A DNA stretch of 63,552 nucleotides, the filler included, from Candidatus Hydrogenedentota bacterium (GTDB lineage: Bacteria; JBFMHD01), in assembly GCA_040752395.1 (NCBI GenBank). It is 7 parts of 7 records of this genome, joined end to end, with 100 filler letters (N's around TTAATTAATTAA, not from the genome) between each part and the next. Parts side by side here need not be neighbours in the genome. Positions count along the whole stretch, not along the records: positions 35,450 to 42,346 come from JBFMHD010000149.1; 6 more parts are not named here. The stretch is one strand, 5' to 3'. Below are positions 1 through 63,552 of the stretch, one piece after another. The notes beneath the pieces were generated by a model. That model was not told the DNA's origin, searched no databases, and was given only the letters and a program-made list of their open reading frames with translations. How positions within the stretch are numbered: the stretch's first letter is position 1; each line of letters opens with the position of its first letter. The position numbers and the translations under genes were made by a program.

Positions 1-3000
1 CATCTATCGATGCAGAGCCAATGTTCCCGGCACCATCCTTACACCGAACCGTTATCGTATGTTCTCCTTCCACTAAACCCAAACCCCCAACCCCTAACCC
101 CTGTATTATTATATACTCTCCATCATCAATTTTATACGCAGTCTCTGCTACACCTGTAAGATTATCTGTTACATTGATTGTAAACTCTGTCTGGGATGTA
201 ACATAAGTCGGATTCGAACCGTACTTCGGATCGCCGATATTAATTGAGATTACAGGCGGAGTTAAGTCTATCACAAACGATACTGTTTCACTGGTCTGGT
301 TTCCAGCCTGGTCAGTTGCTGTGATTATCTCGATATATTCTCCTTCTTCGGTATACGGACTGTTATCCCCTGTGATTATTATATCATCTACTGCACTGAA
401 GTTATCTGATACACTAATCTCCAGTGTCACAGCTTGATTTGTGGGTGTTGTTAGAGGTGCGATGCTCAATACTGGTGGAGTCTTATCAATCAAAAATGTC
501 ACCGAATCACTACCAACATTTCCTGCCTGGTCCTCTGCAGTTATCACCGCTGTGTGATACCCCTCTTCAGTAAAGAACGTGTCCCCAATTGTAATCAGGT
601 CTTCAACAACAGTGTAATTATCACTCATTAAATAAGTTACTATAACGTCAGTATTGAGTTTTGCATCTTCGAGAGGATATATGATATCTACAATCGGTGG
701 AGTAAAATCAAGTTTTATTGTAATTGTTTTTGTTTCTTCCACATTCCCGAGTAAATCCGTAGAATAATAACTGACATAACTTATACCCTCATTACTAATT
801 GAAATATTATTGCCAATGCCTGATTGATTAACTGAACCGGCTACTATATACTCAGTTTTAGCCACCCCAACACCACGACTTGAGTCTGGAAGAACTTTAT
901 CATTTGCAGTTAAAGTTATATATGCAGGCTGATTTATCCAAATATCGCTATATTGATAATCGTCGATGGTAACTGGTGGAGAATTATCTACAAAAACTGA
1001 GATGCTGTTTACTTTCTCTATATTTCCTACTAAATCTAGGCTGTAAAATTCTATGATGTTCTTTCCTTCAAACGAAAGAGTAAATGGTATAATATATTTT
1101 TCAAATACTGTATTCTGAATCCTGAATAGTGTCTCCTTAACTCCTAATCCTTTACCATCTCCTACCTCCATAAGATCATCAACAGCATCTAATAAAAATT
1201 GCGAGCTGGATGTTACATATAAATTATTAACCTGCGGTTGACCGATATAAATATTTGTTCGTGGTGGCAAAACATCGTGAATTACACTGAATACGTCTGA
1301 TGTCACAAGCGAAATGTTCCCAACTTTATCTTTTGCGTGAATTTGTAATATATAATCTTTTGCTGGTATATCTGTTGCCTTTATAATCATACCAGGTTGG
1401 ACCTCTATAATTACATCTTTCCCTATAAGATATGCAAGATATGTTAATCCTGATGGATAGTTATCCTCTACACTGAATTGTATAAATATATTGTCTCCTG
1501 GATAAAAAGTTTCCCCTCCAATAGGATAAATTAAATCTATTAATGGTGGCTGTGTATCTATTACAAAATTCACTCTCACTGTGGTTTGGTCTCCATAAAC
1601 AGGGTCAGTCACAGTTAAAATCTCATCATAATAACCTGTTGCATAATACGGGCTATGATCACCTGTAATCACAGCATTCGGAATCAGTATCTCTCCTCGC
1701 ATAATTTGATAACTCAAGACTACTGGCCCTCTTGTAGGACTTGATATTGGTACTAAATCAATACTCAATGGTGCAGGTGGTTCGATTAAATACATAACCT
1801 CTTGTTTTTTAGAGTATTGACTTATATTACCTTTATTATCTACTGCATAGGCATATACACTATATTTTTCGTCTTCTAATGGTAGAACAGCTATTGTTGT
1901 AAATCGGCCACTTCTATCTGCTATTACTGTATCACAAATTATTTGTTCTCCATCCTCTTTCTCAATAATTGTTACTACATTCATCCCTTCCTCTGCTGAA
2001 CCTTTTATTGTTAGGTGTGAACTATTTACATAAGAAGGTAACATATCAAGTTCTGGAGCATACACCGGTATATTCCGAATCCAGTTCAAACCATCTGATA
2101 TATCCATTCCAACAAATCTACCATCACTTGCTATAACTTTAAAATAATATGTGCCATCGGGTATTTGTGTAGTATCTAATAAATACTGGGTTGTTGATAT
2201 TCCAGCTGCTAACAAATAGAACCGTCCTGTTTTCGAGTGACCGTAATACAAACTATAAGTTAAATCATCATTATCAGCATCCACAGCAACCCAGGAAACC
2301 AAAATAACACCAGATAATCTCTCATTCCCATTCGGATAAATAAGTCTTACCTCAGGTGGCACATTCGGTAAAATACTTCCATAAACTGTGTCACCAGTAA
2401 GGTCTTTACTATTATATGCCCAGACTGTAAAACCCACAGGCCCTATTGTTTTGGCATCCCAATAATTTGCATACAAACCATCATTTTCATAACCATCACT
2501 ATGTAAACCATCGTCATATAATACCAGTGAATCTTCTCCGGTATTAAATACCGCCAGTACAATATCTGTATGATACTCACCCTGAGGTATCCCGGTATTA
2601 TCTGTTACCCTTGCACTTATTAATATGTTTGAACACTTCCTTATCTCAAAATTTGGTTTGGGATTTAGTATCACTACCTGCAATGTATCAGCGATGCTAT
2701 ATACGTACGGGAGTTTCCAGGCAGCCTGCAGAGCTTGTTCATAAGTATCTCCTGGCATAATAATTTTAAAAGTGTGTCCTTCACCTGCGGGACATGGACC
2801 CGGCGCTGGAAATTCGGGCCACTCTGGCGGAGGACCATAAGGCGGTGGAGGTATACGCCAGCCAAACCGTGTCCTTGTACTTGAGACGTAATGGCCGGGA
2901 TTAGCTTCTGGTGAAGTTATTATTTGTAAAACATTCCATCTTGAACCAGTCCAATTGTACCAGCCAAGGTCTATTTGTGGACCGGGAACATTATATTGTA

Positions 3001-5890
3001 GTATTGTTCCTGGTAACTCGTTAGCTGAGATTATTTTATCTAAAGCTGGTATATAATTACCATTAAGATAATATCTTACCCTATGTCCACCAGGTAACGC
3101 TATCCTGATTTGAGTTATTAATCTACGCTGGTCTACATCTGTAGAATCAAAACCCGGCGGAATATTAAAACCCATTGTTATATTACGTCGATTAATGCAG
3201 TACCAATCTCTTACATGAGCATAAACCCACGGGTCGTCCAGTTCAACTAACCATAATGGTTTATCAAGTATCCATTGTTCTTTTATCTCTCTGCTTATAC
3301 GAGCATTCATACCGTCAAGCGTAACCAATGCCTCAACAAACCACGAACCACTTATCTCTGTTATCCCGGAGTTCAAATATTGTGGTACTACATAGAACTC
3401 AAATTCTTCTCCTTGTCCAATTAAACCATGATTCATTTGCGGGCTAAATATTATTTCACCTGCCAGATCATCACCAATCCGTAATCTGACATCTGTCATT
3501 GTATCACCATGATTCATAATTTTGTATTTCCGTATACCGCTCACTGGTTCCTCTGATATTAAAATTATATCAAAATTTATATTGGGTCGTCGAACCATTA
3601 CATTTAGTTCACCTCGATAACACATCACCTGGTTTGTTTTCATACTTAATATCTCAACAGGAATTGTATAAACATCTCTCTGGCTATCCTGTGAATGGAT
3701 TATTAAAGTAACATCTTGTGATTGTCCGGAGTCCAGATAACCTGTTGTATCTATCCCATCACCTATGAACCCAACTAAAATATCACCTGGCAATCCAAAA
3801 ACAGGTAAAAGTTTAAATTCGTGTGGCTCGTTATCAAGATTCTTTAATGTTAAAATTACCTCCTGTGCATAATCCCGATTAATGGTTATAAATCTCTTTG
3901 CAGGTAAAAACACTATACCCGATGCATCGATAACAACGGTCTCTCCCTGTACAACTTGATGAGATATATTCCCAAAGTTTGTAACTCCTTCCCAATAAAA
4001 TCTACCTACCCCATCTCCAGTGTATTCATCAATTTTTAATACGCCTTCCCATACAAGTTCATCTTCTGTTTTATGTAAAACTATTTCAAAACTATCACCA
4101 TCTTCTGTAATCAGCCATAACCGTGAGTTTGCTATGGCTTTATCAGTAATCAAAGTTATACAATGCTCGCCTTTACAAAACGGGGTATCCTGTGGCAAGT
4201 TTATAATAGCTTCTGGTAATAAATCAATAAGCATAGTCTCTCCACTTATTATCTTATTTCCATAGGTTCCATCAATGCTATAAGCTTCCCAGATAAATCG
4301 TCCAACACCACCATCAAGTTCTTTTGTAACACTTAATGTTGCCTCAAAATTTATCTTATCACCCGATGGATTAGTAAGCTGTAGTTCTATAGTTTTGCCT
4401 GTAGCAGATTGGAACTTCAGACTTGATGTCTCAACCATAGTATTCGCCTGAACCATTATCTGTACATCCATAGTTTTAGTGATTGATGATAAAGGTATAG
4501 TGTTGATAACTGCTTCTGGCTCCGTAATCGAATTTAATTGAACTCTCACACTGTAAATCCGTGGTATCAATAAATCGCTGTCACTTTCAATTCTTAATCT
4601 GTATTGGAAATAATTTCCTATCAAAGTCGTATCAGGTGTACAACCGTTGCTCAAAGGTATCCAATCACTCCAGTCATACAAAGAAAAGTCAATCTTATTA
4701 CCCATTTGGTCTGTCTGTGTGAAAGGATTATTATAATATGGGTCTGCCATATATCTATTGTGAGAACAAAAACCTATCCAGCGCCAGGGACCTACCTCCC
4801 ATTTCCATGCTTTTATAACTGCTGGTTTCCCTTTAAACTCACTCACATTCCATATATTATTAAAATATGGATTATAATTTGGATTATTGGTATAATTTCG
4901 TGGACAGTATCTTTCATAAATTCCATCATTCCCTACATCTAAGACTACATCGTTATACCCATTAACTATGCCCCTATATGGAAACCTTATCTCATCTCCA
5001 TAAATAATAAAGGTATCTGTCCACATGTAACCCGTATGATAATCTTCGATTGGTTGTGTATAATGAATATTAAAACTGCTCCATCCCCATGAACCGCTCA
5101 CATTCCAATCCATAAATGTCTGTTTAACATTAAAAACAGATGTCCCGCTTCTCGCTTCAATAGAAACATTTATACCTGGTATATCATTCCATTCACAATC
5201 AACCCTGGTTAATTTCATTAAACCAGTATCAACCCCAAAAATTTCTGAATGAAACTCTCCATAATTATATCGTAGATTTAATTTATTGCCGGATGAATTG
5301 GCTTGATAAAATGGTTCAATATTGAAATTATTTGAAAACCCTATCCATCTCCAAGGCCCCACGTCCTGTTTCCATCCAATTATTCTTGCGGTTCTCCCTT
5401 TATATTGACTTACGTTCCATATATTTGTCAGCCACGGATGGTGCGAAGTAGTCCAGCTCCTTAAACAATATCTTTCATAGGTACCATTAACATCTACATC
5501 AAGAACAACATCATTTGTACCAGTAACCCTTCCCCTGAATGGAAACCTGATTTGATCACCATAAATTATAAAAGTATCAGAATACCATATCCCTCTCTCA
5601 TAATCAAATGACGGGTTACTATATTGACCATCAAAACTTTTAGTAGACCAATAGCCACTATATGTCCATACAAAATGTCTTCTACTATTTAAGGTCAAAT
5701 AACCATCCCCAGGGTCAATATAATAATGAAATCCATCCCCTTGAACCCAGTCATTATATGTCTGCCACAAATACTGGATGGTTTCTCCATCTGAACCAGT
5801 AGTTATTGTTACTGCTGATAACGCTGAGGTTAAAAATTGCATCTCAAATATTAGAAACAGAATAACAAATGCAAAATATCTTTTACTCAG
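1..5890 (-). CDS. Giant secreted/surface protein (at least 1963 codons, 3' end outside window): signal peptide, duplicated N-terminal domain, choice-of-anchor-X-like motif, many Ig-like DxTPP/DxAGN repeats
   Basis: Manual translation of the minus frame gives LSKRYFAFVILFLIFEMQFLTSALSA-VTITTGSDGETIQYLWQ at the start, ITSPEANPGHY near 2920, LYDDGLHSDGYENDGLYANYW near 2460-2520 and TITVRCKDGAGNIGSASID at the window edge, all in the same frame. It is absent from the ORF track, consistent with no stop codon inside the window. GAGG lies upstream of CTG 5890, which overlaps the FkbM TGA. Confidence 0.9.
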   Translation of the reverse strand, partial: MSKRYFAFVILFLIFEMQFLTSALSAVTITTGSDGETIQYLWQTYNDWVQGDGFHYYIDPGDGYLTLNSRRHFVWTYSGYWSTKSFDGQYSNPSFDYERGIWYSDTFIIYGDQIRFPFRGRVTGTNDVVLDVDVNGTYERYCLRSWTTSHHPWLTNIWNVSQYKGRTARIIGWKQDVGPWRWIGFSNNFNIEPFYQANSSGNKLNLRYNYGEFHSEIFGVDTGLMKLTRVDCEWNDIPGINVSIEARSGTSVFNVKQTFMDWNVSGSWGWSSFNIHYTQPIEDYHTGYMWTDTFIIYGDEIRFPYRGIVNGYNDVVLDVGNDGIYERYCPRNYTNNPNYNPYFNNIWNVSEFKGKPAVIKAWKWEVGPWRWIGFCSHNRYMADPYYNNPFTQTDQMGNKIDFSLYDWSDWIPLSNGCTPDTTLIGNYFQYRLRIESDSDLLIPRIYSVRVQLNSITEPEAVINTIPLSSITKTMDVQIMVQANTMVETSSLKFQSATGKTIELQLTNPSGDKINFEATLSVTKELDGGVGRFIWEAYSIDGTYGNKIISGETMLIDLLPEAIINLPQDTPFCKGEHCITLITDKAIANSRLWLITEDGDSFEIVLHKTEDELVWEGVLKIDEYTGDGVGRFYWEGVTNFGNISHQVVQGETVVIDASGIVFLPAKRFITINRDYAQEVILTLKNLDNEPHEFKLLPVFGLPGDILVGFIGDGIDTTGYLDSGQSQDVTLIIHSQDSQRDVYTIPVEILSMKTNQVMCYRGELNVMVRRPNINFDIILISEEPVSGIRKYKIMNHGDTMTDVRLRIGDDLAGEIIFSPQMNHGLIGQGEEFEFYVVPQYLNSGITEISGSWFVEALVTLDGMNARISREIKEQWILDKPLWLVELDDPWVYAHVRDWYCINRRNITMGFNIPPGFDSTDVDQRRLITQIRIALPGGHRVRYYLNGNYIPALDKIISANELPGTILQYNVPGPQIDLGWYNWTGSRWNVLQIITSPEANPGHYVSSTRTRFGWRIPPPPYGPPPEWPEFPAPGPCPAGEGHTFKIIMPGDTYEQALQAAWKLPYVYSIADTLQVVILNPKPNFEIRKCSNILISARVTDNTGIPQGEYHTDIVLAVFNTGEDSLVLYDDGLHSDGYENDGLYANYWDAKTIGPVGFTVWAYNSKDLTGDTVYGSILPNVPPEVRLIYPNGNERLSGVILVSWVAVDADNDDLTYSLYYGHSKTGRFYLLAAGISTTQYLLDTTQIPDGTYYFKVIASDGRFVGMDISDGLNWIRNIPVYAPELDMLPSYVNSSHLTIKGSAEEGMNVVTIIEKEDGEQIICDTVIADRSGRFTTIAVLPLEDEKYSVYAYAVDNKGNISQYSKKQEVMYLIEPPAPLSIDLVPISSPTRGPVVLSYQIMRGEILIPNAVITGDHSPYYATGYYDEILTVTDPVYGDQTTVRVNFVIDTQPPLIDLIYPIGGETFYPGDNIFIQFSVEDNYPSGLTYLAYLIGKDVIIEVQPGMIIKATDIPAKDYILQIHAKDKVGNISLVTSDVFSVIHDVLPPRTNIYIGQPQVNNLYVTSSSQFLLDAVDDLMEVGDGKGLGVKETLFRIQNTVFEKYIIPFTLSFEGKNIIEFYSLDLVGNIEKVNSISVFVDNSPPVTIDDYQYSDIWINQPAYITLTANDKVLPDSSRGVGVAKTEYIVAGSVNQSGIGNNISISNEGISYVSYYSTDLLGNVEETKTITIKLDFTPPIVDIIYPLEDAKLNTDVIVTYLMSDNYTVVEDLITIGDTFFTEEGYHTAVITAEDQAGNVGSDSVTFLIDKTPPVLSIAPLTTPTNQAVTLEISVSDNFSAVDDIIITGDNSPYTEEGEYIEIITATDQAGNQTSETVSFVIDLTPPVISINIGDPKYGSNPTYVTSQTEFTINVTDNLTGVAETAYKIDDGEYIIIQGLGVGGLGLVEGEHTITVRCKDGAGNIGSASID

Positions 5891-6963
5891 AGATAATATA
5901 CCTCTTTAGGGATGGCATATAACACTGTTTCTATCTGTATAGGCGAGTAATGTCCAATGCGGAGAATATAATCCTGTAATAGTTCAGATAGTTTAAGTGG
6001 TATTACATACATATCTTCTTTACTGTGATATATACAAACTGCCAGTTGTGGACGCTGCTCAGTTAATGTTTTATACGAACCTTCAATCACTTGGCGTTCA
6101 GCACCCTCAGTATCAATTTTTATAAAATCAATCTTTATCCCTTCTTTTCTAACGAATTCATCTAATGTTATTGTTTCTATATCGATTGTTTTTTGTGAAG
6201 GGATCGACTCTTCTACTATCTTGGATACCATATATCCTACTGCTAACTTCATATTTTTAGATTCATTCCATAATGCAAGAGGGTATACCTTTACGTTGTC
6301 AAGAACTGATAATTCAGAATAAAACTTACCTGCTTTATACATATCAAAATGAGGTTCGAATCCATAAATGTATTTTATATTGGGTAACTTATCTAAAAAT
6401 TTCATTATCTCCAACCCATCTCCAACACCTGCATCAATTATTGTATGTATAGTCCGGGCATTGATAAATTCCATATATTGTTTTGGATCATTCCAACTAT
6501 ATAGCTTAAAAAACATTGATTTATCACTACAAATTCTACGATGGTTCATTAACATCTCATATAACTGCTTATCTGAATTATCGAGTAGAATGTCTTTTAC
6601 TTTTTTAATATAGGTACTGACTTTCTTGAATTCTTCCTCAGTATAGCTATCAAAGAAAGTAGGATTAACAACATTATAATTATTAATATTGTGTTTATCG
6701 AGGTTTGCTGCGATTTGCCAGAATTCAAATGATGTTATTAAAATACGGTCGATCTCACTTTTTCTATTATGAAGTTCTGTAAAAGAGACAATTTCTTTTC
6801 CACAGAATGTACCCTTTTTATAGGTATCTACAAAGTAAATCACATTAACATCAGGACGATATTGCTTGAGTATATCCAGAAATATTTTACCTACACCGCC
6901 AGCACCATACAGACAAATCCTATCATTTTTTGTCAACTCATTCAGTGAATTCAAAAAATTCAT
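5887..6963 (-). CDS. FkbM-family SAM-dependent methyltransferase
   Basis: IIDAGVGDG, YGFEP, ITLDEF, IDFIKIDTEGAE and LAVCIYH motifs; N-terminal YGAGGVG. Confidence 0.9.
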   Translation of the reverse strand: MNFLNSLNELTKNDRICLYGAGGVGKIFLDILKQYRPDVNVIYFVDTYKKGTFCGKEIVSFTELHNRKSEIDRILITSFEFWQIAANLDKHNINNYNVVNPTFFDSYTEEEFKKVSTYIKKVKDILLDNSDKQLYEMLMNHRRICSDKSMFFKLYSWNDPKQYMEFINARTIHTIIDAGVGDGLEIMKFLDKLPNIKYIYGFEPHFDMYKAGKFYSELSVLDNVKVYPLALWNESKNMKLAVGYMVSKIVEESIPSQKTIDIETITLDEFVRKEGIKIDFIKIDTEGAERQVIEGSYKTLTEQRPQLAVCIYHSKEDMYVIPLKLSELLQDYILRIGHYSPIQIETVLYAIPKEVYYL

Positions 6964-7044
6964 ATTTACGCTTTCATCTGTGCTAATGCTACTCTTTCAG
7001 CCATAGCACTCACTCTCTCGAGTATCGCACTTATCTTGGTCATA

Positions 7045-7144
7045 NNNNNNNNNNNNNNNNNNNNNNNNNNNNNNNNNNNNNNNNNNNNTTAATTAATTAA
7101 NNNNNNNNNNNNNNNNNNNNNNNNNNNNNNNNNNNNNNNNNNNN
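7045..7144. other. Artificial contig linker (N run, TTAATTAATTAA, N run)
   Basis: N runs around a stop-in-all-frames spacer; same structure at five other sites. Confidence 0.99.
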
Positions 7145-7868
7145 TTATGCCGATGTTGCCATTTTTATCAACAGAAACTTCAACACACACCTTTGATTTA
7201 CTGTCCCATCTAAGATGCGCCTCAATCTCTTTCCCTGTATCTTCTTCTACAAAATAAGATTCTATCCCGTATCTTAATGAGACCTCTTTTTTATCCGTAA
7301 CAACCGAGATTATAGTACCCTCAATATAATTTTCTATCTCGAAACTATTATATACGTTTTTATAAAGAACAATTCCGTCAATTATAGAGGGATCAGATTG
7401 TTCTGGCAAAACATAAACAGTGTCATTGACTCGACCTTTTATCCAGTCGTAACCAAAACATTTGTATTCTGAGATGTAGAAAGTGTCAGTGACAGGATAT
7501 TTTATTTTATATACTAACGTGGTCAGTATTTTTTGAATCTCGGCCTTTATAAAGAGTTCGTTTTCTGGTTTTTCTTTATAAATACCTGTTGCGATCCAGT
7601 AGGTATCAGATTTCTGTAATGTTACATAGACCGTCTCTTTTCGTTTGAATGAAGGATCATCGCATTTAATATCTGCAAGATTTATGTTAGAGATTTTATA
7701 ATTGAGACGGACATAATCTCCTCTAAACATATCTCGCGGGTCAAGAGGAACACTCTCAAGCAAAATACGTTCACCTGTTTTTAAAGTATATAGTTTCATC
7801 CCGATCATTGAAACTAAAATGATAATCTGAAAAAGAATGGCTATACAAAATTTAATTCTTTGATTCAT
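7145..7868 (-). CDS. GDYXXLXY-domain membrane-anchored protein (3' end cut by contig end)
   Basis: N-terminal TM, PLDPRDMFRGDYVRLNY, YGIESYFVEE. Confidence 0.85.
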
Positions 7869-7874
7869 AAATTA

Positions 7875-8789
7875 CTAACAGCTTTTTTTAAAATTTTTCT
7901 TCTATACTTTTCAAGTGATACGCCACCTACCAAAAGTAATAAACCACCCGCAATGAAAAATAAAGAACGTGGCAATAAATCATAAAAGACATCGACCTTT
8001 AAATCTCGACTGAATTGTGCCAAAAAGATAAATAAAAATCCCTAAAAACAGTAATATAAGAGGGACGGTAAAAAATCGGACAGCGTGATAAGATGTAGTC
8101 TCTGACTCAAACCATCTATAAGGGGCTATCAGAAAAAAGAATACTATACCACCTAAAGTAAAAAACAGACTTGTTCTTGATAGCATTTTATAAGTAAGTG
8201 GCAAGACGATAACTAATCCCCAGAAGAAATAGTGGTATTTAACAGTGCTGTAATCTATACACTCTATACCTAACCATAGTGTAAAAAGAAAAGAAGTAAG
8301 ACACAAAACAGGGTTCGAAAGAGTTATATATACAAGCGGAATAAGACCGATCGCCCACCATAGAACACCATCAGGATAATGCACACTGATATTAAATATC
8401 TGTGCTATAAGCCAGATACCTGAACCGTAGAACATAGCACCTAAAAGTAAAAGAGCTGTACCTGTTTTAGGATAGTTACCTTTAACGAATTTAAGAAAAT
8501 ATCCGAGTGCATATACAGAGATTATTGCTCCAAAGATTAAGATGAGTTTAATAGGTTTTGAGATAGCAGACCAGTTAGCAGCAAAAAAGAGTATTACTCC
8601 AAGTCCTACGAGAATAGAACCAAGGATTGAAAATACAGAAATGAGTTTTCCGCTTTTATCTTTTTCAGCTTCAGATGAGGGAATTGTTTCGGGATATAAA
8701 GATAGAATTTTTTCACTCTGTTCTTTTGAAATAAGTCCGCCACTTAACCATTTCTTAATCTCTTCTTCAAGAATAAACCTTGGTATCAT
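7875..8789 (-). pseudogene. DUF2157-type membrane protein, apparently internally deleted and frameshifted
   Basis: WLSGGLISKEQ and GVILFFAANW N-terminus; the ORF stops at 7980, but a typical C-terminus (DLLPRSLFFIAGGLLLLVGGVSLEKYRRK) continues in another frame to 7875. Confidence 0.7.
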
Positions 8790-8791
8790 AT

Positions 8792-9211
8792 TTAGAACTC
8801 TTTTAGGGCTTGTTCGAACAATGCTATCAGATGTTCTACCCGTTTTATGTAATTATGAGCCGTATCTTTATCATACAATTCTAATAATGGAGTAAAGTCT
8901 TCTTCATCGCCATAAAACGCTTGACTTCTTTCCTGGGATAGTTCTTTTGATAGATCAGAAATCTCATCAAGTTCTTTCTGCCAGGAAGAAGGGAGCCTGT
9001 TTTTATAGGCTCGAATAGTATCCGCGACATCATGAATTAAAGGTGGGTCTATCCCAAGTTTTCGCAGCATCCCTTTTAAGATTAGTTCTACAATTTCCTG
9101 GCACTCTCTGACAACATCATCATAAGCATCACGGCTGAATAATAATCTTACAGCTTCTATCCTGTTTTTAACTTTTCTTAAATATTCTTTTGCTAATAAT
9201 TCGCCATTCAT
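8792..9211 (-). CDS. HEPN domain protein (MNT-HEPN TA pair)
   Basis: VRECQEIVELILKG, HDV, ERSQAFYG; overlaps the upstream MNT gene. Confidence 0.85.
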   Translation of the reverse strand: MNGELLAKEYLRKVKNRIEAVRLLFSRDAYDDVVRECQEIVELILKGMLRKLGIDPPLIHDVADTIRAYKNRLPSSWQKELDEISDLSKELSQERSQAFYGDEEDFTPLLELYDKDTAHNYIKRVEHLIALFEQALKEF

Positions 9212-9681
9212 ATTACTACCCGCATACTGGTTTTATATTTATCATCGGGGATAAGTACCCAATATTCATTACCCATAGGGTCAGTCTGTTTATAACTTCC
9301 CAATTCTTTAAGTCTATGCTGAATTTTTTTTATTATTTTGCTAAAAAAGTCTTCACGGTCATAAATTATTTTAAATCCATCCAGAGCTCCTAAATAAAAT
9401 GGCTTTATACTATAAGACCTTTCAGTCGGTAATAAAATAAAAGAGGCGTATCTCATAAGTTCAGCATATTTTTTAAGATATGGTAAAAGAAATTTAAACC
9501 GTGCAGGTTTTAATACCGGGAAATTATCGGAAATTATTATGACATCAAGGTCGCTTTCTGGCTCGTTATTTCCTTTTACACGCGAGCCGATTAATACTAT
9601 ACTTTTTAAAGCATCCCCCCAATACAATTTTAAGTCTTCTTTTAATAGTATCATCTCCGAGAATAATATCTCATTCTTCAT
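9208..9681 (-). CDS. Minimal nucleotidyltransferase (MNT antitoxin)
   Basis: LIGSRVKG...ESDLDVII motif. Confidence 0.85.
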   Translation of the reverse strand: MKNEILFSEMILLKEDLKLYWGDALKSIVLIGSRVKGNNEPESDLDVIIISDNFPVLKPARFKFLLPYLKKYAELMRYASFILLPTERSYSIKPFYLGALDGFKIIYDREDFFSKIIKKIQHRLKELGSYKQTDPMGNEYWVLIPDDKYKTSMRVVI

Positions 9682-9865
9682 AGCGCTTTTATTATACTTT
9701 AATTAATATAGTGTTGTAAAGTTATAATATTTAAAAATATAATTTCAGATAGATGAATTTTTTAATTACGTCATTCGGTAAAATGTATGATAATGAAATA
9801 TTTTTGTTGCTTTTTTAATGACAATTCTGTAGTGTTTAAAAAATTTGAGAGATAAAGGAGTAAGA

Positions 9866-10471
9866 GTGAACTACATAATTTATCCAAACGTTGAAATAGG
9901 CAAGAATTGTGAGATAGGTGACTATGTAGTTATCGGTGTAAAAACAAGAACACAAAAAGATAAAGATGTTAAAACTATCATATCAGATAATAGTATAATC
10001 AGGTCGCATACTGTTATATACGCTGGTAACATCATAGGTGAAAATTTTCAGACAGGTCATTTCGTGCTCATAAGAGAGAATAATAAAATAGGGAAAAATG
10101 TATCCATAGGTTCCGGGTCCGATATAGAGTATGAAGTGATAATAGAAGATGATGTAAGGATACATTCTAAAGTGTTCATACCCGAATATTCAATATTAAA
10201 GAAGGGTTGCTGGGTGGGTCCTAATGTAGTTTTTACAAATGCAAAGTATCCTCGCTCAAAACATGTTAAAGAGAATCTGGTTGGACCAATAATAGAAGAA
10301 TCTGCTAAGATCGGTGCTAATGTTACTTTGCTACCCGCGATACGGATTGGCAAATATTCGCTTATTGGTGCCGGCAGTGTCGTTACAAAAGACGTGCCAG
10401 CATACACCGTTGTCTGTGGTAACCCCGCTAAAGTAGTAAAACGCATAGACGAGATTGAGGAATATAAATAA
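9866..10471 (+). CDS. Hexapeptide-repeat sugar N-acetyltransferase
   Basis: Left-handed beta-helix repeats, GPNVVFTN, IGAGSVVTKDVP...GNPAK; GTG start after AAGGAG. Confidence 0.88.
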   Translation: MNYIIYPNVEIGKNCEIGDYVVIGVKTRTQKDKDVKTIISDNSIIRSHTVIYAGNIIGENFQTGHFVLIRENNKIGKNVSIGSGSDIEYEVIIEDDVRIHSKVFIPEYSILKKGCWVGPNVVFTNAKYPRSKHVKENLVGPIIEESAKIGANVTLLPAIRIGKYSLIGAGSVVTKDVPAYTVVCGNPAKVVKRIDEIEEYK

Positions 10472-10486
10472 AAGACAGGAGTTATA

Positions 10487-11593
10487 ATGAAGATTGCTTT
10501 TGTTGATCTAAAAAGACAGTATAAAAGATATAAAAAAGAGATAGATAGAGCGATAAAAAATGTTATCAGGGATTCGGCTTTTGTTGGCGGCCATTATCTT
10601 GAGTGTTTCGAGAAAAATTTTGCGGATTATATAGGAAGAAAGTTTTGCGTAGGTGTTGGTAATGGGACCGATGCGATATTTTTAACACTTCTTTCATTAG
10701 GCATTGGTAAGGGAGACGAAGTGATTGTTCCGTCACATACTTTTGTAGCTACAGTTGAAGCAGTGTCTGCAACAGGTGCAGAGCCTGTATTTGTTGATAT
10801 TTACGAAGACCATTATACGATGAGTGTCGAAAAAATAAAAACCCAGATTACAGATAGAACAAAGGCTATTATACCCGTACATTTATATGGCCAGCCCTGC
10901 GATATGGATCAAATATGTATAATAGCTAAAGAAAATAATATACATATAATCGAGGATTGTGCTCAAGCTCACGGTGCACTGTATAAAGGCAGAAAAACAG
11001 GCACTTTTGGGGTCGCTGGATGTTTCAGTTTCTTTCCGGGTAAGAATCTCGGGGCTTATGGCGATGCAGGTTGTGTTGTATGTGATGATGAAGCTCTATT
11101 TAAAAAAATCAAGGCTATCAAAGACCATGGCAGGAGTGATAAATATACCTCGCTATATATAGGATATAACAGTCGGCTCGATGGTCTGCAGGCCGCAATA
11201 CTTGATGTGAAATTGAAATATATTGATAGATGGAATGATAAACGGAGAAAGATCGCACAATGGTATAGTAAGCTCTTACAAAATACAGATGTGATTTTAC
11301 CTGTAGAATTTAAAGATGTAAAACATATTTATCATCTATATGTGATACGTATCAAAAAGAACAGGGAAAAATTTATGAGTTTTTTAAAAGAAGCAGGGAT
11401 AAGTTGTGGGATACATTATCCAATACCCTGCCATATGTTCCAACCTTATAAAAACAAAAGAGGCGCTGACTCGCTGCCTGTGACTGAAAAGATTACAAAA
11501 GAAATTGCATCTTTACCGATTTTCCCTGAATTAACTCAAAAAGAAGTAATATATATTACTAACAAAATTAAAGAATATCTAAAAAGAAACTGA
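10487..11593 (+). CDS. DegT/DnrJ/EryC1/StrS sugar aminotransferase
   Basis: GNGTDA, IIPVHLYGQ, EDCAQAHG, FSFFPGKNLGAYGDAG. Confidence 0.95.
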   Translation: MKIAFVDLKRQYKRYKKEIDRAIKNVIRDSAFVGGHYLECFEKNFADYIGRKFCVGVGNGTDAIFLTLLSLGIGKGDEVIVPSHTFVATVEAVSATGAEPVFVDIYEDHYTMSVEKIKTQITDRTKAIIPVHLYGQPCDMDQICIIAKENNIHIIEDCAQAHGALYKGRKTGTFGVAGCFSFFPGKNLGAYGDAGCVVCDDEALFKKIKAIKDHGRSDKYTSLYIGYNSRLDGLQAAILDVKLKYIDRWNDKRRKIAQWYSKLLQNTDVILPVEFKDVKHIYHLYVIRIKKNREKFMSFLKEAGISCGIHYPIPCHMFQPYKNKRGADSLPVTEKITKEIASLPIFPELTQKEVIYITNKIKEYLKRN

Positions 11594-11821
11594 AGTATCC
11601 TGTGTTAAAAATAGCTGTGGTAAAATTACAGAAATCTATACTCCTGTCAGCCTGCTCGATATCGGACGGATTAAAAGCCCTTTGGACTTTGAGAGAAAAT
11701 GACAACAGCAAAAAGTTACAATTTGAGGTTTCACTTAGAGTCGTGCATAAACGAAGTACTTCGGTTATTTTAACTTAGGCGAAATCACATACATTCTAAG
11801 ATGAAGCTAGGAGGTGTAAAC

Positions 11822-12007
11822 ATGTCAAGAACAAAGGAGGAAGTTATTAAGATGATTGAACAGATGCCAGAAGAAGTCAGCGTGGCTGATATTATGGCAG
11901 AATTGTATTTCTGTCAAAAAGTGGACTTAGGGCTTCAGGAACTTGATGAAGGTAAAGGCATTCCTCATGAGCAAGTCAAGGAGCGCTTGAGAAAATGGAT
12001 AAGTTGA
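11822..12007 (+). CDS. Putative antitoxin (addiction module component)
   Basis: Small acidic protein overlapping a RelE/ParE gene; GGAGG before ATG 11822. Confidence 0.8.
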   Translation: MSRTKEEVIKMIEQMPEEVSVADIMAELYFCQKVDLGLQELDEGKGIPHEQVKERLRKWIS

Positions 12008-12285
12008 TCTGGTCCCCAAAAGCCGCTGCTGATCTGGAAGAGATTTGCCAATACATATCGAGGGACTCAGAGCATTATGCCAAACTCTTTGCTCAGAAAG
12101 TAATTGTCTTCGCTGAGAGAATTGCCGAGTTTCCAATGGCAGGAAGGATAGTACCTGAGTATCAGCGAGATGACTTAAGGGAAAGGATTTTCCAGAGCTA
12201 TCGCATTGTGTATCGCGTAAAGCCTGAGATGGTGGAGATAGTAGCGATTGTACATGGGGCAAGGCTGTTGCCAAAACTTGAATGA
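11995..12285 (+). CDS. RelE/ParE-family toxin
   Basis: WSPKAAADLEEICQYI, FPMAGRIVPE, YRIVYRV, VHGAR. Confidence 0.9.
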   Translation: MDKLIWSPKAAADLEEICQYISRDSEHYAKLFAQKVIVFAERIAEFPMAGRIVPEYQRDDLRERIFQSYRIVYRVKPEMVEIVAIVHGARLLPKLE

Positions 12286-12298
12286 GGGGTGTGACTTC

Positions 12299-12387
12299 GC
12301 CTAACACAGCATAAAAGGTTCGTGCCTTACGGCACTCACCCAAATTCCGCCTTCGGCGGAACTTCTTTTATCCGCAAAACGTTAAAT
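12299..12387 (+). mobile_element. Integron attC site
   Basis: GCCTAAC (RYYYAAC) ... GTTAAAT (GTTRRRY) with internal palindromes ATAAAAG/CTTTTAT, GTGCC/GGCAC, TTCCGCC/GGCGGAA; complementary cassette start TTAGGCGAAATCAC at 11775-11788. Confidence 0.75.
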
Positions 12388-12424
12388 GAAATCGGGGGCA
12401 AAGGGCTTTACGGAGTTGAGAAAG

Positions 12425-12505
12425 ATGTCTGTTAAAAAGTTTGATTTGAACATAGAGAAAATACTCGAAGATTGGGATGTATTTCACATAATGTCAAATA
12501 TTTAG
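12425..12505 (+). pseudogene. N-terminal stub of the next cassette gene (MSVKKFDLNIEKILEDWDVFH), truncated
   Basis: Begins just after the attC; resembles the start of GHKL-type ATP-binding proteins; runs into the IS256 remnant. Confidence 0.45.
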
Positions 12506-12720
12506 TGCAAAAAGTTTATCTGGGCACTTCTTCCATTTAACATTATAATAGTTAAAAATAGCAAAAAGAATACGTTCACAACTTGCCTTATTCTTAAATG
12601 AGGGTATTGCCCTTGTTCGACGACGGACTTCAACAAAAGATCGTTCAATTATATTCGTGGTTCTTATTTTAATCCAGTGTTTCATCGGCATTTGATAAAA
12701 ATTCAAAGCTTCTTTGCTTT
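12494..12720 (-). pseudogene. IS256-family transposase C-terminal fragment
   Basis: HWIKIRTTNIIERSFVEVRRRTRAIPSF motif. Confidence 0.85.
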
Positions 12721-12723
12721 TAT

Positions 12724-12780
12724 GCATAACGATAGAGTTCATCACCGGCGTTAGCCATCCGCTGCAACGATTAGTTAGAC
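12724..12780 (-). mobile_element. Integron attC site (short, classical type)
   Basis: Minus strand GTCTAAC-TAATCGTTGCAGCGGATGGCTAACGCCGGTGATGAACTCTATC-GTTATGC directly at the hicA stop codon. Confidence 0.8.
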
Positions 12781-12959
12781 TATTTTAATCCTAAATATTT
12801 TCTGATATGTTTTGCTAAATCATTGTCAATTTCAATATGTCTAGGAACAGGTTGTTTTTTGCCCGTAGACAGATTTATATAAATATCATGCTTTGCTCCA
12901 GGACGTAATAAAATACAACCATCCTTTAAAAGTTGACGCACAAATTTCTTTCTCTTCAT
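12780..12959 (-). CDS. hicA: HicA-family toxin (59 aa, not in ORF track)
   Basis: MKRKKFVRQLLKDGCILLRPGAKHDIYINLSTGKKQPVPRHIEIDNDLAKHIRKYLGLK; ATGA overlap with hicB. Confidence 0.9.
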   Translation of the reverse strand: MKRKKFVRQLLKDGCILLRPGAKHDIYINLSTGKKQPVPRHIEIDNDLAKHIRKYLGLK

Positions 12960-13147
12960 ACTGCTACTTCTTTCATCTTATATCCTTGAGGTACATCATC
13001 CATAGCCATCATCAAGTATGCATCTTTAATATTCTCTTCTAATTCCTTTAGGGTTTGTCCTTGTGTCATTATCTCTGGATGTTCAAGGAGTTTCCCCAGC
13101 CAGAATTTTTCTCCCCTCCAATAAATCATAGTCATTTTTGCATGCAT
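12956..13147 (-). CDS. hicB: HicB-family antitoxin (short form)
   Basis: TQGQTLKELEENIKDAY motif; AGGAGG RBS; GTTAGGT core site upstream at 13176-13182. Confidence 0.88.
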   Translation of the reverse strand: MHAKMTMIYWRGEKFWLGKLLEHPEIMTQGQTLKELEENIKDAYLMMAMDDVPQGYKMKEVAV

Positions 13148-13535
13148 AGGTTTTCCTCCTGTTCATCAATTATAAACCTAACGACACGGCGGCTGAGCCG
13201 TGTGAGCAGTCTAAATCAACCATGTTTTTAAGCCAATTAACTCAATAAATTTATTATAACCAATACACGGTCGTAAGGGAATGCTACAATGATTCTGCCT
13301 GAATTATCTATACTAACATTTATCTCTACCGTAGATATATTCCTTGATATATTCTTTTTTATACTATGTATTATACCATTCACAGCGAGTTTGTCAAGCT
13401 TTTTTGCAATTGGCTCAATATGAAATTCATCATAGAATAAGAAAACAATTTTGTTATGATCCAAATGTTTTGCTGTGCTCTACCAGGGGTTGCGCTTGCA
13501 AAACGGTCTTTTCTCTTTCCTTCGGAGTGTCTCAT

Positions 13536-13875
13536 CTTAATGGGGAGCAGTATAAACCTGTTTCTTTTAACTTTCTCACTATCTCTACCTTCGACCCATC
13601 AATTCTTCCGTTTTTTTTAATATCTCATTTCCTATCGTAACTCGACCTACTATCCGTTTTAATTTTGTTATCTTACTCATTAATTCAGCTTCACGAGAAC
13701 TAAACTTTTTTCCTGATAACGCAGCCATACCACCTTCTAAAAATTTATCCCGCATTTTGTAATACTGTGACTGCGTTATCCCATGTCTGCGGCATATCTC
13801 TATTACTGGCTTTTTTTCTCTTAATCCCTCAAGCACTATTGATAGTTTTTCATCGCTTGTCTTTTGATTTCGCAT
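13536..13875 (-). pseudogene. IS3-family transposase OrfA with OrfB stub
   Basis: KLSIVLEGLRE...EICRRHGITQSQYYK.RDKFLEGG HTH; no DDE domain follows. Confidence 0.75.
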
Positions 13876-14162
13876 ATCTGCTCCTCCTTTTTGATACACT
13901 TTAAGGAGCTGATAGAAAAATTGTGTTTATTATAAAAGGTGAAAAAGATATATTATATTTTACAAAATTTTACAAAAAATTTGAGGAGGTAGGAAAACCA
14001 TGTCAAGAAAACCTAAAGACTGGGGAAGAGAAGTTTCTAGAACACTCAAAAATATAAGAGATATTCCAGATAGCCTCTCTTCACCTAAGCTTGTAAGCAC
14101 TATTATACACTATTGCTTTCTTTATCACTCTTTTTATTTACACAATTTTTCTATTGACATCC

Positions 14163-14262
14163 NNNNNNNNNNNNNNNNNNNNNNNNNNNNNNNNNNNNNN
14201 NNNNNNTTAATTAATTAANNNNNNNNNNNNNNNNNNNNNNNNNNNNNNNNNNNNNNNNNNNN
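14163..14262. other. Artificial contig linker
   Basis: N run + TTAATTAATTAA. Confidence 0.99.
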
Positions 14263-14265
14263 TAC

Positions 14266-14402
14266 CAAACGGCAGAATGGGTTGAGGCAGTGCCTCATCC
14301 GTCTCTTTGACAACAAAATTACGCTTCTTACGGAGATAATTTGCTGCTTCTATATGGCATAGCAGTTATCAAATGGCAGAATGGCTTGAGGCACTGCCTC
14401 AT
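14266..14402. repeat. Two 33-bp direct repeats ending in palindrome TGAGGCAnTGCCTCA
   Basis: 14266-14298 and 14370-14402 with 3 mismatches; related TAAGGCACTGCCTTA at 36997-37011. Confidence 0.85.
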
Positions 14403-15607
14403 AAAAGAGAAACAATATGTTTTGCAAATGCCATTGAAGATGTAAATGCTGGCGATACCGCGTTTAGTATATGGACTGAATCACTGGTTTTCTCTACTAC
14501 AAAGTCCATCACAAGTTCTTTCCTTTGCCAGTTAAGAAGCTGAGCCCGGATACCTATCTTATCTGAGTCTACTATGTCGTTATATAACAGCTGGGGAACA
14601 AGTTTTCTTGCTGTTTCATAAACAAACTTTTTTCTGTATTTTTTAATCTCTTTAAACGCGTATTCTCTAAAAAAATTATTTAAAGATAAAAGAATAACTG
14701 AATTATAAATAATATCAAATATTTCTTTATCTATACCATCAAATAATCCGTAGTTCTCTCTTCCCAAAGCCGGGAATACAGTAGGTCCAATCTCAACTTC
14801 ATTATCGGCATCATTAGTAAAATGAACTCCTAAGAACGGATTTTTTAAATCAGGCACAGGATAGATATTACCACGAACAAGATGGCTCTTTTCTTTTATG
14901 AGTTTTTTATATGTACCTTTAAAAGGGAGAATTTTATATTCTTTAGAAAGGCCAAAACTTTGAGCGATTTTATCAGCAAAACATCCGGCAGCATTTATAA
15001 ATTTAGAAAATCGGATCTTTGCACGTGTGTTACTCCCGAGGTCAGAGACAAGAGCGGTATTACTCTCCTCAATAGTAAGAAATTTTGTATTATAAAGAAT
15101 TTTTACTTTTTTCGAAGCTACTAAATCCTGCTCCATAGCTTTTAAGACCTCAAGAGGTTTAAATACTGCGGTATCAGGTGAATACAGGGCTTTTTCGCAG
15201 GTTTTTGCGTATGGCTCTATTTTACCTAATTCTTTTTCATCGATTATATAAGCTTTTGCTCTGGCTGAATCAGCCCTTTGTTTTAAATTATAAAGTACCT
15301 CTAATTCCTCATAGCTTTTTGTGACTATAACTTTACCATTCTCTTTTAATGTTAGCCCTTTATCTTTACAAAATTCTTTCATCAATTGATTTCCAGAAAC
15401 GCAATATTTCGCCTTGAGTGTATCAGGAGAGTAGTATATTCCTGCGTGCAGTACGCCACTGTTTCTTCCGCTTGCGTGTATACCTGTAGTTGCTTCTTTT
15501 TCCAAGATAACAATATCATCAACCTCTTTTTTCAGGAGTTCACGTGCAATAGCAAGCCCGGTAATCCCTGCGCCTACAATCAAAAACTGCGATTTATCCT
15601 GTATCAT
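14399..15607 (-). CDS. lhgO: L-2-hydroxyglutarate oxidase family FAD oxidoreductase
   Basis: GAGITG, HASGRNSGVLHAGIYY, IYPVPD..PFLGVHFT, NAVSPAFTSS. Confidence 0.88.
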   Translation of the reverse strand: MIQDKSQFLIVGAGITGLAIARELLKKEVDDIVILEKEATTGIHASGRNSGVLHAGIYYSPDTLKAKYCVSGNQLMKEFCKDKGLTLKENGKVIVTKSYEELEVLYNLKQRADSARAKAYIIDEKELGKIEPYAKTCEKALYSPDTAVFKPLEVLKAMEQDLVASKKVKILYNTKFLTIEESNTALVSDLGSNTRAKIRFSKFINAAGCFADKIAQSFGLSKEYKILPFKGTYKKLIKEKSHLVRGNIYPVPDLKNPFLGVHFTNDADNEVEIGPTVFPALGRENYGLFDGIDKEIFDIIYNSVILLSLNNFFREYAFKEIKKYRKKFVYETARKLVPQLLYNDIVDSDKIGIRAQLLNWQRKELVMDFVVEKTSDSVHILNAVSPAFTSSMAFAKHIVSLL

Positions 15608-15737
15608 AATTTTATATTATGGTTTTTTATCGTAGAAGAGCAACTGTTTTTTACAAAATCTTCGGATAATAATTTTGAATTTAACATTGTGCCTTTGTGC
15701 CTTACGAACAGGGTTTTCAGAAATCTGCTAAAAAAAC

Positions 15738-15766
15738 TTGACAGATATTTTTATAAAAACTAAAAT
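15738..15766 (+). promoter_or_regulatory. Sigma70-type promoter
   Basis: TTGACA-17 nt-TAAAAT just upstream of the riboswitch. Confidence 0.75.
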
Positions 15767-15776
15767 TATTTAAAAT

Positions 15777-15990
15777 TACAGGTGAAAAGTTTAAAAGGGA
15801 ATACGGTGTAAATCCGTAGCGAACCCGTCACTGTAACCCGGCTCTTTTAATTTTTAGAAAAGAGAAACACTTTCTTTAAATTTGCCAATACACCAATTGG
15901 TGTACAGAGGAAGCTGTACGTCACTGTCTTTTGGTAAAAAAAGGTGGGAAGACAAAAGAGAGTGCTGGGAAGCCAGGAAACCTGCCTGTA
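15777..15990 (+). ncRNA. Cobalamin riboswitch
   Basis: AGGTG...AAAAGGGAATACGGTGTAAATCCGT...CCCGTCACTGTAA...CACTG...GGGAAG...AGCCAGGAAACCTGCCTGTA (B12 box), upstream of cob genes. Confidence 0.95.
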
Positions 15991-16044
15991 ATATAATAAA
16001 AACCTTAAACTCTTCGAGGATAAGAGAGCAAAGGCTATGCTGTT

Positions 16045-16080
16045 AACCGACTTTCAAAATCGAAGAGTCGGTTTTTTTAT
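16045..16080 (+). terminator. Riboswitch expression-platform intrinsic terminator
   Basis: AACCGACT...AGTCGGTT stem followed by a T tract, before cobD. Confidence 0.8.
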
Positions 16081-16106
16081 TTTAAATGTATTCCAGCGAG
16101 ACAGTT

Positions 16107-17192
16107 ATGGGTTCATTTTTTTATCATGGCGGTAATCTCAGGGAAGCAAAAGAGAGATTTAAGTTAGCAGAAAAAAAATTTATAGATTTTAGTGCTAATA
16201 TTAACCCACTTGGTTTCCCGACAAAAATAAAAACAATTATAGAGAAAAATATAAATCAGATCGCTTGTTATTCTGACCCGGAATACAGAGAATTTAAACT
16301 TACTTTAGCAGAAAAGATCAACGTTAGCCCTCATAATATTCTTGTTGGTAACGGCTCGATGGAACTAATTTTTTTAAGTATAATGTGTTTGTTACCTCAA
16401 AAGGTTCTTATCCCGATACCAACTTTTAGTGAATATGAGCGCGCAGCAAAAATGATAAATTGCGATTGTATTTTCTTAAGATGTAAACAAAGTAGAAATT
16501 TTCAAATAGACATCAATGAGATGATAAAATATCTACCACGGGTTGATTTAATTTTTCTTTGTAATCCGAATAATCCCACAGGTACATTAATACCCAAAGC
16601 CGAGATATTATATCTACTAAAAAAGTGTCTAAGATATAATGTGTTTTTGATCATAGATGAAACATTTATTAATTTCTTAACTGATGCGGATAAGGTTACA
16701 TTGATAAAAGAAGCATCAAAGAACTCTAAGCTGTTGGTAATAAGGTCATTAACAAAGATTTTTGCGATCCCTGGTTTACGTTTAGGATATATAGTTGGGA
16801 ATAAAAGGTTAATTAATAATATTAGCCGATATCAACCCACATGGTCAGTTAATACCTTTGCTCAATTAGTAGGTAAAGAAGTTTTGAATGATACAAGATT
16901 TATTAGTCAAACCTATGAACTGATAAATAAAGAGAGAGAGATACTATTTAGAAATTTAAAAGAGATAAAGGGTATAATTCCTTTTTCTTCAAAAACGAAT
17001 TTTATTTTAGCCCAATTGACAAACCCGAGAATAAATTCAAATGAGTTATATAATTTTTTAGGAAAGAATGGGATACTTATCAGGGATTGCTCAAATTTTC
17101 GCGGGTTGAACAATAGGTTTATACGTATATGCGTGCGAACGCGAAAAGAAAATTTAAAACTAATTAACAATATAAAAAAAATTTTAAGATAA
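16107..17192 (+). CDS. cobD: L-threonine-O-3-phosphate decarboxylase
   Basis: HGGN, DFSANINPLG, GNGS, CNPNNPTG, RSLTKIFAIPGLRLGY; start may instead be 16086. Confidence 0.92.
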   Translation: MGSFFYHGGNLREAKERFKLAEKKFIDFSANINPLGFPTKIKTIIEKNINQIACYSDPEYREFKLTLAEKINVSPHNILVGNGSMELIFLSIMCLLPQKVLIPIPTFSEYERAAKMINCDCIFLRCKQSRNFQIDINEMIKYLPRVDLIFLCNPNNPTGTLIPKAEILYLLKKCLRYNVFLIIDETFINFLTDADKVTLIKEASKNSKLLVIRSLTKIFAIPGLRLGYIVGNKRLINNISRYQPTWSVNTFAQLVGKEVLNDTRFISQTYELINKEREILFRNLKEIKGIIPFSSKTNFILAQLTNPRINSNELYNFLGKNGILIRDCSNFRGLNNRFIRICVRTRKENLKLINNIKKILR

Positions 17193-17207
17193 AGGAGGTA
17201 AAACGTT

Positions 17208-17342
17208 ATGAGGCAAAAGATTAAAAGGAAAAGGAGAAATTCAAAACTGGTCTCTTATCGGTTGAAATGTAAAAAAACAGCAAATGGTCTCTCACATTTT
17301 GTTATGTATGGTGATGTGGCTAAAAAAGAGACATTGTTGTAA
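17208..17342 (+). CDS. cbpA: Putative RiPP precursor peptide (CbpA-like, 44 aa; not in ORF track)
   Basis: AAGGAGG RBS; MRQKIKRKRRNSKLVSYRLKCKKTANGLSHFVMYGDVAKKETLL with a YRxxCxxxxxGLSH motif, upstream of a SPASM radical SAM gene. Confidence 0.8.
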   Translation: MRQKIKRKRRNSKLVSYRLKCKKTANGLSHFVMYGDVAKKETLL

Positions 17343-17354
17343 GTAGGGCGGCAT

Positions 17355-17490
17355 AAAAAGATTAAAAGATTGAAAGATTCAAAGGAAAGGCACAGAGGCA
17401 CAGAGGCACAGAGGCACAAAGGCAGAAAGTTAAATTAAAAATTAAAAATTAGGAGTTAGGAGTCAGAAGTCAGACTTCTTGCTTCTAATA
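17355..17490. repeat. Mosaic of short tandem repeats (AAAGATTN, GGCACAGA x3-4, AAAATTA, GGAGTTA, AGAAGTC)
   Basis: Directly visible tandem 7/8-mers shared with other intergenic sites. Confidence 0.9.
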
Positions 17491-17529
17491 TATCACCTCT
17501 AACTGAGTGATGACCCAAGGTAGATCAGA

Positions 17530-18843
17530 ATGCATACAGATAAAGGTTTAACCTGTTTTTGTAATGATGATGACTGTATATTACTTGACCCGGATAATGT
17601 ATTCTGGGCAAATATTTCAAAAGATAGCCAGAAACGTTTATTAATCCAGCAAGATGTATTAAGTACTTATGAAAGGGTGAGGGAGAGGTTAGATAAAGAG
17701 ATTAGAGATTTCAGGTTTGGTACCACGCTTGTAGCTATTTATATTGACCCTACTGATCGATGCAACTTGAATTGTCCATATTGCTATATCCCATCAAAGA
17801 TAAGAAAATATGGAGGTGAGATGACCAAAGAGCAGTTAACATATGTGCTTAATCGTATCCGGGAACATTTCAATAAATCCAGAAAAAAACCTGTGATAAT
17901 TTTTCATGCTGCTGAACCGTTATTAGTAAAAAATATTATATTTGAAGCGATAAAAGAGTACAGAAATAAATTCTATTTCGGACTACAGACCAATGCTATT
18001 CTGTTAAAAAAAGAGGATGTAGAATATTTAAAAAGGTATCGTGTAGGTGTTGGTATCTCGTTAGATTCTTTTAATCCTTCTAAAAATAATCGATTAAGAC
18101 CAGATAGCTTTAGAAAGATTGTAAATGCGATTAAATGGTTTGATGGTTATGAAGGATTAAATGTAATTACAACTATTACTAAATTTAATGTATCTGATTT
18201 ACCTTATATGGTAAAATTTTTACACAATTTAAGGGTTCCATCTGTATTGCTTAATCCCATGAGATTGACACAAAAGAATAGTTGGGGATTTAAACCTGAT
18301 GAAAAACTATTAACAAAGTATTTTATTAAAGCAGTAGATACTGCATTAGAATTATCGAAAAAATCAAATCATAGAATTATAATAGGCAATTTTGCTAATA
18401 TTATACTGGGTATCGTCTCACCTACTGCGAGGCGGCTTATGTGCGATATTTCTCCCTGTGGCGGTGGCCGATGTTTTTTAACTATAACTGCTTCGGGTGA
18501 TATGATACCCTGTGGTGAATTTATAGGGATAAAGGGATTTTCAGGTGGTAACATTTTTAAAAGCAGTATCAAGGATGCGATGCGTTCCCGGCCATTTAAG
18601 AGGGTTAGAGCAAGGATTGTAGAGAGGATAGATGTATGTAAAGAGTGTATTTTTAAGAATATATGTGGTGCACCCTGTCCGGCGGAACTCCATTCTTTAG
18701 GTAATATGTTTAAAAAGTCTGTTTTTTGTAACTTTTACAAAGAGATAATCAAATATGCTTTTGGAGTTATAGCAAAAGGGGAAGAAAAATATCTTTTGCG
18801 AGCAGATGGCTTAAAAAACCTGAAATATGAATACCGTCTGTAA
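17530..18843 (+). CDS. cbpB: Radical SAM/SPASM peptide maturase (CbpB-like)
   Basis: CNLNCPYC motif; SPASM cysteines in CDISPCGGG...PC...CKEC...CGAPCPAE...FC. Confidence 0.85.
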   Translation: MHTDKGLTCFCNDDDCILLDPDNVFWANISKDSQKRLLIQQDVLSTYERVRERLDKEIRDFRFGTTLVAIYIDPTDRCNLNCPYCYIPSKIRKYGGEMTKEQLTYVLNRIREHFNKSRKKPVIIFHAAEPLLVKNIIFEAIKEYRNKFYFGLQTNAILLKKEDVEYLKRYRVGVGISLDSFNPSKNNRLRPDSFRKIVNAIKWFDGYEGLNVITTITKFNVSDLPYMVKFLHNLRVPSVLLNPMRLTQKNSWGFKPDEKLLTKYFIKAVDTALELSKKSNHRIIIGNFANIILGIVSPTARRLMCDISPCGGGRCFLTITASGDMIPCGEFIGIKGFSGGNIFKSSIKDAMRSRPFKRVRARIVERIDVCKECIFKNICGAPCPAELHSLGNMFKKSVFCNFYKEIIKYAFGVIAKGEEKYLLRADGLKNLKYEYRL

Positions 18844-19009
18844 CCCCTCACTGAACTTAAAAACCCCATTGAAGAGCGGTGAATGAGAGTGATTTTTTAT
18901 GACAACATTAATTATCAAGGGTTATGAGATTCATCATGTTTCTTGCCCCAACACTAATTGCTTTTTTGTTATCTTGCTTCTTACTTCTAATCTATAACTG
19001 AGGGGTTAC
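18840..19009. repeat. 170-bp segment bounded by 11-bp inverted repeats (MITE-like)
   Basis: GTAACCCCTCA 18840-18850 / TGAGGGGTTAC 18999-19009. Confidence 0.5.
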
Positions 19010-19019
19010 TTTAAGGGAT

Positions 19020-19970
19020 ATGTATAGTTTGATGATAAGTTGCGGGTATATTCTGGATTTAATTTTTGGTGACCCGCAGTGGTTGCCTCATCCTGTTCGC
19101 GGTATCGGCTGGATGATAAAAAAATTAGAACCTGTTTTAAGAAAGACTATAAAGAACGAACGTGTTTCTGGTATTTTATTCGCATTTCTTGTGATAGGTA
19201 TAGTGTGGGCTATCAGTTTTATCATCATAAAACTCTGTTATTTTATTAATATATATTTAGGAACACTGATCTCTATTTTATTAATATATACCTCACTCTC
19301 AATAAAAGATTTAAAAGTAGAAAGCATCAGAGTATATGATGCTCTGATAAAAGGGGATATAGTTTTAGCACGTAAGAATTTAAGTTTGATTGTAGGACGA
19401 GATACAGAAAATTTAAATGAAAAAGAGATAATTCGAGCAACAGTAGAGACGATCGCTGAAAATATTGTTGATGCGATAATCTCACCATTATTTTACGTAT
19501 TTATAGGTGGTCCATGTTTGGCTATTATGTATAAGGCTATAAATACTTTAGATTCTATGGTTGGATATAAAAATGAAGTTTACAGAGATTTCGGGTTTGC
19601 TTCTGCAAAGATAGATGATATCTCAAATTTTATACCCGCAAGATTGTCTGCTCTATTCTTACCACTCGCAGTGTTGATAGCGGGTGGCAATAGCAAAAAT
19701 TCTTTCAGGATTGGCTGGCGTGATGGTAAAAAGAACCCAAGTCCAAATAGCGGCATACCAGAAGCTGCTCTGTCAGGTGCATTGGGAGTTCAACTCGGTG
19801 GGATTAATTTCTATAATTCTATCCCCATAGAAAAACCATTTATTGGCGATGATATTAATCCTCTAAAAGTAACACATATAAAAGAAAGTATAAAGATTGC
19901 TTATATCTGTTCTTTTTTATTTTTGATAACAGGTATTATCTGTTTCGAACTCTGGACTAATAGTCCGTAG
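19020..19970 (+). CDS. cbiB: Adenosylcobinamide-phosphate synthase
   Basis: GDPQWLPHPVR, IVGRDT, ETIAEN, YKAINTLDSMVGY, SPNSGIPEAA. Confidence 0.95.
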   Translation: MYSLMISCGYILDLIFGDPQWLPHPVRGIGWMIKKLEPVLRKTIKNERVSGILFAFLVIGIVWAISFIIIKLCYFINIYLGTLISILLIYTSLSIKDLKVESIRVYDALIKGDIVLARKNLSLIVGRDTENLNEKEIIRATVETIAENIVDAIISPLFYVFIGGPCLAIMYKAINTLDSMVGYKNEVYRDFGFASAKIDDISNFIPARLSALFLPLAVLIAGGNSKNSFRIGWRDGKKNPSPNSGIPEAALSGALGVQLGGINFYNSIPIEKPFIGDDINPLKVTHIKESIKIAYICSFLFLITGIICFELWTNSP

Positions 19971-20112
19971 CCAGTAGCCTGTCCTGATACCTCTCACTTC
20001 TTCCGTTATCTTGCTTCTTGCTTCTACTTGATATTATTAGAGTTAGAATGTTTTTCAGAGGAGGGGTTAGGAGTTAGGAGTTAGGAGTTCGTAATAATAG
20101 CTCCGAGCTCCG
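19961..20112 (+). repeat. Modular intergenic repeat copy
   Basis: TAGTCCGTAGCC..GTCCTGATAC..(TCTTGCT)n..ATTATTAGAGTT..TTTTTCAGAGGAG plus (GGAGTTA)n; contains the cbiB stop codon. Confidence 0.9.
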
Positions 20113-20114
20113 AA

Positions 20115-20531
20115 TTATTTTTCTTTGCCATATTTGTTTTTATCTTTATATAACTTTAATATTCTATTAACCAATTTCTTTGCTATTTTAAGTGAATTCA
20201 TTACCTCTTCTTTAGTGAGTTCAGATGCCACAATAAAAGGATAGCGTTCTTCTACATAGTAATCTGTTATTTTTAAACATTCTTGACGAAATTCTTCAAA
20301 AGATGGTTCATAGTCAATAATATCATTTAACAGTATTTCTAACTCGTGAATTCTTTTTAACTTCCATCCTTTTGATAAAAGATAACCTTTCAGATATTTT
20401 TCAACTGCTTGTTGAATATTGAAACCCGCGCCTTCAAGATCACCAAGGCGAAGTAAATTTTCTGCTCGTTTAATCTCTTTTGCTCCAATTCCAAACCAAT
20501 CTGCTGGATATAAAGACTCATTTTTTCTCAT
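20115..20531 (-). CDS. HEPN domain protein
   Basis: FNIQQAVEKYLKGYL, IHEL, YVEERYP. Confidence 0.9.
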   Translation of the reverse strand: MRKNESLYPADWFGIGAKEIKRAENLLRLGDLEGAGFNIQQAVEKYLKGYLLSKGWKLKRIHELEILLNDIIDYEPSFEEFRQECLKITDYYVEERYPFIVASELTKEEVMNSLKIAKKLVNRILKLYKDKNKYGKEK

Positions 20532-20853
20532 AGAGCACTTTTCCTTTAGTTAATATCTCCTCAACAAATTGATCGCCTACTCTTATTCTCTTTTCAAGTT
20601 CTTTGGGAGTAATAACAATCGGTTCAAAGGGGATACGCCGTGTTCTATCAGAAACAATTCTGCGGACGTTTACCCTGCGATCAATGGGTCTTTCTTGGGT
20701 CCTTTTGATGATAAACAAGTCTATGTCGCTATCTTTATCCGGTTCTCCATAAACATAGGATCCAAAGAGAATTATTTTTGATGGTTTGTAGGAAGATACT
20801 ATTTTTGCGACTATTTCTGAAATTAACTGCTGCAATTTTCTATTTTTGACCAT
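20518..20853 (-). CDS. Minimal nucleotidyltransferase (MNT antitoxin)
   Basis: IILFGSYVYGEPDKDSDIDLFII. Confidence 0.9.
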   Translation of the reverse strand: MVKNRKLQQLISEIVAKIVSSYKPSKIILFGSYVYGEPDKDSDIDLFIIKRTQERPIDRRVNVRRIVSDRTRRIPFEPIVITPKELEKRIRVGDQFVEEILTKGKVLYEKK

Positions 20854-21257
20854 TATCAAACCTTGAATATCGCTCCTGCATCATTTTTGAATATCTCAAC
20901 CACTTTCCAAAGTATGGTTTTGCTCCGTCAATCACTTCGACCCGCTTTATCCCTCTTGATCGCATAGTTTTGTCTCAACTTTAATTATATTTAATTTATT
21001 TTTTAATTCTAAGAAAATTTGGTTTATCATAATTGAGTAAGATAAAGAAAATAGAGTAGAAAGTCAAGAGAAAATTGAAGGAGCTTGTAATGACTCAGTT
21101 ATTGGTGCAGTAGAACTTATACTTTAGAAGCAAGAGGCAAGAAGCAAGAAGCAAGATTATGGAATCCCACTGAAGACCGAGGGAATACAGTATACTGCTT
21201 CCCTGAAACGTGAGACACTTTAAAGGGGAGGGAAAGAGGCACAAAGGCACAAAGGCA

Positions 21258-21357
21258 NNNNNNNNNNNNNNNNNNNNNNNNNNNNNNNNNNNNNNNNNNN
21301 NTTAATTAATTAANNNNNNNNNNNNNNNNNNNNNNNNNNNNNNNNNNNNNNNNNNNN
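21258..21357. other. Artificial contig linker
   Basis: N run + TTAATTAATTAA. Confidence 0.99.
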
Positions 21358-21499
21358 ATCTGGATTTGAACACCTCGAATTTGCTTCCTCGCAAATTCTC
21401 CTCGACCCCCTCGGTTTGCTTTCGCTCACTTCCTGTTCGCTTATCCTCGCTATCCGCTCGGCGCAAACCTCGCTTCAAATCCTTATCCCTAATTCATTG

Positions 21500-21573
<74 letters not shown>

Positions 21574-22075
21574 ATCCTTATGTGCTTTAAATAATCTCAT
21601 ACTTTTCTACTTTTATGTCAAATAAAAATTTGATACAATACCTCTATTGTATTGTATATATTATAGGACAAAACCACAAACTCAATATCACTATTTGAAT
21701 CTTTAATAAACTGTTCGTTATCTATCTGCATAAAATCACTTCATTAAATAAAAAAATAAATCAGATATTTTTTAAATACCAATTTTTCTATTTAAGATAA
21801 AAAAATACAATCTGTCAATTATTTTATTTATCGACACTGGAAAGTATCCCGGAGACCGTATACCCCTACAATACCTCTCACCTTTTTTGGGGAACCCACA
21901 CACAGAAAAGCAGAAATGCTTAGTACAAAATGTGCCAAAAATTGTCTAAAAATGCCTCGACAAACAGTGAGCACTACAATATTTTCGACTGTCAAATTCT
22001 GAAAAAATTGATTTTAAAGTATTGATTTTTTAATAAAATAGTATAGTATAAATAGAAGTGAAAAAGGAGCAAGTT

Positions 22076-22270
22076 ATGGAACAATTAGTAAAGAGGGAGT
22101 TTATTAGAGACGAGATGGGAAATAAAAAAGCTGTAATACTGCCGATAGAGGAATATGAAGAAATGATAGAAGATTTACATGACCTGGCAGTGGTGGCAGA
22201 ACGTAGAGATGAAGCAGAGATTTCAATGGCTGAAATAAAGCAAAGGTTAAAGAAGAATGGGCTCATATGA
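22076..22270 (+). CDS. Putative antitoxin (RelB-like)
   Basis: Small acidic protein, KAVILPIEEYEEMIEDLHDL, overlapping relE. Confidence 0.8.
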   Translation: MEQLVKREFIRDEMGNKKAVILPIEEYEEMIEDLHDLAVVAERRDEAEISMAEIKQRLKKNGLI

Positions 22271-22490
22271 GATTCGTTGGAAAAAATCGGCCTTAAGAGA
22301 ATTAAAGAAAATAGATAGGCAACAAATCCCGCGAATACTTGAGGTGATTGAATCTTTATCAATAGAGCCGTATCCTTCACAATATCGAAAATTAAAAGGT
22401 TCAGAAAAAGAGCACCGTATAAAAGTAGGAGATTATCGAGTAATATATGGGGTTTCTACAGATGATAAAGTAATAAGGATATATCGTTAA
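22257..22490 (+). CDS. RelE-family toxin, probably C-terminally truncated
   Basis: KSALRELKKID, KLKG, RIKVGDYRVIY; lacks the usual terminal GHR..Y segment. Confidence 0.8.
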   Translation: MGSYEIRWKKSALRELKKIDRQQIPRILEVIESLSIEPYPSQYRKLKGSEKEHRIKVGDYRVIYGVSTDDKVIRIYR

Positions 22491-22622
22491 AAATATAATT
22501 CAGTCTGAAAATTGAATAAAGCAAAAACAACCATACTCTTTTTCTTTTCTTTATTAAAAGGGTCAAAATAACACCTATAAAAATTTTTAATAATATTCTA
22601 TGTTATCGCCGATAGATTTAGT

Positions 22623-23327
22623 ATGAAAGCTGATCTTCTATCCACTCATATGACATTCGAAAATTTTGTAGTTGGTGATGGTAATAATTTTGCCTATTCT
22701 GCTGCTCTGGCCGTAGCTAATGACATCTCGTCCCAGATATATAACCCTCTTTTTATATACGCTAATCCAGGGCTTGGTAAAACCCATCTTGTTAAAGCAA
22801 TAGGTAATAAAGTATTAAAACGTAATGAATATCTTAAAGTATTTTATACTACCAGCAGACAACTTATCCAGGACTATACCACGGCTGTGAATAACAATTT
22901 ATTTGATGAATTTTATAAATTCTATGACGAGAAGGATTTACTTATATTCGATGACGTGAATGAGGACGGCTTTTTTTATATCTATGACCGGCTATCTCCT
23001 GAATGTCAGATAGTAATGACAAGCAGAAAATCGCCTGGCCAGATGCCGCATCTTGAACATAGAGCAAGAAAAATGCTGAACTGGGGACTAATAGCTGATA
23101 TGCATCCTCTTGATCGGATTTCCAGAGAAACCATCCTCCTTCGAACAGGTACCCGACTCAGAGCCCACGTTCCTATGGATATAATATATCTTATAGCTAC
23201 ACGTATAACAGATAATATTGCAAAACTTGAGGAAGCCCTGCAGCGTGTTATAGCAGTTGCATCTATATCAAACGGTAGGATAGATAAACGAACAGTACTT
23301 AAAGTTCTTAAAAACCTTGGTTATTAA
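22623..23327 (+). CDS. Stand-alone DnaA-like AAA+ domain protein (degenerate)
   Basis: TFENFVVG.GNNFA, YNPLFIY..PGLGKTHL, LIFDDV, WGL; no domains I, II or IV. Confidence 0.85.
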   Translation: MKADLLSTHMTFENFVVGDGNNFAYSAALAVANDISSQIYNPLFIYANPGLGKTHLVKAIGNKVLKRNEYLKVFYTTSRQLIQDYTTAVNNNLFDEFYKFYDEKDLLIFDDVNEDGFFYIYDRLSPECQIVMTSRKSPGQMPHLEHRARKMLNWGLIADMHPLDRISRETILLRTGTRLRAHVPMDIIYLIATRITDNIAKLEEALQRVIAVASISNGRIDKRTVLKVLKNLGY

Positions 23328-24043
23328 AGACAAAAAATAAATAAAATACACCACTCATTTATCTCACAGACTGCCCCAAGTGTATCACCTGTAATACCAC
23401 GGATCTCATATCTACAATATAATCCGAATATGAAAGTAATAATAAATGTTGCCAGTATTAAAATAATGGATTGAAAAGAAATTATACAAAATAAGAGCGG
23501 TATTAAAGCTGCAAATAAAAAAGATTTGAAATTTTTATTTTTCAAAAATTCGCTGCCAAGCCCTTGTACTTTTGCACAATTAAAAAATTGAATCAGTATG
23601 TTCATAGCAAAACGACCAAAAACAGGTGTGCTTAACAATGCAAAATAGCGATTATTTATATCTATCTTACATAGAAATAATATCTTTCCGATAATTATAA
23701 TTATTAATGCAATTACTCCCATAGTTCCGATATGCGGGTCTTTCATAATAGCAAGCTTACCTTGAGTGTCTTTAACACTTAAAAATGCATCAGCTGTATC
23801 AGCAAGACCATCCAGATGCAAACCGCGTGTTAATTTTATCCATAAACAAATACTGATAAATGATGTAATATAGATATTTTGTATCAAGATATATAAAACT
23901 TTATCAAATATAACAAGGATACCACCTAAAATTAAACCAACAGATGTAAACCAGGAAACAAGAAGAGATATTTCACCTTTAAAATTAGTTTTTAGAGGTA
24001 AAATAGTAAGAAACCTGATGCAGTAAAATAAAGAGTTCATCAT
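23324..24043 (-). CDS. cobS: Adenosylcobinamide-GDP ribazoletransferase
   Basis: FLTILP, GLHLDGLADTADA, MKDPHIG, GITGDTLGA. Confidence 0.93.
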   Translation of the reverse strand: MMNSLFYCIRFLTILPLKTNFKGEISLLVSWFTSVGLILGGILVIFDKVLYILIQNIYITSFISICLWIKLTRGLHLDGLADTADAFLSVKDTQGKLAIMKDPHIGTMGVIALIIIIIGKILFLCKIDINNRYFALLSTPVFGRFAMNILIQFFNCAKVQGLGSEFLKNKNFKSFLFAALIPLLFCIISFQSIILILATFIITFIFGLYCRYEIRGITGDTLGAVCEINEWCILFIFCL

Positions 24044-25104
24044 ATCGACCCTGCTGACTTAGAAACCGAAGCCTGTTCAAAAGTTGCCATCTCATTATAA
24101 ATTCGAACACCTGCCTCTATCATCATCATAGCAAGACAACTCCCTGTCCCTTCTCCAAGCCGTAAATTCAAATCAAGTACAGGCTCAAGACCCATAAACT
24201 CTAATGCCTCGCTCTGAGCGATTTCAGTTGAGCGATGTGAAGCAAATATATAATCTTTAACCTCTGGATTCAGGTTGTAGCCTAATAATGTACCGGCTGT
24301 TGCAATTAAACCATCAACTACACAGGGTATCCTATGTTTAGCTGAAGCAAGAACAATACCTGCGATACCGCCGATCTCAAACCCGCCAACTTTAGATAAA
24401 ACGTCAATTGCAGATGAAGAATCAGGTTTGTGTAAAGCGATACCCTTCTTTATAACCTCAATCTTTTTATTTAAGACATTATCATTAATCCCTGTACCTC
24501 TACCTGTTATTTCTGATGGTTCAATTTTCGTTATTACCGAGATGACCGCAGTCGATGGCGTGGTATTACCTATCCCCATATCACCAACACCACAAATATC
24601 AAATCCTTTTTTGTAAAAGACAGTCTCAAAAACTTCTATACCATTTATAATAGATTTCTCAGCTTGTTCTTTTGTCATTGCAGGTTCTTTAACAAAGTTT
24701 TTGGTTCCTCGGCCAACTTTTTTTATTAAAAGATCCTCGTTCTCTTCAAAAACAGCATCTACCCCCATATCAACTACAATAACAGAAGCTCCAGCAAATC
24801 TTGAAAGAACATTTACACCAGCACCTCCGCGTAAAAAATTATAAACCATCTGAGCAGTTACTTCTTTTGGGTATGCACTCACTCCTTCTTCAGTAACCCC
24901 ATGGTCACCTGCAAGCGTAAATATCACCTTTTTTTCAATCTCTGGCTTTAATCTTCCCTGGATACAAACAATCTGTCTTGCAAACTCTTCTAATCTACCC
25001 AGACTATCTTTGGGTTTAGTAAGATTATCAAGATGCTTTTGTGCCTCTTCTTTCAGAGTATAATCAGGACTTGAAATATTTTTTATATAGTCATAAAGAT
25101 CCAT
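24040..25104 (-). CDS. cobT: Nicotinate-nucleotide-DMB phosphoribosyltransferase
   Basis: LTKPKDSLGRLE, GDHGV, GDMGIGNTT, LRLGEGTG; start 25104 after AAGGAGG. Confidence 0.95.
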   Translation of the reverse strand: MDLYDYIKNISSPDYTLKEEAQKHLDNLTKPKDSLGRLEEFARQIVCIQGRLKPEIEKKVIFTLAGDHGVTEEGVSAYPKEVTAQMVYNFLRGGAGVNVLSRFAGASVIVVDMGVDAVFEENEDLLIKKVGRGTKNFVKEPAMTKEQAEKSIINGIEVFETVFYKKGFDICGVGDMGIGNTTPSTAVISVITKIEPSEITGRGTGINDNVLNKKIEVIKKGIALHKPDSSSAIDVLSKVGGFEIGGIAGIVLASAKHRIPCVVDGLIATAGTLLGYNLNPEVKDYIFASHRSTEIAQSEALEFMGLEPVLDLNLRLGEGTGSCLAMMMIEAGVRIYNEMATFEQASVSKSAGSI

Positions 25105-25256
25105 AGTAATAATCCTCCTTATCTCTCCTTGAATGTGTAATCCATAATATTTATTGTAGTGCTCCCTGTTTGTCGAGACATTTTTTAGTAAATTTTCGGC
25201 ACATTTTGACCTGACCATTCTAATCAGGGGAGCAGTATAATCCCATGTCTGCGGCA

Positions 25257-25302
25257 TAGCCTGTACCCCGAATTATTAGAGTTACAGCGTTTTTCAGAGG
25301 AG
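25257..25302 (+). repeat. 3' module of the intergenic repeat (RBS-bearing end)
   Basis: TAGCCTGTACCCCGAATTATTAGAGTTACAGCGTTTTTCAGAGGAG. Confidence 0.9.
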
Positions 25303-25309
25303 AACTGAT

Positions 25310-25560
25310 ATGACTGATAAAAAAATAAATTCAGAAGAAATAATTAATATGTTGAAAGAAAATACATATGTTCTAATAAAATATGGTGTTAAAAAAATCG
25401 GACTTTTTGGAGGATTTGTTCGGCCGAAAAGTAGAATTGATAACAAATGGCAGTTTAAGTCCATATATAGAGCCATATATTGAAAAGGATGTGAAATGGT
25501 ATGAAACAGGACTCCCCATTTCTTAAACACATTCTTGTGGTAAAATTTCTTTTCCGATTT
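25310..25560 (+). pseudogene. Internally deleted MNT gene plus HepT/DUF86 N-terminal stub
   Basis: MTDKKINSEEIINMLKEN..KYGVKKIGLFG, then frameshifted LSPYIEPYIEKDVKWYE, then MKQDSPFLKHIL from 25501. Confidence 0.75.
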
Positions 25561-25656
25561 ATTCGTGTCAGGTATAGGATAGAAAAAATAGTGGAAAAAG
25601 TCAATGGGAAGTGAGAAAAAAACTAATAACCAAGATGTATCAAAAATTTGATGGTT

Positions 25657-26181
25657 TCAAAATTCAATCCCTTTTCTACTTTTTACTCCGAGATCAAACG
25701 GATGTTTTACTTTTTTAATCTCACTTACGTAATCTGCTTTTCTAATTATTTTTTCTGTCACACCCCTGCCTGTTAAAATTAGTTCTAATTTTGTCGGCTT
25801 TATTTTTATAAGTTCTAATATTTCTTTTTCTTTTATAAACCCGTCCCGTAAAGAGATAAGTATCTCATCTAAAATAAGCATATCGTATTTATTTTTTTGA
25901 TAAATTTTTTTTATAAATTCTAAACTATGTAGACAATCTTTTAGTATCTTATCTGAACTTTTATCTTCTAAAAAATAAGTGTGTTCTTTTGCAAAACCAT
26001 AAATATCAACTTTAAGCTTCTTTAATATTTTATGTTCTCCATACCCCCATTTATCCGGGTCTTTATGAAAATAGATATAACATACTTTTAGTCCCTGGCT
26101 CCTTGCTCGGACTGCTAATCCTATAGCAGCAGTAGTTTTCCCTTTGCCATCACCTGTATAAACTTGAATTAATCCTCTCAT
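25657..26181 (-). CDS. cobO: Cob(I)yrinic acid a,c-diamide adenosyltransferase
   Basis: GLIQVYTGDGKGKTTAAIG, LILDE, ELILTGR, KHPF..GIEF. Confidence 0.93.
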   Translation of the reverse strand: MRGLIQVYTGDGKGKTTAAIGLAVRARSQGLKVCYIYFHKDPDKWGYGEHKILKKLKVDIYGFAKEHTYFLEDKSSDKILKDCLHSLEFIKKIYQKNKYDMLILDEILISLRDGFIKEKEILELIKIKPTKLELILTGRGVTEKIIRKADYVSEIKKVKHPFDLGVKSRKGIEF

Positions 26182-26223
26182 TGATAACCGAATATCTTGC
26201 TTCTTGCCTCTTGCATCTTGCTT

Positions 26224-27561
26224 CTAAACTATGCCCTGGTCAATCATTGCATCCGCAACCTTCACAAAGCCTGCTATATTAGCGCCTTTTAAGTAGTTTA
26301 TAAATCTTCCTTCTCTACCGTATAAAACACATTGTTCGTGAATCGCTCGCATAATGGTCTTTAACCTCGAGTCGACCTCTTCACGCGTCCAGTTCAAATG
26401 CAAACTGTTCTGCGACATTTCAAGCCCGCTCGTTGCAACACCGCCTGCATTCGATGCTTTGCTCGGTGCATAGAGAATCTTGTTTTCAATAAAAGTCTGC
26501 TGTGCTTCTGGTGTGCTCGGCATATTCGCACCCTCAGCAACACAAATACAACCATTCTTAATCAGTTCTTTTGCATCGTCAAAATCAAGCTCATTTTCAG
26601 TCGCATTTGGTAAAGCTATGTCGCACTTGATACTCCAGGGAGATTTATTCTCAAAATATTCGCATTTAAATCGATCTGCATATTCTTTGATCCGACCGCG
26701 TTTTACGTTTTTAAGCTCCATTACAAACTCGAGTTTTTCTCGGTTGATGCCATCAGGATCGTAAATCATGCCATTCGAGTCAGATAAAGTAACAACCTTT
26801 GCCCCAAGTTCTATACATTTCTCAACAGTGTACTGTGCAACATTACCAGAACCTGAAGTAGTAACTATTTTCCCTTCCAAAGAATCTTTTTTAGTATTAA
26901 GCATTTCTTCTACAAAATAAATAAGACCATAACCCGTTGCCTCAGGCCTTATCAAAGAACCACCCCATTTAATACCTTTACCAGTTAATACGCCGCTAAA
27001 TTCATTAACCAGTTTCTTATACTGTCCAAAAAGATAACCAATCTCACGACCACCAACACCAATATCACCAGCTGGAACATCTGTATCAGGACCTATATGT
27101 CTGAATAATTCATTCATAAAAGCCTGACAGAATTTCATCACCTCATTATCTGATTTACCTTTAGGATCAAAATCAGAACCGCCTTTACCACCACCCATTG
27201 GTATCGTAGTTAAAGCATTCTTAAAGACCTGTTCAAATGCAAGAAATTTCAAAATACTAAGATTTACGCTCGGATGGAACCGCAAACCACCTTTATACGG
27301 ACCAATTGCACTATTCATCTGTATTCGATAACCGCGGTTAACCTGTACCTCACCCTTATCATCAAGCCAGTTAACCCTGAAGATAATAACACGTTCAGGT
27401 TCAACAATACGTTCAAGTATCTTTGCTTTCTGATACATTGGATTAGCATCTACCACAGGCATAATCGAGGTTAATACTTCACAAACAGCCTGATGGAATT
27501 CAGGTTGATTTGGGTGTTTAGCCTTTAGACGTTCCATAAACTCACTCACTCTTTTTGACAT
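26224..27561 (-). CDS. gdhA: NADP-specific glutamate dehydrogenase
   Basis: GPYKGGLRFHP, GGGKGGSDFDPKGKS, DVPAGDIGVG, RPEATGYG, GSGNVA. Confidence 0.97.
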   Translation of the reverse strand: MSKRVSEFMERLKAKHPNQPEFHQAVCEVLTSIMPVVDANPMYQKAKILERIVEPERVIIFRVNWLDDKGEVQVNRGYRIQMNSAIGPYKGGLRFHPSVNLSILKFLAFEQVFKNALTTIPMGGGKGGSDFDPKGKSDNEVMKFCQAFMNELFRHIGPDTDVPAGDIGVGGREIGYLFGQYKKLVNEFSGVLTGKGIKWGGSLIRPEATGYGLIYFVEEMLNTKKDSLEGKIVTTSGSGNVAQYTVEKCIELGAKVVTLSDSNGMIYDPDGINREKLEFVMELKNVKRGRIKEYADRFKCEYFENKSPWSIKCDIALPNATENELDFDDAKELIKNGCICVAEGANMPSTPEAQQTFIENKILYAPSKASNAGGVATSGLEMSQNSLHLNWTREEVDSRLKTIMRAIHEQCVLYGREGRFINYLKGANIAGFVKVADAMIDQGIV

Positions 27562-27650
27562 AAAATTTCTCCATAAATAAAGAATAATCATTCATCTCAC
27601 TATCAAGTAATCTCGGTAAATTTAGAAAAATACCAAATATTGTCAACTTT

Positions 27651-28169
27651 TTATTTATTTTTTAATTTTAATGGGATGCCGGCTTGCATAAAAATAACCT
27701 CGTCAGACTCTCTTGCTATCAATTGATTTGCGATCCCTGTCAAATCCCTGAATCGTCGAGCTAAAAGATTATCAGGAACGATACCCATCCCTACCTCATT
27801 TGATACTATAATTGTGGTTAAATTAGATTTTAATATAGCGTCAATAAATCTTTGTATTCTTTCTTGTATCTCTTTATCATTAAGATTTTCAGCTAAAAGG
27901 TTGGATATAAATAAACCTATACAATCAATTATTACAACCTCAAATTTCCCTTTTAATGCTGGTAAAACAAGTTCGATATCTTTACCTTGCTCAATCACCT
28001 TCCAGTATTTTGGTCTTTTAAGTCTGTGAAGTTTTATTCTTTCTTTCATTTCTTCATCAGGCGAGGTAGCAGTAGCGATAAAAACAACTTTTTTCGAGAG
28101 TTTTTTTGCTATCTCGACTGCATAACTACTCTTACCACTTCGTGCCCCACCAAGAATTAGAATAATCAT
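27651..28169 (-). CDS. cobU: Adenosylcobinamide kinase/guanylyltransferase
   Basis: LILGGARSGKS, DEEMKERI..H, VSNEVGMGIVP, FRDLTG. Confidence 0.95.
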   Translation of the reverse strand: MIILILGGARSGKSSYAVEIAKKLSKKVVFIATATSPDEEMKERIKLHRLKRPKYWKVIEQGKDIELVLPALKGKFEVVIIDCIGLFISNLLAENLNDKEIQERIQRFIDAILKSNLTTIIVSNEVGMGIVPDNLLARRFRDLTGIANQLIARESDEVIFMQAGIPLKLKNK

Positions 28170-28174
28170 TCTGA

Positions 28175-28333
28175 CTCCTCTGAAAAACGCTGTAACTCTA
28201 ATAATTCGGGGTACAGGCTACGGGCTACGGACTACAGCCGGCTGGAGCCCCCTATGAAAAGTCTTGAGTCTTGAGTCTTGAGTCTCGAGTCCTGTTTTGA
28301 CTCACGACTTGCGACTCTTTTCATATCATCTTT
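28175..28333 (-). repeat. Modular intergenic repeat copy providing the cobU RBS
   Basis: Reverse complement of the 32890-33002 and 35450-35738 elements; the contig ends inside it. Confidence 0.92.
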
Positions 28334-28433
28334 NNNNNNNNNNNNNNNNNNNNNNNNNNNNNNNNNNNNNNNNNNNNTTAATTAATTAANNNNNNNNNNN
28401 NNNNNNNNNNNNNNNNNNNNNNNNNNNNNNNNN
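28334..28433. other. Artificial contig linker
   Basis: N run + TTAATTAATTAA. Confidence 0.99.
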
Positions 28434-28479
28434 CTTTCTATCCTTGCCACTTGTCTTTTAATCTATATATAATTTATTA

Positions 28480-29208
28480 TCTATAGTTAAGCACTTTTCT
28501 ATTGAATAAATAGAAAGACCTCCGTATAATATTGATTATAATTTAATAATCTTACTATACGGAGGAATCTACAATGCTTAATACACAGCAAAGTATACAG
28601 CCACCCGCAAGTTTTGACAAGATAATCTTTCAATTTCAGAAAATATTTACAAAGCCCTCGTTTAAGTATTTCAAATACATAATTTTGAGTTTGATTCTAT
28701 GTCCTTATAAAAAAACAATAACAACAGCTATTAAACTTGCAAAGGCAACTACCTGCTTTTGGAACTTTCATAAATTTCTTAATCAATATGTATGGAGTAT
28801 TTATGAACTGGCTTTTGTGTTAATCGAAGTCATTATAAAAACATTGAATATAAAAGAACCACTAATCATTGAAGATGTGTTAACCCGAATATCAGGTCGC
28901 TGGAGTTTAGAGAATGCATTTCGTGATATGAAACAACATTTGGGTCTTGGTGATTATCAGTGTCGCGTAAAAAAAGCTGTTGAAAGGTTTGTTAATTTAG
29001 TTGGTACAACATTGAGTCTGCTTACTTTATGGAGTCATCAGGAATATGGTAAAAATAGCCCTGAATTATGGGATGCTGTATCAAAAAATTAATTTTTGAT
29101 ACTTTGTGTATGTTCCCCACAAACAATAAAAAAATATTAGACATAAATAACTCTCTTAAATTCACTTTTTTATGAATTTTTATCTTGTATTTTCTGCTTA
29201 ACTATAGA
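28480..29208 (+). mobile_element. Internally deleted IS (IS701-like) with intact 14-bp TIRs
   Basis: TCTATAGTTAAGCA 28480-28493 / TGCTTAACTATAGA 29195-29208; ORF 28574-29092 fuses a transposase N-terminus to RWSLENAFRDMKQHLGLGDYQCR. Confidence 0.8.
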
Positions 29209-29340
29209 AGGGTCTAATCTCTCGATATTAACCTTAAAAACCAGTCTGAATTGGTCATTCAAATAATCCTTTACTTTATCCATCATTTTTTCAGCTCTCT
29301 TTTAAGAGTATCATTTCCCGTAATTCAACATATCATTTTT

Positions 29341-29738
29341 TCAAAAAGTGGATTTAAAAGAGCTCTCTTTTTTCATTATTGATAATAACTTTTGAGCAAT
29401 AAGCTCAGCAAGAACAAAGTTCGCCTCTTTTTTAATATGAACATGATCAATAAACCAGTCTGGATGATTATCCATAACAGGCGAGAAATCTATAAACATT
29501 ATGTTATTCCCCATGCAGACAGACGGCAGTTCTCTCATTATCCTCGCCTGTATAAGAAATTTTGCTTCAAGTGAGTTTAAACACCTATTCTTCGAGAGTT
29601 TTTCTTCTATGACTTCCCTTTATACCATTTTACCCCCCCATATCAGGCCTTCGCCGAGATGAAAAGTCCTGAAACATAATTCAACAATGCAGCCCAAAAA
29701 CACAATGAGAAAAATGGGCATTAAAAAAAAGTCCACAT
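29341..29738 (-). pseudogene. Fragments of a membrane-anchored SGNH/GDSL-like protein
   Basis: N-terminal TM fragment and C-terminal FID...WFIDHVH (DxxH) in separate short frames. Confidence 0.45.
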
Positions 29739-29855
29739 AGACCTCTCTGTTAATACATTCTTTTCAGAATAATTCACAGATAAACTCGGTCTGTCCTGAT
29801 TTTACAAGGAGAATGAAAAAAAAGAATACGTGATTTTTCTTACATTACAAAGAGT

Positions 29856-30809
29856 CTAATGGATTCTGTTATCAAAAACAACGTTTTTATACCAATGAGT
29901 AAAAAGTGAAGATAAGTAATTCTTTTTAGGATATTCATAGTAAAGAAACTCTTTTGTGGGAATGATTATCTCGTTAAGATATTTAAGTTTATTAATAAGA
30001 CCGCGAATAAAAAAAAGTGATAGTGGGTATCTATTTTTGATTACAGGTGGAGTTAAAAAAAGATGTAATAATAATTTGAACTTAAATCTATTACTACAGC
30101 TAAGATTAAGTCCCCAGTAATTTTTTATAAAATAAAGATTAAAATCTATCACCTCTCTGACAAAATTATTTTCTACAGAGGGTATGGGTAATTGCTGCGA
30201 AAGATAATATAAATCAAGATGCTCCTTGACAGAGGTGAAACAATGGTGAAATAGATTATGAGATGGTAGATACTGTAGATAAAATGTTTTATCAGCTATT
30301 TTAAATCCTGAGATTTCTACTAAATGATGATTTATTATAGTATCAAAGTATTGTGAGAACTGTTTACGTGAAGGGACGCGAGTATAGTTTATAAAAGAGG
30401 GATGCAGGTCTATAGTAATGAAATCTCTGCTAAAGGTTTCGGGATATCTCGGTTTTGTTTTGTAACCAAGCTGTAAAAGAATTTTTTGCCACTTATCATA
30501 ATCCCTGGCAGTATAGATATCTATATCAGAGGTCTCTCTTAATAAATCGTTATATAAAAGAAGTGATAAAAGGGGCCCCTTTATCGGTATAAACAGGAGA
30601 TTATTATTTATAGCGATATCTTTTAATTTATTTAATTCAGAGATTAACAGAAGATTAAAAGCAGTAATCCTTTTCTCTATCTTGTTTAAATCATCTGATA
30701 ATTGAATATTTTTTGATTTTAATCTGCGTATAAGATACCCGATACAGGGTAAATCATTTATATTTGTATCAATAATTTTGTCTTCAAACAGAAATCTCAG
30801 TTCTTTCAT
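29856..30809 (-). CDS. Nucleotidyltransferase family protein (NTP_transf_5-like)
   Basis: PIKGPLL...Y...RETSDIDI, IDLH. Confidence 0.8.
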   Translation of the reverse strand: MKELRFLFEDKIIDTNINDLPCIGYLIRRLKSKNIQLSDDLNKIEKRITAFNLLLISELNKLKDIAINNNLLFIPIKGPLLSLLLYNDLLRETSDIDIYTARDYDKWQKILLQLGYKTKPRYPETFSRDFITIDLHPSFINYTRVPSRKQFSQYFDTIINHHLVEISGFKIADKTFYLQYLPSHNLFHHCFTSVKEHLDLYYLSQQLPIPSVENNFVREVIDFNLYFIKNYWGLNLSCSNRFKFKLLLHLFLTPPVIKNRYPLSLFFIRGLINKLKYLNEIIIPTKEFLYYEYPKKNYLSSLFTHWYKNVVFDNRIH

Positions 30810-31200
30810 AAAGCATCAACCATCGCCGATCTTACCTGGTATGTCCGATTCAGGTTCATAGTAAATTTGATTTATCATAGTTGAGCATATAATAATGAAG
30901 AGTGTTGTAAAGAGTCAATGAGAAACTCCTTTAAAATTGCAAGAGTTAATAGACAGGCGACATTCTACGAATGTCGAATTGAAAATTGAAAATTGTAAAA
31001 TGAATGAAAAAATTACGTAGTAAGAGTTTTTAAAGCCGTAGACTGTGTTATGAACTTTTTCTTCACTTTTAACTTTTTAATTTTTCATAGAAGATTAGGA
31101 GGCACAGAGGCACAAATACAATTTGATTATTCAATATTAAATCCGAGCTAAATAAACTCTTGATAAAAGTTTAGGAATATGTATATTTTTATCAGGGAAA

Positions 31201-32004
31201 ATGATTTTTTATATCGACGATTTAAAAATTGAGATTAATTCAATATATCCTCTTGATTATCTTTATTCTGTAAAGGGGGATGTTAAAAAAAAAATTAGAA
31301 TTGATATAAAAAGAAGAGATTATCTGCCGCCTGTTTCGGGTAAAAAGATCGGAGAAACTAATAGAGGAGAATATTATTGTAACGGCGATAAGTTATTCTG
31401 GACATATTTTGATGAATTTTTATTTGAGGTTGAGAAAAATAAAAAAAGAAGTAAATTTTATTTAAGAGTTGATCGGGGTGAATATCATTTCAGGACTTTT
31501 ATCTTGCCATATATTTTAAATCAGGTATTAGCTTTATTTAATAAATTTATTATTCATTCTTCCTGTATTTATAATGCAGGCTTCATACAACCTGCTTTGA
31601 TTTGTTTTGTAGGTAGACCAGGCGCTGGTAAATCCACTTTAGCTGAAGAATTACAAACTATCGGGTGGCTAAAATTTGCTGATGATAAAATAGTATTAAG
31701 TAATAATAATAAAGTTTTATCTATTTTTGAAAATAATAAAACCAATAAATTAGAATTGAATAAATTCAAAAATTTTATTATTTTCCCTCAAAAAGGGAAA
31801 AAAGAGAGGATTACTGAAATTACAAAATCAGAAGCAGCTGAGAAACTTGGTCTTTCTTGTTTGTTTCCTAATTACATAAGCGTAATGAAACAGGGTTTTG
31901 AGAGTATAAACAGAATTATCGAGCAAGCATCTGTTTTTAAACTTGAGTTTATAGATAAAAAGATATTTAATGTAGGGAAGATATTAAAATTGGTTACAAG
32001 ATAA
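31201..32004 (+). CDS. HPr-kinase-related P-loop protein
   Basis: IIHSSCI, FVGRPGAGKSTL, FADD. Confidence 0.75.
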   Translation: MIFYIDDLKIEINSIYPLDYLYSVKGDVKKKIRIDIKRRDYLPPVSGKKIGETNRGEYYCNGDKLFWTYFDEFLFEVEKNKKRSKFYLRVDRGEYHFRTFILPYILNQVLALFNKFIIHSSCIYNAGFIQPALICFVGRPGAGKSTLAEELQTIGWLKFADDKIVLSNNNKVLSIFENNKTNKLELNKFKNFIIFPQKGKKERITEITKSEAAEKLGLSCLFPNYISVMKQGFESINRIIEQASVFKLEFIDKKIFNVGKILKLVTR

Positions 32005-32007
32005 ATT

Positions 32008-32790
32008 ATGGTTTTTAAAGAGAATGATTATGTTTTATTAATCTTAAAATCCGATAAAGAAAAACGCTTCTTTATCAGGTTACAGAAAGATAAAGAGTTG
32101 CACACTCATAAAGGTTTTATAAAACATAATGATATTATAGGAAAAGAAAACGCATTACCTATAATCTCGAGTCTGGGTAAAGAATTTGTTGTTTTATCTC
32201 CGCGGGTTGATGATTTAATAATGAAATCAGAACGAAAAACACAGATAGTTTACCCCAAAGATATAGGTGTGATATTATTACGCGGTGATGTAAGAAAAGA
32301 AAGAACAATTATCGAGGCAGGGACAGGTTCAGGGGTTCTTACAGGAATTATGGCGATGGTTGTCGGAGAGAGTGGTAAAATAAAATCTTTTGAGTGGCGG
32401 AATGAATTTTATGAAACAAGTATAAAAAATATTAAAAGGTTTGGAGATTTTATAAGTAAAGGGATTGTTGAAATAATTATAAGAGACGTATATAAAGAGG
32501 GTTTTTCCCCACATAAAGGGGATTCCTTGATACTTGATTTACCCGAGCCGTGGGAATGTTTCAAATATTTGAAAGATGTTTTAGAGAAAGGGGGTAGTTT
32601 TGTATCTCTGTTGCCAACCGTAACCCAGGTGGCAACACTATTAGAATATATGAAGGATAAATTTATTGATATCACAGTTGAAGAGATACTATCAAGAAAA
32701 TGGAAGACAGAAGTAAAAACATTAAGACCCTATGACAGAATGGTAGCGCATACCGCGTTTATAATATCCGGTAGATTTGTTGGATATTAA
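32008..32790 (+). CDS. trmI: tRNA (adenine-N1)-methyltransferase
   Basis: RKTQIVYPKD, EAGTGSG, LDLPEPW, LRP..RMVAHTAF. Confidence 0.92.
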   Translation: MVFKENDYVLLILKSDKEKRFFIRLQKDKELHTHKGFIKHNDIIGKENALPIISSLGKEFVVLSPRVDDLIMKSERKTQIVYPKDIGVILLRGDVRKERTIIEAGTGSGVLTGIMAMVVGESGKIKSFEWRNEFYETSIKNIKRFGDFISKGIVEIIIRDVYKEGFSPHKGDSLILDLPEPWECFKYLKDVLEKGGSFVSLLPTVTQVATLLEYMKDKFIDITVEEILSRKWKTEVKTLRPYDRMVAHTAFIISGRFVGY

Positions 32791-32799
32791 CAAAACCTG

Positions 32800-33002
32800 C
32801 AAAGGCATAAAGATTGAAAGATTGAAAGATTCAAAGATTAAAAAATTAAAAATTAGAAAACAGGAGACAGGAGACAGGAGGAGAAAGCATAAAGTATGAA
32901 AAACTAAAGATGATATGTTGGCTTCGGGCTCCAGCCGGCTGTAGTCCGTAGCCTGTAGCCTGTACCCCGAATTATTAGAGTTACAATGTTTTTCAGAGGA
33001 GA
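32800..33002 (+). repeat. Modular intergenic repeat copy providing the RBS of the Rsb phosphatase gene
   Basis: (AAAGATTN)n, (CAGGAGA)n, GGCTCCAGCCGGCTGTAGTCCGTAGCC..ATTATTAGAGTTACAATGTTTTTCAGAGGAG, then ATG 33006. Confidence 0.92.
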
Positions 33003-33005
33003 GAT

Positions 33006-35240
33006 ATGGAAGAATATAATTTTAAGATAGAGACAGAGGCTTTATTTGAGAGTGTTTTGCATATAAGAACGATATTAGACAGTGTTTTAAAAACACGTAA
33101 GGTCAAGGATGAGATAAATACTAATATCAAGTTAGCATTTACTGAAGCTGCAAATAATATAATCCAGCATTCATATAAGGGTGAAAAGGGATACTTAGGT
33201 TTTGAACTTAATATAGCCCAGGATGGAGAATTGAAAATAATTTTAACTGATAGAGGTATTCCTTTAGATAAGAAAGAACTTTTACCCCGTGATATCGATG
33301 AATATAGTGAAACAGGGAGGGGACTTAAACTTATTTATGCGCTTGTAGATAAGGTAGATTTTATAAGAGAGTATGATGTCAATAAATTTATCCTGCAAAA
33401 AAGATTGATAAGCGAAGATGCGAGTTTCAAACATTCTTTTGAGAGAGCTGATATAGAGATACTTGATTTTTTTAATGTTATCAGGTTCATCGACAATGAG
33501 GAAGAGATGTTTTCAGAATTTTTTGAACGACTTGAAAATAAAATTAAAGCAGATGTATTTTTTATTTCTGACAATAAAAAATGTGTTATCCACACGCATA
33601 TAAATAAAAATCTTTCTATGGAGCAGATCGGGTATTTAAAAAGTCATGTCTTTAACAGCGAGGAAATAAATAAAAATATTTTTATGCTGACAAAGAAGTC
33701 TAAATATTTACTCAGGTACCGGTATCCCTCTATCGGGATTAATGATCAAATATCTTTAACATTTAATACAGGTAAAATTATACTTCTAAAGTTATACGTA
33801 GAAGAAAAAAGCGTGACCGAGCATAGGATAAATGTTGAGGAACTGGATTTTTTTAAAAAAATTGGTATAGAAATGAAAAAGGGAATGGTAGATTTCGATT
33901 TAGAAACAAAAGACAAAAAATTAAATTTTTTTGAATACGAAAGAGAGTATATTAATAAACTCATCCCGTTTGTAGAAACTATACTAAAAATATCGAATCT
34001 GCAAGCAGAGATTGTTGATTATCATTATGAACTAACCTCGAAACTCGATATATTCAAAGAGCTTGCCGATGCTTTTCATTATTTCAAAAATTTGGAGCAG
34101 GTCCTTGTAAAGATTCTTGAGATTGGCCAGAGAATATTCAATGCTGAGGTGGGATACATCGTCGCTGATTCGGAAACCGAAAAAAAGAGTGTAATAATGG
34201 GGCTTGATTTATCAATCCTCTCTATGCTGAAAACCAAAAATGCAAAATCTCTGAAAAATATATTGGAACAAAGCGAGATACCAATTTTTTTAAAGAAAAC
34301 CAATCTTTTAAATCCAGAGTTTTTTAACTTAAATAATCTGGTCTGTTCAAATATCTATTCGAGAAAAAATAAGGTGGCAGAGATAGTGATAGGAAATTCA
34401 AATGAGGAATTATTAGATAATGATTTGTCGAGATTATCTTTTGAGATATATCTATATTTTACCGGAACCATAATAGATAATTCACTTCTATATATAGAGT
34501 CGCTTAATAAAGAAAAGATCGAAAAAGAATTGGAGATAGCTAAAGAAATTCAAAAACAATTATTGCCGCATCGGTTCCCTGAAATCCAAACCATAGAAAT
34601 GGAATGCCTGGCAGAAGCAGCAAAAAATGTAGGCGGAGACTATTTTGATATTATTTTAGGGAGAGGCGATAAACTGGGACTTATTATAGCTGATGTTTCT
34701 GGGAAAGGTGTTGGTCCAGCTATTATTATGGCAAATCTTCGAGGATATTTTAGAGGATTTTTTAATACCTTTAAGTCTGTAAAAAACCTCGTCTCACATA
34801 TCAATAATATATTATGTGATGAAATAACAGATGATAGATTTGTAACTATGGCTTGCGTAATGACTGATATAAAAACAGGAGAGCTTGAGATAGTTGTTGC
34901 AGGTCATTTACCGGTATTTCTAATAAGAAATAATGGTGATATAGAGGAGTTTGAAGCAACTTCTTTGCCCGTCGGTATATTAAAAGATGAGAAATTCGTT
35001 GTTCAAAAGAGCAAAATAAATAAAAATGAAAGTATAGTGTTATATACAGATGGTATTATTGAATGCTATTCATTAGAAAAAAAAGAATTTGGTATAGATA
35101 ATTTTAAAAAATTGTTATCTTGTTACCGGAATGATTCACCGAGTAACGTGATAAAAAAAATTAAAGCACGTCTTGATGAGTTTTCACAGGGTCAATCCCT
35201 TCACGATGACAGAACTCTGCTTGTAATAACAAGAAGATAA
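33006..35240 (+). CDS. Anti-sigma-factor kinase (RsbW-like) fused to SpoIIE/PP2C phosphatase (RsbU-like)
   Basis: EAANNIIQHSY..DRG..GRGL at the N-terminus; VGGDYFD, IADVSGKG, LYTDG, DDRTL at the C-terminus. Confidence 0.9.
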   Translation: MEEYNFKIETEALFESVLHIRTILDSVLKTRKVKDEINTNIKLAFTEAANNIIQHSYKGEKGYLGFELNIAQDGELKIILTDRGIPLDKKELLPRDIDEYSETGRGLKLIYALVDKVDFIREYDVNKFILQKRLISEDASFKHSFERADIEILDFFNVIRFIDNEEEMFSEFFERLENKIKADVFFISDNKKCVIHTHINKNLSMEQIGYLKSHVFNSEEINKNIFMLTKKSKYLLRYRYPSIGINDQISLTFNTGKIILLKLYVEEKSVTEHRINVEELDFFKKIGIEMKKGMVDFDLETKDKKLNFFEYEREYINKLIPFVETILKISNLQAEIVDYHYELTSKLDIFKELADAFHYFKNLEQVLVKILEIGQRIFNAEVGYIVADSETEKKSVIMGLDLSILSMLKTKNAKSLKNILEQSEIPIFLKKTNLLNPEFFNLNNLVCSNIYSRKNKVAEIVIGNSNEELLDNDLSRLSFEIYLYFTGTIIDNSLLYIESLNKEKIEKELEIAKEIQKQLLPHRFPEIQTIEMECLAEAAKNVGGDYFDIILGRGDKLGLIIADVSGKGVGPAIIMANLRGYFRGFFNTFKSVKNLVSHINNILCDEITDDRFVTMACVMTDIKTGELEIVVAGHLPVFLIRNNGDIEEFEATSLPVGILKDEKFVVQKSKINKNESIVLYTDGIIECYSLEKKEFGIDNFKKLLSCYRNDSPSNVIKKIKARLDEFSQGQSLHDDRTLLVITRR

Positions 35241-35349
35241 GTATCTACCACGTTATAGGTAAATAAGAAGTGAAAAAGAAGAAGTGAGAAATGAGAAATA
35301 AAGGATAAGAGAAAATACCTTGACTACATTAAAGACAGGTGATAGTTAT

Positions 35350-35449
35350 NNNNNNNNNNNNNNNNNNNNNNNNNNNNNNNNNNNNNNNNNNNNTTAATTA
35401 ATTAANNNNNNNNNNNNNNNNNNNNNNNNNNNNNNNNNNNNNNNNNNNN
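35350..35449. other. Artificial contig linker
   Basis: N run + TTAATTAATTAA. Confidence 0.99.
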
Positions 35450-35738
35450 CCGGTTAGGGGTCGGGAGTCGTGAGGCGCAAGTCGTGAGTCAAAACAGGTC
35501 TCGAGACTCAAGACTCAAGACTTTTCAGCAGGCTTTTGGCTTTTGGCTCCAGCCGGCTGTAGTCCGTAGCCTGTAGCCTGTCCTGATACTTCTCACTTCC
35601 CACTTCTTACTTCTTACTTTTTTCGTTATCTTGCATCTTGCATCTTGCTTCTTTCGTTATCTTTTTTTTCCGTTATCTTGCTTCTTGCCTCTTGCTTCTA
35701 CTTGATATTATTAGAGTTACAGCGTTTTTCAGAGGAGG
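35450..35738 (+). repeat. Longest modular intergenic repeat copy; provides the icd RBS
   Basis: GTCGTGAGTCAAAACAGG, (GACTCAA)n, CTTTTCA, GGCTCCAGCCGGCTG, (GTAGCCT)n, (CTTCTTA)n, (TCTTGCN)n, ATTATTAGAGTTACAGCGTTTTTCAGAGGAGG. Confidence 0.92.
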
Positions 35739-35748
35739 TCTACAAACT

Positions 35749-36999
35749 ATGAAATATAAAAAAATTGTTATACCTGATAGAGGCGAAAAAATTAAAGTAA
35801 AAAAGGACTTGTCGCTTGAGGTACCTGATGAACCTATTATCCCGTTTATTGAGGGTGATGGTACAGGACCTGATATCTGGGCAGCTTCTAAAAATGTGAT
35901 TGATAGCGCTGTGGCAAAAGCTTACCAGGGTAAAAGAAGAATCAGCTGGTGTGAGATCTACGCAGGCGAGAAAGCTAATAAAGTATATGAAAAAGAGATA
36001 TGGTTGCCGCACGAAACACTATTAGCTATAAAGGAATTTATCGTTGCGATTAAAGGACCTTTAACAACGCCAGTTGGTGGCGGAATTAGAAGCATTAATG
36101 TTGCACTACGACAGAAACTCGATCTGTATGCCTGTGTCAGACCTGTTAGATGGTTTGCTGGTGTCCCATCACCTGTTAAAGAACCACAAAAACTCAATGT
36201 TATTATCTTCAGAGAAACCACTGAAGATGTATATGCTGGCATTGAGTGGCAAGAAGGTACAAAAGAAGCTAAAAAATTTATCGATTTTATGAAAAAAGGG
36301 TTAAAAGTAAAAATAAGAAAAGATTCAGGAATAGGTGTGAAACCTATAAGCAGGTTCTGTACCCAGAGAATAGTTCGACGGGCCATAAGATATGCTATCG
36401 CTAATAACAAAAAGTCTGTTACTCTTGTCCATAAAGGTAATATAATGAAATTTACTGAAGGCGCATTCAGAGACTGGGGTTATGAACTCGCTAAAAAAGA
36501 ATTTAAAGATGTAGTTATAACAGAACAAGAACTGAATGAAAAATATCAGGGTAAATTACCTGATAGAAAAGTTTTAATCAAAGACCGTATCGCTGATTCT
36601 ATGTTTCAGCAGGTTTTACTCAGACCCGATGAATACGAGGTCATCTGTTTACCTAATCTTAATGGCGATTATTTATCAGACGCCTGTGCTGCGCAGGTTG
36701 GTGGTCTTGGATTAGCACCTGGTGCTAATATCGGTGATTATGCTGCGTTATTTGAAGCTACTCACGGAACCGCACCTAAATATGCAGGTCAGGATAAAGT
36801 TAATCCAGGAAGCTTACTACTCTCAGGTGTCATGATGCTTGAACATCTTGGCTGGAATGAGGCCGCTAATCTGATTATTAAGGGTTTAGAACAAACCATC
36901 AATAATAAAACTGTAACATACGACCTTGAAAGACAGATGCCAGGTTCTAAACTTTTAAAATGTTCACAATTCGCACAGGCTATCGTTGATAATATGTAA
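35749..36999 (+). CDS. icd: Isocitrate dehydrogenase (NADP)
   Basis: [58 protein letters not shown]; likely start 35749, with the upstream extension being repeat DNA. Confidence 0.97.
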
Positions 37000-37029
37000 G
37001 GCACTGCCTTATCCGGGAGCAGATTGATA

Positions 37030-37437
37030 ATGGATGATTTACTCGCAACCAGAGTCTCTGAGATAATGGTCAGCAATGTGATCAGTATTAAAAAGAATGA
37101 GAAGATTGTAGATGTTGCATCTTTGATGATTAAACATCACATCAATGCTTTACCTGTTCTTGATGATGAAAACAAATTACGCGGTATCGTATCTACCTAT
37201 GATTTACTTCTAATACTTGCAGTTAGAACTTTTAATCGAAATATGAGTATCGAATCTGTTTTTCAGACCGCGGGTAAACCTTTATCAATCTACGAAGACC
37301 AGACATTAGCTGATGTAATTACTTTACTGCTTAAACAACATATAAAAACTATTCCGGTTATAAATCGAGACGGACAACTAACAGGTGTAATAAGTGTAAG
37401 CACCATACTTGAATACATAATGAAGAAGTCAAGGTAA
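37030..37437 (+). CDS. CBS-domain pair protein
   Basis: LPVLDDENKLRGIVS and IPVINRDGQLTGVIS. Confidence 0.85.
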   Translation: MDDLLATRVSEIMVSNVISIKKNEKIVDVASLMIKHHINALPVLDDENKLRGIVSTYDLLLILAVRTFNRNMSIESVFQTAGKPLSIYEDQTLADVITLLLKQHIKTIPVINRDGQLTGVISVSTILEYIMKKSR

Positions 37438-37534
37438 CTGAGCAGTCGGGGTTGCGGGCTATAAACTTATTTATCTAAAGTGAAATCGCAAAAAATAATT
37501 GACTATTTAATAAATAAAAATTATAATGATAGTT

Positions 37535-37718
37535 GTGAATGATAAGATTAAATACTGGGTTGAGCTTTCTGAATACGATTTCGAAACGGCAAAAAATGCT
37601 GGAAACAGGAAGATATCTCTATGTTGGTTTTATGTGTCATCAAACGGTTGAGAAAATCCTGAAAGCATACTGGCAATCAAGGTTTTTAGGAGAAAAGCCT
37701 GAAATCTTTATAAAATGA
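37535..37718 (+). pseudogene. Frameshifted, truncated HEPN gene
   Basis: MNDKIKYWVELSEYDFETAK / MLETGRYLYVGFMCHQTVEKILKAYW in two frames; ends in an ATGA overlap with sucC; TTGACT-17-TATAAT upstream. Confidence 0.8.
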
Positions 37719-38872
37719 AATTACAAGAGTTTCAATCTAAAAAGATATTTAAGGAACATAACATACCAGTCCCTGATGGTATAGCTGCGGGCAATGTAAA
37801 GACCGCTATCTGTAATTTAAAAAAGTTTAAAAAATATCCTTTAGTGATCAAAGCGCAGGTCTTAGCAGGTGGTAGAGGCAAAGCTGGTGGCATTAAGATC
37901 GCTAAAAATAAAAAAGAAGCAGAAAAATATATTAAAAGTATTTTAGGTATGAATCTTATCACGCATCAGACATCGGCTCAAGGAATCAAGGTAAGAAAGA
38001 TATTAATCGAAGAGTGTGCTGATCTATTAAAAGAATATTATTTCGGGATGCTTATAGACAGAAGTAAAAAAGACATCTGTATTATAGTAAGTTCTGCAGG
38101 CGGTATGGAGATAGAAGAAATAGCAAAAGAAAAACCAGAAGAAATTATAAAGATTAATATTGACCCGAATATAGGACTCAGGGCTTTCCATATCTTTGAC
38201 TTAATTAAAAGCCTGAAACTAACTAAAGAGACACAACAGGGGTTTGCTAATATAATAAAAAGACTTTATAACCTGTTTATAGCTATTGATGCTTCGCTTG
38301 TAGAGATTAATCCATTTGGGTTATTGAAAGATAACACCTGGCTTGCGATTGATGCTAAAATATTACTCGATGATAATTCGTTATTTAGACACCCAAACTT
38401 AGAAAAATTAAGAGATGTTTACGAAGAAGACGAACTTGAAAGATTAGCAAGAATAAAGAAGGTAAATTACGTCCGACTTGATGGTAATATAGGCTGTATG
38501 GTAAATGGTGCAGGGCTCGCTATGTGTACTATGGATCTAATAAAACATTATGGTGCTTCGCCTGCTAATTTCCTTGACATCGGCGGCGGCGCTAAAGCTG
38601 AACAGGTGACTGAAGCTTTGAAAATTATTGTAAAAGACCCGAAAGTTAAAGGGATACTTATAAATATTTTTGGTGGTATTGTCAGATGTGATGAGGTAGC
38701 TAAAGGGTTTGTTGAAGCATTGAAAACTCTTAAATTGGACCTACCTGTGGTTATTCGACTAACAGGCACTAATCAGGATATAGGTATAAATATCTTAAAA
38801 GAACAAAAAATCGCGGTCTTCTCTGAAATGGATGACGCATTAAAAGAAATTGTTAAAAAGGTCAAATTATGA
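37715..38872 (+). CDS. sucC: Succinyl-CoA synthetase beta subunit
   Basis: [47 protein letters not shown]. Confidence 0.96.
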
Positions 38873-39741
38873 GCATACTCATTGATAAAAATACTAAACT
38901 TGTGGTTCAGGGTATAACAGGTAGAGAGGGTGGGTTCCATACCCAAAAGATGATTGAGTATGGTACCAACGTCGTCGCTGGTGTCACACCTGGTAAGGGA
39001 GGTGAAAAAGTTTTAGGAGTACCTGTATTTGATTCAGTTGATTCTGCTGTTAAAGAAAAAGGTGCAGATACCGCTGTAATCTTTGTTCCAGCAGCTTTTG
39101 CTCCTGATGCTATAATCGAAGCCGCATTAACTGGTATTAAACTTATTGTTTGTATAACCGAGGGTATCCCTGTTATTGATATGGCTAAAGTAATGAGTAT
39201 TATAAATAAGATGGGTGTCAAATTAATAGGGCCTAATTGTCCGGGGATTATAAGTCCGGGTAAAGCAAAGATAGGAATTATGCCTGGATATATACATAAA
39301 CAAGGTAATATTGGTGTTATATCAAGAAGTGGAACACTCACCTATGAGATTGTCTATAATTTAACTAAAGACAACTTAGGTCAATCAACCTGCATTGGTA
39401 TTGGTGGCGATCCTGTTACTGGGATGTATTTTATTGACTGTTTGAAGGAATTTAAAGATGATAAAGAGACAGAGGCTGTTGTTATTATAGGTGAGATAGG
39501 TGGCTCCAGCGAAGAAGAAGCAGCGGTTTATATAAAGAGAGAGTTTAATAAACCTGTGGTCGCTTTTATTGCAGGTCAGACAGCGCCACCTGGTAAACGA
39601 ATGGGACATGCAGGTGCTATCATCTCAGGTGGCAAGGGCACAGCTTTAGAGAAGATTAAAGTTTTACAGGACTGTGGTATTAAAGTTGCAAAAACACCAT
39701 CTGAAATCCCGGGACTGATACGATCAGCCTTAACGCATTAA
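38869..39741 (+). CDS. sucD: Succinyl-CoA synthetase alpha subunit
   Basis: [29 protein letters not shown]. Confidence 0.97.
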
Positions 39742-39753
39742 CCATTGGTATCT

Positions 39754-40023
39754 ATGACTAACGAGAAGTATCTATGTTTTAATTTAAGCTGGTGTAAACG
39801 ATGCAGATTATGTGCATATATCTGTCCTAAGAATGTTATTGATTTTGATGAAAAGGGGTTCCCGTATGCTGCTCGATTAAATGATTGTATCCAGTGCGGT
39901 CAATGTGTAACCTATTGCCCGGATTTTGCTATTATCGGCGTTAAAGAAGAAAAAGAAAAATTAATATTAAATCGATATATTGATGAAAATACCAATATAA
40001 GAGAGGTAGAGATAAATGCCTGA
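39754..40023 (+). CDS. korD: 2-oxoacid:ferredoxin oxidoreductase delta (ferredoxin-like) subunit
   Basis: CKRCRLCAYICP and CIQCGQCVTYCPDFAI. Confidence 0.88.
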   Translation: MTNEKYLCFNLSWCKRCRLCAYICPKNVIDFDEKGFPYAARLNDCIQCGQCVTYCPDFAIIGVKEEKEKLILNRYIDENTNIREVEINA

Positions 40024-41146
40024 ACGAATAGCATTTCTGCAGGGCAATGAAGCCTGTGCTGAAGGCGCTTTACTTGCTGGTGTGCAATTTTATGGTGGAT
40101 ATCCAATAACACCTTCAACTGAAATAGCTGAGCTTTTAAGTAAAAGGTTGCCAGAGATTGGTGGAAAATTTATTCAGATGGAAGATGAGATAGCGGCTTT
40201 GGGTGCGTGTATCGGTGCTTCGCTCACAGGCTTAAAATCTATGACTGCTTCAAGTGGACCAGGGATGTCCTTAAAACAGGAACATATAGGTTACGCAGCG
40301 CTTTGTGATGTACCGGTTGTTATAGTTGATGTTCAGCGTGGGGGACCATCAACCGGGCTCCCAACTCAGGTATCTCAAGCTGATGTTATGCAGGCACGAT
40401 GGGGAACTCATGGTGACCATCCTATTATTGCGATTGCACCATCAAGTGTTGAAGAAGTTCTATACATGACTATCAAAGCATTTAATCTATCTGAGAAACT
40501 GATGACACCAGTAATTGTTTTAACCGATGAAGTTATAGGTCATATGAGAGAGAAAGTGAAGATACCTGACAAAGATAAGATAGAGCTATGGGAGAGAAAG
40601 AAACCAGCTGTTTCACCCGAGGATTATAAACCATTTGATACAGATGATGACGATATACCTGCACTTGCAACTTTCGGGAGTGGATATAGATATAATGTAA
40701 CAGGACTGATGCATGACAGAGCTGGGTTCCCAACCACAAGACCAGATGAAGTCCAGGATTTGCTCGATAGAATCCATAGAAAAATAGAGAAACATATTGA
40801 TATTATAACTGATGTAGAATATTACGGTGAAGAAAATGCTTCTTTGGGATTTATCTCCTATGGTTCAAGTGCAAGAACAACAAAAAAAGCTGTTCAAGTA
40901 CTGAAACAAAAAGGCATTAATACGAATATGATGAGAATAAAAACTCTCTGGCCGATACCTGCTAAAGAAATATTTGAGTTCTGTAAAGACAAAGAAAAAG
41001 TTTTTGTAGTAGAAATGAATATGGGACAATATATACATCCTGTTAAAAGTGTCTCGGATGACCCATATAAAATAAAAGGGATTTACAGATACGATGGTGA
41101 TTTTATAACACCACGGGAAATTATTGATAGAGTCGGGGGGTTTTAA
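40016..41146 (+). CDS. korA: 2-oxoacid:ferredoxin oxidoreductase alpha subunit
   Basis: GYPITPSTE, QMEDEI, QRGGPSTGLPT. Confidence 0.93.
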   Translation: MPERIAFLQGNEACAEGALLAGVQFYGGYPITPSTEIAELLSKRLPEIGGKFIQMEDEIAALGACIGASLTGLKSMTASSGPGMSLKQEHIGYAALCDVPVVIVDVQRGGPSTGLPTQVSQADVMQARWGTHGDHPIIAIAPSSVEEVLYMTIKAFNLSEKLMTPVIVLTDEVIGHMREKVKIPDKDKIELWERKKPAVSPEDYKPFDTDDDDIPALATFGSGYRYNVTGLMHDRAGFPTTRPDEVQDLLDRIHRKIEKHIDIITDVEYYGEENASLGFISYGSSARTTKKAVQVLKQKGINTNMMRIKTLWPIPAKEIFEFCKDKEKVFVVEMNMGQYIHPVKSVSDDPYKIKGIYRYDGDFITPREIIDRVGGF

Positions 41147-41152
41147 TCAACG

Positions 41153-42022
41153 ATGGACGCTAAAGTAAAAGAACGAATGACTAATCCTATGCACAATTAT
41201 TTAAGGCCCAAAAAGAAGTTCCCTACTGTTTGGTGTGCAGGATGTGGGAACGGCATAGTACTTCAGAGTATAGTATCAGCGATTGATTCTTTAGGTTTAG
41301 ATAGAAACAAGGTAGTGCTTGTTTCAGGCATAGGGTGTTCTTCGCGTGCACCGGTGTATGTTGATTTTAATTCATTACATACCACCCATGGCCGAGCGAT
41401 CGCATTTGCTTCTGGTGTTAAGTTTGCTGACCCACAATTAAAGGTTATAGTTATAACAGGTGATGGTGATGCTGTTGCAATTGGTGGAAATCATTTTATA
41501 CATGCTTGTAGAAGAAATATGGATATCACAGCGATAGTTTTCAATAACTATATTTATGGTATGACAGGCGGTCAGGTGTCGCCGACCACACCCCAGTCTG
41601 CGTTTGCTTCAACCTCGCCACATGGTAATATTGACCAACCATTTGATATATGTGAGCTTGCGATAGGTGCAGGCGCATCGTTCGTAGCTCGAACCACTGT
41701 CGCACACCCTAATCTTTTATATCAATATATATTACAGGGGTTAAAAAATAACGGGTTCTCAGTAATAGAAGTCTTGGTTAATTGCCCTACTAACTTTGGC
41801 AGACGAAACAAACTTGGGGACGCTGTTAATATGATTAAAAGTTTGAAAGAGATGGCCATAACTATGGATTCACTTAAAAGTAAATGGATGAAAGAGCAGA
41901 ACATAGATTTGTCTGATTTAGAAAAACACATTCTGACCGGAATATTTACAGATATAAAAAAACCGCGATTTATTGAGAATTATGCCTCACTTATTAAACG
42001 ATTACAAAGATTGAAAGATTGA
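41153..42022 (+). CDS. korB: 2-oxoacid:ferredoxin oxidoreductase beta subunit
   Basis: WCAGCG, SGIGCS, HGRA, GDGD..IGGNH, YGMTGGQ. Confidence 0.93.
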   Translation: MDAKVKERMTNPMHNYLRPKKKFPTVWCAGCGNGIVLQSIVSAIDSLGLDRNKVVLVSGIGCSSRAPVYVDFNSLHTTHGRAIAFASGVKFADPQLKVIVITGDGDAVAIGGNHFIHACRRNMDITAIVFNNYIYGMTGGQVSPTTPQSAFASTSPHGNIDQPFDICELAIGAGASFVARTTVAHPNLLYQYILQGLKNNGFSVIEVLVNCPTNFGRRNKLGDAVNMIKSLKEMAITMDSLKSKWMKEQNIDLSDLEKHILTGIFTDIKKPRFIENYASLIKRLQRLKD

Positions 42023-42216
42023 AAGATTAAAAGGAAAGGCACAGAGGCACAAAGTATGAAAAGAGTCACAAGTCGCAAGTCGTGAGTCAAAACAGGACTC
42101 GAGACTCAAGACTTTTCAGCAGGCTCTTGGCTTTTGGCTCCAGGTGGCTGTAGTCCGTAGCCTGTAGCCTGTCCTGACACCTCTCACTTCTTCTGTTATC
42201 TTGCTTCTTGCTTCTA
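42010..42216 (+). repeat. Modular intergenic repeat copy inside the kor operon
   Basis: Same modules as 35450-35700; overlaps the korB stop codon. Confidence 0.92.
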
Positions 42217-42285
42217 AATAAAGGCAAATAAATTTGCAATTTACAATGGAGCGAAGCGACAATAGGATTGGAAAGGGGGGTCGTT

Positions 42286-42346
42286 ATGCGAAAGATTTCT
42301 GGTAGATACGATATAAGATTAAGTGGTTCAGGTGGTCAGGGACTTG
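42286..42346 (+). CDS. korC: 2-oxoacid:ferredoxin oxidoreductase gamma subunit, 5' fragment cut by contig end
   Basis: MRKISGRYDIRLSGSGGQGL after a G-rich RBS. Confidence 0.8.
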
Positions 42347-42446
42347 NNNNNNNNNNNNNNNNNNNNNNNNNNNNNNNNNNNNNNNNNNNNTTAATTAATT
42401 AANNNNNNNNNNNNNNNNNNNNNNNNNNNNNNNNNNNNNNNNNNNN
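42347..42446. other. Artificial contig linker
   Basis: N run + TTAATTAATTAA. Confidence 0.99.
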
Positions 42447-42448
42447 TT

Positions 42449-42925
42449 ATAGGGCTCGGGTTAAATAAACGTGCTCCTGATGTAGATATCTCTCTTACTT
42501 TAACTTTACTTTTCCCACAGACTTTTGATAAAAAAAAGATGGATGTAGAAAGTATCGAAAAAAAAGTCGAAAATTTCATAAGATTAGGGTATAAGTACAG
42601 TTTAGAAGGTGATTGGACGAATGCGGGTGAGGCTTTTTATAAAGCAAGCGAATTAGACCCCACAAATACTAAAGCTCTCAATAATATGGGTAGCGCTTAT
42701 CTTGAAATAGGCAAGTATAAAGAAGCAAAAGAGGTATTCGAAAGAGCGGTCTCTTTAGCCCCAAATGACCCTGATATCCATTATAATCTTGGATTAGCAT
42801 ATTTAAAACTTGATGACCTTCTTTCTGCTAAACATTCGTGGGAAAAAACCTTATCATTAAATCCCGCACACGAGGGAGCATCAAGAAATTTGAGGATACT
42901 TAGCATCGGAGGGATTGGAGAATGA
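42449..42925 (+). CDS. TPR protein, 5'-truncated by contig start
   Basis: Frame is open from the contig start (IGLGLNKRAPDVDISL...) into three TPRs. Confidence 0.75.
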   Translation: MGLGLNKRAPDVDISLTLTLLFPQTFDKKKMDVESIEKKVENFIRLGYKYSLEGDWTNAGEAFYKASELDPTNTKALNNMGSAYLEIGKYKEAKEVFERAVSLAPNDPDIHYNLGLAYLKLDDLLSAKHSWEKTLSLNPAHEGASRNLRILSIGGIGE

Positions 42926-43359
42926 TAAAGGGTTGTCTGTTCTATGTTATCATAACTATATTGATCGTGTATGGTGGTGCTGTATATATTGACCAACGAT
43001 ATTTGCCAAAACATCAGGCAAAAGAATTTTTATCTGATATAAAAATTCTACAAGAATCCACGCTTTATCCTGAAAACGAAAAAACTTACCCAAAAGCAAA
43101 AAAATATAATGCTCCTATCCCCGGCATCATACTTAATTTTACACTACTTGATGCTTCATTCGAAAAATTTTATATTAAATGGGTCCCTCAAGAAAAAAAA
43201 GACTTCCCTCAATGCAAATTAAGATATAGAATTAAATTTAATAAGAGTTATGGACAGGATGAAGATATTTATGTTATAATACTTGAGAACGAGGAACCTA
43301 ATAACCCATTCATTCCAGGATGGGTTGTTACAGAATTTGTAGAGGAAGAAGAAAGATGA
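42922..43359 (+). CDS. Hypothetical membrane-anchored protein
   Basis: N-terminal TM; ATGA overlaps with both neighbours. Confidence 0.7.
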   Translation: MIKGCLFYVIITILIVYGGAVYIDQRYLPKHQAKEFLSDIKILQESTLYPENEKTYPKAKKYNAPIPGIILNFTLLDASFEKFYIKWVPQEKKDFPQCKLRYRIKFNKSYGQDEDIYVIILENEEPNNPFIPGWVVTEFVEEEER

Positions 43360-45596
43360 GAAACAGGTCAATCTCACTATTCGTAATAATCATTATTGTT
43401 TCTACAACTCTTTTCTCACAAAATCTTCCAACCATAAATGACGGACTCAAATCGTTTTATGAAGGCAAATATAAAGATGCATTAATAACTTTTCGAACTT
43501 TATCTCAGGACTCAAGTTTTAAAGATAGAGATTTAGCTCTTTATTATGCTGGTATCTCCTGTGAAAGATTAAACCAGCCAGAAGATGCACTCGTATATTA
43601 TCAGACAATAATAGAAAGATATAAAGATTCCTCGATGCTCGAGTACGCTAATATAAGAATAAATGAATTAAAAAGTCAGAAGATTAAACCTTCGCAGATA
43701 AGTAAAAAAGAAAAAATAAAAAAGACTGATAAAGACAAAACTACTAAACCTAAACCAGAAATCAAGAAGGCTGATTTAGAAAAATTAAAACAAGGTGATC
43801 TCAGTATTAAAGTAAAATCAGGCGAGAGCTTAAGCAGCATTGCCACGATTTATTATGGAGATGCCTCTTATTACAAAAGAATAGCTGAATACAATGGCAT
43901 AAAACCACCTTACTTTATTTATGTGGGTCAGACGCTTGTTTTACCAGGATTGTCAAAAATAGGTGAAAAAATACCTGATTTTAAACAAGGAAGAGAGATC
44001 GCTCTACAAAGAGAAAAAGATGCTGTGATCGTTAAATTTCCACAAAAAATTAAAGAAGAAGAAATACCTACGATAGAAAAAGAAACCGAGGTTAGAAAAG
44101 AACAACCTTTGCCAGAAGTCCCACCTGTTGTCTTAAAAGAAACAGAACCATTGAAAATTACAATAAACATTAGTCAACAACAGGAAATCTGGGATAAAGC
44201 TGTTATTGAATTCAAAAAAGAACAATATCTAAATTCACTCAAGATATTAAAAGAGATAATAGATAATTACTCAGAAAGTAATTATGCCATACGCTCAAGA
44301 TACTTTCGAGGGTTTATATATTATACTCTGGGAAACCTTATACAGGCTATACCAGAATATATCTCAGTTGCTAAAATCTCGATGGATGACCCTATCGCCG
44401 ATGATGCTTTATACAGTGCAGCTGAACTATATTATTTTGTCCTGAAAGACTATGATAAAGCTCTTGAATTGTATAACATTCTTGACAAGATGGATCAGGA
44501 ACCAATCCTTGAGAATGGGTTCCCATTAAAACCTCTTATTAAACGCAGAATAGAAGAAGCCAAGCAGATTAAACAAATAGGTATAGAAGTTTCAGAACTT
44601 AAACAACAACCTGTCATTACTTTACCTCCACCTCTTTTTAAAACAGAAGAACCAAAAGAATTAAAACCAGAAATTGTCGTCGAAAAAGAGACAAAGCCTG
44701 TAATTGTTGTTGAAAAGGATGAAGTAAAAACAAAAAAAGAAGAACTTGAGAAATTAATTGTTGAAGCTGAAGAGACCTTAAAAAAACAGATTCAAAAACC
44801 TGATACAGTTATACAACTACCACCAAAGAAAGTGAAAAAGAAAAAAGTAAAAAAGATTAAAGATACAAAGGTGGTTAAAAAACCTGTTTTTACCCCAAAA
44901 CCTAAAACCTATGGCCCTGTTGAAAAATATAGTGATATTGTAATGTTTGATGGTATGATAACAGATGAAAGCGAATTTAAAACTACTATTATTAAAAAAG
45001 AACAGGAAAGTATTGCAATTACTACTCCCACGGTATCTATGAAAGAAAAATATGATAAAGAAATAGAGCCAGAATTGATAGTCATTCAAGAAAAAGCAAG
45101 AGAAGAAAAAAAGGAGTTTGCACCATCTAAATATCAGTCCTCTTTACATCTTCGGCTTGCCAGGGCTTACAGAGAGCAGGGAATGATACAGGAAGCCATA
45201 AGAGAATACGAAGAAGCTTTGAAATATGATGCGGATAATCCTGTAACTTATAATAATCTTGCGTATATGTATGTCGAATCAGGACAGAACTTACAAAGAG
45301 CAAAAGATTTAATACAGAAAGGATTATCATTAAATCCAGCATATCGTGGTTATTATCTTGATACCCTTGGATTGATATACTTTAAAGAAGGTAATAAAGA
45401 GCAGGCTATATTAAACTTTAAAAAATCAATTGAAGAAAAAGAAACCCCCCAAAGATACCTCCATCTTGGTATGGTGTATAGTGATTTAGGCCTTCGAGAA
45501 GAAGCTAAAGGTGCTTTTGCCAGGGCATACGAACTCTCAGGTGGACAGGGTATAGTTGCAGAAAAAGCTAAAGAATATCTTATAAACATCAAATAA
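43356..45596 (+). CDS. Secreted TPR + LysM protein
   Basis: Signal peptide from ATG 43356; VKSGESLSSIA..YYG...IAEYNGI...IYVGQTLVLP LysM; several TPR blocks; K/E/P-rich linkers. Confidence 0.88.
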   Translation: MRNRSISLFVIIIIVSTTLFSQNLPTINDGLKSFYEGKYKDALITFRTLSQDSSFKDRDLALYYAGISCERLNQPEDALVYYQTIIERYKDSSMLEYANIRINELKSQKIKPSQISKKEKIKKTDKDKTTKPKPEIKKADLEKLKQGDLSIKVKSGESLSSIATIYYGDASYYKRIAEYNGIKPPYFIYVGQTLVLPGLSKIGEKIPDFKQGREIALQREKDAVIVKFPQKIKEEEIPTIEKETEVRKEQPLPEVPPVVLKETEPLKITINISQQQEIWDKAVIEFKKEQYLNSLKILKEIIDNYSESNYAIRSRYFRGFIYYTLGNLIQAIPEYISVAKISMDDPIADDALYSAAELYYFVLKDYDKALELYNILDKMDQEPILENGFPLKPLIKRRIEEAKQIKQIGIEVSELKQQPVITLPPPLFKTEEPKELKPEIVVEKETKPVIVVEKDEVKTKKEELEKLIVEAEETLKKQIQKPDTVIQLPPKKVKKKKVKKIKDTKVVKKPVFTPKPKTYGPVEKYSDIVMFDGMITDESEFKTTIIKKEQESIAITTPTVSMKEKYDKEIEPELIVIQEKAREEKKEFAPSKYQSSLHLRLARAYREQGMIQEAIREYEEALKYDADNPVTYNNLAYMYVESGQNLQRAKDLIQKGLSLNPAYRGYYLDTLGLIYFKEGNKEQAILNFKKSIEEKETPQRYLHLGMVYSDLGLREEAKGAFARAYELSGGQGIVAEKAKEYLINIK

Positions 45597-45667
45597 ATTC
45601 TTTAGTATATCTATTCTTTTGCCGATAAACTATATGAAAATCAGTTAACTGATAGCGGAGTACCATC

Positions 45668-48600
45668 TTGAAGAGAAAAGAGCTCTTATTATTTTTTATT
45701 ATTATCAGTTTTTCTTTTTCAGTAATAGCCAAAGAAAATATCGACCCATCATTTGCAAAGAACCATTTTGATATCGGTATCTCTTATCTAAATGCTGCTT
45801 ATTATGATAAAGCTGTTGAAGAGTTCCAAAAAGCAATATCAATAGACAAAGAATATTTACCCGCTTATATAAATATGGGTGTTGCATTAAGTAAATTAGG
45901 TAAAGATGAAGAAGCAATTGATATCTTTCTTAAAGCCCTGCGTATTAAAGAGGATTCATTTGAAATCCATTATAATCTTGCATTATTAAAAAAGAAGAAG
46001 GGTTTAATTAAAGAAGCGGTTGCAGAGCTTGAGCGTTCTATTCAGTTGAACCCGTCTTCAAAAGAACCGTATATTTTGCTTGGAAATTTTTATTATTCTA
46101 ATGAATTATATCCACATGCACTTGAGGTCTTCAAAAAAGCCAAAGAGATAGACCCAAAGGATGCGAAACTTGATTTTAATCTCGGGTTAACATATCATAA
46201 ATTATCACAGCTTGATGAAGCTGAAAAACATTATAAATCAGCCTGTCTCGCATCCCCGGATAAAGCTGAGTATCATATCAATCTTGGTGTTCTATACTCT
46301 CAGAAAGGCGATAATGCAGGTGCGCTTGAAGCTTTTAGAAAAGCTACTATAGCCGACCCTAATTCTTATCTCGCCTTGTACAACGCGGGAAATCTCTACC
46401 TGAAAGAGGCTAATACCATAAGAGCGATCGGTTCCTTTATAGATTGTGTGAGAATAAAACAGGATTATGCACCGGCTCTTTATAAACTTGGAAAAATTTA
46501 TCTTAATATAGGTAATATTGAGAGAGCAAAATTCTATTTTGAAAAATTAGTGAATATAAGCGAACTCTCGCCACAGCTTAATTCAGACCTCGGACTTGTA
46601 TATTTTTATTCAGGTGACTATACGAAATCAGAGGAATATTTAAAAGAAGCAACAAAGACTTTACAAGCTGACCCTGATTTATATTTTACACTCGCTCGCA
46701 CTTTAATTGAACAGGGTAAAGACGAAGAAGCGATTAAATATTTTGATGAGGGGTTATCTTTAAGACCAGAAGACCTTGATGCAAAAAGAACTTATGCCCG
46801 GCTATTACAGAATATCGGTAGAATCAATGAGGCTATACATCAATGGAAAGAAGTATATCGACTTGAAGATAGAAAAGAAATAGAAGAGCACAAAGAGATC
46901 CTTGATAAAGAGTATACTGATAGAAAAACAGAGCTTGAAAAAGAATATAAATTAAAAGAAAGAGAGATCGAGACACTCAAACTCCAAATCGAAAGAGACA
47001 GAAAATATGTTGAGACAGTACAAGACCAGGCAGTTAAAATAGCTAAAAAGTTAAAATTATCACAGAGTAGAATCAACAATCTTGAGGAAGAACTGGCTTT
47101 GCTGCAGGAAAAAATGATAGCTCTAAAGAAAGAGTTAATGGATAAAGAAAAAGCCTCACTTGAAGAAAAAGAAAGAACAAATCTTGTACTCGAAAAGACA
47201 CGCCAGGCTATAGAAAAAGTCAAAGAAGAGCTCGAGTTATCACGTAAACGAGAAGAAGAACTAAAAAACAAAATGAAAGAGGTTGTATCTAAGGCAGAAC
47301 AGGCACGAGCCGAAGCTATTAATGAAAAAGAAGAAGCAAGCAGAGCCAAAGAGATCGCTAAAACAAAAGTAGAACAATTAAATCAGAATCTCGGAATGAT
47401 ACTTGAAGATATTAAAAGTAATGATATAGCAAAAGAGGTTCTGCCTGAAACAACACCATCAGCCCTTGATGCAAGATTATCGTTGATGAAGTCATCTGTC
47501 GGAGGTTTGTTATCCAGACTTAACGTTGTATCACAGGAAAGAGACGAGCTTTCAAAAAGTTTAGAAAATCTTAAAAAAGAAAAAGAAGAATTAACTGTAA
47601 AACTCAGCGAAACAAAAAAAGACGCTATAACCGCAGCTAAAAAAGCACAGGAAGCTGTAATGCTCGCTCAGGAAGCTGTGATCGCTATGAGACTCCAGAC
47701 CGATAATGAAATAAAGAGTCTGTTAAATAGAACCCGCGAGAATGTTGAAAAATTAAGAGAATCTTTACAAAAACAAGTTGAGTCACAGGTAAAACAAAAA
47801 ACTGAATACTTTAAGAAAAGATATGAGGAATTATCTGCAAAAGAAAGAAAAAGTTTTCTGCTGGAATTAAAAGATAAAGAAGAGAAGATTAAGGTTCTTG
47901 AGGAAAAAACCGCAAGACTCGAGGGTGTTATACGAGAAATATCAAAAATGATTGAAACTAAAGTCCAATCTAAAGTTGACGAGATTGAAAGAGAATATAA
48001 AAAGAAGATAGAAGTAATTAAAACTGAATCTAAAAAAGAACTCGATGAGTTGTTAAATACTAAAAAAGAACTCGAAACTAAAATCCAGGCTAAAGATGCT
48101 AAATTAGAAGAAGCTAAAAAATCGCTTCTGGACGTTGAGAAAAAAATCGATATCTTAACTAAAGAGATATCTATTATAACAGAAAAAGCCTCGAAAGAAA
48201 AAGAAGCCGCATTAAAAGATGCCGAGGCCTCCAGAAAAAAAGTTAAAGAAACCGAAGAAGAATTGACATCATTAAGAACCGAACTCGAAAAATTACAGAA
48301 AGAAGTTGATAGACTAAAAAAAGCACCATCACCAAAAGAAGAAGAAGCAAAGGCTATTCTTGAACGCGCTGAAAAAGTGGCAAAAGAAGTTGAAACTACT
48401 ATAAAGGAAATGGAAAAACTCCTTAAAGGTATCCCACAAAAAAGTGAAGACCAAACAGTAGAAGAGATTAAATCTTATCTCGATTCGTCTGTTAAAGAAT
48501 TATTAGAACAGGAAGATGTGCAAAAACTCTTAAATACACCTGATAATACCTTGTCTCTGGACGCACTCGAAACGAAAAAATCTATACTTGAACTTATAAA

Positions 48601-48928
48601 AAGTTATGAAGAGACCAAAAAAACAATGGATATGATTGATAAAGTATCAACCGAAGAAATGGAAAAAAGAATCAATGAACTGGAAAAACAAATATCCCAG
48701 CTCGAAAAAGCAAAAGAAAAAACAGAACTGCGAGGCGCTATAAATATAAATACAGCTACACGCAGCGAATTAGTAAGAATCCTTGGCGTCAGTACAGATA
48801 TCGCTGAAAATATTATCTGGTATAGAGAGACTCAGGGCATCTTTAAATCAACAAAAGATTTACTAAAAGTACCGGGTATCACTGAAGAAACCTTCGAACG
48901 TATCTCCAAACTCGTTAAAACAGAATAA
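45668..48928 (+). CDS. Secreted TPR + long coiled-coil + C-terminal helix-hairpin-helix (ComEA-like) protein
   Basis: Signal peptide, about 11 TPRs, about 600 aa of E/K-rich heptads, ININTATRSELVRILGV...IIWYRE..G.FKS..DLLKVPGI. Confidence 0.88.
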   Translation: MKRKELLLFFIIISFSFSVIAKENIDPSFAKNHFDIGISYLNAAYYDKAVEEFQKAISIDKEYLPAYINMGVALSKLGKDEEAIDIFLKALRIKEDSFEIHYNLALLKKKKGLIKEAVAELERSIQLNPSSKEPYILLGNFYYSNELYPHALEVFKKAKEIDPKDAKLDFNLGLTYHKLSQLDEAEKHYKSACLASPDKAEYHINLGVLYSQKGDNAGALEAFRKATIADPNSYLALYNAGNLYLKEANTIRAIGSFIDCVRIKQDYAPALYKLGKIYLNIGNIERAKFYFEKLVNISELSPQLNSDLGLVYFYSGDYTKSEEYLKEATKTLQADPDLYFTLARTLIEQGKDEEAIKYFDEGLSLRPEDLDAKRTYARLLQNIGRINEAIHQWKEVYRLEDRKEIEEHKEILDKEYTDRKTELEKEYKLKEREIETLKLQIERDRKYVETVQDQAVKIAKKLKLSQSRINNLEEELALLQEKMIALKKELMDKEKASLEEKERTNLVLEKTRQAIEKVKEELELSRKREEELKNKMKEVVSKAEQARAEAINEKEEASRAKEIAKTKVEQLNQNLGMILEDIKSNDIAKEVLPETTPSALDARLSLMKSSVGGLLSRLNVVSQERDELSKSLENLKKEKEELTVKLSETKKDAITAAKKAQEAVMLAQEAVIAMRLQTDNEIKSLLNRTRENVEKLRESLQKQVESQVKQKTEYFKKRYEELSAKERKSFLLELKDKEEKIKVLEEKTARLEGVIREISKMIETKVQSKVDEIEREYKKKIEVIKTESKKELDELLNTKKELETKIQAKDAKLEEAKKSLLDVEKKIDILTKEISIITEKASKEKEAALKDAEASRKKVKETEEELTSLRTELEKLQKEVDRLKKAPSPKEEEAKAILERAEKVAKEVETTIKEMEKLLKGIPQKSEDQTVEEIKSYLDSSVKELLEQEDVQKLLNTPDNTLSLDALETKKSILELIKSYEETKKTMDMIDKVSTEEMEKRINELEKQISQLEKAKEKTELRGAININTATRSELVRILGVSTDIAENIIWYRETQGIFKSTKDLLKVPGITEETFERISKLVKTE

Positions 48929-48985
48929 GCTATATTTATATCCTTGACAAAATTATATTTTTTTATTTCCTAATAAAATCTAATT

Positions 48986-50356
48986 ATGAGCAAAACACAT
49001 TTTGACCATGTTATAAAGCGTGATGGCTCTGTTGTCCCGTTTACTGATGTCCGCATAACAAATGCTATATACCGGGCAGCAATCGCAGTAGGCGGAAGAG
49101 ACCGCAAAATCGCAGAATACCTCACAAATCAAGTCATCTCATATCTTAATAAAAATATCCCACCATCTAAATCCCCACACGTTGAACAGATCCAGAATAC
49201 TATCGAACGCGTTCTAATCGAACGTGGCTATGTTCAGACTGCTAAAGCTTTTATCCTGTATCGTAACGAACGTCAAAAAAACCGCGAAGAGAAACAAAAA
49301 CAGGGTGATAGCCCCAAAATAGGTGACGGTATCCCCTGGAAAAAAGTCTGGGAATCTCTCAACTGGGCTATCGATCACAAGGTCTTCACCATTGAAGAGT
49401 TGAATGAACGTATACTCGATGGCTCTTATCAAGAACTCGTACGTGAAAGTGAAGAGGCATATCAACTGGATATCATCCGCGCAGCTGACACCATTCTTAA
49501 ACGCAAAGCCGAACTCTGTTTTGTTATCGTCGCAGGCCCGAGCTCCTCAGGCAAAACTACAACCACAGTCAAAATCGCCGAACACCTAAAAAATGAAGGG
49601 CTTGAATTCTTGCCATTTCACGTAGATAATTATTTCTTTGACCTCGAAGACCATCCGCGTGACGAACACGGAGACTACGATTATGAAACACCCGAAGCTA
49701 TTGATATTAAACTCCTAAATGAACATCTCCAGGAAATCTATAAAGGAAAAGAAGTGCAGCCACCCTGTTTCAATTTTAAATCCGGTAAACGTGAAGGTAC
49801 CACACATCCTGTCAAATTACATAAAAACCAGATCCTTCTAATTGATTGTCTGCATGGACTACATAAACCATTAACAGCAGGTATCCCTGATTCTGCTAAA
49901 GCAAAGATATATATTGAACCGTTTTTTCAGATAAGGGGTCCTGATGGGTCTTTTATTAAATGGACTGATATCCGTCTTATTCGACGGATTGTTCGTGATC
50001 AACGTGAACGTAACGTCAGCCCAAACCAAAGCATTGAACACTGGCATTATGTACGTAAAGCTGAATTACGCTACATCATCCCCCATTCAACATCAGCTGA
50101 TTACATCATTAATAGCGCTCTCCCCTATGAACTACCTGTCTGGAGTAACCGCGTGGGGAAACTCTTTAAGGAATGGAAAAAATTGTACAAAACCAAAGGA
50201 GCTGGCTATCAAGATCCAGCTAAACGAGCTGAGCGGATTTCAGGGATACTTGAACATATAAAACCCTGGCAGGATGAATCCATTATCCCGGAAACAGCGC
50301 TTTTGCGCGAGTTCATCGGAGGCTCATACTATCTGCATCACCAATTCAGACAGTAG
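48986..50356 (+). CDS. ATP-cone + uridine kinase/PRK-family protein
   Basis: VIKRDG..VPF..RI..AI ATP cone; VAGPSSSGKTTT, VDNYF, DIRLIRRIVRD. Confidence 0.88.
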   Translation: MSKTHFDHVIKRDGSVVPFTDVRITNAIYRAAIAVGGRDRKIAEYLTNQVISYLNKNIPPSKSPHVEQIQNTIERVLIERGYVQTAKAFILYRNERQKNREEKQKQGDSPKIGDGIPWKKVWESLNWAIDHKVFTIEELNERILDGSYQELVRESEEAYQLDIIRAADTILKRKAELCFVIVAGPSSSGKTTTTVKIAEHLKNEGLEFLPFHVDNYFFDLEDHPRDEHGDYDYETPEAIDIKLLNEHLQEIYKGKEVQPPCFNFKSGKREGTTHPVKLHKNQILLIDCLHGLHKPLTAGIPDSAKAKIYIEPFFQIRGPDGSFIKWTDIRLIRRIVRDQRERNVSPNQSIEHWHYVRKAELRYIIPHSTSADYIINSALPYELPVWSNRVGKLFKEWKKLYKTKGAGYQDPAKRAERISGILEHIKPWQDESIIPETALLREFIGGSYYLHHQFRQ

Positions 50357-50359
50357 ACC

Positions 50360-50591
50360 ATAGATATCAGACTTCAGACGTTAGACTTAAAGGAAGGATG
50401 TTGTCTTCAGGCTACAGACTACAGGCTTCAGATTGCAGACCACAGGCTCTTCAGGCTCCAGGCTTTTTGCTCCAGCCGGCTGTAGTCCGTAGCCTGTAGC
50501 CTGTCCTGATACTTCTCACTTCTTCCGTTATCTTGCTTCTTGCTTCTTGCTTCTACTTGATATTATTATAGTTACAATGTTTTTCAGAGGA
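50360..50591 (+). repeat. Modular intergenic repeat copy providing the ribBA RBS
   Basis: (TCAGACT/ACAGGCT)n, then CTCCAGCCGGCTG(GTAGCCT)n..(TCTTGCT)n..GTTACAATGTTTTTCAGAGGA. Confidence 0.92.
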
Positions 50592-50600
50592 TGTTTTATA

Positions 50601-51800
50601 ATGGTTTTTGCAAGTATTGATGATGCTATAAAAAATTTGAGGAAAGGGAAACTGATAATTGTTGTTGACGATGAGAATAGAGAAAACGAAGGTGACTTGT
50701 TATTATCTGCTCAATTTGTTACACCACAAAAGATTAATTTTATGGCACGTTACGGCAGAGGATTAATCTGTCTTCCAGCAACTAAAGAGAGATTGCAGGA
50801 ACTTCAACTCGACCAGATGGTAGAGAATAATACTGATGTACATCGTACCGCATTTACTGTTTCTATTGATGCTGCTAAAGGAATCACAACTGGTATCTCA
50901 GCTTATGATAGAGCAAGAACTATTAAGGTGTTTATTAATAACGAGACGAAACCAGAGGATTTAAGGCGCCCGGGTCATATATTCCCACTCGAAGCAAAGC
51001 CAGGCGGCGTTTTACAGAGAGCAGGCCACACTGAAGCCTGCATTGATTTAATGAGGCTTGGTTCACTCTATCCGGCTGGAGTAATATGTGAGATAATGAA
51101 TGATGATGGCACTATGGCAAGATTACCTCAACTTAAAAAATTTGCTAAAAAACATAACCTGAAAATTATAACTATAAAAGATTTAATAAAATACAGGCAT
51201 AATAAAGAGTATCTGATAGAATTCATAGATAAAGCGTTATTACCCTCACGATTTGGCGAATTTACTGCTTATCTTTATAGATGTAAGCTGGATAATTTAA
51301 TACATATAGCACTTGTAAAAGGAGAAGTAAAAAATAAAAAGAATGTTCTTGTCAGAGTTCACTCAGAATGTTTAACAGGTGACATTTTTCATTCATTAAG
51401 ATGCGATTGTGGTGAGCAGCTCAAAACTTCTTTGTCAATGATTAATAAAGATGGCAGAGGCGTTTTATTGTATATGCGGCAGGAGGGTCGAGGCATAGGG
51501 CTTGAAAATAAAATCCGCGCTTATAAATTACAGGAACAAGGATTGGACACAGTACAGGCAAATATTAAACTTGGCTTCCCGCCGGATTTACGTGATTATG
51601 GTATAGGTGCTCAGATTTTAAAACATCTTGGTTTATCGACTATTAGATTACTCACAAACAACCCTAAGAAAATAATAGGGTTAAGTGGCTATGGTCTCAA
51701 AATATCAAAACGTGTACCTATAATCATTCCACCTAATAAGTTAAACAAAAAATACCTTCAAACAAAAAAAAATAAACTCGGCCATTTATTAAAAATATAG
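50601..51800 (+). CDS. ribBA: Bifunctional DHBP synthase / GTP cyclohydrolase II
   Basis: [42 protein letters not shown]; likely start 50601. Confidence 0.97.
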
Positions 51801-51889
51801 TAATCCACCTATCTAAATAATCGCCATAAAACCAAAAAGAGATTTTCTGAAAAACCCCCTTTTTTAAATAGGTGTATAGTCAAGTTAGG

Positions 51890-53029
51890 CTATGCTGATA
51901 ATTTGTTAAGGGTATTAATAATAAGTTCGTCATCTGGAAAAATTTTATGTGCTGTTTTTAAATACTCTCTTGCTTCCATTTTTTTATTCTGCTCGATGTA
52001 AATTTTAATCAATAACAAATACGATTTTTTAAAACCTCGATCAAGCTCAATAGATTTTTTACAGCACAAAATAGCATTAAAAATATCGCGTTTACGATAA
52101 CTGATCATAGCCATTGTATAATATGGTTCTGCTGCTTCTTTTATTTTCAATGACTCCTGAAGATACCTGATTGCTTCATCGAGTTTATCTTCTTTGTATA
52201 AAAGAGTTGCTAAATTATAATAATGTTCAGCACAATATGGTTCTATCTCTATACACCTATTAAATGCTTCCTTACTTTTATTAAAATCCTTCAGTTCACC
52301 ATAGCTTATACCCAAAGCGCTCCAGGATAGTGCAAAACCCGGATGCAGTGATATTGATCTTTGAAATGAATCAGCAGCATTTACTAACTCACCTGATTTA
52401 TAGTACTCTGTCCCGAGGACATACCACATTTCAAAATCATTTTTTTTTAGTTTAAGTTCTTCTTTTATTAATTCGATATATTTCACTGATTTATCTTTAA
52501 ATTTTTCTATGTCTCTTTTAAGACAGCCAAAATGTTTTATCACTACTTCTGCCTCCCTTATCTCTAAACCAGCTTTTCTAATACTCTCATCGGGTTTTTC
52601 ATGAACCCTGCCAGTGTATCGTATCTCTTTGCGATTTCTAAAAAGTCGAAGCACATAATCTGTGTAATAAGGGTGTTCTTTTGAAAAAACATAGTTCTCT
52701 CTTTTTAAAAAATAGCCGCCAACATCAGCATCAAGATATTCTTTTCTGATTTTTTCTATATCGCTATTACTCAGTCTTTCATCAGCATCAAGAACAAGTA
52801 TCCAGTCGGAATGAGCTTTCTCAAGTGAATAATTCCTTGCATTTGAAAAATCATTCTCCATATCAAAATCAAAAATCGCCACATCTGTATTATTAAGCAG
52901 TTCTTTTGTTTTGTCAGTTGAGCCCGTATCAACAACAATTATTTCGTCAAAACAGGATTTTATAGGTAGAATACAATCCAATATATTTTTTTCTTCGTTC
53001 TTAACAATCATACAGAGGGATAGTTTCAT
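51890..53029 (-). CDS. GT2 glycosyltransferase with TPR tail
   Basis: LSLCMIVKNEE, VDTGSTD, LDADE, GRVHE, followed by TPRs. Confidence 0.92.
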   Translation of the reverse strand: MKLSLCMIVKNEEKNILDCILPIKSCFDEIIVVDTGSTDKTKELLNNTDVAIFDFDMENDFSNARNYSLEKAHSDWILVLDADERLSNSDIEKIRKEYLDADVGGYFLKRENYVFSKEHPYYTDYVLRLFRNRKEIRYTGRVHEKPDESIRKAGLEIREAEVVIKHFGCLKRDIEKFKDKSVKYIELIKEELKLKKNDFEMWYVLGTEYYKSGELVNAADSFQRSISLHPGFALSWSALGISYGELKDFNKSKEAFNRCIEIEPYCAEHYYNLATLLYKEDKLDEAIRYLQESLKIKEAAEPYYTMAMISYRKRDIFNAILCCKKSIELDRGFKKSYLLLIKIYIEQNKKMEAREYLKTAHKIFPDDELIINTLNKLSA

Positions 53030-54810
53030 TTTGCGAGTTCTTTGAGTTTCTGTCTTAGCATCTCTTCATCTTTGATATTATTAAAAGATTTTTCAACCTC
53101 ATCTATTGACATAGTAAAATTTTTATCACTAAAAACTTTTTTAATTTTCGGATGAGATGATTCAATAACTTTCTCATCATCATAAAAAAGTTTTTCTTCT
53201 ATCTTTTCGCCGCAACGAATGCCGCTAAACTCTATTTTTATCTCTTTTTTTCCGTATAAAGATATTAACGTTCTTGCAAGGTCAACAATCTTTATCGGTT
53301 CACCCATATCAAGAACATAGATAACCCCCGTTTCCTCAAATGTTGATGCTTGCAAAACAAGTCTGCAAGACTCGGGTATCGTCATAAAATATCTAACCAT
53401 CTCGGGATGAGTAACTGTTACACAACCCCCTTTTTTTATCTGCTCCACAAATATAGGTACCACACTGCCACTTGAAGATATGACATTCCCGAACCTTACA
53501 GCTATGAATAATGTGGTGTATCGGCTTCTACCTGTCTCTAATATCAGCTTCTCACCTATTCGTTTACTCATCCCCATAACACCTTCACAGTCTACAGCCT
53601 TGTCAGTAGAAATAAAAACGAATTTTTTTACAGAATACTTATTAGAGATTCTCATCATATTGATGGTTCCAATAATATTTGTTTTCACTGCCTCGTATAA
53701 ATTCTCTTCTAAAACAGGAACATGTTTATAAGCTGCTGTATGAAATATAAAATCCGGCCTCTCATTATTTACAATCAAATCCATCCTTTCATAATCAGTA
53801 ATGTCTCCAAGATAAACCTTCAACCTATTGTTTTTTAGCCGGGATATCTCAGAAATTCCCGTTTCATTCTGGTCAATTGCCACGACTCTTTGAGGACGAT
53901 ATTTAAGAAGTTGTTTTATTAATTCTCTTCCAATAGACCCGACACCACCTGTCACTAAAATACACTTATCTTCGATTGTCCTCATTATCTCGGACTCATC
54001 AACTTTGACAGTCTCTCTACCAAGCAAATCCTCTGGTTCAAAATATCTTATGTCCTCAAGATTAACATCTCCTTCGATTATCTCCTTTATCCCTGGAACT
54101 ATCCTGAAGCTTAATTTTGCATCCTGGCAGTATCTGATGATTTTTCTTATTTCTTCGCCTGTTGCTGATGGTATAGATATAATAATATCTTTTATTTTTA
54201 AAGATTCTGAGACCTCTTTAACCTTTGATATTCTGTCAACAACAGGTACACCAAAATACTTTTTTCTCATTTTTGATTCATCATCATCCAGAAAAGCAAG
54301 AGGTTCAATTTTAGAATTTACGTCTGATTTAATCTTTTCAACTATGCTCTGACCCGCCTCACCCGCGCCTATAATTATACACCGCTCCTTTTTCGATTCC
54401 TCGTCTCTTATTATAGGAGGATAAAACTTTAATCCGATTCTTATTGAAAGTAAAAGCAGCAAAATAATCAAATGGTCATAAATAATGACAAGCCGCGAAA
54501 AACTCAAATATCTATTATAAAATACTATTGTTGTGATGATAAAAAATGACAATATTATTGATAATGAAACCCTTCTTAAATTATCAAATAAAGTGTATTT
54601 CCAGCCAAGTTTATAAACACCAATTAGATATAAAACTACCACCTGTATAATGGCAAAAACTAAAACACTCCTCTTTAATAAAATGTATTCATTGGCTGGT
54701 ATCGGGTAACCGAACCTGATGATATATGCTATCTTCAGTCCGATGACACAGATAAAAAAATCAGATACAATGTATAAAACTTTCTTAATCAGAGATTTGT
54801 TTTTATCCAT
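53026..54810 (-). CDS. Membrane-bound nucleoside-diphosphate sugar dehydratase (CapD/PglF type)
   Basis: 4 TMs, GAGEAG, EDLLGR, TGGVGSIG, AAYKHVP, STDKAV, RFGNV, RYFMTIPE. Confidence 0.93.
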   Translation of the reverse strand: MDKNKSLIKKVLYIVSDFFICVIGLKIAYIIRFGYPIPANEYILLKRSVLVFAIIQVVVLYLIGVYKLGWKYTLFDNLRRVSLSIILSFFIITTIVFYNRYLSFSRLVIIYDHLIILLLLLSIRIGLKFYPPIIRDEESKKERCIIIGAGEAGQSIVEKIKSDVNSKIEPLAFLDDDESKMRKKYFGVPVVDRISKVKEVSESLKIKDIIISIPSATGEEIRKIIRYCQDAKLSFRIVPGIKEIIEGDVNLEDIRYFEPEDLLGRETVKVDESEIMRTIEDKCILVTGGVGSIGRELIKQLLKYRPQRVVAIDQNETGISEISRLKNNRLKVYLGDITDYERMDLIVNNERPDFIFHTAAYKHVPVLEENLYEAVKTNIIGTINMMRISNKYSVKKFVFISTDKAVDCEGVMGMSKRIGEKLILETGRSRYTTLFIAVRFGNVISSSGSVVPIFVEQIKKGGCVTVTHPEMVRYFMTIPESCRLVLQASTFEETGVIYVLDMGEPIKIVDLARTLISLYGKKEIKIEFSGIRCGEKIEEKLFYDDEKVIESSHPKIKKVFSDKNFTMSIDEVEKSFNNIKDEEMLRQKLKELAK

Positions 54811-56276
54811 TCTTCTCCCTTTCTAATCACCTGAAAAAATCTTCCTTTTTTTAAAAGTCTATATTTTTCAAGTATCTCTTTTTTATTATAATAATAATCC
54901 TCAAGTGACGCTATAAAAATCTCTTTATTTTCTCTAAAACATTTAGCTATAAATTCGAGCTGTTCGAACGGTCTAATAAAAACAATCCTTTTATCGTTAT
55001 CGTACAGACTGAAATATAATTCAGGGTCAACCATCATTACCCCATTATGCGGAACAATTAATCTAATCTCATTTTTTAACTGAAATATCTCCTGGCCTGT
55101 TTTATGCCATGGTTTAAATAATTCCTTTATACTATTTCTATAAACAAGATCCCTTACACAAGGAAATTTTGAAAAAGGATACTCATATAATCTGGGCCTT
55201 ACTTTATACGTTTCGAGAATAACAGGCGTTGCTGCGTATAAAAATAATGGTAGAAAAATAATGAAGATAAAACATAGGGACGCTGTCTGAAACCATCTTT
55301 CGTAGGTTCTGTACTCAATGGCTGCTATTTTATTCAATGTTATTCCGATAAATATACCACAAATATAGTGAATTATACACTCTGTTTTTAATGAATCAAA
55401 GTATGATACACAATTAAATAATACAAAAGATATAATAGTAAAAAGTATAAATTTAAATATAGCCTGATAAATTCTATAAAGAAACATCATTCCTATAATA
55501 ATAAAACAGAAACCAAGTATCGGATACCCATAGATAAGATTTAATAAAAACCTTATGTTATTCATTACAAAATCATAAGAACTAATTTCTACCCACAATC
55601 TTATTTCAAGAAGAGTTTTATTCTGATTATAAATAAAAAGAAAGATTTCTGCTATAATAACAATTAACAAAAAGACTATGCCTAAACCTGAAAGAATAAA
55701 TCTCTCCTTTTTTGATTTTTGACTAAAAATAAGAAATATTTCTGCTGGCAAAAATAATAGACTTATAAAAGAGTTCAAAAAACTTATCGCAAAAAAAAAT
55801 AAATTCCAGCGATAATATTTTATCTCACTGGTAAGTATCGATGCTATCGCTGTATAAACTATAATCCCTGATAAAAAAATCTGAGCAAGAATCGGGTCAG
55901 GTTTTCTGCTTAAAGAATAGAAAATAAAATTTAACCCAACAGCTAACGTACTTAATAGCACAGCCCATCGCCTCACTCCCAATGAATGAAGTATATACAT
56001 AAAAACTATCAAACTTAAATAACTGAAGATAAAATTTATTATTTTTGTAATTAAAAAGGTATCTGCATCAATAATCAGGGTAATCAATTTACCAACAATT
56101 AGATATACTCCACCAAAAAATAATGATGAATATATCTTTCCATCCCTGATACATGCTAAAATATATGTCTCCATACCGTATGAAAAATTATCGCTGGTAT
56201 TTATAAAGTAAAATATAATTGCAAAAATTAGTATTATAATCCAGTCAAGAAATTTTATATCAAACTCATTTTTCAT
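54789..56276 (-). CDS. Polytopic membrane protein (possible GT-C glycosyltransferase)
   Basis: About 11 hydrophobic segments and a soluble C-terminus; lies between mazG and the dehydratase gene. Confidence 0.6.
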   Translation of the reverse strand: MKNEFDIKFLDWIIILIFAIIFYFINTSDNFSYGMETYILACIRDGKIYSSLFFGGVYLIVGKLITLIIDADTFLITKIINFIFSYLSLIVFMYILHSLGVRRWAVLLSTLAVGLNFIFYSLSRKPDPILAQIFLSGIIVYTAIASILTSEIKYYRWNLFFFAISFLNSFISLLFLPAEIFLIFSQKSKKERFILSGLGIVFLLIVIIAEIFLFIYNQNKTLLEIRLWVEISSYDFVMNNIRFLLNLIYGYPILGFCFIIIGMMFLYRIYQAIFKFILFTIISFVLFNCVSYFDSLKTECIIHYICGIFIGITLNKIAAIEYRTYERWFQTASLCFIFIIFLPLFLYAATPVILETYKVRPRLYEYPFSKFPCVRDLVYRNSIKELFKPWHKTGQEIFQLKNEIRLIVPHNGVMMVDPELYFSLYDNDKRIVFIRPFEQLEFIAKCFRENKEIFIASLEDYYYNKKEILEKYRLLKKGRFFQVIRKGEEWIKTNL

Positions 56277-56901
56277 AATGGTGAAGAACCATTCTATTCT
56301 TATTCAACAAACTCACCTCAGGGTCTATCCCATACATTTGAGAAATACTTGCTATATCAAACAATAATTCACCTATATATTTCTCCAGCTTATCTTTTTT
56401 GAGATTTCTGATATCTTTCTTTACAAGACTGACAAACTTTTGATTTTTAAATTTTATATTCTTATTTACTCTCCGTAATTTCGATATAACCCTATACGAC
56501 ATAATCAATGCAGGCAGATGCCGTGGTATCCCCTCAAATATATTCTTTTTACCTTCATTAATTTTTATATTCTCCCATTGTTTAAGAACCTCTGCTTGAT
56601 CATTCAGCCTTTTATCTCCAAAAACATGCGGATGCCTCCTTATTAATTTTTTTGATACCCTGGAGATAACATCATTTAAAGTAAACCTTCTTTGTTCTTC
56701 AGCTATTTTACAATGAAAGACAATCTGTAGAAGTAGATCCCCCAGTTCTTCGATAAGTGCATTATCATCCTTTTTATCTATAGCATCTATTACCTCATAC
56801 ACTTCTTCTACAATATATGTTCTTAAAGATTGATGAGTTTGCTCCTTATCCCATGGGCACCTCTCTCTTAATTTATCCATAATCTGTTTTAATCTATCCA
56901 T
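56266..56901 (-). CDS. mazG: Nucleoside triphosphate pyrophosphohydrolase
   Basis: CPWDKEQT, EEVYE, EELGDLLLQ, KLIRRHPHVF. Confidence 0.93.
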   Translation of the reverse strand: MDRLKQIMDKLRERCPWDKEQTHQSLRTYIVEEVYEVIDAIDKKDDNALIEELGDLLLQIVFHCKIAEEQRRFTLNDVISRVSKKLIRRHPHVFGDKRLNDQAEVLKQWENIKINEGKKNIFEGIPRHLPALIMSYRVISKLRRVNKNIKFKNQKFVSLVKKDIRNLKKDKLEKYIGELLFDIASISQMYGIDPEVSLLNKNRMVLHHYEK

Positions 56902-56957
56902 TGTCTTTCACCAATACTATCAAGCACCGGGCATCTCTCCTGTCTCCTGTCTTCTAT

Positions 56958-57812
56958 CTACTTCTTTATCTCTACTTTATATTTCTTTCTCAGTTCTTCG
57001 ATTAAATTTTTTACCTCTGTTTCCATCTTTTTTTTCGTCAGCTCATCCTTGATTTCATTAGAGACTTCTTCTAACGGTTGAACATCTCTTGCTAATAGTT
57101 GCAGAATATGATAACCAAACTGTGTTTTTATAATTTGAGATATCTCACCTATTTTTAAAGAAAAGGCTGCTTTACTTATGGGCTCTATCATTTCATCTTT
57201 AGAAAACCACCCAAGGTCACCCCCGGACTCTTTTGAAACACCGCTATTATATTTTTCAGCAAGTTTTTTAAAATCAGTGCCTGGAGCAAGAGCCTCTTCC
57301 CGTATCCTTTTTATCTCTTCTAAAGCCTTGGTTTCTTGTTCAATGCCTGCATCCCGCTCAAGCGGGATAAGTATATGTCTTGCGTGTACTTTACCTGGCT
57401 TGTTAAAAAATTGCGGTTTCTCGTTATAAAACTTTTTTATTTCATCCTCTGTTATAGATTCTTTTATCTTCTCTTTAATAGAGCCTATTAAAAGCTGTGT
57501 CAAAATATTGAGTTTTGCCTGTTCCATCTGCCATAGATAATCATCAATTTTATCAAAGCCACGTGTTTTTGCTTCTTCAGCAAGTAAGGCACTCTCAGTC
57601 CAATTTTCAATGATTGTATTTTTATCATCTTCAGATAATTCACTTCCCTTTTGTTTATTCAAATAGTCAAATGCCGCCTGCGGTAATACTGAATCACCAA
57701 CCCTGGCTACGTGTTTTCCCTCGATCTTTTTTAACTGAGCCGATTTCTCGCTCTTTCCGCAACTCATAATAAACGTTACTCCTAAAAAATAGACTATAAT
57801 CTTTTTATACAT
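56958..57812 (-). CDS. Parvulin-type PPIase lipoprotein (PrsA/SurA-like)
   Basis: Lipobox-like IMSC, ARHILI, GGDLGWF, TQFGYHI. Confidence 0.9.
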   Translation of the reverse strand: MYKKIIVYFLGVTFIMSCGKSEKSAQLKKIEGKHVARVGDSVLPQAAFDYLNKQKGSELSEDDKNTIIENWTESALLAEEAKTRGFDKIDDYLWQMEQAKLNILTQLLIGSIKEKIKESITEDEIKKFYNEKPQFFNKPGKVHARHILIPLERDAGIEQETKALEEIKRIREEALAPGTDFKKLAEKYNSGVSKESGGDLGWFSKDEMIEPISKAAFSLKIGEISQIIKTQFGYHILQLLARDVQPLEEVSNEIKDELTKKKMETEVKNLIEELRKKYKVEIKK

Positions 57813-57980
57813 CGTTTTATCCTCCATAGCTTGTGTTTTTATTATCTTTTACTCTAATTACTTGATGGATTGCAAGAACTTTTTTATTAATTCTATGAGA
57901 AACGAGAAGTTCTTTAATAATGATACTGAATTTTGTATTTTAGAACTTGACATAAATTATATTGGTCTTAAAATACCAAT

Positions 57981-58271
57981 ATGTATGCTGAACTTGTTTA
58001 CTGGCATAAAGCCGTGGTACAAAAGTATTATATTTTAGAATTGACTATTTATAAAACCGAAAAAAGTTTCAGGTATCCTGAAGGAATTAAATTCAGAATG
58101 ATATGCAAAGACTTACGGAATGACAATAAAGTGTTAATCGACAACCATTATCCAAAGGGGCCTCATATCCACCTTGATGATGATGAGATCGCATATAAAT
58201 TTATAGATGAGAATCAATTAATCAAAGATTTTAAGAGAGTCGTTTATCAACATTTAGGAGTAAAGTTATGA
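57981..58271 (+). CDS. DUF6516/TumE-like toxin
   Basis: YPEGIKF...IDNHYPKGPHIH; ATGA overlap with the HTH partner. Confidence 0.75.
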   Translation: MYAELVYWHKAVVQKYYILELTIYKTEKSFRYPEGIKFRMICKDLRNDNKVLIDNHYPKGPHIHLDDDEIAYKFIDENQLIKDFKRVVYQHLGVKL

Positions 58272-58636
58272 AACAACTGGTTATTTCACTAAAAAACTCA
58301 ACAGAGGTTTTATCAGATTTCAAAAAAGCTTTTAGGAATGCTAAAAGAAATGATAAACAATATCATTCTCGGTATGAAATCTCTTTTGATTCAAAGAAAG
58401 AGTTAAATAAGTTTTTAAGAAATATTGATATATTGTCCAGTATAATTTATTTCAAACCAAAATCAATATACGAACTTGCTAAAATATGCAGAAGAGATGT
58501 TTCGAACCTGAATAAAACGATACTCTTCCTGAGTAAAATCGGGGCAATCAAGATAAAAAAATCAAAGATATCAGGCAAGGAAACGAATACTCCGATTGTC
58601 GAATATGACTCAATTCAATTTAAGTTAGCTGCATAA
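58268..58636 (+). CDS. HTH antitoxin (HVO_A0114/TumA-like)
   Basis: PKSIYELAKICRRDVSNL...P.VEYD. Confidence 0.75.
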   Translation: MKQLVISLKNSTEVLSDFKKAFRNAKRNDKQYHSRYEISFDSKKELNKFLRNIDILSSIIYFKPKSIYELAKICRRDVSNLNKTILFLSKIGAIKIKKSKISGKETNTPIVEYDSIQFKLAA

Positions 58637-58728
58637 AAATTTACAACACTCGCCACCCATAATATCAGCATCGAAAGTAATTCTATCAAGGTTAATCAGT
58701 GAGTAGAAACCTTTATCTTTTAATCTAT

Positions 58729-61700
58729 TTACTCAAGAGATTGCAAGAACTTTTTTATTAATTCTAAGTTTTTTTCTTTATTCTCTTCTTCAGATAAAAA
58801 CTTCTTTATATAGATACGATTCCTTCCTCTATCTATTCTTATCTCTTTATCTTTAGCCATGCCCTGTATCTTATTAATCTTTGTTTCATCTCTATACTCA
58901 AGATATAATATTAAATCATTGTTTTTATCAGAAATATACACCAGACCTACTTTTTCACATAAAATTTTAACCTCTATTACTAAAAAAAGGTTGCTGAGTT
59001 TCTTGGGGGGATTACCAAATCTATCTTCGATATCATGCTTGATTCTATTTAACTCATCTATATTTTTTACCTCTGATAACTTTTTATACATCTGTAACCT
59101 TATTTTATTGTTTTTTACATAATCATCTGGTATCTCATACTCAAAATTGAAATCACAGGTAGCAACTCGTTCCTCAACTAATTCTTCACCTTTTAATAAT
59201 CTCACAGCACGGTTTATTAGACTCGAATATATCTCAAACCCCACATCAGCAACATTCCCTGCCTGTTTCTTCCCTAATAATTCACCAGCACCGCGTATCT
59301 CAAGGTCGCGTATCGCTAAATCAAAGCCGCCAGATAATCTCCCGAACTCTTTTATGGTCTCTAATCGTTTCCTCGCATCATCGGTAAGTGATTTAACATC
59401 TCTATAATTAAAATAAGCGTATGCCTGGTAATAGCTTCTACCCACCCTACCACGCAGCTGATACAATTGAGCCAATCCGAACCTATCAGCATCATCAACA
59501 ATAATTGTATTTGCATTCGGTATATCGATACCATTTTCTATTATCGTTGTACATACTAAAATATCATATTCTCGATGATAAAATTTAACGAATCTCTCTT
59601 CGAGTTCTGTTTCTTTCATCTTGCCATGCGCACAACCAACCCTTTTATCTGGAAACCACTCTCTTATCTTATCAAAAACACGATATATACTTTTAACACG
59701 GTTATGTATGTAAAACACCTGGCCATCTCTGTTTAACTCCCTTCTTATGAATTCTTGAATTAAGTTATCATTATACTTTGAAACAGTAATCTGTATTGGC
59801 AATCGTCCACCTGGTGGCGTTGCAATAACGCTTAGTTCTTTGATACTCGAGAGTGCCATCTGTAATGTCCGCGGTATAGGTGTTGCTGTCATTGTTAAAA
59901 CATCCGCTGTTCTTCTTAATGTTTTAAGTCTTTCTTTCTGTCTTACACCAAACCTCTGCTCCTCATCTATAATGATTAAACCCAAATTTTTGAATTGAAT
60001 ATTTTTAGAGAGCAAACTATGCGTGCCAATAATAATATCTACCTCACCCTCGCGAAGTCCCTCTACTATCTCTCTTCTTTTTTTAATCTTTTGAAACCTT
60101 GATAATAGTTCTATCCTATAGGGAAATGGTCTAAATCTATCAGTAAATGTTATGTAATGCTGATGCGAAAGCAATGTTGTAGGAGCAAGTAAAACCACCT
60201 GATAATTATTGTTCACAGCTTTGAACACTGCGCGTAATGCCACCTCTGTTTTACCATAACCCGAGTCCCCGCAGATAAGCCTGTCCATCGGTAACCCTTT
60301 CTCCATATCATTTTTTACCTCACAAATCGCTTTCTTCTGGTCCTCTGTCTCTATAAAATGAAAACCAGATTCGAATTCTATCTGGGATATAGAATCCGCT
60401 CTGAATTTTATTCCTGCAAGAGAACTACGTAACGCATATAATCTTATAAGTTGTTTAGCAAACTCTTTAGCATTTTTTACTGCTTTCTCCCGTTTCTTCT
60501 TCCATTGTGAAGTATGCAATTTACTTAATTGAGGCGCTATATCCTGTAAATTTCTGTATTTATGTATTAACCCGAGCTGGTATAATGGTACGTATAATAT
60601 ATCTCCTGCATCATACTCTATCTTCGCATATTCTCTCTCCCTACCTAAAACCCTTAATTTTTCTATACCCCTGTATAACCCTATCCCATAATTAATGTGC
60701 ACAACATAATCATTCGGAGTAAAGTCTATTTTTCTGTCATACTCTATGGGCTCGGCTCTGCCAAACTCTTTTATTTTCGGGTGGGTATCTATACCAAAAA
60801 AATTATCCTGGGTTATCCATAAAATATTATTAATAACATCATGAAACCCCTTTTTAAATGGAGCCAATTCAAACCTTATCTTTTCTTTATATTCTTTTGA
60901 TGGATTAATTACTTCAATCATCTTTTTAAAATATAATTCATTATCAGAGCTTATTATAACCTTTCCATCCTCGTTGATTATTTCATCAATATCTGAGAGA
61001 ATATTCATCTCATCACTATTGTAATTCTTAACAGCTTTAAATATCCCGTTACCGCGAATAATGCGTAAAGATTTTGAGTCTTCTATTTTTTTACCTGCTT
61101 CTAAATCAAAAAGTTTTTCAGGTGGAGAAGGACTATCACCTCTTAATTTATATAATCTATATATATCCTCATATCTTTTCTGTAAGTCATCCCTTATCCC
61201 ATCATAAAAAATAACCAATTCATAATCGACCTCATCAAGTAAAGAGACAAGACACCTCTCTTTCTTATGTGAGGTGTCGCTTAATGGTATCTCGCAGGCA
61301 GGTAATATAAGTACATCTTTATTTAATCTCTCTTTTCTTAACTGCGTCTTAATATCTATAAAATACATATCTTCGATAATATCTTCTGAAAATAATATTC
61401 TAACAGGTGAATCAAAACTAACAGGAAATAAATCTATGACCATTCCTCGAACAGCTAAGTCTCCATCCTGCTCAACATAAGTGACCCTCTCATAACCCAG
61501 ATGAACAAGTCTATAAACAAATTCTTCTTTATCTATTTTACCACCTCTTTTTATTTTACAAACCATATCTTTCATCTGATTTAGCGGTATAATTTTTTTA
61601 ATCAGCGATGACGGTGTCAGAATAACTATTTGATACTCTTTATTATACAATCTATATAAAGCATTCATTCTCTGGGAAACAACTAATTTTGACGGCGAGA

Positions 61701-61941
61701 TTATATCATAAGGTAATATATCCCATTCCGGTATAAATACAACCCCACAATCCCCAACAATATATTTGAGGTATTCATATATAAGATCAGCTAAATATTG
61801 ATCTTTAACTATTAATATTGTCTTTTTATCGTTCGAGACTGCGGAAGCAATTATTGAATCGGTCTCAATATTACAGGATAAAATCTCAGATTTCAAAATC
61901 ACATAATCTTTAAGATTATGAAAATCGTATCTATCTATCAT
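58729..61941 (-). CDS. mfd: Transcription-repair coupling factor
   Basis: VRG..IDLFP, VVH..YGIG, DRLICGDSGYGKTEVA, DEEQRFGV, QLRGRVGR, DLEIRGAG, TRCF C-terminal domain. Confidence 0.97.
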   Translation of the reverse strand: MIDRYDFHNLKDYVILKSEILSCNIETDSIIASAVSNDKKTILIVKDQYLADLIYEYLKYIVGDCGVVFIPEWDILPYDIISPSKLVVSQRMNALYRLYNKEYQIVILTPSSLIKKIIPLNQMKDMVCKIKRGGKIDKEEFVYRLVHLGYERVTYVEQDGDLAVRGMVIDLFPVSFDSPVRILFSEDIIEDMYFIDIKTQLRKERLNKDVLILPACEIPLSDTSHKKERCLVSLLDEVDYELVIFYDGIRDDLQKRYEDIYRLYKLRGDSPSPPEKLFDLEAGKKIEDSKSLRIIRGNGIFKAVKNYNSDEMNILSDIDEIINEDGKVIISSDNELYFKKMIEVINPSKEYKEKIRFELAPFKKGFHDVINNILWITQDNFFGIDTHPKIKEFGRAEPIEYDRKIDFTPNDYVVHINYGIGLYRGIEKLRVLGREREYAKIEYDAGDILYVPLYQLGLIHKYRNLQDIAPQLSKLHTSQWKKKREKAVKNAKEFAKQLIRLYALRSSLAGIKFRADSISQIEFESGFHFIETEDQKKAICEVKNDMEKGLPMDRLICGDSGYGKTEVALRAVFKAVNNNYQVVLLAPTTLLSHQHYITFTDRFRPFPYRIELLSRFQKIKKRREIVEGLREGEVDIIIGTHSLLSKNIQFKNLGLIIIDEEQRFGVRQKERLKTLRRTADVLTMTATPIPRTLQMALSSIKELSVIATPPGGRLPIQITVSKYNDNLIQEFIRRELNRDGQVFYIHNRVKSIYRVFDKIREWFPDKRVGCAHGKMKETELEERFVKFYHREYDILVCTTIIENGIDIPNANTIIVDDADRFGLAQLYQLRGRVGRSYYQAYAYFNYRDVKSLTDDARKRLETIKEFGRLSGGFDLAIRDLEIRGAGELLGKKQAGNVADVGFEIYSSLINRAVRLLKGEELVEERVATCDFNFEYEIPDDYVKNNKIRLQMYKKLSEVKNIDELNRIKHDIEDRFGNPPKKLSNLFLVIEVKILCEKVGLVYISDKNNDLILYLEYRDETKINKIQGMAKDKEIRIDRGRNRIYIKKFLSEEENKEKNLELIKKFLQSLE

Positions 61942-61954
61942 GCGTAAAGACTCA

Positions 61955-62043
61955 GAACGTGTGAAAAAATTAGACTTTTTCCGAAAACAGGGGCTGATAA
62001 TAAAAGAGTTACCCGGTATTAATGATGATTATTTCACACGTTC
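61955..62043. mobile_element. 89-bp MITE with 12-bp TIRs and TCA target duplication
   Basis: GAACGTGTGAAA / TTTCACACGTTC, flanked by TCA on both sides. Confidence 0.7.
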
Positions 62044-62120
62044 TCAGTTATAGGTAGAGAAGAAGTGAGAAGTAAGAAGTATCAGAAAATAGAAGCAAGA
62101 AGCAAGGAACGGCAAGCAAC

Positions 62121-63245
62121 TTAAAATTTTGCTTTTAATGCGACTATTACTGCCCCTTGATCATCCATCACATTAACATTGCTCTCTGCATTCGCATCCA
62201 TATACTCTATCATCAAAGTAATGTTTTTTGTTATCTCTTTATGCAGTTGTATCAGATGAGCATTCTTAAAATTCGTGTCTGCTGAATCATCGTCATCATA
62301 ATCATTATATGAATATACTAATCTCCAGCCCCAAGAAAACTTCCAATCAAACCCGGCCTGCCATACCTTTTCATTACTTATAAAAGATTCTGCGACTGTT
62401 TTGGTATTATCAAATCTCTCGTTCTCTAATATCTCACCAAAAATAGTCAAACCTCTAACAATCTCATCAAGTTCGAACTGTAGCCCGATACTCCATCGGT
62501 CATTATCGCGGCAAGGGTCTGGCGTGTTTGTTCTCCATGCCGGCGTATCAGCTCTTGTTGCATAAGATGCCTCTATAAAAATATTGGGCATCAGCCTATC
62601 AAGCGTTATTCGTGCGCTAAAACCGTCTGAGAGCGTAGCGTTCGACTCATCTGCTACACCATTACCATTGTTCCCGATATCATCTATATCATCAAGGTCA
62701 ATTACAGAGGCTTCTATTTTACCTATATCTTTTATCTCGTAGCCTATCATTATACCCCAGACTTTATCAATCTCGTATGTATGAGGAAAGGGGTCAAAAG
62801 CTCCGACATCATAATCCATCCCAAACGGCTGTTCAAATTTACCTATCCGCAAAAAAATCGGGATATCTCTCATTATCTTATCAAAATGTATGTATGCTTC
62901 TTCCAGCTCCTTGTTATTTGCTAAATCACCTTGAGCAAAATCAAGTTTTACATTTGCAGAGATAAGCTCTGAAAACTGGTATTTAGCCCATAGATACACA
63001 TTCTCACAAACAATTTTATCACCACCATACCTTGTCTCTATATCTCCCTTTATATATTTACTGCCATCAGAAGGATTCCAGTGTAGCGAAACATCATTCC
63101 AGTCAAAATCTCCTATAATATAGTGAACCAAAACTTCCCCACCTATCTCAAGGTTCTGGTCTTTAAATTTAACAGCAAATATTCTTGCTGGAATCCACAT
63201 AATCATAATGGAACATAAAATAATACTACTAAATAATCTTTTCAT
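62121..63245 (-). CDS. Outer-membrane beta-barrel (porin-like)
   Basis: Signal peptide, LEEAYIHF, RIGKFEQPFG, amphipathic strands, C-terminal Phe. Confidence 0.8.
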   Translation of the reverse strand: MKRLFSSIILCSIMIMWIPARIFAVKFKDQNLEIGGEVLVHYIIGDFDWNDVSLHWNPSDGSKYIKGDIETRYGGDKIVCENVYLWAKYQFSELISANVKLDFAQGDLANNKELEEAYIHFDKIMRDIPIFLRIGKFEQPFGMDYDVGAFDPFPHTYEIDKVWGIMIGYEIKDIGKIEASVIDLDDIDDIGNNGNGVADESNATLSDGFSARITLDRLMPNIFIEASYATRADTPAWRTNTPDPCRDNDRWSIGLQFELDEIVRGLTIFGEILENERFDNTKTVAESFISNEKVWQAGFDWKFSWGWRLVYSYNDYDDDDSADTNFKNAHLIQLHKEITKNITLMIEYMDANAESNVNVMDDQGAVIVALKAKF

Positions 63246-63437
63246 AACAACTCCTATTTGTGCCTCTGTGCCTAACGTCTAATGTCTTATGTATTATTGT
63301 AGCAAGATACTCTTGTCATAGCAAGATATTTTTATTTCAATTGGTATGGGGTATAGATGTATCACTTGACATATACTTTTTTCTCGTAAATGATAAAATA
63401 TTCTTAACTTTTAACTCTTTAAAGGAGTCAACATGAG

Positions 63438-63552
63438 CGCGTTTGCGCTCTACACTATTGGGTTATTGGGTTATTGGGTTTTTGCGTTTTTGCGCTCTAC
63501 ACAACGTATGAAAAACTAAAGATGATATGAAAAGAGTCGTGAGTCAAAACAG
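63438..63552 (+). repeat. Start of another modular repeat copy
   Basis: (TTATTGGG)n, GCGCTCTACAC x2, GTATGAAAAACTAAAGATGATATGAAAAGAGTCGTGAGTCAAAACAG matching 28290-28333 (reverse complement) and 32894-32917. Confidence 0.88.

Follow-up and report, generated by a model that had tools for sequence, protein, structure and literature searches.

The window, i.e. the whole 63,552-nucleotide stretch of DNA of Candidatus Hydrogenedentota bacterium (GCA_040752395.1) that was analysed, carries at positions 15738-19970 every element named there by a sequence-only reading (promoter, cobalamin riboswitch, terminator, cobD, a 44-residue peptide with a strong ribosome-binding site, a SPASM radical SAM gene and cbiB), each where it had been placed:

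15738..15766, plus strand: sigma-70-like promoter, TTGACA-17 nt-TAAAAT (consensus match only, 11 of 12 positions)
15763..16003, plus strand: cobalamin riboswitch aptamer, RF00174 (77.3 bits, gathering threshold 31.5, E 2.5e-17)
16045..16083, plus strand: intrinsic terminator, expression platform (hairpin 16045-16073 and U-rich tail)
16086..17192, plus strand: cobD, L-threonine-O-3-phosphate decarboxylase (TIGR01140, 314.6 bits, cut-off 290.55; PF00155)
17193..17198, plus strand: Shine-Dalgarno site AGGAGG of cbpA (seen directly in the sequence; 9 nt upstream of the start codon at 17208)
17208..17342, plus strand: cbpA, 44-residue precursor peptide, type 2 subfamily (conserved ORF, codon pattern)
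17343..17529, plus strand: cbpA-cbpB spacer (7-8-nt tandem repeats at 17356-17463)
17530..18843, plus strand: cbpB, predicted radical SAM/SPASM peptide maturase (TIGR04163; PF04055, 77.2 bits; PF13186, 33.4 bits)
19020..19970, plus strand: cbiB, adenosylcobinamide-phosphate synthase (TIGR00380, 258.8 bits, cut-off 165.9; PF03186, 342.9 bits)
23324-24043, minus strand: cobS, nucleotide-loop/salvage gene (PF02654)
24040-25257, minus strand: cobT, nucleotide-loop/salvage gene (PF02277)
25657-26181, minus strand: cobO/btuR, nucleotide-loop/salvage gene (PF02572)
27651-28169, minus strand: cobU, nucleotide-loop/salvage gene (PF02283)

The promoter-like site was the highest-scoring of 17 found by a consensus scan of positions 15500-20200; as this number is not above that in shuffled sequences (mean 20.5), it is the position alone that argues for a promoter. 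The RF00174 match spans the full model (positions 1-189 of 189), and no second riboswitch was found by the riboswitch search of the whole window. The terminator, which was overlooked by a simple terminator scan because of a bulge in its stem, ends 2 nt upstream of the cobD start codon, and its fold (-12.1 kcal/mol, z -2.58) was equalled by three of 200 shuffles. At the level of the DNA, these elements establish a predicted OFF-type B12 riboswitch with terminator at the head of cobD-cbpA-cbpB-cbiB, with cbiB presumed to be the final gene of the operon. Scanning of the cbpA-cbpB spacer found no terminator-like site, and its fold (z -1.07) was not significant; tandem repeats of the same type occur in many intergenic regions of the window. 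The cobS/cobT/cobO/cobU stretch (23324..28169, minus strand), amid which a glutamate dehydrogenase gene lies, is on the opposite strand, outside the riboswitch unit, and serves as context only. What the B12 riboswitch controls is a small, extremely conserved peptide together with its predicted modifying enzyme of the radical SAM type; databases already have a name for this pair.

In an NCBIfam profile search CbpB scored 489.6 bits against TIGR04163 (cut-off 375), and its close relatives are named 'peptide-modifying radical SAM enzyme CbpB' by NCBI. Regarding the earlier identification of the pair as CbpA/CbpB (TIGR04164/TIGR04163), the profile search bore out the enzyme, which is above the equivalog cut-off, whereas the peptide reached only 14.8 bits against TIGR04164 (cut-off 35), a model passed by canonical CbpA peptides with 36.8-59.4 bits. 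Its identity as CbpA therefore holds by homology and not by the curated model: it can be aligned in register with the canonical peptides, shares with them the pattern R-x2-C-x5-G-L-S-H-[YF]-[IV], and is encoded, like them, directly 5' of the enzyme in a cobamide operon. It belongs to a separate subfamily missed by TIGR04164, whose cut-off was reached by none of 12 type-2 peptides (including that of the window) and by all of five type-1 peptides. Type-2 peptides differ from canonical CbpA by an extra invariant M-Y-G-D module and by Phe replacing the Tyr that follows the His, and are listed in databases as 'hypothetical protein' or without a name. The enzyme tree separates type 1 from type 2, which forms a clade of its own (support 100/100), with the short type 2 as one clade (100/98), so that the enzyme clade is tracked by the peptide type; TIGR04163 scores are 460-525 bits for type-2 and 660-700 bits for type-1 enzymes. 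The pair is of an already known, computationally defined kind and the peptide variant is new. Literature searches found no paper on the CbpA/CbpB pair, which is consistent with the earlier statement that it is biochemically uncharacterised.

The N-terminus of CbpA is Lys/Arg-rich and variable; it is followed by an invariant block (residues 16-36) and a semi-conserved end (residues 37-44). A lack of the peptide beside homologous enzymes, named earlier as grounds against the proposal, is not what was found: a homologous small ORF lies just 5' of cbpB at 32 of 34 loci. The 21-residue core is nearly invariant in protein, whereas its DNA (14 distinct core sequences compared) diverges by 0.070 at codon positions 1 and 2 and by 0.533 at position 3. 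Of 120 clusters, at least 99 keep residues 16-21 and 23-36, and at most of these positions 119-120 do. Among 150 representatives at 50% identity, which hold 152 copies of the motif common to all CbpA types, G, L and H are present in 152/152, Y/F in 152/152 and S in 144/152 copies, and a Cys occurs at most 10 residues upstream of the motif segment in 151/152. Gly replaces the Cys in two natural peptides (L010 and P0370); another two hold the whole conserved unit in duplicate, which is compatible with recognition inside the unit. As judged from these substitutions, cbpA is translated and subject to extreme purifying selection.

CbpB possesses a canonical radical SAM cluster site (Cys78, Cys82 and Cys85) and a full SPASM domain; eight invariant Cys (305, 310, 328, 370, 373, 379, 383 and 400) are putatively assigned to two auxiliary clusters. 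The structural model (pLDDT 87.4, pTM 0.90) has the predicted fold of a SPASM peptide maturase with a short N-terminal domain of about 65 residues (three strands and helices). Using VIA-align, it was matched by anSMEcpe (Z 33.9, rmsd 2.6, 342 aligned), ChlB (Z 33.5), CteB (Z 32.6, 383 aligned, with the N-terminal domain of the model covered from residue 6) and, only at Z 19.6, PqqE. By sequence, the closest solved homologue is the thioether synthase CteB (121.6 bits), and the next NCBIfam match after TIGR04163 is thioether-forming PapB (111.1 bits). In the predicted complex of CbpB with the peptide the score was 0.86 against 0.01 for the best control, the runs sharing at least 84% of contacts at a partner pLDDT of at least 57; in calibration, 58 of 80 solved complexes and two of 110 mismatched pairs attained this mark, and the present prediction differs from that calibration in using its own alignments and riding ligands. 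This controlled prediction supports binding of the peptide by CbpB, and the pass could also stem from resemblance to maturase-peptide complexes that are already solved (CteB, SuiB, ChlB).

The known chemistries of the best structural matches are Cys/Ser oxidation for anSME, cyclophane formation for ChlB and thioether formation for CteB, and the modelled fold cannot tell between them, as the three are tied within about one Z unit. ChlB is called a multiple cyclophane synthase in PMC12912966. The sactipeptide system CteB/CteA (PDB 5WGG/5WHY) resembles the present pair in its SPASM enzyme, in the Cys donor in the substrate and in the inclusion of CteB's N-terminal peptide-binding domain in the alignment; it differs in that identity is only about 20%, the N-terminal domain of CbpB is shorter, CbpA has a single Cys, and CteB lacks a Cys aligned to the extra invariant Cys305. 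With this Cys305 an upstream Cys of anSMEcpe (PDB 4K36-4K39) does align, and that enzyme likewise acts on a peptide Cys or Ser; it has, however, no N-terminal peptide-binding domain (the alignment begins at model residue 66), the motif C/S-x-P/A-x-R of its substrates is absent from CbpA, and CbpB scored 87 bits against TIGR03942 (cut-off 349.45). In anSME the upstream Cys completes ligation of auxiliary cluster I, whereas in CteB that site is left open for the substrate Cys. The models of the three-residue cyclophane (triceptide) synthases YhhB, GrrM, FxsB and AmcB scored 62-89 bits, far under their cut-offs; like triceptide systems, CbpA has an aromatic-x-aliphatic triad, here the invariant H-[FY]-[VI]. 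In triceptide precursors a conserved leader is usually followed by several motifs that vary; CbpA differs in being one invariant unit which includes the recognition strand. PqqA/PqqE and MftA/MftC, which yield peptide-derived cofactors with a housekeeping and not an antibiotic role and an intracellular product, also pair a small, highly conserved peptide with a SPASM radical SAM enzyme, but their sequence motifs are unlike those of CbpA/CbpB, which have no PqqD/MftB-type partner or peptidase gene nearby.

cobS was present in 22/22 CbpB-positive genomes compared with 97/301 overall (hypergeometric 2.5e-12, relatedness ignored), and in 17 of the 22 it is co-directional with cbpB and at most 5.5 kb away; none of the 204 CobS-negative genomes searched contained CbpB. 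At 31 of 34 loci the pair lies among cob or btu genes on the same strand, the most frequent neighbours being CobS (25), CobT (24), CobU (21), CbiB (18) and CobD (17). The position between cobD and cbiB, noted by the sequence-only reading, holds in the window and at no other locus (1/34) and, being peculiar to the window, is no argument for linking the pair with the aminopropanol arm; the association is with cobamide genes, not with cobD/cbiB. A single-contig genome of 1.52 Mb (G001) contains cobC-cobU-cobT-cobS-cbpA-cbpB, and a search of it gave no match to CbiB or CbiC. Nine of 21 sources scanned have an upstream co-directional B12 riboswitch, which at L041, L044, L046 and L048 lies 106-177 nt 5' of cbpA itself; at L048 the pair is isolated, preceded by a riboswitch of its own, cob genes being absent out to about 8 kb, and L045 and L049 have neither a cob gene nearby nor a riboswitch. 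Genes 3' of cbpB on the same strand encode BtuF- and BtuC-type importers (17 and 15 of 34 loci) and a TonB-dependent receptor (12/34), and CbiM-type cobalt uptake genes are nearby at 5/34; no Btu or TonB receptor gene was found beside the pair in the window or at L012. A search, at E <= 1e-12, of 103 ORFs surrounding the pair at 14 loci found no peptidase or exporter family.

The explanation we favour, and consider probable, is a ribosomal peptide and radical SAM maturase pair of the CbpA/CbpB type, expressed only when adenosylcobalamin is scarce, whose crosslinked intracellular product serves late cobamide metabolism. According to the model, CbpB would capture the peptide through strand addition, S16-L19 being flanked by beta-strand 25-29 (in the short N-terminal domain), by residues 296-298 and by the C-terminal tail (432-435), and the invariant C21...G27-L28-S29-H30-F31-V32 segment would enter the barrel beside SAM. 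The 5'-deoxyadenosyl radical would then take a hydrogen within the G-L-S-H-[FY]-V segment, and CbpB would close one intramolecular cross-link. We infer a thioether from the near-invariant Cys21 as first choice, with a His30-centred three-residue cyclophane as a close second; the Gly-for-Cys peptides and the alignment of Cys305 with the anSME Cys speak against the thioether. The product would remain inside the cell, because the strand used for recognition is part of the conserved unit and the neighbouring genes include no conserved protease or exporter, a location argued solely from missing neighbours. It may act in nucleotide-loop assembly or in handling of salvaged corrinoid or cobalt, the functions proposed earlier, with which the genomics is compatible, rather than at the cobD/cbiB step. 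An essential role is disfavoured by the absence of CbpB from 75/97 CobS-positive genomes of the phylum sample (incomplete MAGs).

The same neighbourhoods could suggest, by analogy with the copper-binding RiPP methanobactin, a secreted 'corrinophore', i.e. a corrinoid- or cobalt-scavenging peptide made when B12 is limiting and taken back into the cell together with its cargo via the neighbouring TonB-dependent receptor and BtuFCD-type transporter. B12-repressed expression, the uptake genes counted above, and a near-invariant Cys and invariant His as plausible metal or corrin ligands would suit it; it is nevertheless unlikely, as no conserved exporter, leader peptidase or signal sequence accompanies the pair (none among the 103 ORFs of 14 loci), the window and L012 lack the receptor and transporter genes beside the pair, cob operons hold uptake genes with or without cbpAB, which makes adjacency weak evidence, and an invariant block of 17-21 residues would be unusual in a secreted chelator. 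Quite unlikely, too, is that CbpA is a sacrificial precursor, as PqqA and MftA are, in which CbpB would start converting a residue or two to a cofactor or other small molecule for cobamide assembly (e.g. a lower-ligand or linker precursor) that unlinked enzymes finish and release. The conservation is indeed extreme and resembles that of a cofactor precursor rather than of an antibiotic, the pair goes with cobT/cobS and not with ring synthesis, and no known benzimidazole route was found in G001, which has no BluB above cut-off and whose sole ThiC-family protein is ThiC itself (566.5 bits, cut-off 410) and not BzaB (486 bits, cut-off 700). However, BluB above cut-off was also not found in the CbpB-negative control genome G250, so that lack of the route does not set carriers apart; purine lower ligands are not known to require dedicated genes, the pair has no consistent link to a peptidase or a further tailoring enzyme, and constraint acts on the whole 17-residue block and not merely on one or two residues.

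Very improbable by comparison is a product unrelated to making or handling B12, repressed as a backup or replacement of a B12-dependent process in the way B12-independent isozymes such as metE are regulated: the stand-alone pair at L048 and the loci L045 and L049 would fit, but the pair lies among cob/btu genes at nearly all loci, every CbpB-positive genome has cobS, and such a product should occur in genomes devoid of cobamide genes as well, whereas none of the 204 CobS-negative genomes searched had CbpB. As for the 44-residue ORF being a chance reading frame, with another substrate of the enzyme, e.g. a corrinoid, its shortness and its failure to reach the TIGR04164 cut-off could be cited, and the probability is nonetheless negligible in view of the strong Shine-Dalgarno site and the controlled complex prediction. 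The core conservation, the 32/34 loci and the codon-position divergence already contradict such a reading: conservation and coding-type substitutions, as read from the DNA, place the ORF far beyond chance.

The B12-controlled unit comprises the following features, all on the plus strand:

15738-15766, +, promoter-like site TTGACA-17-TAAAAT, 11 of 12 matches, the best of the region
15763-16003, +, cobalamin riboswitch RF00174, full-length Rfam match, 77.3 bits against a gathering threshold of 31.5
16045-16073, +, terminator hairpin with U-rich tail, -12.1 kcal/mol, z -2.58, directly 3' of the riboswitch and ending two bases before the cobD start
16086-17192, +, cobD, TIGR01140 314.6 bits against a cut-off of 290.55
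17208-17342, +, cbpA, ORF of 44 amino acids with AGGAGG in front
17530-18843, +, cbpB, radical SAM/SPASM protein of 437 amino acids, TIGR04163
19020-19970, +, cbiB, TIGR00380 258.8 bits against a cut-off of 165.9

The -10 box of the promoter-like site is overlapped by the 5' end of the riboswitch, which is the only cobalamin riboswitch in the window (Rfam scan) and combines a covariance-model score above gathering with an expression platform; transcriptional OFF switches are usually laid out in this succession of promoter, riboswitch and terminator. The four ORFs behind the terminator (cobD, the 44-aa ORF, cbpB and cbiB) are co-directional, and a terminator scan yielded no terminator-like site in the intergenic gaps from cobD to cbiB. 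The nucleotide-loop and salvage genes cobS, cobT, cobO and cobU lie 3.4-8 kb downstream of the unit on the opposite strand, with no riboswitch of their own within the window (Rfam scan). The 187 nt between the end of cbpA and the start of cbpB were considered as an attenuator and rejected (fold z -1.07, no terminator-like site; the spacer consists of 7-8-nt tandem repeats common to many intergenic regions). This spacer is one instance of the intergenic tandem arrays of 7-8-nt units found in the window at 17356-17463, 20009-20113, 21126-21257, 26195-26225, 28207-28291, 30977-31114, 32809-32964, 35261-35699, 42006-42215 and 50367-50554; the units TCTTGCT, CTGTAGC, AGGCACAG, AAAGATT and AGGAGTT recur across the window, which looks like a genome-wide repeat habit.

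The sequence-only reading had matched the pair to CbpA/CbpB (TIGR04164/TIGR04163). For the enzyme the HMM search bears this out: TIGR04163 scored 489.6 bits (E 7.2e-147, profile positions 12-426 of 428) against a curated equivalog cut-off of 375. For the peptide the match to the curated model did not hold (TIGR04164 14.8 bits, E 0.015, cut-off 35), whereas the register of its motif did, residues 16-32 aligning to profile positions 3-19 of 25. The gene context is also that of CbpB, with an adjoining CbpA-type peptide, cobD and cbiB as flanks, and cobS, cobT, cobO and cobU nearby. The next NCBIfam models were far under their cut-offs (PapB 111.1, HxsB 95.9, DynA 90.6, YhhB 89.1 and anSME 87 bits). 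At E <= 1e-60 a database search with CbpB gave 2109 clusters; identity reached 69% in the best match other than CbpB itself, and several of these relatives carry the NCBI name CbpB. The closest relatives of the enzyme (54-66% identity) were from MAGs of Omnitrophota, Nitrospirota and Nitrospinota and from MAGs labelled Planctomycetia. Regarding domains, CbpB matched PF04055 (77.2 bits) and PF13186 (33.4 bits). Across 33 aligned sequences the CxxxCxxC cysteines of the radical SAM domain (78, 82, 85) were invariant, as were eight C-terminal cysteines (305, 310, 328, 370, 373, 379, 383, 400), which fit a SPASM domain with two auxiliary clusters.

The failure of the curated peptide model reflects two types of peptide, type 1 being canonical CbpA and type 2 being window-like. 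TIGR04164 was passed by all five type-1 peptides (36.8-59.4 bits) and by none of eleven further type-2 peptides (at most 23.7 bits). In a sample of 301 genomes from the phylum of comparison locus L012, 22 had CbpB above the cut-off and fell into two groups, one with enzymes of 660-700 bits and type-1 peptides reading ...R-K-K-C-K-A-N-G-T-G-L-S-H-Y-V-L-L-D-K-K, the other with enzymes of 460-525 bits and type-2 peptides; a short form of type 2 is without M-Y-G-D. The maximum-likelihood tree of the enzymes, which omits loci L014, L028, L029 and L033 (the last three being duplicates of L003, L014 and L012), separated type 1 from type 2 with support of 100/100 and placed the short form in one clade (100/98). 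Alignment A2 (42 peptides of all types) showed the window peptide in the same register as canonical CbpA, with G27, L28 and H30 invariant and Y17, R18, K20, C21, S29 and V32 present in at least 90%. At 50% identity, an all-type profile (E <= 0.001) retrieved 165 representatives. The best 150 of these, 29-134 aa in length and matching at their C-terminal end, contained 152 copies of the motif, 16 of them of type 2. G-L-x-H was invariant (152/152) and Ser occupied the variable position in 144; the residue after His was always Tyr or Phe, and the next was Ile or Val in 146. Arg stood at -9 in 142 copies, and a Cys was found at most 10 residues upstream of the motif in 151. The minimal conserved unit is R-x2-C-x5-G-L-S-H-[YF]-[IV], and the peptides P0245 (76 aa) and P0255 (75 aa) each contain two complete tandem copies of it. 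In the databases type-2 peptides are labelled 'hypothetical' or are without a name. Since the curated model misses type 2, many genomes carry an unannotated or unnamed cbpA.

The window ORF is a real peptide gene under protein-level selection. A homologous ORF precedes cbpB in 13 of 14 loci of the genome collection (none in L002) and in 18 of 19 further genomes of the phylum survey, the exception, L018, having only 153 nt to the contig end; counting the window, 32 of 34 loci have a cbpA-type ORF in front of cbpB. Among the best 120 of 207 peptide clusters, residues 16-36 were almost invariant (17-21, 25-30 and 32-36 identical in 120/120), and the Lys/Arg-rich N-terminus was free to vary. Across 14 distinct core DNA sequences, divergence was 7.0% at codon positions 1+2 and 53.3% at position 3, with every one of the four Gly and six Leu codons in use; selection therefore acts on the protein and not on an RNA or DNA motif.

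A co-directional B12 riboswitch was found upstream of the pair in 9 of 21 sources (Rfam scan, window included). In four of them (L041, L044, L046, L048) cbpA comes first in the unit, with the riboswitch 106-177 nt ahead of it. At L048 (7501-9284, genome G036) the pair stands alone behind its riboswitch: cob genes are absent for about 8 kb around, and the genes beside it encode a pseudouridine synthase, a BadF/BcrA-type ATPase and an ammonium transporter. The position of the riboswitch directly before cbpA in these four loci, together with the lone unit, makes B12 repression a property of cbpAB itself. L045 and L049 had neither cob neighbours nor, in the Rfam scan, a riboswitch.

Neighbouring genes were surveyed at 34 loci by tblastn with family-checked proteins, counting matches on the same strand as cbpB. 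The most frequent were CobS (25/34), CobT (24/34), CobU (21/34), CbiB and CobC (18/34 each), CobD and BtuF (17/34 each) and BtuC (15/34), followed by CobQ and a Dph6-like protein (13/34 each), a TonB-dependent receptor (12/34), CbiA and CbiC (7/34 each), CbiD and an AsnB-like protein (6/34 each), and CobO and CbiM (5/34 each). The gene before cbpA differs by locus (cbiB, cobD, cobS, cobT, cobU, cobQ, cbiC, cbiM, the AsnB-like gene, or nothing), and the order cobD-cbpA-cbpB-cbiB occurred in the window only (1/34). CobS was present in all 22 CbpB-positive genomes of the survey vs 97 of 301 overall (hypergeometric 2.5e-12, not corrected for relatedness), and 17 of these 22 have cobS co-directional with the pair at a distance of at most 5.5 kb. 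The 75 CobS-positive genomes without a CbpB match mark the pair as accessory. G001, a pair-carrying genome on a single 1.52-Mb contig titled 'chromosome', has the order riboswitch-cobC-cobU-cobT-cobS-cbpA-cbpB; CbiB and CbiC had no match in it, BluB gave nothing above the cut-off, and its one ThiC-family protein is ThiC, not BzaB. Ring synthesis is present in pair-carrying L003, L009, L013, L014 and L051-L053; thus both a cobinamide salvager and ring-synthesis genomes carry the pair. A tie to the aminopropanol arm (cobD/cbiB) was rejected on the uniqueness of the window order and on G001. Nucleotide-loop assembly is what the pair-carrying genomes have in common, and the evidence groups the pair with genes for nucleotide-loop assembly and salvage, not with cobD/cbiB or the ring-synthesis genes.

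The AsnB-like protein has the synthetase (PP-loop) domain only, with a Cys-rich C-terminal tail, and its gene lies directly before cbpA or after cbpB at L007 (4872-5831), L008 (7445-8374), L039, L043, L047 and L056. Its frame runs into cbpA without a stop in L007 and L023/L047. The frame is open across both in two of the four loci with the AsnB-like gene directly before cbpA. Such a fusion was considered as a 'Rosetta stone' and judged coincidental: each cbpA retains its own start, and the best 150 representatives are all at most 134 aa. The Dph6-like PP-loop ATP pyrophosphatase (PF01902; TIGR03679 127-153 bits against a cut-off of 197) is a repeated member of cobamide salvage operons, as a rule immediately ahead of btuF (L001 9967-10638, L007 8062-8754, L008 8371-9030, L011 1673-2416); among 14 control genomes its family occurred in archaea only. 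Its assignment as a tailoring enzyme of CbpA is weakened by its location: in G250, a genome negative for CbpB, it is adjacent to cobS, and in G001 its distance from cbpAB is 170 kb. It is a candidate for an unrecognised cobamide-salvage enzyme, e.g., for the re-amidation of corrinoid carboxylates. Genes resembling REP-associated tyrosine transposases were seen inside cobamide operons by the pair (L005 3554-4087, L007 7357-8001; NF047646 59.6-64 bits, below the cut-off of 80).

The AlphaFold model of CbpB was confident (pLDDT 87.4, pTM 0.90) and has an N-terminal domain (residues 8-63) of three strands, a short helix and a long helix preceding the barrel. VIA-align matched it to anSMEcpe (Z 33.9, rmsd 2.6, 342 aligned, model 66-420), ChlB (Z 33.5, rmsd 2.8, 344 aligned, model 63-418), CteB (Z 32.6, rmsd 3.3, 383 aligned, model 6-418), TigE (Z 28.2) and SuiB (Z 24.5); on these matches the modelled fold is that of a SPASM peptide maturase. 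CteB is the nearest solved protein by sequence (121.6 bits, PDB), and its peptide-binding domain occupies the place of the CbpB N-terminal domain. The complex prediction for CbpA and CbpB used both alignments and included SAM and three 4Fe-4S clusters. Its score was 0.86 (0.86, 0.87 and 0.85 in the three runs) vs 0.01 for the best of three controls. In the calibration, whose alignments and ligands differ from those used here, 58 of 80 solved complexes reached this mark, as did 2 of 110 mismatched pairs; part of the score may be likeness, because similar maturase-peptide complexes have already been solved. Contact agreement between runs was at least 84%, with a peptide pLDDT of at least 57. The best-defined predicted contacts join peptide residues 16-19 to enzyme residues 25-28 (with invariant F25 and W26), 296-298 and 432-435, while residues up to 36 are placed against barrel strands 120-126, 149-153, 171-175, 208-211 and 238-242; close to the first Cys of the auxiliary clusters, enzyme residues 305 and 328-329 also make modelled contacts. 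The prediction supports binding of CbpA by CbpB, in which the enzyme would capture the S-Y-R-L strand of the peptide and the C...G-L-S-H-[FY]-V segment would be delivered to the active site.

These results show that expression of the pair is B12-repressed, that its peptide is translated and under extreme constraint, and that its SPASM maturase is complete. CbpB would close one intramolecular cross-link in the C...G-L-S-H-[FY]-V segment. The fold cannot settle the chemistry, because the top structural matches are tied and represent three different reactions; choosing from fold or profile matches was rejected, the candidates being tied. Provided that modification occurs at all, a thioether from Cys21 is tentatively favoured, since the Cys is near-invariant, thioethers are what the closest relatives by sequence produce, and the N-terminal domain resembles that of CteB. 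The Cys donor of sactipeptide and ranthipeptide systems is present in 151 of 152 motif copies. Thioether-forming SPASM models scored below their cut-offs (PapB 111.1 bits vs 340, SCIFF maturase 78.2 vs 425). Against the thioether, two natural peptides have the Cys replaced by Gly, the eighth invariant Cys of CbpB aligns with a cluster ligand of anSME, and the only strictly invariant residues are those that a His-x-Val cyclophane would use. On the same proviso such a cyclophane is only somewhat less probable than the thioether. The H-[FY]-[VI] triad is invariant in the motif copies (third residue Ile or Val in 146/152). The triceptide models are below cut-off (YhhB 89.1 bits vs 445, GrrM 75.6 vs 310), and ChlB, at Z 33.5, is tied with non-cyclophane enzymes. 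Some other chemistry is roughly as probable as the cyclophane.

The product of CbpA probably acts inside the cell, with a role in late cobamide metabolism. The reasons are that the strand predicted for recognition falls inside the conserved unit, that the N-terminus is variable and Lys-rich and holds no conserved leader of the RiPP kind, and that none of the 103 ORFs surveyed around 14 loci belonged to a peptidase or exporter family. A secreted scavenger and a sacrificial precursor of a small molecule are both unlikely. A B12-independent backup function is very unlikely. Modified CbpA might also, as a long shot, be a corrinoid-handling peptide, in which His30 (with Cys21) would ligate the cobalt of an incomplete corrinoid, a 'His-on' chaperone holding cobinamide for CobU, CobS and CobT; in its boldest form, CbpA may be a peptidic lower ligand on which CobT and CobS build the nucleotide loop. 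CobT is reported to accept imidazole and histidine in vitro. A corrinoid-handling peptide would explain why the pair follows cobT/cobS in a genome without a detected cbiB, ring-synthesis gene or known benzimidazole route, why G-L-S-H is conserved (G-L-x-H 152/152, Ser 144/152), and why the pair is switched off by B12. If the product does bind or join a corrinoid, a peptide component would be added to a pathway thought fully enumerated.

The pair is of a kind already known, because it belongs to a computationally defined family named by annotation pipelines. No published study of it was found in a search whose scope left aside subscription journals and supplements; supplements of radical SAM surveys (e.g., PMC10288494) may list the family. 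What is new is a peptide subfamily, type 2, that falls below the curated cut-off, together with the minimal motif common to all types and the genomic indications of the pair's proper setting. Few radical SAM-peptide pairs can be assigned as clearly as CbpA/CbpB to a physiological setting, here B12 metabolism, and experimenters are provided with a second peptide subfamily, a minimal unit, a predicted recognition strand to mutate, and evidence for the pair's own B12 repression and nucleotide-loop/salvage placement.

Elsewhere in the window, two toxin-antitoxin-like pairs of HEPN and nucleotidyltransferase genes lie at 8792-9681 (-) and 20115-20859 (-), the second directly after cbiB. A masked stretch of N (X in translations) at about 21258-21300 lies beside a tRNA gene (21503-21571, -), and a very long open frame at 2-5842 (-), of at least 1947 aa, runs off the window start.

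Follow-up and report, generated by a model that had tools for sequence, protein, structure and literature searches.

A modular intergenic repeat with a conserved end at the translation starts of core genes in a draft genome of Candidatus Hydrogenedentota

The window, i.e. the whole stretch of DNA analysed (63,552 nt; a chain of draft contigs of a Candidatus Hydrogenedentota bacterium), contained 17 loci of a dispersed composite repeat built from nine recurring modules (M1 to M9), and the last of these modules, M9, provides the only Shine-Dalgarno (SD) sequence ahead of four intact core genes, namely cobU, an Rsb-type phosphatase gene, icd, and ribBA. All locus counts cover about 63 kb of the genome, and contigs ending in repeats may over-represent repeats within this sample. 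An earlier note on this DNA had proposed a dispersed repeat of at least eight copies with shared ordered modules, whose conserved end supplies the ribosome-binding site (RBS) of core genes. Indeed, all eight copies that it listed were recovered, the order of the modules was never violated in composite loci, and the interpretation as a composite dispersed repeat is supported. The reading favoured here, tentatively and with slightly less than even confidence, is that of a lineage-specific intercistronic mosaic of the BOX/BIME kind, which spread by copying from spacer to spacer and whose end is a translation-initiation region.

The modules M1 to M4 are purine-rich tandem arrays of 8- or 7-nt units, M2 being the octamer array (AGGCACAR)n; M5 is a unique linker; M6 and M7 are hairpins, each with a heptamer array as one arm and the inverted complement of that array as the other; M8 is a block of pyrimidine-rich arrays; and M9 is a unique 31-nt end piece (ATTATTAGAGTTACAGCGTTTTTCAGAGGAG) closing in GTTTTTCAGAGGAG. 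Each copy, 45 to 290 nt in size, is a co-linear subset of these nine modules, the order of which was consistent in all eight loci with at least three modules as well as in copy Q, with one strand used per locus (Table 1). The abundance of arrays was also apparent from Tandem Repeats Finder (TRF; 74 rows in the window, many with a period of 7-8) and from 19 exact arrays in the window with a period of 7-8 and at least 2.4 copies. Similarly, GGCTCCAGCCGGCTG, allowing two mismatches at most, gave nine matches versus 0.01 expected, at only five loci because its core is palindromic, and a 25-mer ending in CAGAGGAG, with at most three mismatches, gave five matches versus 0.00 expected. Furthermore, GTTTTTCAGAGGA occurred exactly six times (positions 20050, 25289, 28176 on the minus strand, 32988, 35724, and 50579). 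A coding function was rejected, as no ORF was conserved across copies; the repeat was judged non-coding, since the reading frames shift with the number of array units.

Table 1. Loci of the repeat in the window, with their modules and neighbouring features.
Locus	Position	Strand	Modules	Neighbouring features
A	17357..17507	+	M1-M2-M3, TTAGGAG units, M8 fragment, alternative end with TAACTGAG	Upstream of radical-SAM gene (17530), within operon behind cobalamin riboswitch
B	18951..19002	+	M8 fragment, alternative end (TAACTGAG)	17 nt before cbiB start (19020), also within operon behind cobalamin riboswitch
C (orphan)	19961..20089	+	M7 3' half (holds cbiB stop), M8, M9 (variant AGAATG), four AGGAGTT units	No gene after the copy; convergent with HEPN gene 20115-20531
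D	21094..21257	both	M8 array and TAACTGAG on - (21094-21157); M2 array on + (21235-21257)	M2 array runs into contig end
E	25258..25302	+	Last M7 unit, M9 (short type)	57-aa ORF starts at 25310
F	26193..26226	+	M8-type (TCTTGCT)n array	Opposite strand to both flanking genes, gdh and cobO
G	28175..28333	-	M5 tail, M6, M7, M9 (short type)	Ends 5 nt before cobU ATG (28169); runs into contig end at 28333
H	31074..31114	both	Short M3-like stretch (-), M2 array 31099-31114 (+)	87 nt upstream of gene 31201
I	32809..33001	+	M1-M3-M4-M5-M7-M9 (short type, without M6 or M8)	Fills the spacer from a trmI-like gene (ends 32790) to the Rsb-type phosphatase gene (ATG 33006)
K	35450..35737	+	M6 35476-35527, M7 35528-35584, M8 35583-35702 (expanded, three blocks), M9 35701-35737	Starts at contig start inside M6; icd (by Pfam) start codon 35749
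L	42006..42216	+	M1-M2-M6-M7-M8, without M9	M1 overlaps korB stop; 3' of the copy, a unique 69-nt stretch including a separate G-rich SD, then start (42286) of an ORF (MRKISGRYDIRLSGSGGQGL) cut by contig end
M	50367..50591	+	7-nt arrays, M7 50452-50507, M8 50506-50557, M9 50556-50591 (variant ending AGAGGAT)	Downstream ribBA start 50601, gene confirmed by full-length homologue match
N	56936..56952	-	M4 (ACAGGAG) array	35 nt upstream of MazG-family gene start (56901)
O	62043..62106	-	M8-type arrays, TAACTGAG	About 100 nt upstream of mfd-like gene start (61941)
P	63259..63273	-	M2 array	14 nt upstream of minus-strand gene 62121-63245
Q	63442..63552	+	M5, then start of M6	Cut by window end; M5 contains the 3' end of a 28-codon ORF (63433-63519)

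Within the fixed order, the composition of the copies varied widely. M6 and M8 are optional, the number of array units varies among copies, with that of the hairpin arms differing independently, and the left ends are unlike, consisting of M1, M5, M7, or other arrays. What comes after M8 is M9 (three loci), an alternative end with TAACTGAG (four loci), or other sequence. The sequence TAACTGAG had seven matches in the window versus 1.73 expected; four of these lie just after M8 arrays, and none of the seven single sites in the window was in tandem. In addition, M9 occurs in variants with ACAGCG or ACAATG, and all four combinations with the presence or absence of M8 were found, namely M8 with ACAGCG (copy K), M8 with ACAATG (copy M), ACAGCG without M8 (copies E and G, and the copy L002 outside the window), and ACAATG without M8 (copy I). 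These combinations and the differing unit numbers support a reshuffling of the copies. The modules of the earlier note were real, but its description covers only part of the size and variety of the element, which has M1 to M5 upstream and several possible ends after M8. Likewise, its pair of self-inverted ends, TGAAAAGAGTC and GACTTTTCA, does exist as an inverted pair, yet it delimits the internal hairpin M6 and not the whole element.

As to their position, all 17 window loci had at most 10% of their length within ORFs, and 13 of 16 loci have ahead of them an ORF of 80 aa or more in the same orientation. Often a copy takes up the entire spacer separating two co-directional genes, also within operons; copy L is placed between korB and the ORF that follows it in the cluster. 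The overlap with stop codons reported before was seen again, the cbiB stop (19968-19970) lying in M7 and the korB stop (42020-42022) in M1. Six of the seven M9 copies (six in the window plus L002), which show zero to three differences across the 31-nt end piece, have an ATG within 4-11 nt, and four of them front Pfam-confirmed genes. The claim that a terminal AGAGGA(G) closely precedes a start codon in five copies was confirmed by measured gaps of 4-11 nt, the distance from AGAGGAG to ATG being 5 nt for cobU, 4 nt for the Rsb-type phosphatase gene, 11 nt for icd, and 7 nt for the 57-aa ORF, and that from AGAGGA to ATG 9 nt for ribBA. A second SD was present in the spacer of none of the M9 copies. 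Four of the six window copies of M9 end 4-11 nt before a real gene, one ends before the 57-aa ORF, and one, in the copy at 19961-20063, is without a gene; the probability of finding four of six copies at such a site by chance is about 4e-6 (p = 0.0227 per copy). Moreover, an SD-like core was found at only 18 of 49 crude window starts, which indicates that M9 brings an unusually strong SD. The four genes behind M9 have no evident common function. The 57-aa ORF after copy E had been taken for an MNT relic, which was not upheld: Pfam gave no nucleotidyltransferase family and one sub-threshold tRNA-synthetase match, and BLASTP of two fragments against the nucleotidyltransferase of the window itself produced no credible alignment (one fragment gave none at all, the other one of 14 residues with E = 4.1). 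A promoter in M8 or M9 was also considered and rejected, as the promoter scan called no sigma-70-like site in any module, the window total being 74 versus 81.4 expected by chance. By eye, TGATATTAT at the joint of M8 and M9 resembles an extended -10 box, which is absent from the short type.

A mosaic in these positions would be transcribed as intercistronic or leader RNA, to judge from its operon context. In such an RNA, M9, with its U-run and strong SD, may form, alone or together with the pyrimidine tract of M8, the region at which translation of the downstream cistron is initiated, and M6 and M7 may be REP/BOX-like stem-loops by which RNA ends are protected or processed. The shared arrays would seed the formation of new copies from spacer to spacer, through recombination, gene conversion, or template switching, and slippage would alter the number of array units. 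The right-hand junction would lie within a purine-rich SD tract already owned by the target genes, which would explain why the similarity stops at AGAGGAG and why the spacers of 4-11 nt are gene-specific. The element may target or replace translation-initiation regions, as the earlier note had put it. One orphan M9 copy (C) and one antisense M8 array (F), the latter a counter-example to sense orientation, weigh against this mosaic reading. The M9 copies are near-identical, and no decayed copies were found beyond chance at up to two mismatches, which also fits a recent burst.

Outside the window, a pattern scan of genome contigs yielded one real extra M9 copy (L002), on a contig of another MAG; a second match, inside a Bacillota gene, was dismissed as chance, as were two matches in metagenome contigs, both inside genes. 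Viral contigs contained no match to the M9 pattern, and blastn found none in plasmids and phages. Genome G001, a member of an uncultured phylum, carries the element only on contig C128, which may be mis-binned, and a search of 40 relatives of G001 revealed no M9. As for the M7 core, the remaining 24 genomes of this 25-genome phylum gave no more than five loose matches with one or two mismatches, and the M6 core was found in none of the 25. The octamer array of M2, in turn, was present in 18 of the 25 genomes versus one of 201 control-phylum genomes. In the nearest genomes, the identity of RibBA was only 63-67%, and the five genomes searched for korB contained no match. The ribBA gene of G001, which has an ordinary promoter and SD upstream, was rejected as an empty site for being too distant (66% identity). 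Another genome of this phylum, G022, contains a transposable element of the miniature inverted-repeat kind (MITE) with arms made of the octamer array. Its end motif GTATGTGTTTAGCTA and the inverse had 175 matches in 1.3 Mb versus none in the controls, and both ends were present in 10 of 19 loci. This MITE shares with the mosaic the (AGGCACAR)n array, a hairpin of the array and its inverted complement as in M6 and M7, and a location in short spacers upstream of genes. It differs by having clear ends and by lying 20-45 nt from the starts, upstream of the gene's own SD. M6, M7, and M9 were not found in G022, and in the window the MITE end motif had four matches at up to three mismatches versus 4.8 expected.

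Comparable repeats occur in other bacteria. The REP/BIME sequences of enterobacteria and the Correia elements of Neisseria are likewise mosaics in which palindromic units are joined with linkers, at intercistronic or 3' sites. RAYT transposases are required by REPs; Correia elements possess inverted ends and TA duplications and can provide neighbouring genes with promoters. Neither family is known to supply an SD. The mosaic resembles REP/BIME in architecture only, through the M6 and M7 hairpins and linkers in mosaic order, and no RAYT gene was found among the 48 window proteins. Cyanobacterial STRR sequences are comparable short tandem heptamers, and the tandem module of BOX has a longer unit than the 7-8 nt of the mosaic. 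The BOX element of Streptococcus pneumoniae is organised as boxA-(boxB)n-boxC (Croucher et al. 2011, PMC3049150). BOX and the mosaic are alike in being composite and interspersed with ordered modules, of which an internal one is variable or absent, in their predicted stem-loops, and in their intergenic, co-transcribed positions, transcription of the mosaic being presumed. The paper reports an effect of BOX on downstream gene expression and ascribes its size variation to slippage and recombination. It also describes terminal inverted repeats, target duplications, and a proposed parent transposon for BOX; the likeness of the mosaic to BOX is one of architecture. No SD of a following gene is reported at the end of BOX, and BOX-derived ORFs are noted to lack good SD candidates.

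Direct repeats of the heptamer TAACTGA are described for marine Beggiatoaceae as well as for Cyanobacteria and Bacteroidetes (MacGregor 2015, PMC4679880). These repeats share with the mosaic the 7-nt tandem units, a mostly intergenic, forward position a few nt from starts, the unrelated, essential genes that they precede, and a proposed translational role; both come from draft genomes of uncultured organisms. In the TAACTGA case, the expected RBS is overlapped by one heptamer and few canonical SDs occur, according to the same source, whereas the mosaic combines many units with unique linkers in a fixed order and is closed by a canonical strong SD. No tandem TAACTGA was found in the window, the array units of which are different. 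Similarly, contiguous heptamer repeats near start codons or promoters are described for Nostoc PCC 7120 (bioRxiv 10.1101/2022.06.06.494920). They are located upstream of numerous genes, reach the start codon in some cases, and are suspected to influence expression, as with the mosaic; the Nostoc arrays are single-unit arrays with other unit sequences, whereas the mosaic is multi-module with a conserved unique end piece. Correia elements are mentioned in PMC4853749 too. A limited literature search retrieved no description of the element or of the octamer array. The term undescribed system in the earlier note was nevertheless overstated, as BOX modular repeats and heptamer arrays beside start codons (Beggiatoaceae, Nostoc) have already been published.

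The array-armed MITE of G022, with its flanking repeats, makes transposition a live alternative. The mosaic could be a non-autonomous, MITE- or PATE-like element inserting in one orientation into SD-like purine tracts and duplicating them, in which case the RBS at its end would largely be an SD native to the gene and kept as the target copy on the right, and the transposase would be encoded elsewhere in the genome. This is possible, albeit rather unlikely. In copy M, a stretch of 185 nt is enclosed by an 8-nt direct repeat (AGGATGTT), and in copy I one of 111 nt by a 7-nt repeat (GAGGAGA); these repeats could be target duplications. Indeed, the right boundary in both copies is GTTTTTCA(G), and in our own reading removal of the inserts would leave a plausible native SD-spacer-ATG. 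In addition, five of the ten complete MITE copies examined in G022 had flanking repeats of 8-9 nt, the near-identity of all M9 copies fits a transposon, and the contigs break in the element, as noted before (contig ends at 21257, 28333, and 35450 inside modules), which implies a high copy number. Against this, shuffling gave p values of about 0.054 and 0.25 for the flanking repeats, which are not significant and were found in two of the four testable copies, three others being cut by contig ends; copies E and C had none. Furthermore, the left ends of the inserts of M and I are unrelated sequences, and the same upstream modules occur in copies without M9 or with another end. No outer inverted repeats were found in the copies, nor any inverted relation between outer modules, the only inverted pairs being the ends of the internal M6 and the 8-nt pair TGAAAAAC/GTTTTTCA. 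With the left ends differing as well, the qualification mobile is not supported in the transposon sense. None of the 48 window proteins matched a transposase, integrase, or reverse transcriptase family, in agreement with the earlier statement that no cognate enzyme is visible.

Alternatively, M9 and the arrays may form a shared cis-regulatory leader kept identical by selection, as proposed for the TAACTGA repeats of Beggiatoaceae. It would be bound by a single factor with affinity for RNA or DNA, or by a small RNA, which co-regulates the translation of a set of operon-internal genes. M9 is far better conserved than the surrounding arrays, it is identical on the independently assembled contig carrying L002, and it has a fixed SD position in sense orientation; the distribution of the octamer array over the phylum and the controls would also fit recognition by a conserved factor. 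Such a leader is nonetheless improbable, given the unrelated genes behind M9, the orphan copy, the absence of M9 from the relatives of G001 searched, and the lack of a candidate factor. The prediction of the M6 and M7 hairpins in every copy folded speaks for the mosaic reading, whereas the modest z-scores of the folds (-3.3, -0.7, -1.9, and -1.65) weigh against it, as does the predicted unpaired probability of the SD, which ranged from 0.12 to 0.66 with pairing partners differing by copy. Hence, no common RNA switch was seen among the copies, and a riboswitch-like fold masking the SD was rejected; that neither a conserved structure nor a shared SD-masking partner was seen also tells against the leader. 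A scan of the window against Rfam at gathering thresholds returned only the cobalamin riboswitch and a tRNA, with no match to the repeat, and E-value scans of copies K and I gave no matches at E up to 1.

Quite improbable, finally, is an unrecognised sequence-specific system, common to this organism and the one uncultured phylum, that installs a mobile RBS cassette. An enzyme or nucleic-acid-binding factor would then recognise the vocabulary of 7-8-nt units, such as (AGGCACAR)n, seed or copy arrays to new sites, and put M8-M9 at operon-internal SD tracts. The repeat would not be passive, as M8-M9 would be inserted in one orientation with the genes left unbroken. An assembly artefact, in the form of an adaptor-like or chimeric sequence repeated at contig ends, might be suspected from the three contig ends inside modules and from the chain of short contigs forming the window; it is barely conceivable, as copies I, M, C, E, and L are contig-internal, the first four with unique genes on both sides, an extra copy was present on an independently assembled contig, and the copies differ in unit number and point variants.

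If M9 serves as the RBS of icd, ribBA, cobU, and other genes, a spreading repeat supplies part of the initiation signals of this genome. The mosaic would then represent a naturally occurring, portable RBS cassette through which expression inside operons could be rewired. In addition, the octamer array, being common to a phylum and forming the arms of a MITE there, links short heptamer-type arrays with transposable elements, two subjects mostly dealt with apart, and it offers a tractable entry to the origin and spread of such arrays. On a practical level, these elements break assemblies, and ORFs run into the arrays, so that gene callers can be misled.

The dispersed modular repeat of the earlier note was recovered at all eight of its listed positions, and the motifs quoted for it were present far above chance. 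Indeed, a window motif search matched GGCTCCAGCCGGCTG at 5 loci (0.01 expected) and the 25-mer with terminal CAGAGGAG 5 times (0.00 expected), and GTTTTTCAGAGGA had six exact matches. Reference pieces cut by coordinate and placed by blastn-short defined nine modules (M1 to M9; Table), M9 being the end piece that carries a Shine-Dalgarno sequence (SD). Module order from M1 to M9 was kept without exception, and within each locus every module lay on the same strand. The M7-M9 joint was of two types, namely short in loci E, G and I and in the copy on contig L002 (from another MAG), and long, with M8, in loci C, K and M. Downstream of M8, M9 was found at three loci, an alternative end with TAACTGAG (7 matches versus 1.73 expected) at four loci, and other sequence elsewhere. 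All four combinations of presence or absence of M8 with the M9 variants occurred. The window (34.5% GC) joins draft contigs via N44-TTAATTAATTAA-N44 linkers at 7045, 14163, 21258, 28334, 35350 and 42347 and is not one chromosome stretch; all results on this organism derive from about 63 kb of sequence, and the M9 sample consists of seven copies in total, three of them truncated at contig ends.

Table. Modules, loci and neighbouring features of the mosaic repeat (window positions, unless a contig is named)
Feature	Position	Strand	Description
M1			(AAAGATTG)n
M2			(AGGCACAR)n
M3			units of AAATTAA type
M4			(ACAGGAG)/(TTAGGAG)n
M5			unique linker
M6			hairpin; arms of (GAGTCNN)-type units and inverted complement; ends TGAAAAGAGTC...GACTTTTCA
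M7			second hairpin; (GGCTYYN)n, centre CAGCCGGCTG, (TAGYCYG)n
M8			pyrimidine-rich block CCTGATAC-(TTCTCAC)n-(TCTTGCT)n
M9			ATTATTAGAGTTACAGCGTTTTTCAGAGGAG
Locus A			M1-M2-M3-M8
Locus C	19961-20089		M7-M8-M9
Locus E	25258-25302
Locus G	28175-28333	-	M5-M6-M7-M9
Locus I	32809-33001		M1-M3-M4-M5-M7-M9
Locus K	35450-35737		M6-M7-M8-M9
Locus L	42006-42216		M1-M2-M6-M7-M8
Locus M	50367-50591		M7-M8-M9
Locus Q	63442-63552		M5-M6, truncated at window end
L002 copy			M5-M7-M9
Cobalamin riboswitch	15763-16003	+	Rfam RF00174, 77.3 bits; ahead of aminotransferase/radical-SAM/cbiB operon holding A and B
HEPN/nucleotidyltransferase gene pairs	8792-9681; 20115-20859
28-codon ORF	63433-63519	+	MSAFALYTIGLLGYWVFAFLRSTQRMKN; AAAGGAG before it; putative small hydrophobic peptide
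(CTAACCC) array	73-102		4.3 units; inside 1947-aa Ig-domain ORF at window start
Example G019 arrays	L065:5383-5416; L062:358-391; L081:5053-5089

All 17 window loci were intergenic (ORF overlap at most 10% of locus length), and the next ORF was co-oriented with the locus in 13 of 16 cases. The gene names proposed for the repeat neighbours (cbiB, cobU, Rsb-type phosphatase, icd, korB and ribBA) were borne out. M9 ended 5 nt before the ATG of cobU, 4 nt before that of the Rsb-type gene, 11 nt before icd and 9 nt before ribBA, and these short spacers contained no second SD; an SD-like core of any kind was present at 18 of the 49 crude starts in the window. By our arithmetic, the chance of four out of six M9 copies lying at such positions is about 4e-6 (p = 0.0227 per copy). 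The ribBA start was confirmed by a full-length homologue, and the icd ATG (35749) agreed with the Pfam domain start. The longest icd ORF starts at TTG 35638 and extends upstream through M8 and M9 (35638-35748), so that gene callers could extend genes into the repeat. M9 also ended 7 nt before the ATG of a 57-aa ORF, which the earlier note had called an MNT relic; this label was not borne out, as none of its Pfam matches was to a nucleotidyltransferase family and it had no credible BLASTP alignment with the nucleotidyltransferase encoded in the window. The M9 copy at 19961-20063 had no following gene. Directly after it lies one HEPN/nucleotidyltransferase pair, convergent with cbiB, and cassette insertion may therefore have orphaned this copy. 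Several mosaics are intra-operon: loci A and B are downstream of the cobalamin riboswitch, and locus L is in the stretch from korB to the following ORF. A promoter scan gave zero calls within modules.

The mosaic is tentatively read as a BOX/BIME-like intercistronic repeat, the explanation favoured here: its modules are co-linear, it fills spacers on the sense strand, M9 is the sole SD before four genes, and its copies are reshuffled. Such a repeat would be co-transcribed with its operon, with M9, with or without M8, acting as translation-initiation region and M6 and M7 probably serving as stem-loops. It may spread by spacer-to-spacer copying with the right junction within the SD tract, which would account for the gene-specific spacers. 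Where copy C is truncated on its 5' side (19956-19967), the 3' end of cbiB forms a GGACTA-A-TAGTCC palindrome with the first M7 unit, which may be a relic of fold-back or template switching. No description of the mosaic was found in the literature searched. Elements of this kind are already known; to our knowledge, none has been described that joins several modules in a fixed order to a conserved end piece carrying an SD. BOX elements are nearest in architecture (PMC3049150), and TAACTGA repeats (PMC4679880) and Nostoc heptamers (preprint, bioRxiv 10.1101/2022.06.06.494920) are nearest in position.

The main rival, an orientation-specific MITE-like element inserting into SD tracts, is considered unlikely. 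It gains credibility from a true MITE in genome G022 (L082-L100), with (AGGCACAR)n as left arm, the inverted complement as right arm, and GTATGTGTTTAGCTA and its inverse as ends. Both ends were present at 10 of the 19 array loci examined, five of these ten having 8-9 nt flanking repeats (target duplications), and the end motif had 175 matches in the 1.3-Mb genome versus 0 in controls; none of the positions listed showed an autonomous copy. In the window, however, the defining MITE features were not clearly present. Outer inverted repeats were absent, and flanking direct repeats were absent at copies E and C and not significant at copies M (8 nt; shuffling p ~0.054) and I (7 nt; 0.25). No transposase, integrase or reverse transcriptase was found among the 48 window proteins scanned. 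A selected regulatory leader, compatible with both the BOX/BIME-like and the MITE-like reading, is less probable still. The element matched no Rfam family, fold z-scores of the copies were modest, and no common SD-masking fold was found, the SD having an unpaired probability of 0.12-0.66 and pairing partners that differ from copy to copy. An assembly artefact was excluded for practical purposes.

Collections of genomes, metagenomes and viruses were scanned with the pattern, and plasmids and phages were searched by blastn; one real additional copy emerged, on the 2.2-kb MAG contig L002 (C128 of genome G001). There, M9 is followed by a small hydrophobic ORF, 24 codons long from ATG 148 and 27 aa long if a GTG further upstream is taken as its start. 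In the window, the last codons and stop of the 28-codon ORF lie within M5, and L002 carries the same tail. No further copies were found in G001 besides C128, and C128 may be mis-binned, since the RibBA of G001 is only 66% identical to that of the window. M6, M7 and M9 were detected in none of the remaining 24 genomes of the phylum to which G001 belongs, and M9 in none of the 40 relatives listed for G001. The array vocabulary is common to the window and this phylum, as (AGGCACAR)2 occurred in 18 of its 25 genomes (up to 93 occurrences in a 1.3-Mb genome) and, in an unrelated phylum, in one genome out of 201.

Genomes G010 and G005 (L045-L053) contained a different inverted-repeat element of ~150-200 nt with internal heptamers, ends GTAATCGGTCAGTTAAAGGGG... 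and inverse, a core containing TATTGCTTCTTGCTTACTCC, and TAACTGA in one end. Within long ORFs of the window, the (CTAACCC) array was the sole module-like array found. In genome G019 (L062-L081, 389 kb), 9 of the 12 heptamer or octamer arrays examined, with units including GGAGTCG, GAGTCAG and AAGGCACA, sit inside long ORFs (263-736 aa) that are open throughout; they look like in-frame insertions into otherwise ordinary genes, the genes themselves being identified by eye only.
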